Source of the DNA: Chlamydiota bacterium | GTDB taxonomy: Bacteria; Auribacterota; JACPWU01 | Assembly (NCBI GenBank): GCA_016196885.1 | Contig: JACPWU010000043.1 | Span: forward strand, 1-27,632 | Reading direction: 5' to 3' | Length of the DNA: 27,632 nt | Shown here: positions 1 to 27,632 of the stretch, one piece after another | Position numbering within the stretch: the first letter of the stretch is position 1 | Layout: each line of letters opens with the position of its first letter | The notes under the pieces: generated by a model | The model's input: the letters and a program-made list of their open reading frames with translations, nothing else | Told to the model about the DNA's origin: nothing | Databases searched by the model: none | Translations under genes and position numbers: made by a program

Positions 1-2
1 AA

Positions 3-317
3 ATGGCTTATGTCATCACGGAAAAATGTTTAGGCGAGCGCTATGCTTCTTGTGCCTCGGTTTGCCCAGTGGAATGCATTCATCCCGGCGATTATCAAGG
101 CAAAGAGTTCATGATTATTGATCCCGAAGTCTGCATCAGTTGCGGGCTTTGTCTTCCGGAATGCCCCATCAATGCCATTGTAGATACAGAGGATCAGGAT
201 CCTACATGGGCCAATATCAATAAAGAACTGACGCCCTCTTTCAAGGGGAACCCTCCCGCTACCGAGAGACCCCGAAACGATCCACCGAAAAGACCGGATA
301 ATAAGCTTGTACAATAA
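3..317 (+). CDS. 7Fe-type (3Fe-4S + 4Fe-4S) ferredoxin
   Basis: ATG at 3 and TAA at 315-317. The Cys spacing C-x7-C-x3-CP (CLGERYASCASVCP) plus C-x2-C-x2-C-x3-CP (CISCGLCLPECP) matches the Azotobacter-type 7Fe ferredoxin pattern. The C-terminal tail is Pro-rich and basic. Confidence 0.85.
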   Translation: MAYVITEKCLGERYASCASVCPVECIHPGDYQGKEFMIIDPEVCISCGLCLPECPINAIVDTEDQDPTWANINKELTPSFKGNPPATERPRNDPPKRPDNKLVQ

Positions 318-328
318 GGATAGTGGAC

Positions 329-415
329 AGCGTAAAGCGTTCAGCGGTCAGAAAAAAATTCTCGATTTCGAAGTACATGAACTGAACGCTGTACGCTAAA
401 GGCTGCACGCTTTTT
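329..415. terminator. Heptad-repeat hairpin between convergent genes (ferredoxin + / permease -), followed by T5
   Basis: Arm AGCGTAAAGCGTTCAG (329-344) pairs with CTGAACGCTGTACGCT (382-397) at 15/16 positions. The loop is 37 nt and contains an A7 run, and a T5 run lies at 411-415. The arms belong to the same repeat family as 4965-5083. Confidence 0.5.
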
Positions 416-1572
416 CACTCTTGTCTTAACGCCCGGGCCATTTCAACCTGGGAAGCGGATCGAGCTGGAAATATTCCGCCGACAATTCCCATCACGAAGG
501 CAAATCCAAAGGCCGACAGTAAAATGGAAAATGTGACTCGAAACTGAAAGGTGATGTCCCAAAACATGGGACTCAAGGTGGTGATGGAAATTCCATTCAC
601 AATCAACCCCATCAAGGATCCTGTCAATGCCCCAAAAAAGGCAATGATGCATGACTCAATTAAAATAGCGACCAGAATATTGCCTTTCGTGAAACCCAAA
701 GATCTTAAGGTGCCAATCTCTTGAACGCGTCCCGCCACCGCAGCGTACATCGTGTTCATTCCTCCAAAAACGGCTGCAATGGCCATCAAGATTGCCACGA
801 GATTTCCCAAAATATTGATTTGGGCCAAGGCTTGGCTTTGCTCCTCGTAATACCCAATTTCCGTAAGGGCCTTGACATGAAGCCTCGTGTCATCTGAGAG
901 CTTCTTGATGAGGGTCTGAATCTGTTTCGGATCTTTCACTTTGAGGGTCACACAAGAAATCGTCTCTTTTTTTTGATCTGCCAAAAGTTCATTCAAGTCC
1001 ATCCACATTTCAGAATCGTAAGACGTGCCTCCTGCCCCCAAAATGCCGACCACCGTCCATTCTCCGCGACCCAATTTAATTTTATCCCCCACGTGATAGC
1101 CCATTCTTTTGGCGACAGCCTGACCTAAAAGAACCCCTCCCCCTGCCACATTCTGGGTTCCTTCAATGATTCTCACCTTGTCATACACCCAAAAAGCCTC
1201 TGGAAGAATTCCTCGCGTCCGCGTAGACTTTCTCTGACCCTGAACATTTTTCATCGGGACTGGGATGGCGATGTGATATTCAGCAGAGACACATGACTTT
1301 CCTTCTGGCATCGTTTTAGCCTCTGGGATCGCCCTGAGCTCAGTCAAAATTTCCCGATCCAAAACGCTAAATTCCGTGGCGACACTGCCATCCCGCATCA
1401 AAACAATATTATCGGGAGAGCCCGTGGAAACCATGGCCGATCGAATGCCTTCGGTGAAGGCCATCAGGCAAATGAAAATGCCGACGGTAAGACCCATTCC
1501 CAAAATGGTCATCACCGTCGTGACCCGACGCACCATTAAATTTCTGTAGCTGTATTTTAAAGGGAGAGACAT
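415..1572 (-). CDS. ABC transporter permease, FtsX/MacB-LolC type
   Basis: N-terminus KYSYRNLMVRRVTTVMTILGMGLTVGIF (TM1), then a roughly 220-aa periplasmic domain and a C-terminal 3-TM FtsX module (RVQEIGTLRSLGFTKGNIL...). It is co-directional with the ATPase and adaptor genes. Confidence 0.85.
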   Translation of the reverse strand: MSLPLKYSYRNLMVRRVTTVMTILGMGLTVGIFICLMAFTEGIRSAMVSTGSPDNIVLMRDGSVATEFSVLDREILTELRAIPEAKTMPEGKSCVSAEYHIAIPVPMKNVQGQRKSTRTRGILPEAFWVYDKVRIIEGTQNVAGGGVLLGQAVAKRMGYHVGDKIKLGRGEWTVVGILGAGGTSYDSEMWMDLNELLADQKKETISCVTLKVKDPKQIQTLIKKLSDDTRLHVKALTEIGYYEEQSQALAQINILGNLVAILMAIAAVFGGMNTMYAAVAGRVQEIGTLRSLGFTKGNILVAILIESCIIAFFGALTGSLMGLIVNGISITTLSPMFWDITFQFRVTFSILLSAFGFAFVMGIVGGIFPARSASQVEMARALRQE

Positions 1573-1630
1573 TTGTCACCCATTTTGATCTTTGTCATCA
1601 TAAACTTTCGTCTACTCAAGTGGGTAAAAA

Positions 1631-1861
1631 CAGTCAACAGTCCACAGTCGATGGTCGATAGCTTTAAAGGAATTATTTATTAGGCATATGCACTCGATTC
1701 CCCTTTGTAGTCGCCCGATTCATCGGGCAAACCCACGCAAGGGGCACAGCCCCATGAATCGGGCGACTACAACTTCTTGCCATGGCGCTTGCTATCTAAG
1801 GGGCATCAAGTGCATATGCCAATTATTTATTTCTATGGACTGTGGACCGTAGACTATGGAC
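1631..1861. repeat. Inverted arrays of degenerate heptamers (CAGTCNA x4 at 1631-1662; CTRTGGA-type x4 at 1833-1861) flanking the MITE
   Basis: Left array: CAGTCAA CAGTCCA CAGTCGA TGGTCGA TAGC. Right array: CTATGGA CTGTGGA CCGTAGA CTATGGA C. The core GTCCACAGTC / GACTGTGGAC is perfectly complementary, and about 20 of 24 positions pair over the extended arms. Confidence 0.55.
1671..1831. mobile_element. 139-bp MITE-like palindromic element (1682-1820) flanked by an 11-bp direct duplication AATTATTTATT
   Basis: AATTATTTATT occurs at 1671-1681 and again at 1821-1831. The terminal inverted repeats are GGCATATGCACTCGATTCCCCTT (1683-1705) and AAGGGGCATCAAGTGCATATGCC (1798-1820), matching at 21/23 positions. 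An internal 22-bp hairpin is formed by GTAGTCGCCCGATTCATCGGGC (1707-1728) and GCCCCATGAATCGGGCGACTAC (1749-1770). The element has no coding capacity. Confidence 0.6.
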
Positions 1862-1884
1862 TTATTTTCATTCTTGATTTTCAC

Positions 1885-3039
1885 CTATCCCACTCTTCTT
1901 AATGTGTTCGAAATGGATAATTGGGCCGCATGAAAAGCGGGGACAAGACCGCTCAAGAGCCCAATCATCATGGCAATCGCAATGCCCACCGCAAGGGTTG
2001 CGGGATTCACCACAAAATAACTGAAAGGTCCCAGCCTCAAAGAAACCCCATAAAATGCAAAAAAGAAATAGGCCCCGAAAGAACCCAAGGTCCCGCCCAG
2101 AGAGGCGAGCGTCACAGATTCACTTAAAATGAGTGAAAGGACCAGGCGTCGCGTGAAACCCAAACTTTTGAGAACTGCAACCTCTCGAGAACGCTCCCGC
2201 ATAGACATGGCAATGGCGTTAGCTGTAATCGAAACACTGGAAATAATCACCAAAAAAGAAATGATGCGAATAATCCATTCAATCGGTCCAAAGGATGACA
2301 TAAAATCGCTGAAGGCCGCTTTCTCTGTAAGCGTCTCCGTTTGGACAGGGCGATTTTCAAACATTTTATCAATGGCAGAGCTGATGCGCGGGATCATGTC
2401 TCGACTGGCAATTTTTAAAGTGATGCTGTGGGCAATTCCAGGTTGTCCCAAGACCTCACTCAGATAATCGAAATGGAGTAAAATATTGTCGGCCGCAATT
2501 CCACTGGGAACCTCCCCTACAATTTTCACTTCCATCCGGGCATTCACATTCGCAGCATCAACAGTCACCATTTGCCCCACTTTCCAACCATACCGGTCCA
2601 TCACTTGCTTACCCACGAGGGCCACCGTTCTCTCTGTCTTTTTAAAAGCGTCTCGCTCGTCTTGAGGAATTTCTCGAAAATCCTTTCTCATCCAATCAAT
2701 TCCCTGCGGAACAATGGAGATTGTAAAAATCGGCTCCTCCCCCTCTTTCTTCGGTTGAACAATCACGAAAAGATTCGTGGAGAGATCTAAAACCCCCGGA
2801 ACTTTTCGAATTTCATCCACATAAGCCAAAGGAACCCCGCCATTCATAAAAGTGGAGTGTTTGTCCCTGACGACCAAAACGAGGCTTTGTTCAGATTCAT
2901 GAATGAAATTTTTCAAGGTGCTTAAAATACAATCGAGCGCACAAAAGAGAAAAAGAGAAATGGCAATATTGAGAAACGTGAGAAGACTTCTTTTTTTACT
3001 CCGAAAAATATTGCGAAGGATAAAGCGAATAAAGCGCAT
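1885..3039 (-). CDS. ABC transporter permease, FtsX/MacB-LolC type (second, non-identical copy)
   Basis: The ORF track starts at a TTG at 3051. I prefer the ATG at 3039 (MRFIRFILRNIFRSKKRS), which has a GAGG 7 nt upstream. The C-terminus carries an FtsX module (REVAVLKSLGFTRRLVL...). Confidence 0.85.
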   Translation of the reverse strand: MRFIRFILRNIFRSKKRSLLTFLNIAISLFLFCALDCILSTLKNFIHESEQSLVLVVRDKHSTFMNGGVPLAYVDEIRKVPGVLDLSTNLFVIVQPKKEGEEPIFTISIVPQGIDWMRKDFREIPQDERDAFKKTERTVALVGKQVMDRYGWKVGQMVTVDAANVNARMEVKIVGEVPSGIAADNILLHFDYLSEVLGQPGIAHSITLKIASRDMIPRISSAIDKMFENRPVQTETLTEKAAFSDFMSSFGPIEWIIRIISFLVIISSVSITANAIAMSMRERSREVAVLKSLGFTRRLVLSLILSESVTLASLGGTLGSFGAYFFFAFYGVSLRLGPFSYFVVNPATLAVGIAIAMMIGLLSGLVPAFHAAQLSISNTLRRVG

Positions 3040-3083
3040 TAAAAACCTCAACGTTCAGCGTACAAACCATCCATTGTCAATTC

Positions 3084-3785
3084 TCAATTATAAATTGACG
3101 AAACGCTTTCTACTAAAGCCCCCTTCTCCAAATGCAATGTCTTCTTCGCATAGGCGGCAGCCTTGGGGTCATGCGTCACCAAAAGAATGGTTTTTTTAAA
3201 TTCTTGGTTCAGGGCTTCTAAAAGTTTCATCACCTCGGTCGCTGATTTCGCATCCAAATCTCCGGTCGGTTCATCCGCTAAAATAATCTTGGGATCCGCC
3301 ACAATGGCTCTGGCAATGGCAACCCGCTGTTCTTCTCCCCCGGAGAGCTGGCTGGGTAAATGCTTGGCCCTTTCTTCCAGACCCACGATCTTTAAAGCCG
3401 TCATGACTCGATCCGATCGATTTTTTTTTGACATTTTCATCAGCAAAAGAGGAAGCTCTACATTTTCAAAAGCCGTCAAAACAGGCACCAAATAATAAAA
3501 CTGAAAAATAAATCCCACACGGCGACATCGCCAAGAAGCCAACTGAGATTCGTTCAAACGTGCGATATCTGTTTCCTGGACCCAGATTTCTCCGGTGGTG
3601 GGATGGTCAATGCCTGCAATGAGATTCAACAAGGTGGATTTTCCAGATCCCGAAGGGCCCATCAACGCAACAAACTCGCCCTCTCCCACGGAAAGCTGAA
3701 TATTTTGCAAGACATGCAAACGCTCACTTGCCCTCATAAATTCCTTGCTCACATTCTTGAGTTTAATCATACCCTCCACATTCAT
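3084..3785 (-). CDS. ABC transporter ATP-binding protein (MacB/LolD-like, stand-alone)
   Basis: Walker A GPSGSGKST, ABC signature LSGGEEQR and Walker B ILADEPTGDLD are present. The ATG at 3785 overlaps the adaptor stop codon (ATGA). An alternative start is M6 at 3770. Confidence 0.9.
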   Translation of the reverse strand: MNVEGMIKLKNVSKEFMRASERLHVLQNIQLSVGEGEFVALMGPSGSGKSTLLNLIAGIDHPTTGEIWVQETDIARLNESQLASWRCRRVGFIFQFYYLVPVLTAFENVELPLLLMKMSKKNRSDRVMTALKIVGLEERAKHLPSQLSGGEEQRVAIARAIVADPKIILADEPTGDLDAKSATEVMKLLEALNQEFKKTILLVTHDPKAAAYAKKTLHLEKGALVESVSSIYN

Positions 3786-4942
3786 AACTCTCTCACTTTC
3801 ACGGAACTGCCGTCTTGAATCGGTTTTGAACTGTTCACAATCAATATATCTCCTTCTTGAAGGCCTTTTTTAACAACGATTTCTTGTCCCTTTGCTTCTC
3901 CCAATTCAACCTCCCGTAAAATAACTTTCCCATCCTGAAAAAGAAACACGTGGGGACTCCCCTCTTGATGAATGGAACCTGCAGGAACTAAAATTTGCCG
4001 TGATAAATTTTCTGCCGAAACTTCTTTCTCGGCTAAAAAAGTGATTTTGGCACTCATCTCGGGTTTTAATTTTTCATCGGGATTTAAAATTTTAACTTTG
4101 GCCTGGACGGTCCCCTTCTGACGATTGGCCAAAGGTGCAATTTCTTCCACTCGGGCCTGGTAGGTTTTCCCTCCTACGGCGTCTACGGTCACAACAGCCC
4201 CCTGTCCCAAATAAACATTGCCCACTTCGGATTCCGAAATATCTACCTCCACCTGAAGATGGCTCAAATCCGCAATTTTATAAACACCTGTCTCCTTGCC
4301 TGCTTGAAGCTCTAAATTGGGATTCACCACTTCACCTACCTCAGACATTTTATCCAGAATCACGCCGTCGATGGGAGAAATGATTTGAGTATTTCTCCAC
4401 TGGGCCTGGGCCAGAGAGGCCTGAGCCTTTTTCACCTCAAAATCGGTATGGGTGCGATCATATTCAGAGAGGCTGATGATTTTTTCCGCAATCAATCCTT
4501 TGGCTCGCTTTAAATTGGCCCGGGCCTCTCTTAAATTGGCCTTGGCCAATTTCCATTGGGCCGCAAGTTCATCATCCTCGAGGCGGGCCAACAACTCTCC
4601 CTTTTTCACTTTGTCTCCCTCTTCAAACAAAAGTTCCTTGAGGCGTCCTGACGTTTTGGGCCCAACCACCGTTTGAGTCTTAGAAATGAGATAACCCCCT
4701 CCCGTTAAAAGAGGCACATGATTGTAAGGATGAGAAACTGTGACCTCCCGTACTTCTACGGTGAGGGGACGATGCCTTTTCAGAAATCCAATAGCAGCGG
4801 CGAGGACAAGAACGGCAAAACCCACCCCCACCCACTTCCATGGAAAAGGTTTGGAGGGTGTTCGAAGAGGCGTACTTTCAGAATCTTGAATCACCAGACT
4901 CTTTAAGGCATTTTTTCTAGATTCTTCGGTGGACTCGTTCAT
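3782..4942 (-). CDS. HlyD/MacA-family periplasmic adaptor (membrane fusion protein)
   Basis: It has an N-terminal TM (WKWVGVGFAVLVLAAAIGF), a biotinyl-lipoyl-like segment (GRLKELLFEEGDKVKKGELLARLE), a coiled-coil hairpin and a beta-barrel C-terminus. It is the first gene of the ABC set. Confidence 0.85.
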   Translation of the reverse strand: MNESTEESRKNALKSLVIQDSESTPLRTPSKPFPWKWVGVGFAVLVLAAAIGFLKRHRPLTVEVREVTVSHPYNHVPLLTGGGYLISKTQTVVGPKTSGRLKELLFEEGDKVKKGELLARLEDDELAAQWKLAKANLREARANLKRAKGLIAEKIISLSEYDRTHTDFEVKKAQASLAQAQWRNTQIISPIDGVILDKMSEVGEVVNPNLELQAGKETGVYKIADLSHLQVEVDISESEVGNVYLGQGAVVTVDAVGGKTYQARVEEIAPLANRQKGTVQAKVKILNPDEKLKPEMSAKITFLAEKEVSAENLSRQILVPAGSIHQEGSPHVFLFQDGKVILREVELGEAKGQEIVVKKGLQEGDILIVNSSKPIQDGSSVKVREL

Positions 4943-4962
4943 AGGGGGAGATTATAGCAGAG

Positions 4963-5083
4963 ACAGCGTACAGCGTACAGCGTTCAGCGGACAGCACTAG
5001 CGTACAGCGGACAGCGTTTAGCGTTCAGTAAAAATAAATCCACTCCTTATAAACTGTCCGCTGAACGCTGTACGCTGTACGCT
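4963..5083. repeat. Perfect 30-bp inverted repeat built from tandem ACAGCGT-type heptamers (hairpin/terminator after the epimerase gene)
   Basis: 4965-4994 AGCGTACAGCGTACAGCGTTCAGCGGACAG is the exact reverse complement of 5054-5083. The left side carries about 10 degenerate heptamers (4963-5031) against 4 on the right. The hairpin begins 3 nt after the stop codon at 5086. Confidence 0.85.
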
Positions 5084-5085
5084 AT

Positions 5086-6069
5086 TTAAAGGTATCCTTT
5101 CTCCCGATACCACTCTCCCGTGCGTTTCAAGCCTTCTTTTAAATCGACCTTGGGCTGATAGCCTAATTCTCTCTTCGCCTTTTCAATGCTAAAGGCCCGG
5201 TTCTGACGAAACCAATCCACGCGGCGGCGGAAAATAGGAGGATCTATTCTTAAAGGCTTGTAAAGAATCTCACACCCCAGGGCGACCGTCCAAAGTGGCC
5301 AAAAGGGCAAGTGCTGAATCTTGAGCTTTACGCCCAGGCTCTGTGCAATCGCCAGAACCAGTTCGTTCAAGCTGTGATATTTTTCGTCCCCGATCAAATA
5401 AACCTCTCCATTTCCCCGATCCGAGGCCGAGGCCGCCTCAAAGGCATCTACCAAATTATCAATGTAAAGAGGATGATAATGAGCCTCTCCGCTCCCAAAC
5501 ATGAGAAAACGCCCCTGATTTACACGCTTAAATAGCATTAAAAACCGCTCGGGATCTCCAGGTCCATAAATCGCCGTGGGCCGCAAGGTCAGGATTTTGA
5601 GCCCCTTTCCTAAATATTCCTTCACCACCCGCTCCCCCTCATATTTCGTATATTGATAATAATCTTCGGGTGCAATGGGAGAATCTTCGGTGGCAGGTTC
5701 ACTCCTCACATGACCATGGATGCCGCAGGTGCTACAATTGACAAATTTTTTCACGCCATATTTAAGAGCAGCCTCCATGAGATACCGCGTCCCTTCAACA
5801 TTGACATCCCAATAGATCTTCTTGGGAAGATTCACTTTCCGAAACATGGCTGCCACGTGATAAACGACCTCGCAACCCTTCATCACTTGATCCACCAAGG
5901 CACGGTCAGACACACTGCCCAAATGAATCTCGGCCCCCATTTGATTCAATCCATCATAAAAGAGCCCCTTTTGATTATCAATCACGACCACGTGAGCCCC
6001 TCGCTTAATGAGCCGCCGCGTGAGGTGACTCCCCGTAAAACCCGTCCCGCCTGTGACCAAAATTTTCAT
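5086..6069 (-). CDS. NAD-dependent sugar-nucleotide epimerase/dehydratase (extended SDR)
   Basis: Rossmann motif VTGGTGFTGSHL and catalytic YxxxK (YQYTKYEGE). The ORF track starts at 6126. I prefer the ATG at 6069 (MKILVTGG), which has AAGGAGA at 6082-6076 with 6-nt spacing. Confidence 0.85.
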   Translation of the reverse strand: MKILVTGGTGFTGSHLTRRLIKRGAHVVVIDNQKGLFYDGLNQMGAEIHLGSVSDRALVDQVMKGCEVVYHVAAMFRKVNLPKKIYWDVNVEGTRYLMEAALKYGVKKFVNCSTCGIHGHVRSEPATEDSPIAPEDYYQYTKYEGERVVKEYLGKGLKILTLRPTAIYGPGDPERFLMLFKRVNQGRFLMFGSGEAHYHPLYIDNLVDAFEAASASDRGNGEVYLIGDEKYHSLNELVLAIAQSLGVKLKIQHLPFWPLWTVALGCEILYKPLRIDPPIFRRRVDWFRQNRAFSIEKAKRELGYQPKVDLKEGLKRTGEWYREKGYL

Positions 6070-6144
6070 CTTCATTCTCCTTAAAAATGATGCCGTTATA
6101 TTAAAGGGTCGAGGGGCAGGGGTCAAGGGGCAAGGAAAGAAACG

Positions 6145-9072
6145 TCAAGAGCTTTGTTTACAAATATCTTCCACATATTGATCCAAAAAAGCCAGGCGTT
6201 TCTTAATCCACGCCCGCATTTCTAGCACGGCACCCTCATGGCTCTCACCCGCCGGCAAAGGCCATTTTCTAAAATTTTCCGCGACCCGGTCGTGAATCCG
6301 AGCCTCCACATCATCCATTCTTTTCATCAGAGATTCTTCCAAAAGAGGCCCCTCCTTGAGTTCCTTCCATCGGTCACGCAAAGCCTCTTTATAACCGGGA
6401 AGCTCTCGCATCAACCGCTCGAACAAATGATCCGACAATATCCAATCCGAAGGACCCCCAAAAGTCTTATCGTAATCCCAAGGCACAATGAAAAATTTCT
6501 GATTCACTCCCTTGTCGCGACAAATAAAAAGATTGTGCTGAGGGCCATCCACATTGTAAGCAAAATTGATCAAAATCTGAAAATCCATTACATTCTCAAT
6601 GTCCATCAGCCCTTTCACCCGATGCTGAAATTCGTCTGTAGAAGCAAAACTCAAAAAACGAATAAATTCCTCATAAGGCCCCCAGTAGGCCTCATATTTT
6701 AAATCGGGTTCTTTTTGCTGGTAAGAATCTCTGCTTTCGTACTCAAAATTGGCATGCTTGCCCTTGGCCTTGTAAATCACACTGTGCGTTGAATCTTTTG
6801 AATGATAAGGCTTCAAACCTAGAACCGAAGCATTGACCTTCTCACAAATCTCATAAATTCCCTGATATTCTCCATTTAAAAAAATCTCGAGCAAGTGATG
6901 TTGGGGCGTATGTTCCGGATGTCCCTCTTTGGAAAAACTTCTAAACAAATCATAGGCCAATTGATTTTTCATAAAGGTGTGATCCACGTAACAAGACATC
7001 AGGATAAAATCAGTGGAGGGTTTGAAATTCCGATAGGTGAAAGGCGAGCGCAATCGAAGCTTGTAAGATTTTTTGGGATAATAAAGGGCTGTGTTTCCTC
7101 TCAACTTGATTTTTCCAGGGAGAAAAGGCGATTCCTTTGGGTCTAAATTCAAAAACTTGGCCAGGCAAGGAACGTACTGCCTGGAAAGGATGGGTCGGCT
7201 GGACAGAATTTGCAAAATGTCTAATTTTGATGAGGAAGGCAACACGATAAATCTCAGAGTTTTTACACCTTTCAGTTTTTCACAGGAAAGGTGAATCCGG
7301 ATCATGACTTCTTTGGATCCTCCATTCGTAGGTCTCAAAACCTTCCCCTCATGATTGATCACAGAAGGGTCGCTCGATTCAAACTCCAAATGGACGCCAT
7401 TCACCTCATCGAAAGAAAAATCTAAATTTTTAATAACGCCCTCTGCGCCAGGGTTGTCTCCCAAAAACATCTTTTCATTCAAACATTTTTCCACCCACTC
7501 GATCCGATGGAAAGGATCGTCTGGAATCTCTTCTCCCAACGCCTCAACAAGCTTCTTGCGATCCATGCTCACCCGATATAAGATCTCACGGCTGGGAACG
7601 GGTGAGGAGTGATCGCACAGGAAAAGAGGAACGTAGGTTTTGGCAAGATCATCATAGAGATGTAAAATTTCTTTCTTAAATGCGGGAATCCCTTTTAAAA
7701 AGGAAAGGATCTCCCAAGGCTCGTGTGAATCACCGGCATAACTGAAAAGTTCTTCATCTTGAAACTCATAAAGCCCTTGAAAAACACCATTCACCCAGAC
7801 ACCGCACATCTGGATTCCCAAGGGACTGCGATGATATTTTTTTCTCAAGGCCTCCTCCAAGAGAGGGCGTAAAATTCCATTTTCCTCTGGAGGAACAAAA
7901 ATGATGTTCCGCATCGAAAAGGGAGGGCGCCTTCCCAAAAAACGAATCACAAATGTCTTCTGACCTGTAGGATACATGCGTCCCACATCCCCTGCCAATT
8001 CAATCTGAGCCTTGTATAAATGATTCTCCGCTTCTATCCGAATGGCTCTGGATTTCGAAATTTTAGAGGGGATGATGCCATGTGTCATACTCCAATCATG
8101 GGATTGATTGAGGGCCTTTAAATCTTGCTTTGACAAAAAAAGGGAGAATCGCTTAAGAGAGGTCTTGTGAATGCGGCTTTCTGGTTGAAAGGGGTTGAGC
8201 AAATCCAATCCCTTCACAGTTTCCCAGACAATATTTCTTAAGGCCCGCCACATTTTGAGTTCAAAGACAAGCTGAGGTTTAAACCGCCACGAGAGCGATC
8301 GAGTCGCCTTCGCCTCTTGAAGCACCTCTTCAGGCTGTAAGGCCCGACTTCGAATCACCACCTCATCCAGAATAAAATGAGAGGAGTGACCTTGCTCGCA
8401 GCTCCCGAAAATCATTTCATCCGGGCGTTGAAAAATCTCAGAGACAGGTCGTGACGATTTCAACACGCCATCTTCCCATAAAGAGGCCTGATGCCGTTCT
8501 AGATCCACCACGCAAGCCACATGCGTGAAGGCATGCCGATGAGATTGAAAGGGAGTACAAAGAATTTGCTCTTCCTGACCCCGCACCGGTACTCTGAAAA
8601 AAATCTTTCCCCCTTCAAACCAAACATCATGGAGAGATCCTTGCCAGTTGGAAATGAAGAGCTGCGGTTTTTTTAAATTTAAAATCTTCACCCAAAAAGA
8701 AAGGCTGTAAGATCCCTGCAGTTGTGAGAAGGTAAACCTTGTTTGAAGAAAATTGTTCAAACGTCCATAAAACCAGCGTGCCTGGCCGTATTTCCCACGG
8801 ACAGACAGGATGCCTCGATTCACCGCTTTCTCATAGCCGATAGAATCAATCACCAGAGAATCGTCAAAGGACCAGCAGGCTGCGACTCCCGATTCTTTCA
8901 AATGACGGCTGATTTTGGTTTGGGCATGGCGAATTTTTTTATCTAAAATTTTGAAGAGGGAACCGCTGGTTTGATAGAAGAGAACGATCAGAAACAAAAG
9001 AACAAAAAATTTCAGCCATCGCCGTGGCTCAACAATTCTAGATCTTAAGCGAATAGAATGAAGAATGGACAT
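6145..9072 (-). CDS. Membrane-anchored multidomain CotH-family atypical kinase (TM + LamG-like + degenerate half-CotH + Ig-like + full CotH)
   Basis: TM FFVLLFLIVLFYQ. LamG-like block at about aa 60-245 (SYSLSFWVKI...). CotH hallmarks are KIKLRGNTALYYPKKSYKLRL, LNGEYQGIYEICEKV and HNLFICRD...FFIVPWDYDKTFG. The gene starts 23 nt downstream of the DUF4956 gene. Confidence 0.8.
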   Translation of the reverse strand: MSILHSIRLRSRIVEPRRWLKFFVLLFLIVLFYQTSGSLFKILDKKIRHAQTKISRHLKESGVAACWSFDDSLVIDSIGYEKAVNRGILSVRGKYGQARWFYGRLNNFLQTRFTFSQLQGSYSLSFWVKILNLKKPQLFISNWQGSLHDVWFEGGKIFFRVPVRGQEEQILCTPFQSHRHAFTHVACVVDLERHQASLWEDGVLKSSRPVSEIFQRPDEMIFGSCEQGHSSHFILDEVVIRSRALQPEEVLQEAKATRSLSWRFKPQLVFELKMWRALRNIVWETVKGLDLLNPFQPESRIHKTSLKRFSLFLSKQDLKALNQSHDWSMTHGIIPSKISKSRAIRIEAENHLYKAQIELAGDVGRMYPTGQKTFVIRFLGRRPPFSMRNIIFVPPEENGILRPLLEEALRKKYHRSPLGIQMCGVWVNGVFQGLYEFQDEELFSYAGDSHEPWEILSFLKGIPAFKKEILHLYDDLAKTYVPLFLCDHSSPVPSREILYRVSMDRKKLVEALGEEIPDDPFHRIEWVEKCLNEKMFLGDNPGAEGVIKNLDFSFDEVNGVHLEFESSDPSVINHEGKVLRPTNGGSKEVMIRIHLSCEKLKGVKTLRFIVLPSSSKLDILQILSSRPILSRQYVPCLAKFLNLDPKESPFLPGKIKLRGNTALYYPKKSYKLRLRSPFTYRNFKPSTDFILMSCYVDHTFMKNQLAYDLFRSFSKEGHPEHTPQHHLLEIFLNGEYQGIYEICEKVNASVLGLKPYHSKDSTHSVIYKAKGKHANFEYESRDSYQQKEPDLKYEAYWGPYEEFIRFLSFASTDEFQHRVKGLMDIENVMDFQILINFAYNVDGPQHNLFICRDKGVNQKFFIVPWDYDKTFGGPSDWILSDHLFERLMRELPGYKEALRDRWKELKEGPLLEESLMKRMDDVEARIHDRVAENFRKWPLPAGESHEGAVLEMRAWIKKRLAFLDQYVEDICKQSS

Positions 9073-9095
9073 TTTACCAGCCAGAATATGCGGAC

Positions 9096-9788
9096 CTACC
9101 GAATCCCACCCGGACGGCTAAAGAAAACATGCGCGGTTTGGACTTCAAACAATTCCCTCATGTCCTTTTGAAGCTGGGCTACATCTTTCTTCAAACCGGT
9201 GAAAGAAAATTGAAGAGAGGTCTTCCCTTCCTGAGAGGAACTTGTTTCCAAAACGTTTCGAGAAGCCCCCGTTTGAAGATAAGATATAATTTTATCCAAA
9301 TAAAGGCCCGCCTCCTGATCCTTGAGGGATAAGATCAAAATCCCATCCCTGCCATGATGCTTCCAAAAACGAATTCCCCGCCTTAAGAAAAGAGTAAGAA
9401 TCGCAACCAAATATAAAATTTCAAGCAATTGGAACTGGAAAATGGCGCAGGTGATGGAAGAGGCTATGACCAACATGACAAACCCGACTTCTTCAGGCTC
9501 TTTGATGGGAGTCCGAAAACGCACAATGGACAAGGCACCCAAAAGACCCAGAGAGAGAGGGAGAGACATTTGAATTCCCAAAAAAAGCGTCGTGATGGAA
9601 AGTCCCAACAGCGGGAAGGCGCGATGGACCTGGCTCCCCGTTCCCCGATGTTCATAAAAATAGCTGTAAAGAAAACTGGCCAGGAGAGACGAGGCCAGAG
9701 ACAAAAGAAGCGCCAAAATAAAACTACCCGGATCCATTTTATGGGCCACCTGTTGACTGATGGCCAACGTCTTAAAAATCTTATTCAT
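9096..9788 (-). CDS. DUF4956-family membrane protein
   Basis: Signature GLLGALSIVRFRTPIKEPEEVGFVMLVIA, about 4 TM helices and a roughly 90-aa soluble tail. The start was moved from 9881 to the ATG at 9788, which forms an ATGA overlap with the VTC stop codon (9785-9788). Confidence 0.8.
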   Translation of the reverse strand: MNKIFKTLAISQQVAHKMDPGSFILALLLSLASSLLASFLYSYFYEHRGTGSQVHRAFPLLGLSITTLFLGIQMSLPLSLGLLGALSIVRFRTPIKEPEEVGFVMLVIASSITCAIFQFQLLEILYLVAILTLFLRRGIRFWKHHGRDGILILSLKDQEAGLYLDKIISYLQTGASRNVLETSSSQEGKTSLQFSFTGLKKDVAQLQKDMRELFEVQTAHVFFSRPGGIR

Positions 9789-10471
9789 GCAGGAACTCCT
9801 TGAAGAATTTGAGAAAGCATGGCCGCATATTTCGAATACCCTTGAGGACGGAAACCCAAGCGAACCAAATCCGTCAACCAAGGGATGTCCATTGTGTGAT
9901 GTCCCTTCAATTCAAAGACAATCAGAGGAGCCAGGGTCTTCCCCAAAGAGGGGACCACTTCCTCATTGATCCAAGAGCTTCTGATTCGCACGTCCAGACT
10001 CACCCGAGCTCCCAAAGACGGGCAGACAAAGCGATGACGATCGTATTCAATCGAAAGGATCGGAAAAAGGGGACGGGGTATTTCCTGAAATTCTGCGAGA
10101 TGAGTTTCCCCCCAATCTTTTAAAAAATCCACATCCCATCTTCTCAACCGCTCAACGGGAATGAAAAACTCTTTGCGAACTTTTTTCCCTGCCTGCCCCA
10201 TTTTAGTCTTGACCTCTAAGAAAACCTTGACCTCCCTGAGCGAGGTTTTTGAAAGATCATCATACCAACGCAAACGCACCTTCGTTTTTTGATAATCTCC
10301 ATGGACTTTCTCATCATACAAATCCAAACGGGGGGTGTCATAGTAAATGCTAAAAACCGTGCCCTGCGGATAGAGGGGATCCTTCAAACAAACATGCCGA
10401 AGCCAACCCAAGGCAAAATCTTGGGCACCGAAGGCTGCCACCCACTTTTGTTCTGACCGAAGAGGATCCAT
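9785..10471 (-). CDS. VTC-domain protein (triphosphate-tunnel / polyphosphate-polymerase-like)
   Basis: FSIYYDTPRLDLYDEKVHGDYQKTKVRLRWY and VFLEVKTKMGQAGKKVRKEF match the charged beta-strand pattern of bacterial VTC/CYTH-like tunnel domains. At 228 aa the size is typical of stand-alone bacterial VTC proteins. Confidence 0.8.
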   Translation of the reverse strand: MDPLRSEQKWVAAFGAQDFALGWLRHVCLKDPLYPQGTVFSIYYDTPRLDLYDEKVHGDYQKTKVRLRWYDDLSKTSLREVKVFLEVKTKMGQAGKKVRKEFFIPVERLRRWDVDFLKDWGETHLAEFQEIPRPLFPILSIEYDRHRFVCPSLGARVSLDVRIRSSWINEEVVPSLGKTLAPLIVFELKGHHTMDIPWLTDLVRLGFRPQGYSKYAAMLSQILQGVPA

Positions 10472-10512
10472 AACCCTTTATGAGGCGCGAAGGTATCACA
10501 CACCCCTCTGTT

Positions 10513-10571
10513 CTTCAATCAGGGAGCCCCTTCATCTTTAGATCAGGGAATCCCCTAGTTAAATCAGGTCT
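10513..10571 (-). promoter_or_regulatory. Direct repeats upstream of the VTC gene (candidate response-regulator binding sites)
   Basis: On the coding (minus) strand the copies read AGGGGATTCCCTGATCTAAAG and AGGGGCTCCCTGATTGAAG, with a partial third copy AGACCTGATTTAAC. The ATCAGG cores lie at 10518, 10542 and 10563, giving 24-nt and 21-nt spacing. The repeats sit in the 106-nt gap between the response-regulator stop and the VTC start. Confidence 0.3.
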
Positions 10572-10577
10572 AAAAGT

Positions 10578-11276
10578 TTATCTTTTCACCCCTTCCCCCT
10601 CAACCCACTGAATCGCATGACGAACCAATTCCGTCGCGTTATCCAATTTCATTTTTTCCTTAATGTTTTCTCGGTAGGTCTCCACCGTTTTCACACTCAA
10701 GTGCAATTGTTTGGCGACCTGACGTGTTGCAAAACCTTTTCCAATCATTTGAAAAACCTCCAACTCTCGATCGCTCAACCGTTCCACGGGAGAGACGCTT
10801 TTCTCAAAACGTCCCCCGATACTCTTTTCCAAAATCCGGGCCGTCATCTTTTGACTGACATAAACTTCGCCATCCACCACACAGCGAATCGCCACCAAAA
10901 CCTTGCCGATGGCTTCCTCCTTCATAATATACCCCCTGGCCCCCGCCCGAAGGACCCGCTCTGCATACAACGATTCATCGTGCATGGAAAGAACCAGTAT
11001 GGGAAGATCGGGATATCGGACTTTGATGTTTTTGATGAGATCAAGCCCGCTCATCCCTCTCAAAGAAATATCCACAATCACAACATCCGGACTCAAACGC
11101 TTGATGGCATCTAAACCCTGAGCACCCCCTTCTACATCCCCACACACCACCAAATCCTTTTCTTGATTGATCAATTGCGTCAACCCCTGTCTTACAACAG
11201 GGTGATCATCCACAACTAAAACTTTGATCTTACTAAGCTTTGTCCTCAAAACCATTTCTCCCACGTCCGTCTTCAT
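10578..11276 (-). CDS. NarL/FixJ-family response regulator (REC + LuxR-type HTH)
   Basis: REC domain motifs VLVVDDHP and VIVDISLRGMSG. HTH region LSDRELEVFQMIGKGFATRQVAKQLHLSVKTVETYR. I prefer the start at ATG 11276, which has AAGGAG with 8-nt spacing. The ORF track gives 11345. Confidence 0.85.
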   Translation of the reverse strand: MKTDVGEMVLRTKLSKIKVLVVDDHPVVRQGLTQLINQEKDLVVCGDVEGGAQGLDAIKRLSPDVVIVDISLRGMSGLDLIKNIKVRYPDLPILVLSMHDESLYAERVLRAGARGYIMKEEAIGKVLVAIRCVVDGEVYVSQKMTARILEKSIGGRFEKSVSPVERLSDRELEVFQMIGKGFATRQVAKQLHLSVKTVETYRENIKEKMKLDNATELVRHAIQWVEGEGVKR

Positions 11277-12489
11277 GCCCATCTCTCCTTTTAACATTTT
11301 CCAAGGAACACGATACCAAAGTTCCCCCCTTTGCCATTTTTCCAATCTCCAAAGAGGCGTGAATCATTTCCGCGCGATACCGCATGATCCGGATACCCAT
11401 TCCTTTGTGAGGGCTCAACCTCTTTGGAAATCCAACCCCATCATCTTTAACTTCCATCAAAAGTCTTCTCCCAATGTTCATCAACCGAATGGATATTTCA
11501 GAAGGCCGAGCATGTTTCACAGCATTGTAAACAGCCTCTTGGACAATCCGATAAAGATGGGTAGAAACCATGTTATCTTTGATGAGAATCGGACGATCAC
11601 ATTGGAAGAAACATTTCACATTGAATACTTTTTTAACATGCGAGGCCAATTCATCCAGGGCAGACATGAGCCCATGGGCCTCCAATTCCACAGGGTAAAG
11701 TCCCCGCGCCAAGCCCCGCGTTTCAATAACCGCTTGATTCACCAGCTCTACAATTTTTCTCATGTGAGACGCATGAGGGAGAGCCCTTTGAGTCAACTTT
11801 TTTTCCAGCACTTTTCCCATCAAGGCAATGCCCATCAATTGTTGAGATAATCCATCATGTAAATCCTGCCCGATCCTTCGCTGCTCCATGCCACTGATTT
11901 CCAAAATCTCTTTCTCCAACGCCCTACGCTCTTGAATCAACTGCCTCAACTGGTCGTTCGTGGCCCTCAACTCTGAGGTCCTTTCTTCCACTCTTTTTTC
12001 AAGTTGATCACGAGCCTCTAAAAGAGCCCCTTCCGTTTTTTTCAACTGGGTAATATCATTGTTGATTTCAAGAAAGGCAATGGGCTTCCCCTTTTCATCC
12101 CTCTGTAAGGTCCAACGGCTGGCCACAGTGACACGGGTCCCATCCTTTCTAAGATGCTTTAACTCTCCCTCCCAATAGCCTTTGCGAAGACAGACCTGGA
12201 TGGCCGAATCCGCAGATCTGGGAAACAGGGTCTTCAAAAATGAATGCACGTGCATTCCCATCGCCTCCTCGCGAGACCATCCGTAAAGGCGCTCCGCCCC
12301 CTGATTCCAATAAGTGATTCGATCCTTCAGATCCCGAATCATAATGGTATCATTGGCAAAGTCAATCATCTGCGCATGCCGCCGCAGGACTTCTTCTACC
12401 CGCCGACGCTCATCAAATTCCTTCCGAATCGCCTCCCGAACCTCTTGAGGAACGTTTCGAGAGTCCAAATATTTTTCTAAAGGTTCCAT
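11233..12489 (-). CDS. Cytoplasmic PAS-domain sensor histidine kinase (HisKA_3 + HATPase_c)
   Basis: PAS region (ITYWNQGAERLYGWSREEAMG), a coiled coil, H-box DLHDGLSQQL, and an ATPase N/G-box region (YNAVKHA, DDGVGF). No TM segment is present. The 3' end overlaps the response-regulator gene. Confidence 0.85.
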   Translation of the reverse strand: MEPLEKYLDSRNVPQEVREAIRKEFDERRRVEEVLRRHAQMIDFANDTIMIRDLKDRITYWNQGAERLYGWSREEAMGMHVHSFLKTLFPRSADSAIQVCLRKGYWEGELKHLRKDGTRVTVASRWTLQRDEKGKPIAFLEINNDITQLKKTEGALLEARDQLEKRVEERTSELRATNDQLRQLIQERRALEKEILEISGMEQRRIGQDLHDGLSQQLMGIALMGKVLEKKLTQRALPHASHMRKIVELVNQAVIETRGLARGLYPVELEAHGLMSALDELASHVKKVFNVKCFFQCDRPILIKDNMVSTHLYRIVQEAVYNAVKHARPSEISIRLMNIGRRLLMEVKDDGVGFPKRLSPHKGMGIRIMRYRAEMIHASLEIGKMAKGGTLVSCSLENVKRRDGHEDGRGRNGFEDKA

Positions 12490-12496
12490 AGAGACA

Positions 12497-13267
12497 TCAT
12501 TTCCTGAGAGCCTTGGCCATCAACATATATCCGCTTGTAAAAACAAGCTTATCCCATTGGCCCAAAAACCAAAGAATGGGATAAATCAAAGAATATATTT
12601 TAAACATTTTTTTATTTTTCTGGAGATCCTGCTCGCTCACCACCATCCCTTTTTGGGATTTTTCATTCTTCTTCAAAAGCCCCAAAAGAAAAGTCATCAG
12701 GGTATCAATCGCCTCTGAGAAAAATTTTGAATAGGTAAAACTCGCTACCAAGGTGAATGAATCCCCTAAAAGCCGTTCTAAACTTTCCCGGGTATAGCCG
12801 GGTCTGACATGGCCATGCCTTTCATCCGTTTGCCCAATCATCAGACGGAATTTTCGAAGCAAGGTCTCCTTCACATGAGGGACATTGATAATCAATTCCC
12901 CCCCCCGTTTCATCACACGAAAAAGTTCTTGGATGAAAGCCTGATCATCTTCAATGTGCTCTAAAAAATCCACAATCACCACGCGGTCAAACTCATGATC
13001 TAAAAAAGGGGTTTTTAATCCATTGATTTGATAAACAGGATCCCCTACCAACTCGCGAATACATTGAACGGACCTCTCGTCTAAATCCGCACTTTTCCAA
13101 GAGCCCCCCCTCTGACGCAAGAAGAAACTCACCACCCCATTGTCAGACCCAATGTCCAAACAGGAAAGACCCTGGGTTTGGCCCAAAAGACGTGTGATAT
13201 TCTTAAATTTATTTTGCTTCAGAACCGATTTTTTAAAAAGCCTGAGAGGCCAAGTTTCAGCATTCAT
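12497..13267 (-). CDS. Class I SAM-dependent methyltransferase
   Basis: Motif I CLDIGSDNG and post-I/II motifs VVIVDFLEHI and GGELIINVP. The start codon forms an ATGA overlap with the GT4 stop codon. Confidence 0.75.
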   Translation of the reverse strand: MNAETWPLRLFKKSVLKQNKFKNITRLLGQTQGLSCLDIGSDNGVVSFFLRQRGGSWKSADLDERSVQCIRELVGDPVYQINGLKTPFLDHEFDRVVIVDFLEHIEDDQAFIQELFRVMKRGGELIINVPHVKETLLRKFRLMIGQTDERHGHVRPGYTRESLERLLGDSFTLVASFTYSKFFSEAIDTLMTFLLGLLKKNEKSQKGMVVSEQDLQKNKKMFKIYSLIYPILWFLGQWDKLVFTSGYMLMAKALRK

Positions 13268-14430
13268 TTTTCACAAAGCTCTTTCTCTAATTCATCATAA
13301 AATTTCATCAATTTCTCTCGAAATTTTTCTTCGCTGTAATTTTCCTCAACTAATTTTTTGCCGGCCTTTCCCAATTCTAATCTTAAAGACTCATTTTGAA
13401 TCAGATCGAGCAAGCCCTTCGAAAAATCTTCGGGCGTCGGAGCCCCCAAAACGGCTACCCTTTCATTTAAAACTTGCGTATGGGTCGGTAAATTTGTTGC
13501 AACAATGGGCTTGGCGCTGTGCAAATAGGAATAAATCTTCATGGGTGTGTTATTTCCCTTGAGGCGTGGAGAGACCAAAATATCTGCCTGGGCCAAATAA
13601 TCGGCTAAATGCTCCACGGGTTGATGACCCAAAAAATGAACTTTCTCTCTCATCCCAAGACATCCTACCTGATTGCGGTACTTCTCCAAATCGGAAGACT
13701 CTCCACCAATCAGCACCAAGTCTACTCCCTGAACCTCCCTCAACACACGGGCAAAACTTTTCAAAAGAAGGCCGATCCCCTGATAAGGTTCAAAATTTCC
13801 TACATACATCACCACAAGTCCAGACAAGGAAAAATCCTTTCTCAAATTTGAAACACATCCCAAGGCATTCTCCTTCAAAAGAGAGACATCCTGAAGGACA
13901 CACATCTTTCTCGGCTTATATTTTTGAATCTGCGTCGCCAAGGCCTCACAAACAGGCATGACCGCATAAGCCTTTTGGACCGCCACTGCCTCCATCGCGT
14001 CCAAACCCTTCTTAAAAAAAGTCAGCCAAGAATATCGCTCCACCATCTGCTCTACCAAAGAAGAATCCATGTCATAAAGATAAGGAATCTTAAAGAGCAC
14101 CTTCAAAAGAAGAGCCATAAAAACAGATTCTTCTACCGCGTGAACCAAGTCATATCGCCTCCGCAAGGCCAGCCCCACAGCCTTCAAAAGCATCACAAAA
14201 TCGCAAATGACCTTTTTCCAGGAAAAGCCAGGGCGTAAGCCATGAATGAACGGTATTTTGGGAATGCGAAAAATGCTCACCCCCTCATAGACAAGCCTTT
14301 GCCCTTGCGCATAAGTCAAGACATCCACCGCGTCTCCCCGCTCTGACAAAACCTTCAACATCAAGTGAACAGCAATAGGCGTTCCTCGGTCTTGATAAAA
14401 AGGATGAGGGGCAAGCATGAGAACCTTCAT
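13264..14430 (-). CDS. GT-B glycosyltransferase, family 4-like
   Basis: Two-Rossmann layout: N-terminus MKVLMLAPHPFYQDRGTPIA and C-terminal donor-binding region VSPRLKGNNTPMKIYSYLHSAKPIVATN. Confidence 0.75.
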   Translation of the reverse strand: MKVLMLAPHPFYQDRGTPIAVHLMLKVLSERGDAVDVLTYAQGQRLVYEGVSIFRIPKIPFIHGLRPGFSWKKVICDFVMLLKAVGLALRRRYDLVHAVEESVFMALLLKVLFKIPYLYDMDSSLVEQMVERYSWLTFFKKGLDAMEAVAVQKAYAVMPVCEALATQIQKYKPRKMCVLQDVSLLKENALGCVSNLRKDFSLSGLVVMYVGNFEPYQGIGLLLKSFARVLREVQGVDLVLIGGESSDLEKYRNQVGCLGMREKVHFLGHQPVEHLADYLAQADILVSPRLKGNNTPMKIYSYLHSAKPIVATNLPTHTQVLNERVAVLGAPTPEDFSKGLLDLIQNESLRLELGKAGKKLVEENYSEEKFREKLMKFYDELEKELCEK

Positions 14431-14478
14431 AGAGTATTCTGTGACTCCTCCCCCCTTGTCTCAACACCTTGTAACCTT

Positions 14479-14501
14479 CCCCCCCTTAGTTTAAGGGGGG
14501 G
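14479..14501. repeat. Perfect 10-bp stem / 3-nt loop hairpin (CCCCCCCTTA gtt TAAGGGGGGG) spanning a stop codon
   Basis: Read directly from the sequence: C7 run at 14479-14485 and G7 run at 14495-14501. The stop codon of the 14491-15234 gene (14491-14493) lies at the loop/stem junction. Confidence 0.6.
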
Positions 14502-15234
14502 ATAGGGGGGTTACCTTCACCCTCTCCAACTTTAAAATCACCGGTGAACCCCACAAAGCCGTAAGCCCTAGCAAACGGCACAAACCCTCTAAAAATTTTG
14601 AAAGGGGAAGGCATTTCACAATCCGATGAAAAACCATGGGAAGGAAAAATTCAGCAAAACGACCCGTCCGCTCAAAATGAAACGTGCGAAAAACTTCCAG
14701 CAACTCCTTCTCCCTGAAACACGTAAAGGTTCGGGTATTTCCCTCCCATTTTTTCTTAAATTTAAAGAGCAGGGGTGAAATGGCATTCACACTCATCACC
14801 GTAGGATAATCCACCATCACAACACCTCGAGCCACCCGCGTTAACTCTGAAATTAATTTTTTCCACTCCCTGACATGAGGAAGCAATCTAAAACTTAAAA
14901 CCACATCAAAGGCTTGATCCGGAAAGGGGAGGGCTAAAATATTTCCTACCTTAAACTCACAAGAACCCTGTTTCAAAAATTTTTGAATCCTTTCTGAACA
15001 GATGGCAGCACTCCCCAAAACCGTCACGTGATGTCCTGAACGAAGAAGACCTTCCAGCATTTGACCATGCCCTCCCCCCACATCCAGAATGCGAAGGGGG
15101 GATCCCTTGGAGAGCATTTTCAAAGTTGCCTCTTCTTGCATCGTCAAGAACCAAGCACCGACTTCGCCAGAAAAACGCCTGGCATAATCGTCAGATGAAG
15201 TTTCAATATCAGGTGTTTCTGGTAGATTTATCAT
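14491..15234 (-). CDS. Class I SAM-dependent methyltransferase
   Basis: Motif I ILDVGGGHGQ, then FDVVLSFRLLPHV. It is the first gene of the long minus-strand array. Confidence 0.8.
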   Translation of the reverse strand: MINLPETPDIETSSDDYARRFSGEVGAWFLTMQEEATLKMLSKGSPLRILDVGGGHGQMLEGLLRSGHHVTVLGSAAICSERIQKFLKQGSCEFKVGNILALPFPDQAFDVVLSFRLLPHVREWKKLISELTRVARGVVMVDYPTVMSVNAISPLLFKFKKKWEGNTRTFTCFREKELLEVFRTFHFERTGRFAEFFLPMVFHRIVKCLPLSKFLEGLCRLLGLTALWGSPVILKLERVKVTPLSPP

Positions 15235-15236
15235 AA

Positions 15237-15302
15237 AGAAATGCGGGCTAGCCCGACACCGATGCCGTCGGTGGGGCTGCCGGGCGGCAGGACCCGTTTT
15301 CT
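15237..15302. repeat. 66-bp GC-rich palindromic element, short relative of the 27226-27407 element
   Basis: Termini are AGAAATGCGGG (15237-15247) and CCCGTTTTCT (15293-15302). Three internal mini-hairpins are GGGCTAGCCC (15245-15254), CACCGAtgccgTCGGTG (15257-15273) and CTGCCgggcGGCAG (15277-15290). It lies 2 nt upstream of a start codon, in an otherwise AT-rich divergent intergenic region. Confidence 0.55.
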
Positions 15303-15423
15303 AAAGGATCTTAGGAAAAAACTTCCTCTAAAAAACCTTTTCATAAACCTCTCATCATGATAGATTGTATAGACGTAGGGGTTTCCTTTATAACTTTCCC
15401 ATGCACTTCGTTGCAAGCTTTTT

Positions 15424-17820
15424 ATGACCTACATTCTCACTCTAACCACCCTCATTTCCTGGACAGGTCTTCTTCTTGCGCAATTCCAACTCTTCAATTT
15501 ATGTTCTCTTTTCTCTATCGTTTTTCTCTTCGCATTCATTCTTAGAATTTTTTTCAAGGAAGAGTTTCCAAGTTTTAAACTCAAAATCCATTTCTCCAAA
15601 CACACCCTCTTTCTCACCCTCATCTTGTTGGCAAGTGCTCTTTTCTATCTTAAGCCCCATGAGTATATCACGGGTCATTGGGACCCAGGAGTTTACCTTA
15701 ACACCGGATATCACATCGCCCAACACGGTTCCATTGAAATCACAGATCCTCTCCTTTCACAAATGACGAGTGAAGAAATGAAAATCTTCGTGGATCCAAA
15801 GCCAGGAACTCCTCTCTATCCAGGTTTTTATCTGAAAAACGCACTCGATGGGACATTCATCCCCCAATTTTATCACGTCTATCCTGTCTGGATTTCCATC
15901 TTCTTTAAAATCTTTGGGGCCCATGGAGCGCTCTTCGTGAATTTCGTTTTCTCCCTTCTTGCCCTTTGGACATGGGCCCTATTGGTTGAAGAAATTTCCA
16001 ATCGGAGAGTCGCCTTCATGGCCACGATTCTATTAGGACTCTCTATTCCTCAAATCTGGATCACCCGATTTCCAGCTTCTGAAATCTTATCGCAATACTT
16101 CATTTTCTCAGTGCTTTACACCTTTTTAAAATTTGAAAAAGAAAAGAAAAAATTTTGGGGTGTCTTGGCGGGCCTTTCTTTAGGCGCAGCGCTCCTGACA
16201 AGACCCACGGGAATTCTACTTTTGCCAAACCTCGCCTTTCATCTGGCTTTCAGAGAACGTCCCAAACTTAAGCGATCTGACTTGAGCTGGGCCACTCCTT
16301 TGGCCCTTGCCTCTCTCCATCTTGTGCTACAGGGCTATTTCTTCACAAAATATTATCTTCACGAAATTTCTCATTTTTTCATTCTTAATTTACAAGAAAG
16401 AAAGATCATTCTTTTAGGAACCCTCACCCTTTCAACTTTTTTTCTTTTCCACCTCATCTGGAGAAAAACGAAATGGAAATATTCTGTCGGAACGCTTGCA
16501 AAATGGCTCTTGGCAACGATTCTACTCAGCCTCGGAATATATGCTTATTTTATCCGGCCCCGATCGGGATATGGACCTGACGACCCAAATCTCATTTGTC
16601 TCAGTTGGTTTATGGGACCCCCTTCTATTATTTTGGCCATTTTTGGAATCACGGCTTGGAGTGATCAAGAATTAAAACGAAAAAACTTATTTGTCTTTAG
16701 CTCTTTCTTAAGTGAATGCCTTTTTTTTCTTTATAAAAAGAGCATCCTATCCACCTACCCTTGGGCCTTGAAACGTTTTGTTCCCCTGGTGGTTCCGTCC
16801 ATTGCCATCTTTGCAGCCTACGCGCTTGAAAAAATGACAAGAAAAATCCCCCGAGCCCGTGGCCTTATTTTATCAGGGCTTTGCGGCCTTCTGATTCTTC
16901 CACCGCTTGTCAAAGGGCACGCCTTTTTGAGAGAGAGCGACCAAAAAGGGATGATCTCATTTTTAACGGAGCTCGCTCAAAAATTGGATCCCGAGGGGAT
17001 TTACCTTCTGGAACGCGATTTTTTGGCCGTTCCCCTCCAGCATCTCTGCGAGCTCAAAACTTTGGTTCTCCCAGAACCCTCGAAATTTCCGGAAGTGGAG
17101 CCTGTCCTCATTCGATGGATCCGTGAGGGCCAACACCTTTATTATCTGGGCCATCCCGAAAAACCCTACAGTGAAAAATTACAATTCGAACGCGCACAGA
17201 TTCAACTGCCTCAACTCAACACCTCTTTGCTAGAGCCAAGCTACATGAGCTATCCAAAAAAGATCAAGAAAATCCAAATAGCACCCTCTCTTTATAAAAT
17301 CTCAGAGCTGACATCAGCCATTGAGAAAGAAAAGGATTTTTGGATTGACATCGGGGAAGAGAGAATCGGTCTCCTCAACGGCTTTGACCGAGCCAAGCGT
17401 TTTAAGGAAAAAGAAAAAAAATCTTTTTTCTGGGCCCGATGGACGACCGGCAAAGCCTCCCTCATCCTTCCATGCTTCAATTCTCAAATCCCACAAGAAT
17501 TGATTCTCCACATAAGCGGCTTTAGAGGAAAAACATCTCCTTCCAATCAAGACGAGATTTCCAGACTCTCTCTTTGGGTGAATGACACCCTACTTGCCAA
17601 AGACATCGCCCTTCCCAATGATTTTACAACCCTTCGCCTCCCCATTCCTGAAAAATTGCTAGACCGCAAAGAAGGGCGATGCATTCTCACGCTAGAATCC
17701 AATGTCTGGAAACCTTCTGAAAAGGGGATCAAAGGATTCCCGTATCAATTAGGGGTTTTGTTAGATTGGATTAAGATTCGGAAATCTCTGCACCCACAGG
17801 ATGACCTTCGTAAACCCTAA
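15424..17820 (+). CDS. Polytopic membrane glycosyltransferase, GT-C fold (ArnT/PMT GT39-like) with soluble C-terminal domain
   Basis: There are many hydrophobic helices in the first ~500 aa. The first loop, HWDPGVYLNTGYHIAQHG, resembles the acidic D-x-G-x-Y loop-1 motif of ArnT/PMT_2 enzymes. A roughly 300-aa hydrophilic C-terminus follows. Confidence 0.6.
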   Translation: MTYILTLTTLISWTGLLLAQFQLFNLCSLFSIVFLFAFILRIFFKEEFPSFKLKIHFSKHTLFLTLILLASALFYLKPHEYITGHWDPGVYLNTGYHIAQHGSIEITDPLLSQMTSEEMKIFVDPKPGTPLYPGFYLKNALDGTFIPQFYHVYPVWISIFFKIFGAHGALFVNFVFSLLALWTWALLVEEISNRRVAFMATILLGLSIPQIWITRFPASEILSQYFIFSVLYTFLKFEKEKKKFWGVLAGLSLGAALLTRPTGILLLPNLAFHLAFRERPKLKRSDLSWATPLALASLHLVLQGYFFTKYYLHEISHFFILNLQERKIILLGTLTLSTFFLFHLIWRKTKWKYSVGTLAKWLLATILLSLGIYAYFIRPRSGYGPDDPNLICLSWFMGPPSIILAIFGITAWSDQELKRKNLFVFSSFLSECLFFLYKKSILSTYPWALKRFVPLVVPSIAIFAAYALEKMTRKIPRARGLILSGLCGLLILPPLVKGHAFLRESDQKGMISFLTELAQKLDPEGIYLLERDFLAVPLQHLCELKTLVLPEPSKFPEVEPVLIRWIREGQHLYYLGHPEKPYSEKLQFERAQIQLPQLNTSLLEPSYMSYPKKIKKIQIAPSLYKISELTSAIEKEKDFWIDIGEERIGLLNGFDRAKRFKEKEKKSFFWARWTTGKASLILPCFNSQIPQELILHISGFRGKTSPSNQDEISRLSLWVNDTLLAKDIALPNDFTTLRLPIPEKLLDRKEGRCILTLESNVWKPSEKGIKGFPYQLGVLLDWIKIRKSLHPQDDLRKP

Positions 17821-19276
17821 CCGTTCTTTCTTCAAACTTCCAGCGGAGAGAAAACCAAGGCCCCTCCAACGTCCCCGTACGCAAGTGCTCCACACTGCAC
17901 AGCGTCAGTTTAAAATCTCTCATCCCGGGTTTCTCATGTTTTGAAATCAAAAAAACCTTTCCCCCCTCTTTCAACCAACGGCGAATCTCTCTCAAAAAAT
18001 CTGTATCCAATCCTTGCGGGGGTACAAAATAAATTTTCATCCCATACAATTTCTTTAAAAGAGAGACTTCTCTTTCATCGTCTGAAAAAATGAGATCGTC
18101 CGGCAAAAAAGAGCGGCTCAAAGACCCATAAAATCTCAGAAGCCCATCCGATTCCCTGGCCTTCAAATAGGGTCTTGCAACATTTAAAGATAAAAGCATC
18201 ATGACCAGCACTCCCCCTACAGCAAAAACGCGTGCAACTTTTCCCAGGCGAAAAGCAAAAGAAAAGAAAGCCGATACCCAAAGAATCAAAGCGGGCAAAG
18301 CCCAAAAAACGAAAGGAGCCAAATCCTTCAAAGGAGCTTCGACGCCCCCTTTCCAATGAAAAACCGTCCAAAGGGGACAAAGAACAAACCCCATCAAAAG
18401 AAGGAAATATTTTCTCTGCGATTTGTCCCCCCTTAAAAAAATCATCCCCGCCCAAGCCCCTATAAAAAAAACAGCCCAAACCCACATTTCCAAACGGGCC
18501 AGGTATGCCCCGATCGCGCTCAAAAATGAAAACATCATCCAAAGAAAATGTTTTTCCTCAAAAAAAAGGCATGCGAAGTAAAAAGCAACCAGACCCAAAG
18601 CCTGGGCCAAGAGATAACCTTCCGGTAATCGGGCAAACCAAATCATACAGAAATGGGTTGCCAGAAGGAGCGCGGCACAAATGCCAGCCACTCGATCAAA
18701 AAGGCGCCTCGCTAGGCAGAAAAGAGCCAAGAGCGAAATCAAACTTAGGATTGGAACAACCATCAAAGACAGTTGCAAACCCAGAAACAAATGAAAAATC
18801 CCAAACCAAATTGAGAGCAAGGGGGATGCTCTCAACCCCTGAAGGTCCAAGGCCCATCCGTTTGCCTTCGCGAGTTCGCAAGCCTGAATAAAGGGATGGG
18901 CGATATTTTCCGAAGGCCGGAAAAATAAAATAAGACCCAACATCAAGGCAAGGGCGAGAAAAACATCTTCCCAGTTCAACCTAAAAACATCTGAATATTG
19001 AATCAAACGAAATTTCCTGAGAGAAAAAAAGACCAGAGAAAAAAAGAGCGGCGCCAACATCATCGCCTCTCGAGAAAAAGCAGACACAGTAGACATCCCC
19101 AAACCCAAAAAAGAGGAAATCAAAAGGCTTAATAAAACTCGCACGGAAAAAGCCTCCATGACAGAACTGTCTCGGGGCAAACTCAAGAACGTCCTCGTGA
19201 GGGCATATCCTGGCAAGAAAAAAAAGAGGGAGAGCGCCATCAAAGCTTGTAACAGCAAACTCAAGCGATCACTCAT
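17771..19276 (-). CDS. Polytopic membrane protein with soluble C-terminal domain (possible GT-C-like glycosyltransferase)
   Basis: About 10 hydrophobic helices and an FFLPGYAL motif after TM1. The C-terminal segment (LIFSDDEREVSLLKKLYGMKIYFVPPQ) parallels the C-terminal region of the 798-aa protein. No specific family was recognised. Confidence 0.5.
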   Translation of the reverse strand: MSDRLSLLLQALMALSLFFFLPGYALTRTFLSLPRDSSVMEAFSVRVLLSLLISSFLGLGMSTVSAFSREAMMLAPLFFSLVFFSLRKFRLIQYSDVFRLNWEDVFLALALMLGLILFFRPSENIAHPFIQACELAKANGWALDLQGLRASPLLSIWFGIFHLFLGLQLSLMVVPILSLISLLALFCLARRLFDRVAGICAALLLATHFCMIWFARLPEGYLLAQALGLVAFYFACLFFEEKHFLWMMFSFLSAIGAYLARLEMWVWAVFFIGAWAGMIFLRGDKSQRKYFLLLMGFVLCPLWTVFHWKGGVEAPLKDLAPFVFWALPALILWVSAFFSFAFRLGKVARVFAVGGVLVMMLLSLNVARPYLKARESDGLLRFYGSLSRSFLPDDLIFSDDEREVSLLKKLYGMKIYFVPPQGLDTDFLREIRRWLKEGGKVFLISKHEKPGMRDFKLTLCSVEHLRTGTLEGPWFSLRWKFEERTVRVYEGHPVGAEISES

Positions 19277-19392
19277 GATGAAATTTTCGTCCCCCCTTTT
19301 ATCATAACCTGGACAACCCTATGACTGATCCAGGATTATATGGGCATCATTAGATTCAATGTTTAACCCTGTTTGATTCTGGCTTGTCCAGG

Positions 19393-20505
19393 TTAGGGGG
19401 TTACTCCTTTAAAGAAGCTGACGATCTGGCGAGCCACCTCCCTTACCTGAGACTCGTCCATCTCAGGATAAAGGGGTAAGGCCAAGCTTTCCTGAGCGGC
19501 ATGCTCCGCATTGGGAAAATCACCCGGACGATGTTTCAACATCGAGAAACAAGGCTGCAGATGAAGCGGCAGAGGATAATAAATCTCCGTTCCAATGCCC
19601 TTTCGAGAAAGAAATTCCCTCAAGGGATCTCGCCCTGAGCTACGAATCACAAACTGATTATACGCGTGATAAAAACCAGCCGGTTCTCGCGGTAGCACCA
19701 AAGGTAAATCCTTCAACAAATCTAAATATTGATTTGCAATTTTCCGGCGGCGCTCCACTCTCTTTTTTAATTGTTTTAATTTAATCAAGAGAATGGCCGC
19801 CTGAATTTCATCCGTGCGACTGTTCCATCCTAAAATCTCGTGAAAATATTTTTTCTCCGAGCCGTGTGCCCGAAGCATCTTAACTTTTTGAGCCAATTTT
19901 TCATCCCGCATAAGAATCATCCCCGCATCTCCTGCGGCCCCTAAATTCTTTGTCGGATAGAAACTTAAAGCACCCACATCTGCGATAGATCCCGATGACT
20001 TTCCCCCAACCGTCGCCCCCAAACTCTGGGCTGCGTCTTCAATCACCTTCAACCGATGTCGCCTTGCAAAATCCATGACTTTATCCATGGAGACACACAG
20101 CCCAAAAAGGTGAACGGGAATCATCGCTCGCGTTCTTTTAGACACCCCCTTTTCGAGCTGTGTTACGTCCATGGAAAAACCTTGCGATTCAATGTCCACA
20201 AAAATGGGCTTCGCCCCCACCTTTAAAATAGCCGTCACGGTCGCAATAAAAGTATAGGGAGTGGTAATCACCTCATCTCCGGGCCCCACGCCTAACGCCA
20301 ACAAAGCAAGCCACAAGGCATCTGAACCCGAAGCGACTCCCACCGCATAAGGACTTCCCGTAAATTGGGCTATTTTTTCTTCTAGCGTTTGGACATTCTT
20401 TCCCAAAATAAAATGTCCTAACTTAAAAATATTTTTTAAAGCCTTCTGTAATTCAGAAGCCTCTCTTTGATACTGTTTTCTTAAATCAAAAAAAGGAATT
20501 TTCAT
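19393..20505 (-). CDS. DegT/DnrJ/EryC1/StrS-family PLP-dependent sugar aminotransferase
   Basis: N-terminus IPFFDLRKQY, then GSDALWLAL, and the PLP-lysine motif SFYPTKNLGAAGDAGM. Confidence 0.9.
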   Translation of the reverse strand: MKIPFFDLRKQYQREASELQKALKNIFKLGHFILGKNVQTLEEKIAQFTGSPYAVGVASGSDALWLALLALGVGPGDEVITTPYTFIATVTAILKVGAKPIFVDIESQGFSMDVTQLEKGVSKRTRAMIPVHLFGLCVSMDKVMDFARRHRLKVIEDAAQSLGATVGGKSSGSIADVGALSFYPTKNLGAAGDAGMILMRDEKLAQKVKMLRAHGSEKKYFHEILGWNSRTDEIQAAILLIKLKQLKKRVERRRKIANQYLDLLKDLPLVLPREPAGFYHAYNQFVIRSSGRDPLREFLSRKGIGTEIYYPLPLHLQPCFSMLKHRPGDFPNAEHAAQESLALPLYPEMDESQVREVARQIVSFFKGVTP

Positions 20506-20595
20506 TTTAATTCAAACCCCTCTGGGAAGCCCTATCACAACTTTGATCATCTTCGGAAGGACTTTGAAACAAATTGAGAATAGCTAAGCAGTTTG

Positions 20596-21015
20596 TCAAT
20601 GACCCAATATCTTCATCAACCGTACAGCCACTGAGGCAACCCAACGTGCCCCTTGAATAGCCTTCTTCGCATCGCGAGAAGAATATTCCTCCGTTGGAAT
20701 AAAATCAATATCTCCGTAAAAAGAGAGCTCCCTATCTTTTCTCAACTCTTTTGAAATCAAAGCCATTTTCTTGAGAGAAATCCGTATTTGACTAGGAAAT
20801 TTGTCCCGATGTTCTATCAGGAAAGAACCCACGTCATGAATTTTAGGAGGATCGATTCCAACGGTTCTGAGCATTCCCTTTAAAGCCAATTCAACAACTT
20901 CCTGGGATTCTCTTATAACATCTGAATAATCTTCTTCTTTAAAGAGAAAACCCAAGTACTTCAGTCTCTTCTCAATTTTTACCATATAACTCTGAGCAAG
21001 ATTCAAATTGGTCAT
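20596..21015 (-). CDS. HEPN-domain protein (toxin partner of MNT)
   Basis: ELALKGMLRTVGIDPPKIHDVGSFL and RKDRELSFYGD fit the HEPN family that pairs with minimal nucleotidyltransferases. It shares a 4-nt overlap with the upstream MNT gene. Confidence 0.7.
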   Translation of the reverse strand: MTNLNLAQSYMVKIEKRLKYLGFLFKEEDYSDVIRESQEVVELALKGMLRTVGIDPPKIHDVGSFLIEHRDKFPSQIRISLKKMALISKELRKDRELSFYGDIDFIPTEEYSSRDAKKAIQGARWVASVAVRLMKILGH

Positions 21016-21503
21016 ATTTCAAAAATCTCCCCCGGCTTATAATCCGGTTTCAATTCCCAATACCATGCACTCCCATACCATATTCTCCTTGAACCCAACT
21101 CCTTCAAGCGGGCTCTCAAACGCTCGAGCCTCTTAAAAAAGAAACGATCCCGATCCAGAAGAATCTTCGCATCATAAACCATATCTAAAAAAAGAGGACT
21201 TCCAAATTCTACCTCCTCAGGACTTTTGATAATGGGAGAAAAATAGGTATCAATCCCTTTCTTGCGTAGTTTTTTCACCAAAGGCTCAAGGCGATTTTCT
21301 ATTCTTTCAAACTCTCGCACCCGCCTCATTCGTCCTCTTGGGAGATCTTTCACCACCAACAAGAAATCTAAATCAGAATTAAACCTCTGAGTTTCTCGGG
21401 CTACCGAGCCAAATATAACGAGAGAAACAAGGCTTTTTCCATAAAATAATTTTGCCTGCCTTAAAAGACTTTTTTGAAGTTCCCTAAAAGACGATTTCAA
21501 CAT
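21012..21503 (-). CDS. Minimal nucleotidyltransferase (MNT) antitoxin-type protein
   Basis: Pol-beta-superfamily NTase motif FGSVARETQRFNSDLDFLLV. It lies immediately upstream of the HEPN gene and overlaps it. Confidence 0.8.
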   Translation of the reverse strand: MLKSSFRELQKSLLRQAKLFYGKSLVSLVIFGSVARETQRFNSDLDFLLVVKDLPRGRMRRVREFERIENRLEPLVKKLRKKGIDTYFSPIIKSPEEVEFGSPLFLDMVYDAKILLDRDRFFFKRLERLRARLKELGSRRIWYGSAWYWELKPDYKPGEIFEI

Positions 21504-21632
21504 ATTGTTATCCGTCTATACTGTCAGTTATTGTATCACATCTAAGATTATTCACTGGATCTATGAATTGCGTCCAGACCCTACCTCATCCTCACTTTTA
21601 TCTAAAATAATCTACAATCATTGTCTAAACAG

Positions 21633-21692
21633 TAAAAATACACTATTTTATGTAACTTTAGCTTGAAGTCAGTCATAAAATAATGTATTTTA
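21633..21692. promoter_or_regulatory. Two palindromic operators (TAAAATA-N3-TATTTTA type) in the hipBST / MNT-HEPN divergent control region
   Basis: Operator 1 is TAAAAATAcacTATTTTA (21633-21650) and operator 2 is TAAAATAatgTATTTTA (21676-21692). Their centres are about 42 bp apart. The wider arms at 21630-21652 and 21674-21695 are also mutually inverted. A possible promoter is TTGAAG (21664-21669), a 17-nt spacer, then TATTTT (21687-21692). Confidence 0.4.
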
Positions 21693-21713
21693 CTGCTATA
21701 AAGGTATTTAATC

Positions 21714-21959
21714 ATGAATGGTACAGATAAATTCAAAAAAGAGATCCCCGAGTTGGTGCGTACCCACCGAAAGAAAAGCTCATTGTCTCAAGAAGCACTT
21801 GCAAAGCTTGCGGGTGTGGGGAAGACGGCGGTCTTTGACTTAGAGCACGGCAAAATGACCGTTCAGCTCAATACTTTATTACGTGTTTTCGATGCGTTAA
21901 ATATCGAGGTCCATTTTGCAAGTCCGCTCCTGCAAGCCATGAAGGAGACGCAAGAATGA
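21714..21959 (+). CDS. hipB: XRE-family HTH protein, HipB-like
   Basis: HTH region LSQEALAKLAGVGKTAVFDLEHGK. Its stop codon forms an ATGA overlap with the next gene's start. Confidence 0.8.
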   Translation: MNGTDKFKKEIPELVRTHRKKSSLSQEALAKLAGVGKTAVFDLEHGKMTVQLNTLLRVFDALNIEVHFASPLLQAMKETQE

Positions 21960-22264
21960 AAAAAGCGAATATTTTCTTCGATGGCCGGCCAGCGGGAATT
22001 CTGACCGAAGCAAACGGGCATTATATTTTTGCATACAGAAAAGATTACAAAGGCCCTTCGATCTCGCGGACCCTTCCACGTGAAAAAGAACGATTTGAAT
22101 TTGAGGGATTTCCTCTCTTCTTTGATGGACTTCTTCCCGAAGGCGTGAACCTCGAAGCCTTTTTAAGGAAAACCAAAATTGACCGTAGGGATTATTTCAG
22201 CCAGATTTTAGCAGTGGGACATGATCTTGTCGGCGCTGTGACGGTAGAGGAATGGAATGAGTAA
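21956..22264 (+). CDS. hipS: HipS-like protein (stand-alone HipA N-terminal subdomain)
   Basis: IFFDGRPAGILTE...FAY and FFDGLLPEG...AVGHDLVGAVTV match the HipA N-terminal (couple_hipA) domain, here encoded as a separate 102-aa ORF. Confidence 0.8.
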   Translation: MKKANIFFDGRPAGILTEANGHYIFAYRKDYKGPSISRTLPREKERFEFEGFPLFFDGLLPEGVNLEAFLRKTKIDRRDYFSQILAVGHDLVGAVTVEEWNE

Positions 22265-23201
22265 AATAAATATTTGCGCTATTACTTACGGCGATATTCC
22301 CTCAGGTGAGCACTATTCTCTGCAAGGATTAAAACTCCTTTCACCTCAACTCAAGAAACTTGAGCCGCTTCATTTGACGCTCGAAGAACAGCGTGAGGAA
22401 GCAGCGGCGCGTGCAGGAAAAATGTCGATTCAAGGGGTACAGGTTAAATTAAGCGCCAGGCTTGCCGTTTCGAGAGGCCAATTCAAGATTGTGGATCGAG
22501 GCGGTACTTATATTTTGAAACCTGCCCCAGCGGGTTATCGTGAAGTCCCGGAGAATGAAGATTTAACTATGCACCTTGCGAGAGCGGCGGGTATTCAAGT
22601 GCCCGTGCATGGATTGGTCTATGCCAAGGATGGAACACGAACCTATTTCATCAAACGGTTTGACCGCAGAAAAAGCAAGAAACTCTATCTTGAGGATTTT
22701 GGCCAGCTTCTTGGATTGGCGCGAGAAGTTAAATACGACACCTCGATGGAAGAATTTGCTGGGGCGGTTCAAAGATATGCCACGTTTCCTGCGCTTGAAT
22801 GCCGGGAGTTTTTTCTTCGGACGATTTTCTGCTTTCTCACGGGCAATGAGGATATGCACGCCAAAAATTTCTCTCTTTTCTCAGAAGATAATCATGTCTT
22901 CAAACTCGCCCCGGCCTATGACTTTTTAAATAGCACGATTGTCATGTCTGGGAAATCGAGGGAAGAACTTGCGGTGCCGCTCGCAGGGAAAAAATCAAAA
23001 TTGACACGTAACGATCTCATAAAATACTTTGGGCAAGAACGATTGGGTTTAGCTGAAAGAACCATCCAAAGCTGCCTCAAGCAGTTGCAAGACGCATTCC
23101 CAGAATGGGAGCGTCTCGTCCAGCGAAGTTTTTTAAGTGAGAAAATGAGAAAGGCATATTGGGATTTATTGACCGAGCGACGGGAGAGGTTGAAACTATG
23201 A
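22257..23201 (+). CDS. hipT: HipT-like Ser/Thr kinase toxin (HipA C-terminal kinase core)
   Basis: Gly-rich loop GKMSIQGVQVKLS (S57-I58-Q59), YILKP lysine, catalytic loop GNEDMHAKNFSL (D199/H201/K203/N204) and Mg-binding APAYDFLNS (D222). It overlaps hipS by 8 nt. Confidence 0.85.
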   Translation: MSKINICAITYGDIPSGEHYSLQGLKLLSPQLKKLEPLHLTLEEQREEAAARAGKMSIQGVQVKLSARLAVSRGQFKIVDRGGTYILKPAPAGYREVPENEDLTMHLARAAGIQVPVHGLVYAKDGTRTYFIKRFDRRKSKKLYLEDFGQLLGLAREVKYDTSMEEFAGAVQRYATFPALECREFFLRTIFCFLTGNEDMHAKNFSLFSEDNHVFKLAPAYDFLNSTIVMSGKSREELAVPLAGKKSKLTRNDLIKYFGQERLGLAERTIQSCLKQLQDAFPEWERLVQRSFLSEKMRKAYWDLLTERRERLKL

Positions 23202-25292
23202 AGAATGATCCTCAGCCCGAGAACCCTCATCAAATTGAATTTCTGAAACGGCAACGCTGACTTTACGCCCATCAGAACGCTTCCCTGCTCCTGGACTCAC
23301 ATCCAGGAAAACTGTATTGAGCCCTTTCTCAAAAATCAAAGGATTTAACACAATCTCTTTCACTTTTCCAGGTTCTACTTCAACTTCTGTTAAAACATGA
23401 TCACCTAGCCTGACCTTGACCTGTCTTCTTTGCTCAAAAGAAGTGAGCAAAAACTTCAACCTACATGTCAAGTGATCGTGACTTTTATTATAAAACACAA
23501 AACCTCCACTCCCCGCAAACCATTGCCAGGAATACTCCCCCAATCCCATTTCCGGAAGATAGGTATTTCCCGTAACCCATATCAAATCCTTGGGTTCAGC
23601 CATCACTTCAAAAATAGATGCATCCGGAAAATCCTGAACCAACTTCAGACCCAGGGCATTCATCATTCTGTGATATACATTCTTTCGATAATGCTCCTTA
23701 TGAACCACCGCATACTTCACCCCCAAGGTCGCCAAACGCGCCTCTACTTCTTCCTCCCAAAGATTTTGGTTTGAATTTAAGAGCCACGACGCCGGTTTCA
23801 TTTCAGGAGACCCATTCATTAAACGCTTTCCGTGAAAGCGCTGATTCGAGCGATATTGGTAGCTGCGTTCATCCATGCTTCGAAAGAGGGGATATTCGGC
23901 CACAATAAAATCACCCCGTTGTCTCTCTAGCCACTGATAAACGAGAGGGGCTGTCGAGACATCCACGTTGCGAACAGGTGGAACAAGGGTGTATTCACAG
24001 GCAAGAGCCCCGGAGAAGAAGATAAACCAAAGAATTTTACTTTTCTTTCGTGCCCTCTTCTTTAAAAATTCAGAAAGTCCAAAACCCGCCAAGACAGCCA
24101 CACAAAGAGAAACAAAAAAACCTGCGCGGCTATAATACCGAAACATGGGGAAAAACCGATAAAGCAAAGCACTCGGAGCAGGGAAGGCCCAACCTCCCCA
24201 ACCCACTTCTGGCGACAAAGAAAAAATCATCATCACCACCGCACAAAAAGTCATCGCTGAAATCACAAAAGACTTTTCCGGGTCGCATTTTTTTCTTTGA
24301 CGCCACCCTGCCACGAGACCATAAAGGGCCAAGAGGGAGGGGACCGCCCCCAGATAAAGGGTTCGATCCGAGAGGTGCCGACCGCCCAATCGATGAACCA
24401 CTCTTTGCGCCCACGAACCCAAAAATGGATTTAACTCGCTGGGAATAAAATAATCCCAAATCCTCGCGCTGTATTTGGAAACATCTCCGAATGAGCGCAG
24501 GAGACCCTCTTGTTGAGCCAAAGGCGAAACAGACGGGACATGAAGAAAGATGCTTGAAATAGTTTCATACGTAAAAGGAAGCATGATCAAGGCAGCTGTA
24601 AAAAAAATCCCAAACACACCGCAAAGCTTAGGCAAAACAAAGCCTTTACCTCTTTCAAATAAAATAAACCTCTGCAAGAGAAAGATCAGACTAAAGAAAG
24701 ATGTAAAATACCCTAAATACGGATCGGAGAGCCAAATCAAAGAAAAAAACAAACTGGTTAGGAGCGCCCTTAAAAATGAAGGCCCCTCCAAGAACCGCCA
24801 AAGGAATAAAATATAAAGCGGGATCCACTCCACGTGGGTGTAACTCAGATGTCCCGCCAAAGCTTGACAAATCAGATTTGGAGAAAAGCCGTAAATCACC
24901 CCCCCAAAAATAGCTCCTAAGGCACAACCCGTGACATTGCGCACCAGGACAAACATCGCAAAAGCTGAAAAAGAAATTCCCAAAAGAGTGAAAAGATTAT
25001 AAGCAACCCCCTCATGAAAGAATCGAGTTAAAACCAAAACCAGTCCATTAAAAAAAGGCATGATCTTTTCGATGCCAAACTCAGTCTCGACACCAAAAGG
25101 TGATCCCAAAAAAGGATTAAAACCGGGTTGGATACCTAGGGTGAATAAACTTTTACCCTTCCAAAATTCGTGGAGAACACCCAGGGTGTCTCCCGACCAA
25201 TCGCCCAAGCCAGGAATATGAGTTAAGATATTAGAAGGATGGGGAAAAATATAAATCCATGCCAACAAAAAAAATAAGATGAAGATATTCAA
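23196..25292 (-). CDS. Large polytopic membrane protein with soluble C-terminal domain (possible GT-C/YfhO-like envelope glycosyltransferase)
   Basis: About 12 hydrophobic helices over ~430 aa, then a ~260-aa hydrophilic domain. The TTG start at 25292 forms a TTGA overlap with the upstream gene's stop codon. The family was not recognised with certainty. Confidence 0.55.
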   Translation of the reverse strand: MNIFILFFLLAWIYIFPHPSNILTHIPGLGDWSGDTLGVLHEFWKGKSLFTLGIQPGFNPFLGSPFGVETEFGIEKIMPFFNGLVLVLTRFFHEGVAYNLFTLLGISFSAFAMFVLVRNVTGCALGAIFGGVIYGFSPNLICQALAGHLSYTHVEWIPLYILFLWRFLEGPSFLRALLTSLFFSLIWLSDPYLGYFTSFFSLIFLLQRFILFERGKGFVLPKLCGVFGIFFTAALIMLPFTYETISSIFLHVPSVSPLAQQEGLLRSFGDVSKYSARIWDYFIPSELNPFLGSWAQRVVHRLGGRHLSDRTLYLGAVPSLLALYGLVAGWRQRKKCDPEKSFVISAMTFCAVVMMIFSLSPEVGWGGWAFPAPSALLYRFFPMFRYYSRAGFFVSLCVAVLAGFGLSEFLKKRARKKSKILWFIFFSGALACEYTLVPPVRNVDVSTAPLVYQWLERQRGDFIVAEYPLFRSMDERSYQYRSNQRFHGKRLMNGSPEMKPASWLLNSNQNLWEEEVEARLATLGVKYAVVHKEHYRKNVYHRMMNALGLKLVQDFPDASIFEVMAEPKDLIWVTGNTYLPEMGLGEYSWQWFAGSGGFVFYNKSHDHLTCRLKFLLTSFEQRRQVKVRLGDHVLTEVEVEPGKVKEIVLNPLIFEKGLNTVFLDVSPGAGKRSDGRKVSVAVSEIQFDEGSRAEDHSS

Positions 25293-25990
25293 AGGCTATT
25301 CCTATCGTCCTCATCAGAATGTCGGATCGTTTGGACCAACTCAATCAATACGCCTATCCCTAAAACAAAATAGGCCCCACTGGCAAGTTTTTCTGCGAGC
25401 CATTCCCTCTTAAAAGATAAGAGGAAAGAACAACATCCCAGCAGAATCAGAAAGGTTATGATGAAAGGGGCTGAAGGCTTTTGGTCAAAATAAGCATGAA
25501 TTCGAGAAACGTTTATTTGAAGAGATGGAGAGAGCTCCCTATTCCAAAAAATCCTTTTGGTCAAGATGGAAAATCCTTTTAGAGCCCAAAGCCGCCAAAT
25601 GATCGTCACTGCCCATAAGGCAAAAAACAAAAACACAAAAAACGCCCCTAATGTAAATGGATGCCCCATCATCCACAAGGTCACTCCCACCATATAAAAA
25701 GCCGAAGAAAGGCCGAGGCTAAACCATCCTAATTCCTGTGGATATCCAAAAATAACCTTCAAACCAGAAATGAAATAATTTAAAAGAGCATACAAAGACA
25801 AGAAGAGGGTAGCATTTTCACCAAAATATTGCAAAACCTCAGAAGAAATAGATGGCACAGCAAGGAGAGGTCCCATGATATCGAAGAGGCACTTTGAAAA
25901 ATAGAAAGACAACGCACAGACAAGACCATCTGTAAAAAACAAGATGATCTTAGAAAAAGCCAAAGGTTTAACAAGATAAAAATTTTTCAT
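25289..25990 (-). CDS. Hypothetical integral membrane protein (about 6 TM)
   Basis: A long ORF with hydrophobic periodicity, translationally coupled to the downstream 698-aa membrane protein. No recognisable motif was found. Confidence 0.5.
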   Translation of the reverse strand: MKNFYLVKPLAFSKIILFFTDGLVCALSFYFSKCLFDIMGPLLAVPSISSEVLQYFGENATLFLSLYALLNYFISGLKVIFGYPQELGWFSLGLSSAFYMVGVTLWMMGHPFTLGAFFVFLFFALWAVTIIWRLWALKGFSILTKRIFWNRELSPSLQINVSRIHAYFDQKPSAPFIITFLILLGCCSFLLSFKREWLAEKLASGAYFVLGIGVLIELVQTIRHSDEDDRNSL

Positions 25991-26151
25991 AACATAGAGG
26001 AAGTTCCTATTAAAAGATACGTTTTAGAATATCAGAAATCAGGACCTTCTTAAATACTAAGGAGGCCATATCCCACCCTACATGAATAATATTTCTGGTT
26101 ACGGTTTTTAACCTTTTTATCCTTAGTACTGTCAGAATTTATGAATAGAAC

Positions 26152-27632
26152 TTAATGAACTGACCTGTAAGAAGGTTGCCTTCTTCTCATCCAACAAAAG
26201 CAACAGTAAACCCAACAACCGAATAAACTGATCCCCGAAATGATCATCCCCACTTCAAAAAACCTTTGCGGCTGAAATTCAAGAATGATTCTGAACGATT
26301 GATTCTGACTAACCTTCGAAGGATCAACCCACCATCCATTGGCATATCCATTGACCACAAAATGATCTTTCACTTTCACACGTCGCCCCCGATCTTTCCA
26401 AAAATTCCACAAAGCAGATCTTGATTCTTTAAAAGGCTCGTCTTTATAGATCGCGGGAGAGATTTCCGATTTTTTTACTTCCCTGACATAGGCCCTCCAT
26501 TGTCTATGGTAACTCTCGTTAAATACCAGAACAAACGGAGCCTTTGCCCCTTTAACATCAACCGCATAGCGCGTCGGATTAATCTTTTTAAACTCAAGAC
26601 TCGGTAACTCAGCCTCCTCTTCTTCAATCTTAGGATTTATCATGAACCAATCCAAATTAAGTTTTTCATTCTCAACAAATTTAAAAAGATGATCCCCCTC
26701 CTTCATCTGCAAGCGATCCAGGCGAAATTCAAAACATCCATCCCCAATCCGATCGACCTCCTTGGAACTGATTTCTAGGGGATCTTCATCCAAAAAAAGA
26801 AAATTCATGGGGTCTTTTTCACAACTCCAGTCCGCCCATTCCCTCTTGTATTGCGAAAGACGATACGCCTTTATTTGATATCGCCAGCTACTCCATTCTT
26901 GATCTGGTGCCATCAACTCCAGCCAATGCAACTCTCCTTCCAAACCCCCTTCCAAATTTATGTTCACAGCACCTCTTTGCCCACTCAAAGGAATAACACG
27001 AAAATTCTTTTCCAACACCTCCTCTTTTTCCCCAAAGCTTAACCCCATCACAATCTTAATAAAATCCTTCTCATAACCCTCTAAAACGATATCTAGATCT
27101 TTCTTGCCTAACACAGGTAACTCCCCCTGACTCACCCCAAAAGAAAACTCCTCATTTTGAGAAATATCGGACATGGATTCCACTGAAATAAGTTTTCCTT
27201 CCCTCTCATAGACATAGGAATCCTCTAACCCGCATTTCTCATCAGATTTCGTAGCGAGACCGCCAAGTCCACCTTGGATGCGAGGAAGACGACCGAGGCC
27301 ATGCGAGGCATACTTTACAGTATGTTGAGCGTGGCCGACCGAGTCTGACGACGCGGACGAGGCGGAATTGGCGGTCGTAGTAGAAATGTGATGAGAAATG
27401 CGGGTTAAACCTGATCTCTCCTGATTAACTTGAATGGCAGAAAGACGGTCCAACATCCCCATATCATACAACTCAAAAACATACTCCCCCCTCTTCCCCT
27501 TGGAACAATCCACTCCCCAAATCTTATGCGGTAAAATCTCTAACGAGGTGAGATAATAATGCTTCTCGCCAGGTAACACCTCTCGTGCCTTTCTCAAAAG
27601 GTCTACGATGAATGTATCCTTCTTGGCCGAAG
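26152..27632 (-). CDS. C-terminally TM-anchored envelope protein, probably 5'-truncated by the window edge
   Basis: The reading frame stays open from the TTG at 27597 to position 27632. The C-terminus (FVLVFNESYHRQWRAYV...DHFVVNGYANGWWVDP...ILEFQPQRFFEVGMIISGISLF) resembles the terminal beta-sandwich plus last TM of YfhO/AftD-type membrane glycosyltransferases. Confidence 0.55.
   Translation of the reverse strand, partial: SAKKDTFIVDLLRKAREVLPGEKHYYLTSLEILPHKIWGVDCSKGKRGEYVFELYDMGMLDRLSAIQVNQERSGLTRISHHISTTTANSASSASSDSVGHAQHTVKYASHGLGRLPRIQGGLGGLATKSDEKCGLEDSYVYEREGKLISVESMSDISQNEEFSFGVSQGELPVLGKKDLDIVLEGYEKDFIKIVMGLSFGEKEEVLEKNFRVIPLSGQRGAVNINLEGGLEGELHWLELMAPDQEWSSWRYQIKAYRLSQYKREWADWSCEKDPMNFLFLDEDPLEISSKEVDRIGDGCFEFRLDRLQMKEGDHLFKFVENEKLNLDWFMINPKIEEEEAELPSLEFKKINPTRYAVDVKGAKAPFVLVFNESYHRQWRAYVREVKKSEISPAIYKDEPFKESRSALWNFWKDRGRRVKVKDHFVVNGYANGWWVDPSKVSQNQSFRIILEFQPQRFFEVGMIISGISLFGCWVYCCFCWMRRRQPSYRSVH
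27226..27407. mobile_element. GC-rich 182-bp palindromic element embedded in frame inside a CDS (RPE-like)
   Basis: It has perfect 19-bp terminal inverted repeats: TAACCCGCATTTCTCATCA (27226-27244) and TGATGAGAAATGCGGGTTA (27389-27407). The interior is markedly more GC-rich than the flanks and is an imperfect palindrome centred on CATACTttacAGTATG (27309-27324). It translates without stops as LTRISHHISTTTANSASSASSDSVGHAQHTVKYASHGLGRLPRIQGGLGGLATKSDEKCGL. Confidence 0.6.

What the first reader, a model, noticed from the sequence alone, without database searches (positions are those of the whole stretch)
6145..10471. Translationally coupled VTC / DUF4956 / CotH-kinase cassette: candidate uncharacterised membrane polyphosphate system
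Three consecutive minus-strand genes are packed like one operon. There is an ATGA overlap at 9785-9788 and only a 23-nt gap at 9073-9095.

- The first gene encodes a soluble VTC (triphosphate-tunnel) domain. This is the fold that forms the catalytic polyphosphate polymerase of the eukaryotic Vtc4 subunit.
- The second encodes a ~4-TM DUF4956 protein with the invariant-looking SIVRFRTPIK motif.
- The third encodes a 975-aa membrane-anchored protein ending in an intact CotH atypical-kinase domain (WDYD and RGN...PKKSYKL motifs).

In eukaryotes, VTC couples polyP synthesis to translocation through its own TM domain. Here the tunnel domain and a membrane protein are separate genes. My inference is that DUF4956 acts as the membrane conduit or partner, and that the externally exposed CotH/LamG protein uses or modifies the exported product or a surface substrate. 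I know of no experimental description of this trio.

The cassette sits directly downstream of a PAS kinase / NarL regulator pair and upstream of an epimerase and an efflux pump.
Basis: partly seen in the sequence, partly recalled or inferred. Interest (0 to 1): 0.75.

Follow-up and report, generated by a model that had tools for sequence, protein, structure and literature searches.

The report
Conserved bacterial VTC–DUF4956–CotH envelope cassette
Three tightly packed genes (a polyphosphate-polymerase-like tunnel enzyme, a very conserved small membrane protein and an exported CotH-type kinase) form a real, widespread bacterial module whose biochemistry is untested but whose gene association was already noted beside Gram-positive Pel biofilm operons.

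Summary
Three minus-strand genes encode a soluble VTC domain (9785-10471), a 230-aa DUF4956 membrane protein (9096-9788, ATGA overlap) and a 975-aa anchor–LamG–aBig–CotH protein (6145-9072, 23-nt gap). All pass Pfam cut-offs.

The VTC protein keeps the aligned Vtc4 tunnel residues, and its confident model matches yeast VTC domains far better than other tunnel enzymes. CotH keeps both catalytic Asp residues.

In 79 DUF4956-anchored loci (one genome per species, several phyla), VTC is adjacent in effectively all. CotH is present in 68 of 71 testable loci. No other neighbour exceeds 14 of 79. Cassette CotH proteins nearly always carry an N-terminal signal or anchor.

Best reading (about 0.4): a VTC-type polymerase docks on DUF4956 and passes polyphosphate outward, where the exported CotH modifies an envelope glycan or protein. 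This is inference.

Caveats: DUF4956 shows no detectable similarity to the yeast VTC membrane subunits, and exported CotH proteins also occur without the pair.

The trio is not undescribed. Two Pel papers list cotH, a polyP polymerase gene and DUF4956 as pel-accessory genes, without biochemistry, and one says the trio is absent outside pel. Here it is pel-independent.

The parts
9785..10471 (-). VTC-domain protein, 228 aa, soluble; predicted cytoplasmic triphosphate-tunnel enzyme of the Vtc4 (polyphosphate polymerase) branch
   Evidence: Pfam VTC 6e-23. No hydrophobic segment. Profile vs Vtc4 3g3q E=1e-10, with window R66/R68, K88, K97, Y143/R145, E187, S213/K214 on Vtc4 R264/R266, K281, K294, Y359/R361, E426, S457/K458; these are invariant in 97 homologues. 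AF2 pLDDT 93.6. Top 13 Foldseek PDB hits are all yeast Vtc4/3/2.
9785..9788 (-). ATGA overlap: the VTC stop overlaps the DUF4956 start (translational coupling)
   Evidence: Read directly. The same -4 overlap is the commonest spacing in 68 related loci.
9096..9788 (-). DUF4956 membrane protein, 230 aa: N-terminal amphipathic helix, about 4-5 membrane helices with invariant polar loops (YExRGTGSQVHR 45-56; SIVRFRTPIKEPEE 87-100), and a C-terminal ACT-like beta-alpha-beta-beta-alpha-beta domain (149-222)
   Evidence: Pfam DUF4956 1.5e-11. 50-70% identity across phyla, with 37 invariant columns in 63 sequences. AF2 model pLDDT 78. The C-domain's best PDB match is the MgtC C-domain 2lqj, E=0.012.
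9073..9095 (-). 23-nt spacer between the DUF4956 stop and the CotH start
   Evidence: Read directly.
6145..9072 (-). 975-aa anchored LamG-aBig-CotH protein
   Evidence: ORF. Domains. 48 of 67 cassette-adjacent CotH proteins in related loci share this N-terminal architecture.
8953..9009 (-). N-terminal signal-anchor of the CotH protein (aa 22-40)
   Evidence: Kyte-Doolittle 2.02. An equivalent hydrophobic segment, usually preceded by basic residues, occurs in 58 of 65 cassette CotH proteins.
8323..8718 (-). Laminin_G_3 / concanavalin-A-like lectin domain (aa 119-250)
   Evidence: Pfam 2.5e-11.
7240..7449 (-). aBig_2 Ig-like domain (aa 542-611), marginal
   Evidence: Pfam 26.6 bits vs cut-off 27. 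The same domain is called in homologues.
6184..7110 (-). CotH atypical-kinase domain (aa 655-963) with D842 and D866, the counterparts of B. subtilis catalytic D228 and D251
   Evidence: Pfam 7.9e-51. Alignment to B. cereus CotH 5jd9, E=3e-10. Catalytic residues from PMC7821199. D866 is invariant in 51 cassette CotH domains.
5086..6126 (-). SDR epimerase/dehydratase-family gene directly downstream; possibly co-transcribed, facultative partner
   Evidence: Pfam Epimerase 1.5e-42. A homologue lies within 10 kb in only 10 of 79 loci, but one is present next to the cassette in the closest relative, L001.

Best explanation
This is a self-contained three-gene envelope module. Step 1 (fold and residues shown, activity inferred): the soluble VTC-domain protein is a Vtc4-type triphosphate-tunnel enzyme that makes polyphosphate from ATP in the cytoplasm. 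Step 2 (association shown, mechanism inferred): it works as an obligate pair with the DUF4956 membrane protein, translated from an overlapping start codon. DUF4956 is probably an oligomer. Its invariant basic/acidic loops (R48, R56, R90, R92, K96; E46, E97, E99, E100) would receive the chain at the tunnel exit and pass it across the cytoplasmic membrane, as the unrelated transmembrane subunits do in the yeast VTC complex. Its C-terminal ACT-like domain would be a cytoplasmic regulatory sensor. Step 3 (location well supported, chemistry inferred): the membrane-anchored, extracytoplasmic LamG-Ig-CotH protein has intact kinase catalytic residues. It would use the exported phosphate polymer, in a compartment that lacks ATP, to phosphorylate or polyphosphorylate an envelope polymer. 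The target is most likely a surface glycan, given the lectin-like domain and the glycan-biosynthesis genes that often surround the cassette.
For: Families confirmed. Vtc4 catalytic residues align to invariant columns. The confident model (pLDDT 93.6) matches yeast VTC tunnel domains at E 1e-12 to 3e-10, against 6e-7 or worse for YgiF, CYTH cyclases and ThTPase. VTC is adjacent to DUF4956 in effectively all of 78 testable species-level loci, and CotH is present in 68 of 71, across Verrucomicrobiota, Kiritimatiellia, Lentisphaerae, Auribacterota, Acidobacteriota, Spirochaetes, Rokubacteria, Phycisphaerae and Deltaproteobacteria. The tight spacing is conserved. No other neighbour family occurs in more than 14 of 79 loci. 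DUF4956 is far more conserved (50-70% identity) than its VTC partner (30-46%), as expected for a tightly constrained membrane machine. CotH catalytic Asp residues are present. An N-terminal signal/anchor occurs in 58 of 65 cassette CotH proteins. The S. intermedius homologue's relative was reported in a secretome. Glycan context: GT4, GT-C, DegT, methyltransferases and SDR in the window; similar genes in L001; AlgX, GT2-GtrA, UbiA and HAD in D. thiodismutans; pel operons in Gram-positives. Established knowledge: yeast VTC couples polyP synthesis to translocation through its membrane subunits (PDB 8i6v and 7ytj appear among the hits).
Against: There is no biochemical evidence for any step. DUF4956 has no detectable sequence or fold similarity to the VTC membrane subunits or to any solved channel. 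Its most conserved segment is modelled at low confidence. No genuine VTC-DUF4956 fusion was found. The pair occurs without CotH in a few loci (L004/L005, L019, L070). Exported CotH proteins with signal peptides occur with no VTC/DUF4956 nearby, so an exported CotH does not strictly need an adjacent polyP source. No protein-kinase-like enzyme is known to use polyP as a donor (own knowledge). In 13 of 51 cassette CotH domains the catalytic Asp is Asn. The Pel preprint's authors proposed that the polyP stays cytoplasmic.
Confidence: 0.4

Rival explanations
1. Cytoplasmic polyP with a membrane regulator. VTC makes polyP that stays in the cytoplasm. DUF4956 is only a membrane tether or regulator, with an MgtC-like architecture of membrane domain plus ACT domain, that ties synthesis to phosphate, Mg2+ or energy status. 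CotH is a separately acting exported kinase whose co-regulation reflects a shared envelope or biofilm programme. This is essentially the view of the S. intermedius Pel preprint.
For: The preprint argues that polyP remains cytoplasmic because the other VTC subunits are absent, and assigns its DUF4956 protein to MgtC with an ACT domain. The best fold match of the DUF4956 C-domain is the MgtC C-domain 2lqj. No channel-like fold match was found. Exported CotH proteins exist without the pair.
Against: It does not explain why CotH accompanies the pair in 96% of testable loci with conserved order and minimal spacing. DUF4956 does not match Pfam MgtC and does not align to the MgtC-family protein YhiD (hhalign probability 0.4%). 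The extreme conservation of the membrane helices and loops is more than a tether would need. Own knowledge: cytoplasmic VTC-made polyP is toxic in yeast when uncoupled from translocation.
Confidence: 0.25
2. Exported polyP is itself the product, for example a surface or matrix polyanion. The LamG-CotH protein is not a kinase here. It would be a binding, tethering or processing protein that fixes polyP to a glycan, or trims it.
For: A lectin-like LamG domain and an Ig-like domain precede CotH. In 13 of 51 cassette CotH domains the catalytic Asp is Asn. The association with matrix polysaccharide loci. Fungal CotH proteins act as surface invasins (papers listed).
Against: The window protein and most homologues keep both catalytic Asp residues, and the metal-binding Asp is invariant. 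The G659, K667 and D697 columns are also conserved, consistent with an active site under selection.
Confidence: 0.15
3. The VTC-domain protein is not a polymerase. It would be a tunnel hydrolase or cyclase, such as a triphosphatase or an NTP-processing enzyme, and DUF4956 a transporter or sensor for its small-molecule product.
For: The triphosphate-tunnel superfamily is functionally diverse, and YgiF, CYTH cyclases and ThTPase all appear as weaker fold matches. Yeast Vtc2 and Vtc3 share the fold but are considered non-catalytic (own knowledge). The counterpart of Vtc4 K200 could not be aligned.
Against: Every aligned Vtc4 catalytic residue is invariant. The VTC structures beat all other tunnel enzymes by about five orders of magnitude in E-value. 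Pfam reports only VTC at E up to 0.01, not CYTH.
Confidence: 0.12
4. Chance juxtaposition of three unrelated genes.
For: None beyond the variable outer context of the cassette.
Against: VTC is adjacent in all 78 testable loci and CotH is present in 68 of 71, in one genome per species across many phyla, with conserved order and overlapping or near-touching reading frames.
Confidence: 0.01

Closest known systems
cotH / polyphosphate-polymerase (VTC) / DUF4956 accessory genes of Gram-positive pel operons (Whitfield et al., bioRxiv 10.1101/768473 = PMC7112168; S. intermedius SIR_1592-1594, bioRxiv 10.1101/2024.04.20.589940)
   Same: The same three families, contiguous and co-oriented. The CotH is predicted to be secreted with intact catalytic residues. 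The VTC protein is cytoplasmic with tunnel residues. DUF4956 has about 4 membrane helices plus a C-terminal ACT-like domain. All are untested biochemically.
   Different: The window has no pel operon. The host belongs to a diderm lineage (PVC group). The CotH has an anchor-LamG-aBig N-terminus rather than a C-terminal FN3 domain. There is no DUF4832 glycoside hydrolase. The preprint reported that the trio was not found outside pel operons, whereas 79 pel-independent loci were found here.
Eukaryotic VTC complex (Vtc4/Vtc3/Vtc1; PDB 3g3q, 8i6v, 7ytj)
   Same: Tunnel-domain fold and the aligned catalytic residues. A cytoplasmic catalytic domain genetically tied to a membrane component.
   Different: The catalytic domain is a separate 228-aa protein with no SPX domain and no membrane helices of its own. 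The membrane partner, DUF4956, shows no detectable relation to the VTC membrane subunits. A CotH kinase is a third partner with no counterpart in yeast.
Bacillus CotH spore-coat kinase (PDB 5jd9; B. subtilis CotH)
   Same: CotH domain with conserved catalytic Asp pair, RG...KKSY and WDYD motifs.
   Different: Bacillus CotH is a stand-alone protein of about 360 aa acting on coat proteins CotB and CotG in the mother cell. This one is 975 aa, membrane-anchored, predicted extracytoplasmic, carries lectin-like and Ig-like domains, is in a non-sporulating lineage, and is linked to VTC/DUF4956.
MgtC family (PF02308; E. coli YhiD, M. tuberculosis MgtC C-domain 2lqj)
   Same: The same overall layout as DUF4956: a small polytopic membrane domain followed by an ACT-like C-terminal domain. 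The C-domain is the best, though weak, fold match.
   Different: No Pfam MgtC match in 15 DUF4956 proteins. hhalign probability 0.4% against YhiD, which itself matches MgtC at 5e-39.

Membership tests
VTC domain / Vtc4-type polyphosphate polymerase (PF09359) | Profile match above the curated cut-off | tested here: met
   82 bits vs cut-off 23, E=6e-23
VTC domain / Vtc4-type polyphosphate polymerase (PF09359) | Closed beta-barrel triphosphate-tunnel fold closest to Vtc4 | tested here: met
   AF2 pLDDT 93.6, pTM 0.89. Top 13 Foldseek PDB hits are Vtc4/Vtc3/Vtc2 at E 1e-12 to 3e-10; the next tunnel enzymes are at 6e-7 or worse.
VTC domain / Vtc4-type polyphosphate polymerase (PF09359) | Tunnel residues R264, R266, K281, K294, Y359, R361, E426, S457, K458 of Vtc4 | tested here: met
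   They align to window R66, R68, K88, K97, Y143, R145, E187, S213, K214 (chain position +185). All are invariant in 97 homologues.
VTC domain / Vtc4-type polyphosphate polymerase (PF09359) | First-strand lysine (Vtc4 K200) | tested here: inconclusive
   The HMM alignment to 3g3q starts after this strand. Window K9 (E7-x-K9, at least 90% conserved, on strand 6-13 of the model) is the likely counterpart by position only.
VTC domain / Vtc4-type polyphosphate polymerase (PF09359) | ATP-dependent polyP synthesis | not testable with these tools
   Needs an enzyme assay.
Eukaryotic VTC complex architecture | SPX domain and C-terminal transmembrane helices on the catalytic subunit; Vtc1-type membrane subunits | tested here: not met
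   Only the VTC domain is found and there is no hydrophobic segment. The DUF4956 model has no fold match to VTC membrane chains among the top PDB hits.
DUF4956 (PF16316) | Profile match above the curated cut-off | tested here: met
   44.8 bits vs cut-off 30.6. All 15 aligned homologues match.
MgtC family (PF02308) | Profile match or profile-profile similarity of the membrane domain | tested here: not met
   No MgtC hit at E up to 5 in 15 members. hhalign vs YhiD gives probability 0.4%. YhiD is a single sequence, so this is a weak test.
MgtC family (PF02308) | ACT-like C-terminal domain | tested here: inconclusive
   A beta-alpha-beta-beta-alpha-beta domain is predicted. The best PDB match is the MgtC C-domain 2lqj, but at E=0.012 among many ACT and ferredoxin-like hits.
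CotH kinase (PF08757) | Profile match above the curated cut-off over the full domain | tested here: met
   173.9 bits, profile positions 1-322 of 322.
CotH kinase (PF08757) | Catalytic Asp (B. subtilis D228) and metal-binding Asp (D251) | tested here: met
   Window D842 and D866 align to the corresponding Asp residues of 5jd9. Inactivating mutants D228Q and D251A are described in PMC7821199.
CotH kinase (PF08757) | Protein kinase activity with ATP | not testable with these tools
   Needs an assay. The donor (ATP or polyP) and the acceptor are unknown.
Pel-accessory cotH/PPP/DUF4956 cassette (Whitfield et al.) | Contiguous cotH, VTC-type polymerase and DUF4956 genes | tested here: met
Pel-accessory cotH/PPP/DUF4956 cassette (Whitfield et al.) | Contiguity with a pelDEA(DA)FG operon | tested here: not met
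   No Pel families among the Pfam hits of the 21 large minus- and plus-strand ORFs scanned. No neighbour family occurs in more than 14 of 79 related loci.

The most novel reading that the evidence does not exclude
Bacteria have a third, VTC-type route to polyphosphate, besides PPK1 and PPK2, that is built for export. The tunnel enzyme feeds polyP through a DUF4956 channel across the cytoplasmic membrane. There it serves as the phosphoryl donor for an extracytoplasmic CotH-fold kinase that phosphorylates surface glycans. That would solve the problem of how a kinase can work in an ATP-free compartment.
Probability: 0.2. Interest if true: 0.85.

Novelty: new variant of a known kind. Interest (0 to 1): 0.58.

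Why it matters
If the proposed mechanism holds, three things would follow.

1. The first bacterial VTC-type polyphosphate polymerase would be defined. Bacterial polyP synthesis is currently attributed to PPK1 and PPK2.
2. DUF4956, a family with about 3,600 clusters at 50% identity, would gain a function as the membrane partner or conduit.
3. It would explain how exported CotH/Fam20-like kinases are supplied with phosphate outside the cytoplasm.

It would also bear on biofilm biology, because the same trio accompanies Pel loci in streptococci, clostridia and bifidobacteria and sits in C. perfringens NELoc-2.

Even without the mechanism, this work corrects a published statement. The trio is a pel-independent module that is widespread in diderm phyla.

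Tried and rejected
I switched to DUF4956 as the anchor.
2. Apparent DUF4956 fusions, P0354 (PMT_2 + DUF4956 + BPD_transp_1) and P0367 (DUF4956 + BPD_transp_1), were examined as possible Rosetta-stone evidence. I rejected them as chimeric assemblies or gene predictions: the sequence switches abruptly and one has a frameshift-like tail.
3. Apparent single-ORF VTC+DUF4956 hits in L020 and L072 come from my stop-to-stop ORF calling plus probable frameshifts, not from fusions.
4. MgtC homology of DUF4956 found no sequence support.
6. No plasmid-borne copies were found.
7. The CotH N-terminal region (aa 41-640) has no relative with a solved structure.
8. The original CotH structure paper (Nguyen et al. 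2016) is not in the held library, so nucleotide-binding residues other than the two Asp could not be checked.
9. Promoter and terminator scans gave nothing above background and no sites in the junctions between the three genes.
10. Large clusters of 'conserved neighbours' in the ORF clustering were shadow ORFs overlapping DUF4956 or CotH.
11. A regulatory link to the adjacent PAS kinase and NarL regulator is not conserved in relatives.

Full report
**1. Observation**

The three minus-strand ORFs exist exactly as described.
- The VTC gene (9785-10471, 228 aa) ends '...gcATGAataag'. Its TGA stop therefore overlaps the ATG of 'MNKIFK...' at 9788.
- The longest DUF4956 ORF starts at a TTG at 9881. 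Homologues are 230-232 aa and begin at the aligned Met, so 9096-9788 is the real gene.
- The DUF4956 stop is followed by a 23-nt spacer and then the ATG of the 975-aa CotH gene (6145-9072).
- Pfam places all three above curated cut-offs: VTC 6e-23, DUF4956 1.5e-11, CotH 7.9e-51 over the whole 322-position model. It also finds Laminin_G_3 at residues 119-250 and a marginal aBig_2 at 542-611. NCBIfam has no model for any of the three.
- The flanks are as stated: a PAS/HisKA_3 kinase and NarL-type regulator upstream, and an SDR epimerase plus a HlyD/ABC/2xFtsX pump downstream.
- Further upstream lies a surface-glycan locus: two methyltransferases, a GT4, a PMT_2-type GT-C, a DegT aminotransferase and unannotated polytopic membrane proteins.
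- The window is identical to a contig of a MAG labelled 'Chlamydiae bacterium'.

**2. Is the association real?**

Using a DUF4956 alignment as anchor, a scan of one genome per species found at least 581 confirmed relatives. The best 80 gave 79 loci. I called ORFs and searched them with HMMs built in-session.

| Test | Result |
|---|---|
| VTC directly upstream of DUF4956, same strand | 75 of 79 loci |
| VTC in the remaining 4 | Present but displaced in 3 (VTC-CotH-DUF4956 order in L006 and L007; missed by my distance cut-off in L045); 1 untestable |
| CotH directly downstream of DUF4956 | 61 loci |
| CotH upstream of VTC (spirochaete order CotH-VTC-DUF4956) | 6 loci |
| CotH elsewhere in the locus | 1 locus |
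| CotH untestable (contig ends) | 8 loci |
| CotH absent | 3 loci |
| CotH present among testable loci | 68 of 71 (96%) |

- The hosts span Verrucomicrobiota, Kiritimatiellia, Lentisphaerae, Auribacterota, Acidobacteriota, Spirochaetes, Rokubacteria, Schekmanbacteria, Phycisphaerae and Deltaproteobacteria.
- VTC-to-DUF4956 spacing is 30 nt or less in 62 of 68 loci, and the -4 overlap is the commonest value. DUF4956-to-CotH spacing is 30 nt or less in about 72% with a crude ATG-only start call.
- After discarding shadow ORFs, no other neighbour family occurs in more than 14 of 79 loci: GT2 in 14, SDR in 10, an ABC ATPase in 9, a hexapeptide acyltransferase in 8.
- The trio is therefore an autonomous module that lands in variable, often glycan-related, contexts.
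- Independent look-ups agree. An Acidobacteriota MAG has VTC-DUF4956-CotH beside unrelated metabolism genes. The closest relative has VTC-CotH-DUF4956-CotH next to SDR, GT4 and methyltransferase genes. Cultured Desulfonatronum thiodismutans has CotH-VTC-DUF4956-CotH among AlgX/SGNH, GT2-GtrA, GDSL, HAD and UbiA genes. One IS-rich locus has the pair without CotH.
- The dependence runs one way. Four shorter stand-alone CotH genes have no VTC or DUF4956 nearby, though two sit at a contig edge.

**3. The parts**

*VTC protein.*
- It is soluble, with no hydrophobic segment.
- A 30-sequence profile hits Vtc4 (3g3q) at E = 1e-10. Taking chain position +185 as the full-length number, window R66/R68 = R264/R266, K88 = K281, K97 = K294, Y143/R145 = Y359/R361, E187 = E426 and S213/K214 = S457/K458. 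All are invariant in 97 homologues.
- The first-strand lysine (K200) was not covered by the alignment. Window K9, in a conserved E-x-K on strand 6-13, is its likely counterpart by position only.
- The AF2 model is confident (pLDDT 93.6, pTM 0.89).
- Its 13 best PDB matches are all yeast Vtc4, Vtc3 or Vtc2 tunnel domains (E 1e-12 to 3e-10). YgiF, an archaeal tunnel enzyme, CYTH cyclases and ThTPase follow at 6e-7 or worse.
- It therefore belongs to the VTC branch of the tunnel enzymes, but lacks the SPX and membrane parts of Vtc4.

*DUF4956.*
- It is strikingly conserved: 50-70% identity across phyla, 66% mean column identity, and 37 invariant columns in 63 sequences. Its VTC partner shows only 30-46%.
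- Invariant residues cluster in two polar loops, Y-E-x-R-G-T-G-S-Q-V-H-R (45-56) and S-I-V-R-F-R-T-P-I-K-E-P-E-E (87-100), and in a Gly/Ser/Pro-rich helix (75-89).
- The AF2 model (pLDDT 78) has an N-terminal amphipathic helix, helices at 20-44, 54-74, 78-92, 98-115 and 119-144, and a beta-alpha-beta-beta-alpha-beta C-domain at 149-222. The most conserved stretch has the lowest confidence. This would fit a site that forms only in an oligomer or complex, which is inference.
- The basic cluster after the last helix (R137, R138, R141, K144, R147) suggests a cytoplasmic C-domain. Whether there are 4 or 5 membrane passes is unresolved.
- Foldseek against PDB matched only the C-domain. The best hit was the MgtC C-domain 2lqj at E = 0.012, among many ACT and ferredoxin-like folds, and no VTC membrane chain appeared.
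- No MgtC relationship is detectable by Pfam or by hhalign against E. coli YhiD (probability 0.4%).
- The family has 3,590 representatives (50%-identity clusters) at E ≤ 1e-3 among 1.84 billion proteins, and 1,425 at E ≤ 1e-10.

*CotH protein.*
- It has one hydrophobic segment at 22-40. Both flanks are basic, so the positive-inside rule alone is ambiguous for this protein.
- 58 of 65 cassette CotH proteins pass the hydrophobicity cut-off for an N-terminal segment, and most of those shown have a basic stretch before it, as in a Sec signal or anchor. The downstream LamG and Ig-like domains are typical extracytoplasmic modules.
- A homologue of the S. intermedius CotH-like protein was reported in a streptococcal secretome.
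- The kinase domain aligns to B. cereus CotH 5jd9 (E = 3e-10), conserving RG...KKSY, D842-G-x-x-H-N and P-W-D866-Y-D. These Asp residues correspond to B. subtilis D228 and D251, whose mutation inactivates the kinase (PMC7821199).
- D866 is invariant across 51 cassette CotH domains. Position 842 is D in 33, N in 13 and E in 5.

**4. Mechanism**

Shown:
- a Vtc4-like catalytic tunnel;
- an obligate genetic pairing with a highly constrained membrane protein;
- a near-obligate third partner that is an exported, catalytically intact CotH.

Inferred:
- The VTC protein polymerises phosphate from ATP.
- DUF4956, probably as an oligomer, receives the chain and translocates it. This is by analogy with yeast VTC, where synthesis is coupled to passage through the membrane subunits (structures 8i6v and 7ytj appear among the hits).
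- The CotH enzyme sits where ATP is unavailable and uses the exported polymer to phosphorylate an envelope polymer. A glycan is the likeliest target, given the LamG domain and the surrounding genes. [quoted passage not shown]

I put this at about 0.4. The main weaknesses are:
- no biochemistry for any step;
- no structural precedent for DUF4956 as a channel;
- no known polyP-using kinase of this fold;
- signal-bearing CotH proteins that lack a neighbouring pair.

Rivals:
- polyP stays cytoplasmic and DUF4956 is an MgtC-like regulator, which is the Pel preprint's view (0.25);
- exported polyP is the product and CotH-LamG binds or tethers it (0.15);
- the tunnel enzyme is not a polymerase (0.12);
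- chance juxtaposition (0.01 or less).

**5. What is already known**

- The trio is not undescribed. Whitfield et al. list CotH, a 'poly-phosphate polymerase', DUF4956 and DUF4832 as accessory genes contiguous with pelDEA(DA)FG in streptococci and clostridia, and with a DGC/PDE gene in bifidobacteria.
- The S. intermedius preprint analyses SIR_1594 (secreted CotH-FN3), SIR_1593 (VTC-like, tunnel residues present) and the third gene (4 TM plus ACT, 'MgtC family'). It proposes that polyP stays cytoplasmic and states that the combination was not found outside pel operons.
- C. perfringens NELoc-2 carries two VTC genes, each followed by a 222-226-aa membrane protein annotated 'tubulin/FtsZ', then CotH and glycan genes. 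From size and position that membrane protein is probably DUF4956, but I did not check its sequence.
- NCBI already names these proteins 'polyphosphate polymerase domain-containing'.
- No paper in the held library characterises a bacterial VTC protein or DUF4956. DUF4956 otherwise appears only in transcriptome tables.
- New here: pel-independence and breadth in diderm phyla, the statistics of order and coupling, the strong conservation of DUF4956 compared with VTC, the consistent export signal on cassette CotH, the one-way dependence, and the catalytic-site variants.

**6. Verdict**

This is a real, strongly conserved and biochemically uncharacterised module.
- Novelty: a new, pel-independent, diderm, LamG-anchored variant of a gene cassette already described bioinformatically.
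- Interest: 0.58.

Noticed in passing
window 6184-7110 (CotH domain, D842); loci L008, L018, L032, L043, L045, L048, L049, L051, L053, L056, L057, L062, L067: In 13 of 51 cassette-linked CotH domains the catalytic Asp (B. subtilis D228 position) is Asn, and in 5 it is Glu. Most Asn variants, and one Glu variant, share an 'N-x-N-G-Y-P-F'-like motif plus a 4-residue insertion holding a conserved His-Asp/Glu pair. These may be pseudokinase paralogues or may use a relocated catalytic base. The window protein is the canonical Asp type.
   Followed up: partly
L001/L006 (8790-15179 in L001), L008, L049, L086 (5206-12676): Several loci carry two LamG-aBig-CotH paralogues flanking or following VTC-DUF4956. 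D. thiodismutans also has an extra LamG-only protein.
   Followed up: partly
window 17771-19276(-), 23196-25292(-), 25289-25990(-), 26152-27597(-): Four ORFs have no Pfam match. Three are polytopic membrane proteins (10, 5 and 5 hydrophobic segments) and coincide with the AT-skew spikes at 18-19 kb and 24-26 kb. They are probably uncharacterised glycan polymerase, flippase or transferase components of the surrounding surface-polysaccharide locus.
   Followed up: partly
window 21012-21503(-) and 22257-23201(+): A minimal nucleotidyltransferase (NTP_transf_2) gene and a HipA_C kinase-domain gene interrupt the glycan locus. They may be toxin-antitoxin-type elements. GC content dips to about 0.40 at 21-22 kb.
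   Followed up: no
window 10578-11345(-) vs 11233-12489(-): The longest ORF of the NarL-type regulator (TTG start) overlaps the 3' end of the histidine-kinase gene by 113 nt. The receiver domain starts at residue 42, so a later Met is probably the true start, giving a short overlap or tight coupling.
   Followed up: no
P0354, P0367 (protein database entries): These database proteins join the DUF4956 membrane region to halves of ABC-importer permeases, and in one case to a PMT_2 domain. They look like chimeric assemblies or gene predictions rather than real fusions.
   Followed up: yes
window as a whole; L001/L006, L007, L013: The source MAG is labelled 'Chlamydiae bacterium'. The closest homologues of the VTC and DUF4956 proteins come from Auribacterota ('Aureabacteria') and unclassified MAGs. 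The large surface-glycan locus is unlike classical Chlamydiae, so the taxonomic label may be imprecise within the PVC group.
   Followed up: no
PMC2879425 (C. perfringens NELoc-2, CP4_0461 and CP4_0464): The 222-226-aa 'tubulin/FtsZ GTPase' cytoplasmic-membrane proteins that follow each VTC gene in NELoc-2 are probably misannotated DUF4956 proteins, judging by size, location and position. Their sequences were not checked.
   Followed up: no

Follow-up and report, generated by a model that had tools for sequence, protein, structure and literature searches.

How a gene can carry a strongly palindromic segment and still remain open is the question raised by the window, the whole 27,632-nucleotide stretch of Chlamydiota DNA that was analyzed. 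The first-pass annotation, made from the letters alone, had proposed that a selfish palindromic repeat is inserted in frame here, with behaviour resembling that of Rickettsia palindromic elements (RPEs). Our analysis supports this interpretation. The segment is very probably a copy of a palindromic, MITE-like transposable element that is non-autonomous, and our verdict is that the element constitutes a new MITE family that behaves like RPEs. No published description of it was found.

The host gene, HYZ67_07450, occupies positions 26152 to 27632 on the minus strand, as judged from its open reading frame, annotation and relatives, and is partial, running off the window end. Its start had earlier been placed at a TTG at 27597. 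This is wrong, because the frame runs on without a stop to the end of the window, and the annotation gives a partial gene at the contig end. The protein is beta-rich, with a C-terminal helix predicted at residues 454-484, and its gene lies in a neighbourhood of genes for glycosylation-type membrane proteins. More distant homologues of about 800 amino acids contain a GT-C_AftD domain. The helix and the neighbourhood are consistent with the earlier label of envelope protein, but a Pfam search for the protein's own family gave no match; the label is at most suggestive.

The element, including flanking TA dinucleotides, comprises 182 bp at 27226-27407 on the minus strand, as delimited by its inverted repeats, its fold and a profile HMM. 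The sequence TAACCCGCATTTCTCATCA at 27226-27244 has its exact reverse complement at 27389-27407, which bears out the original description of perfect 19-bp inverted repeats. These are the only two matches to this terminal repeat in the window when three mismatches are allowed, and the chance expectation is 0.01. The terminal arms extend to 25 nucleotides at 96% complementarity, of which 19 are perfect, and consist of TAACCCGCATTTCTCATCAGATTTC on the left (27226-27250 in plus-strand coordinates) and GAAATGTGATGAGAAATGCGGGTTA on the right (27383-27407). An inner pair of arms (27258-27274 and 27360-27376) matches at 88%, and the hairpin apex CATACTTTACAGTATG (apical stem-loop CATACTttacAGTATG) is located at 27309-27324 by both the fold and a cross-phylum alignment. 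The two halves are thus imperfect reverse complements around a centre, as had been noticed. Folding, which had been suggested as a check, gives nearly a full-length palindrome both as RNA (-96.5 kcal/mol, z = -9.9) and as DNA (-56.7 kcal/mol, z = -10.4), and in each case none of 200 shuffled sequences folds as well. The GC content of the element is 54%, versus 45% for the window, and in 100-nucleotide windows it is 53-59% versus 36-47% in the flanks, so the interior is richer in GC than its surroundings, as first reported. A separate inverted repeat at 24210-24305, in a neighbouring 698-amino-acid ORF, has a weak fold (-23.6 kcal/mol) and no other copy, and represents a different phenomenon.

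The host frame on the minus strand continues through the element with no stop codon, and its translation is LTRISHHISTTTANSASSASSDSVGHAQHTVKYASHGLGRLPRIQGGLGGLATKSDEKCGL. Positions 27227-27406 amount to 180 nucleotides, or 60 codons, in agreement with the earlier statement that an insertion of this size keeps the frame. The inserted codons correspond to T76-L135 of the 492-amino-acid fragment and are placed on the minus strand at 27226-27405 (equivalently, 27229-27408) by translation, by their absence in relatives and by AlphaFold models; the insert begins at a TTA leucine codon (27408-27406 on the coding strand). The predicted peptide is rich in Ser, Ala and Gly, is of low complexity and has no Pfam match.

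Relatives of the host protein (P0002, P0003, P0005 and P0016) are missing the segment at that exact point. In another host, MiaA, alignment with six orthologues leaves exactly 60 residues unmatched behind a conserved Leu, and only the insert-bearing protein among the 120 best MiaA homologues is 372 amino acids long. The comparison of orthologues proposed earlier therefore shows a precise absence, rather than a homologous segment shared by distant relatives without palindromy. When host proteins were "excised" computationally, no exact match was found in the protein collection, in a look-up that needs 100% identity, and at the DNA level no empty-site allele was recovered. AlphaFold assigns residues 67-134 of the host protein a pLDDT of 28-32 with no secondary structure. 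The MiaA model has a mean pLDDT of 84, with values below 50 for the insert (194-252) and 92-98 for most flanking blocks. The insert is thus predicted to be a disordered loop within otherwise confident folds, in both of the models.

The element is not confined to this gene. Four sibling Chlamydiae MAGs and two Logan assemblies contain DNA copies that are 86-97% identical to the window copy, some within unrelated genes and others between genes, so the doubt whether the genome holds any other copy is removed. In-frame copies are present in at least 12 unrelated proteins, including the window's own host; the useful census was an exhaustive phmmer search. The others are a CBM9 protein, a cobalamin-binding protein, a CPBP protease, MiaA, a GT4-like protein, an LplA-like ligase, Fic, a nucleotidyltransferase/methyltransferase, two proteins of about 6,000 amino acids and one IscA-type Fe-S protein. 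(A word-indexed peptide profile search recovered just three short ORFs and failed to pick up hosts that had already been identified.) The window's own genome has at least four in-frame copies, and seven copies occur within the 46 kb sampled from GCA_016178005.1. Intergenic or truncated copies include those at 3861-4037 of locus L009, 28-204 of L008 and 14993-15092 of L007. Three small annotated proteins, P0034-P0036, are element sequence. An exact scan with a conserved-arm 20-mer found no match in species-representative genomes and three in metagenome contigs, none of which extends past the 20-mer.

All sources are metagenome assemblies (MAGs apart from the two Logan read-set assemblies), and the host gene in the window is at a contig end, as might be expected if a repeat had been wrongly spliced into genes during assembly or binning. 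However, the same MiaA insertion is present in GCA_016196915.1 and GCA_016178055.1, the insertions in Fic, the nucleotidyltransferase and the giant proteins are each seen in two MAGs, and that in the LplA-like gene is found in two separate Logan assemblies. Moreover, reading frames are intact across both junctions, and the copies differ by 3-14%, so they do not represent one collapsed repeat. Such an artefact is scarcely credible.

All intragenic copies are open in one and the same frame, orientation and phase, with long ORF extensions on either side. This uniformity across all 12 hosts, together with a mean dN/dS of about 0.6 for the insert, which is below 1, is what would be seen if the 60 residues were a protein-level module, such as a linker or domain, that is spread by recombination and selected as a peptide, with the palindrome being incidental. 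The remaining data make this a very slim prospect. Nucleotide identity between copies usually exceeds amino acid identity, and variable sites are distributed evenly over the three codon positions (19/15/18), so the inserted peptide is under no protein-level constraint. Homology between copies breaks off precisely at the terminal repeats, one copy has an internal deletion, and two full-length intergenic copies have stops in all frames. The segment belongs to no Pfam family and is predicted to be disordered, and homologues in other phyla retain the DNA hairpin but not the peptide.

The preferred reading, a MITE-like transposable element, accounts for the common frame differently. The family consensus has stops in five of six frames. 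The sense orientation and phase found in the window are the only stop-free combination of the six, so the host gene stayed open and gained 60 codons. Any of the other five would yield a truncated protein, and such insertions have presumably been purged, which would explain why intragenic copies share a single orientation and phase.

The flanks point to transposition. The window copy has CTAA on the left (27225-27228) and TTAA on the right (27405-27408), both read on the plus strand; these are YTAR sequences, identified by tallying YTAR at the ends of the copies, and the left one is a candidate target-site duplication of either TA or all 4 bp. Over all copies, 33 of 43 left ends carry YTAR, and so do 35 of 43 right ends. 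When flank pairs are not palindromic, eight are direct repeats only and one is an inverted repeat only, which indicates transposition. Chlamydiae copies fit a TA duplication with complementary terminal bases, and copies in Acidobacteriota fit a 4-bp duplication; the net gain per insertion is 180 bp under both models. A 3-bp (YTA) duplication fits many junctions, but would make the element ends asymmetric. The element, at 176-178 bp with a single open frame, is small and lacks a transposase gene, has terminal inverted repeats and occurs in multiple dispersed copies, all of which are characteristic of MITEs.

An element of this length would enter a YTAR site, resembling CTAG, and duplicate TA or the whole tetranucleotide. 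In the window, the target would have been a YTA leucine codon, entered in the sense orientation. The insert is probably translated, and the 60 added residues would be accommodated as a disordered loop, as the models suggest. Mobilization in trans would presumably depend on a DDE transposase, either IS630/Tc1-mariner-like, if TA is duplicated, or IS5-like, if 4-bp YTAR is duplicated. IS630 targets TA within CTAG and duplicates the TA (PMC2170065), and IS5 makes 4-bp YTAR duplications (PMC5009759), so the target preferences of these families, and of their Stowaway- and Tourist-like MITEs, match the flanks seen here. However, the data searched contain no transposase gene or full-length insertion sequence with these terminal repeats. 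In about 800 kb of loci examined, no autonomous element combining the same terminal repeats with a transposase was detected; all terminal-repeat pairs there are 100-230 bp apart, and none are 0.6-3 kb apart. Searches of plasmids, phages, viral contigs and E. coli genomes also found no autonomous partner.

Palindromes are also moved by other enzymes. The element might belong with REP/BIME or IS200/IS605-type palindromes, in which a single-stranded DNA hairpin is moved by a Y1 (HUH) transposase such as RAYT, and a full-length hairpin maintained by covariation would suit such a mechanism, as would the existence of a separate GTAG-headed REP-like repeat in these genomes. To our knowledge, however, IS200/IS605 elements make no target duplication, whereas this element has true terminal inverted repeats and direct YTAR flanks. 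REP super-families are described as palindromes of 20-40 bp, one end of which is tagged by GTAG or CGTC (PMC3733652), but the element is about 180 bp and has no such head, having instead CTAG/YTAR flanks and a CCYGC terminus. We consider this relationship improbable. The GTAG-headed repeat itself lies at 1705-1772 of the window and recurs several times in L007 and L008.

Outside Chlamydiota, full-length homologues were found only in several Acidobacteriota, an Eisenbacteria MAG, a Chromatiaceae MAG (Gammaproteobacteria) and an unclassified bacterium, and the loci sampled from the Acidobacteriota MAG CBDEGM01 contain about 20 or more copies. Terminal arms of 19-25 nucleotides are conserved throughout the copies and families, the core CCYGCATTTCTCATCA is conserved across every family, and interior identity between family consensuses is 48-65%. 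The apical stem-loop coincides with a block conserved across phyla, CTCAAC-RTACTG-loop-AGTAYGCC, and forms helix 6 of the cross-phylum alignment, a helix with 99% of its cells paired. Over the whole alignment, 95% of cells are paired, versus 29-44% in slid controls, double compensatory changes occur in 19 of 37 pairs, versus 2-6, and the covariation score is 0.328, versus at most 0.088. Compensatory changes thus maintain the hairpin across phyla. Unpaired blocks and arm asymmetries are conserved as well, and this conservation of the interior and of the asymmetry exceeds the needs of a transposase that recognizes only terminal repeats, which counts against the preferred reading. A stop-free sense frame is present in three of the four family consensuses.

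These properties raise the possibility that the element is, above all, a structured single-stranded nucleic acid, perhaps an RNA gene, a cis-acting RNA or a single-stranded DNA hairpin recognized in mobilization. The hairpin with its conserved internal loops would then be the selected function, and in-frame insertions would be a by-product. The covariation and the retained unpaired blocks and asymmetries argue for this idea, as does the strong preference of a profile HMM, built from 25 copies of four families, for one orientation. On the minus strand, which is both its "standard" asymmetric orientation and the sense strand of the host gene, the window copy reaches 169.6 bits, compared with 44.4 bits on the plus strand. 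However, by a hand tally of the pair tables, the pairs are almost purely Watson-Crick, with about 8 G-U versus roughly 27 A-C/C-A cells, which is not the signature of selection on a sense RNA. The window copy and its surroundings show no site resembling a promoter or terminator, intergenic copies have both orientations, and the flanking direct repeats favour DNA transposition. Rfam 15 has no match in the window at the gathering score, and at E <= 1 it has none, hammerheads included, over element copies in the window or four loci of other families. We therefore regard a primarily structural role as unlikely. A hammerhead had been considered from the presence of CUGAUGAG...GAAA in the terminal repeat, but was rejected, as stem II is missing and Rfam gives no match. 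It is similarly doubtful that the families form a cross-phylum superfamily in which the whole hairpin of about 180 nucleotides, with its unpaired blocks and arm asymmetry, is selected as a single-stranded nucleic acid. In that case, the element might require its hairpin as a single-stranded DNA or RNA intermediate in its own mobilization, or use it there as a guide; if true, such a mechanism would have no described parallel among MITEs that bear terminal inverted repeats. On this same doubtful reading, the stop-free sense frame shared by the three consensuses could be a selected "stealth" property that allows persistence inside genes.

As a MITE-like element, it shares features with several known repeats. 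By description, it can be set beside the Correia elements (CREE/NEMIS) of Neisseria as a small non-autonomous element with terminal inverted repeats. Correia elements are 100-155 bp long, with terminal inverted repeats of about 26 bp and a TA duplication, and we know of no transposase ever found for them. They carry promoters and an IHF site, whereas the window copy has no promoter-like site, and the review consulted mentions no Correia family that inserts in frame. ERIC/IRU and ERIC-like repeats of Yersinia are of similar size and are also imperfect palindromes over their whole length. ERIC is shared by distant genera and has TA as its insertion site, but its conservation spans one class, whereas that of the present element spans phyla. 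A blastn search with the element against 5,426 E. coli genomes (28 Gb; ERIC carriers according to the literature) gave no match.

The earlier view that in-frame colonization by palindromic repeats is well known in Rickettsia and rare elsewhere needs a refinement, as the behaviour is not restricted to that genus. ERIC is occasionally found within genes (PMC10969869), and these intragenic copies, Coxiella QMITE1 and other in-frame MITE insertions are on record (PMC10969869, PMC5896051). QMITE1 of Coxiella burnetii is a MITE in an intracellular bacterium that overlaps ORFs and yields small annotated "proteins" of element sequence (PMC5896051), to which P0034-P0036 are the parallel here. It differs in its length of 300-400 bp, its 2-3-nucleotide direct repeats of variable sequence and its basic peptides. 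RPEs are the closest in behaviour, being short palindromic repeats (about 100-180 bp) that lie in frame in many unrelated genes of an intracellular-type lineage, and the peptide added by either element is tolerated by the fold (PMC10969869). The likeness is one of behaviour. The hosts here are Chlamydiota groundwater MAGs rather than Rickettsia, and the element has many intergenic copies, homologous families in other phyla and YTAR flanks.

The finding provides a well-supported second case of the Rickettsia-type phenomenon, in a different phylum of mostly host-associated bacteria. A selfish palindromic repeat colonizes essential genes, such as miaA and the iscA-type gene, without destroying them. 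Its insertions are a natural experiment that marks where proteins tolerate 60-residue disordered segments, and the element may supply new loops or linkers. The repeats also carry a warning for annotation, as they give rise to false small "hypothetical proteins" and make proteins annotated in MAGs too long. Finally, the conservation across phyla and the compensatory changes in the hairpin raise the question of whether the mobility of MITEs needs more than terminal repeats.

The palindromic element occupies positions 27226-27407 and is read in frame on the minus strand, within the partial host gene HYZ67_07450 (26152-27632). The 19-nt terminus TAACCCGCATTTCTCATCA is matched at the other end by its exact reverse complement, TGATGAGAAATGCGGGTTA, with no third match across the window even when up to three mismatches are tolerated (0.01 expected by chance), and the terminal arms reach 25 nt at 96% complementarity. 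The interior is also palindromic, with an inner arm pair (27258-27274/27360-27376; 88%) and a hairpin apex, CATACTttacAGTATG, at 27309-27324. The element region folds at -96.5 kcal/mol as RNA (z = -9.9) and -56.7 kcal/mol as DNA (z = -10.4), values unmatched by any shuffle. The GC content of the element is 54%, versus 45% for the window, and a minus-strand frame without stop codons runs across it to the window end, encoding the peptide LTRISHHISTTTANSASSASSDSVGHAQHTVKYASHGLGRLPRIQGGLGGLATKSDEKCGL. The first-pass annotation had described perfect repeats bounding a GC-rich, imperfectly palindromic interior that leaves the host frame open, and all of these features, as well as the proposed folding, are confirmed.

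The host ORF is a 100% match to HYZ67_07450, a partial protein from a "Chlamydiae bacterium" MAG. A Pfam search of this protein gave no matches. Its relatives are ~440-860 aa long, and more distant members of ~800 aa contain a GT-C_AftD domain. The AlphaFold model is β-rich and has a long C-terminal helix (454-484) of hydrophobic sequence. Neighboring genes encode a PMT_2-type glycosyltransferase, a DegT aminotransferase, and large proteins without Pfam matches. The earlier label "envelope protein" is therefore plausible from the helix, the distant relatives and the gene neighborhood, but it is inferred from these features. Among the glycosylation-type membrane-protein genes is a HipA-like kinase ORF (22257-23201; HipA_C, E = 7e-46). 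Residues 1-46 of the host fragment (27490-27632, the 5' part) are identical in the paralogue HYZ67_06270 (P0002), which is 33% identical to the host protein. Because both genes are also partial and lie at contig ends, their sequences suggest a recent duplication or gene-conversion tract at which the assembly may have broken.

What recurs is the DNA element itself rather than a protein feature. In an initial protein search, eight unrelated proteins aligned with the query over only 12-26% of its length, with identities of 47-89%: a CBM9 protein, Fic, a cobalamin-binding protein, a CPBP protease, MiaA, a GT4-like protein, an LplA-like ligase and a nucleotidyltransferase. The region they share with the host is the insert peptide. 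At the DNA level, the copies share 86-97% identity with the one in the window, and similarity ends abruptly at the termini. Loci fetched around the host genes contained extra, unselected copies: an intergenic one (locus L009, 3861-4037), a contig-end copy (L008, 28-204), a copy (L008, 2900-3075) beneath the gene (2864-3172) for a 102-aa "hypothetical protein" (P0035), and an internally deleted 100-bp derivative that retains both terminal repeats (L007, 14993-15092). The copies that the annotation anticipated are thus present in unrelated genes and intergenic DNA.

A phmmer scan run exhaustively over 1.84 billion representative proteins detected the insert peptide in only 16. The scan added two ~6,000-aa hosts, each in two sibling MAGs, an IscA-type Fe-S protein that is 109 aa after subtraction of the insert, as is normal for its family, and several short ORFs that comprise scarcely more than the element. 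Annotated "hypothetical proteins" of 74-118 aa (P0034, P0035, P0036 and P0160-P0162) are nearly all translated element and are probably spurious gene calls that result from its open frame. A further accession numbered MBI3265xxx, the range of HYZ67_00615, exists for both the Fic and the nucleotidyltransferase host, and from this numbering we infer at least four in-frame copies in the window's own genome.

In the orthologue comparison that the annotation had proposed, relatives precisely lack the element. In the host-family alignment, the same-MAG paralogue P0002 and the proteins P0003, P0005 and P0016 are without the segment at the equivalent point. In MiaA, the gap in six orthologues, one of them from a Chlamydiae MAG, measures exactly 60 residues and directly follows a conserved Leu (QWGL|). 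Among the 120 best homologues, only the insert-bearing MiaA is 372 aa; the others are ~270-351 aa, except for one 414-aa multidomain protein. Solved MiaA structures cover query residues 14-184 and 257-354, and the stretch between is almost without counterpart.

The insert peptide is tolerated, not selected. Of 52 variable columns among six intragenic copies, 19, 15 and 18 are at codon positions 1, 2 and 3, respectively. In 14 of 15 pairs the copies are more alike in nucleotides than in amino acids, and mean dN and dS are 0.118 and 0.191. Residues 67-134 of the host model have pLDDT 28-32 and nearly no secondary structure, between folded flanking domains. The MiaA model (mean pLDDT 84, from an 82-sequence alignment) falls below 50 at residues 194-252, and most adjoining blocks are at 92-98. 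In both models, therefore, the insert is predicted to behave as a disordered loop protruding from an intact fold, in agreement with the suggested surface-loop check.

All intragenic copies are open in one identical orientation and phase, and their ORFs continue 122-521 codons upstream (contig permitting) and 12-357 downstream. No frame is open in two full-length intergenic copies. In the Chlamydiae-family consensus, the frame set by the flanking YTA is free of stops; the remaining five have one to three each. Insertions in those other five orientation/phase combinations would truncate the protein and be lost. On the simplest reading, this filter would account for the likeness of the genic copies.

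Other repeats are present in the window. An intergenic nested palindrome (1670-1833; inner arms 1705-1728/1749-1772) contains an inner unit (TTGTAGTCGCCCGATTCATCGGGC...) with a GTAG head as in REP elements. This unit recurs at four or five L007 sites and one L008 site, both in the sibling genome GCA_016178005.1, and is a second family unrelated to the 180-bp element. Between genes at 4963-5084, heptamer arrays (CAGCGTA/CAGCGGA/CAGCGTT) in inverted orientation form a perfect 30-nt inverted repeat that folds at -69.7 kcal/mol; a related stretch lies at 319-351. A 17-nt inverted repeat (94%) at 24210-24305, within a 698-aa membrane-protein ORF, is probably due to chance, because its fold is weak (-23.6 kcal/mol) and no second copy occurs across the sequences examined.

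The element belongs to a wider family. Species-representative genomes were scanned for both core terminal repeats at the correct spacing, which yielded mostly chance matches from AT-rich genomes, plus genuine elements whose terminus extends to CTAGCCYGCATTTCTCATCA. The latter occur in one Acidobacteriota MAG (~20 copies in sampled slices), four Bryobacterales MAGs (Acidobacteriota) and the unclassified bacterium CAYGIT01. Profile matches that are weaker yet significant come from one MAG of Eisenbacteria (E = 2e-15) and one of Chromatiaceae (E = 8e-18). Clear in-gene copies were observed only in the Chlamydiae family, and the stop-free sense frame is common to the Chlamydiae, Bryobacterales and CAYGIT01 consensuses. 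The GC content of the element (54-56%) is above that of its Chlamydiae hosts (41-47%) and nearer to GC-rich lineages, which fits acquisition through horizontal transfer. Size variants of 213-228 bp in Acidobacteriota (L022, 6298-6511; L061, 3187-3399 and 4799-5026) carry extra small hairpin modules symmetrically in both arms. In a Bryobacterales locus (L080), a partial copy (7548-7626; model positions 2-80) adjoins a full copy (7624-7808), which looks like a nested or tandem insertion. In three further MAGs (Omnitrophica, L029 4041-4225; Gammaproteobacteria, L017 6463-6620; Acidobacteria, L112 6561-6727), the same terminal repeats enclose unrelated interiors that go unrecognized by the family HMM, so several MITE (nonautonomous DNA transposon) families may have one common transposase specificity.

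Among 43 nonredundant copies, YTAR lies beside the CCYGC termini at 33 left and 35 right ends. Palindromic flank pairs number ten (CTAG/CTAG or TTAA/TTAA). Another eight are nonpalindromic direct repeats (CTAA/CTAA or TTAG/TTAG), versus one that is inverted only; such direct flanks are the expected product of target-site duplication, not of an extended inverted repeat. Judged by their flanks, Acidobacteriota copies would fit a 4-bp YTAR duplication, as for IS5 (PMC5009759). Chlamydiae copies would fit duplication of the TA, in which the terminal bases are complementary (A...T or G...C) and the outer bases are free, the pattern of IS630, which targets TA within CTAG (PMC2170065). Under either model, insertion would add a net 180 bp, the frame-preserving size noted previously, and its target is a YTA Leu codon as read on the coding strand.

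The element has the attributes of a MITE, among them a probable target-site duplication, but no autonomous partner was found: every terminal-repeat pair in ~800 kb of loci is 100-230 bp apart, and no match came from plasmids, phages, viral contigs or E. coli genomes. The search of E. coli genomes rules out identity with ERIC, and a REP-like identity was also rejected. In-frame insertion of small palindromic repeats is a hallmark of Rickettsia palindromic elements (RPEs), as the annotation stated, and has likewise been reported for intragenic ERIC, Coxiella QMITE1 and others (PMC10969869, PMC5896051). The likeness to RPEs is one of behavior. The retrieved papers that were read make no mention of Chlamydiae or of the terminal repeat, whose string occurs in the full-text library searched only in two papers with unrelated titles (Plasmodium var genes, human circRNA). 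The element is a new MITE family of environmental Chlamydiota with RPE-like in-frame behavior, and the proposed interpretation is supported by the dispersed DNA copies, the precise absence in relatives and the disordered loop.

The family consensuses are homologous end to end, with 58-71% identity overall and 48-65% in the interior. They have a common asymmetric architecture, so the profile HMM scores far higher in one orientation. Arms differ across families yet stay complementary: 95% of cells are paired versus 29-44% with slid partners, double compensatory changes occur in 19 of 37 pairs versus 2-6 in slid controls, and the covariation score is 0.328 versus at most 0.088. No Rfam family matches the element. 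Pairing is nearly all Watson-Crick, and in a hand tally of the pair tables ~8 G-U cells compare with roughly 27 A-C/C-A cells. This scarcity of G-U argues that the symmetry is more probably maintained at the DNA level than by selection on a sense-strand RNA. An additional feature of the family is the conservation of the whole hairpin across phyla by compensatory change.
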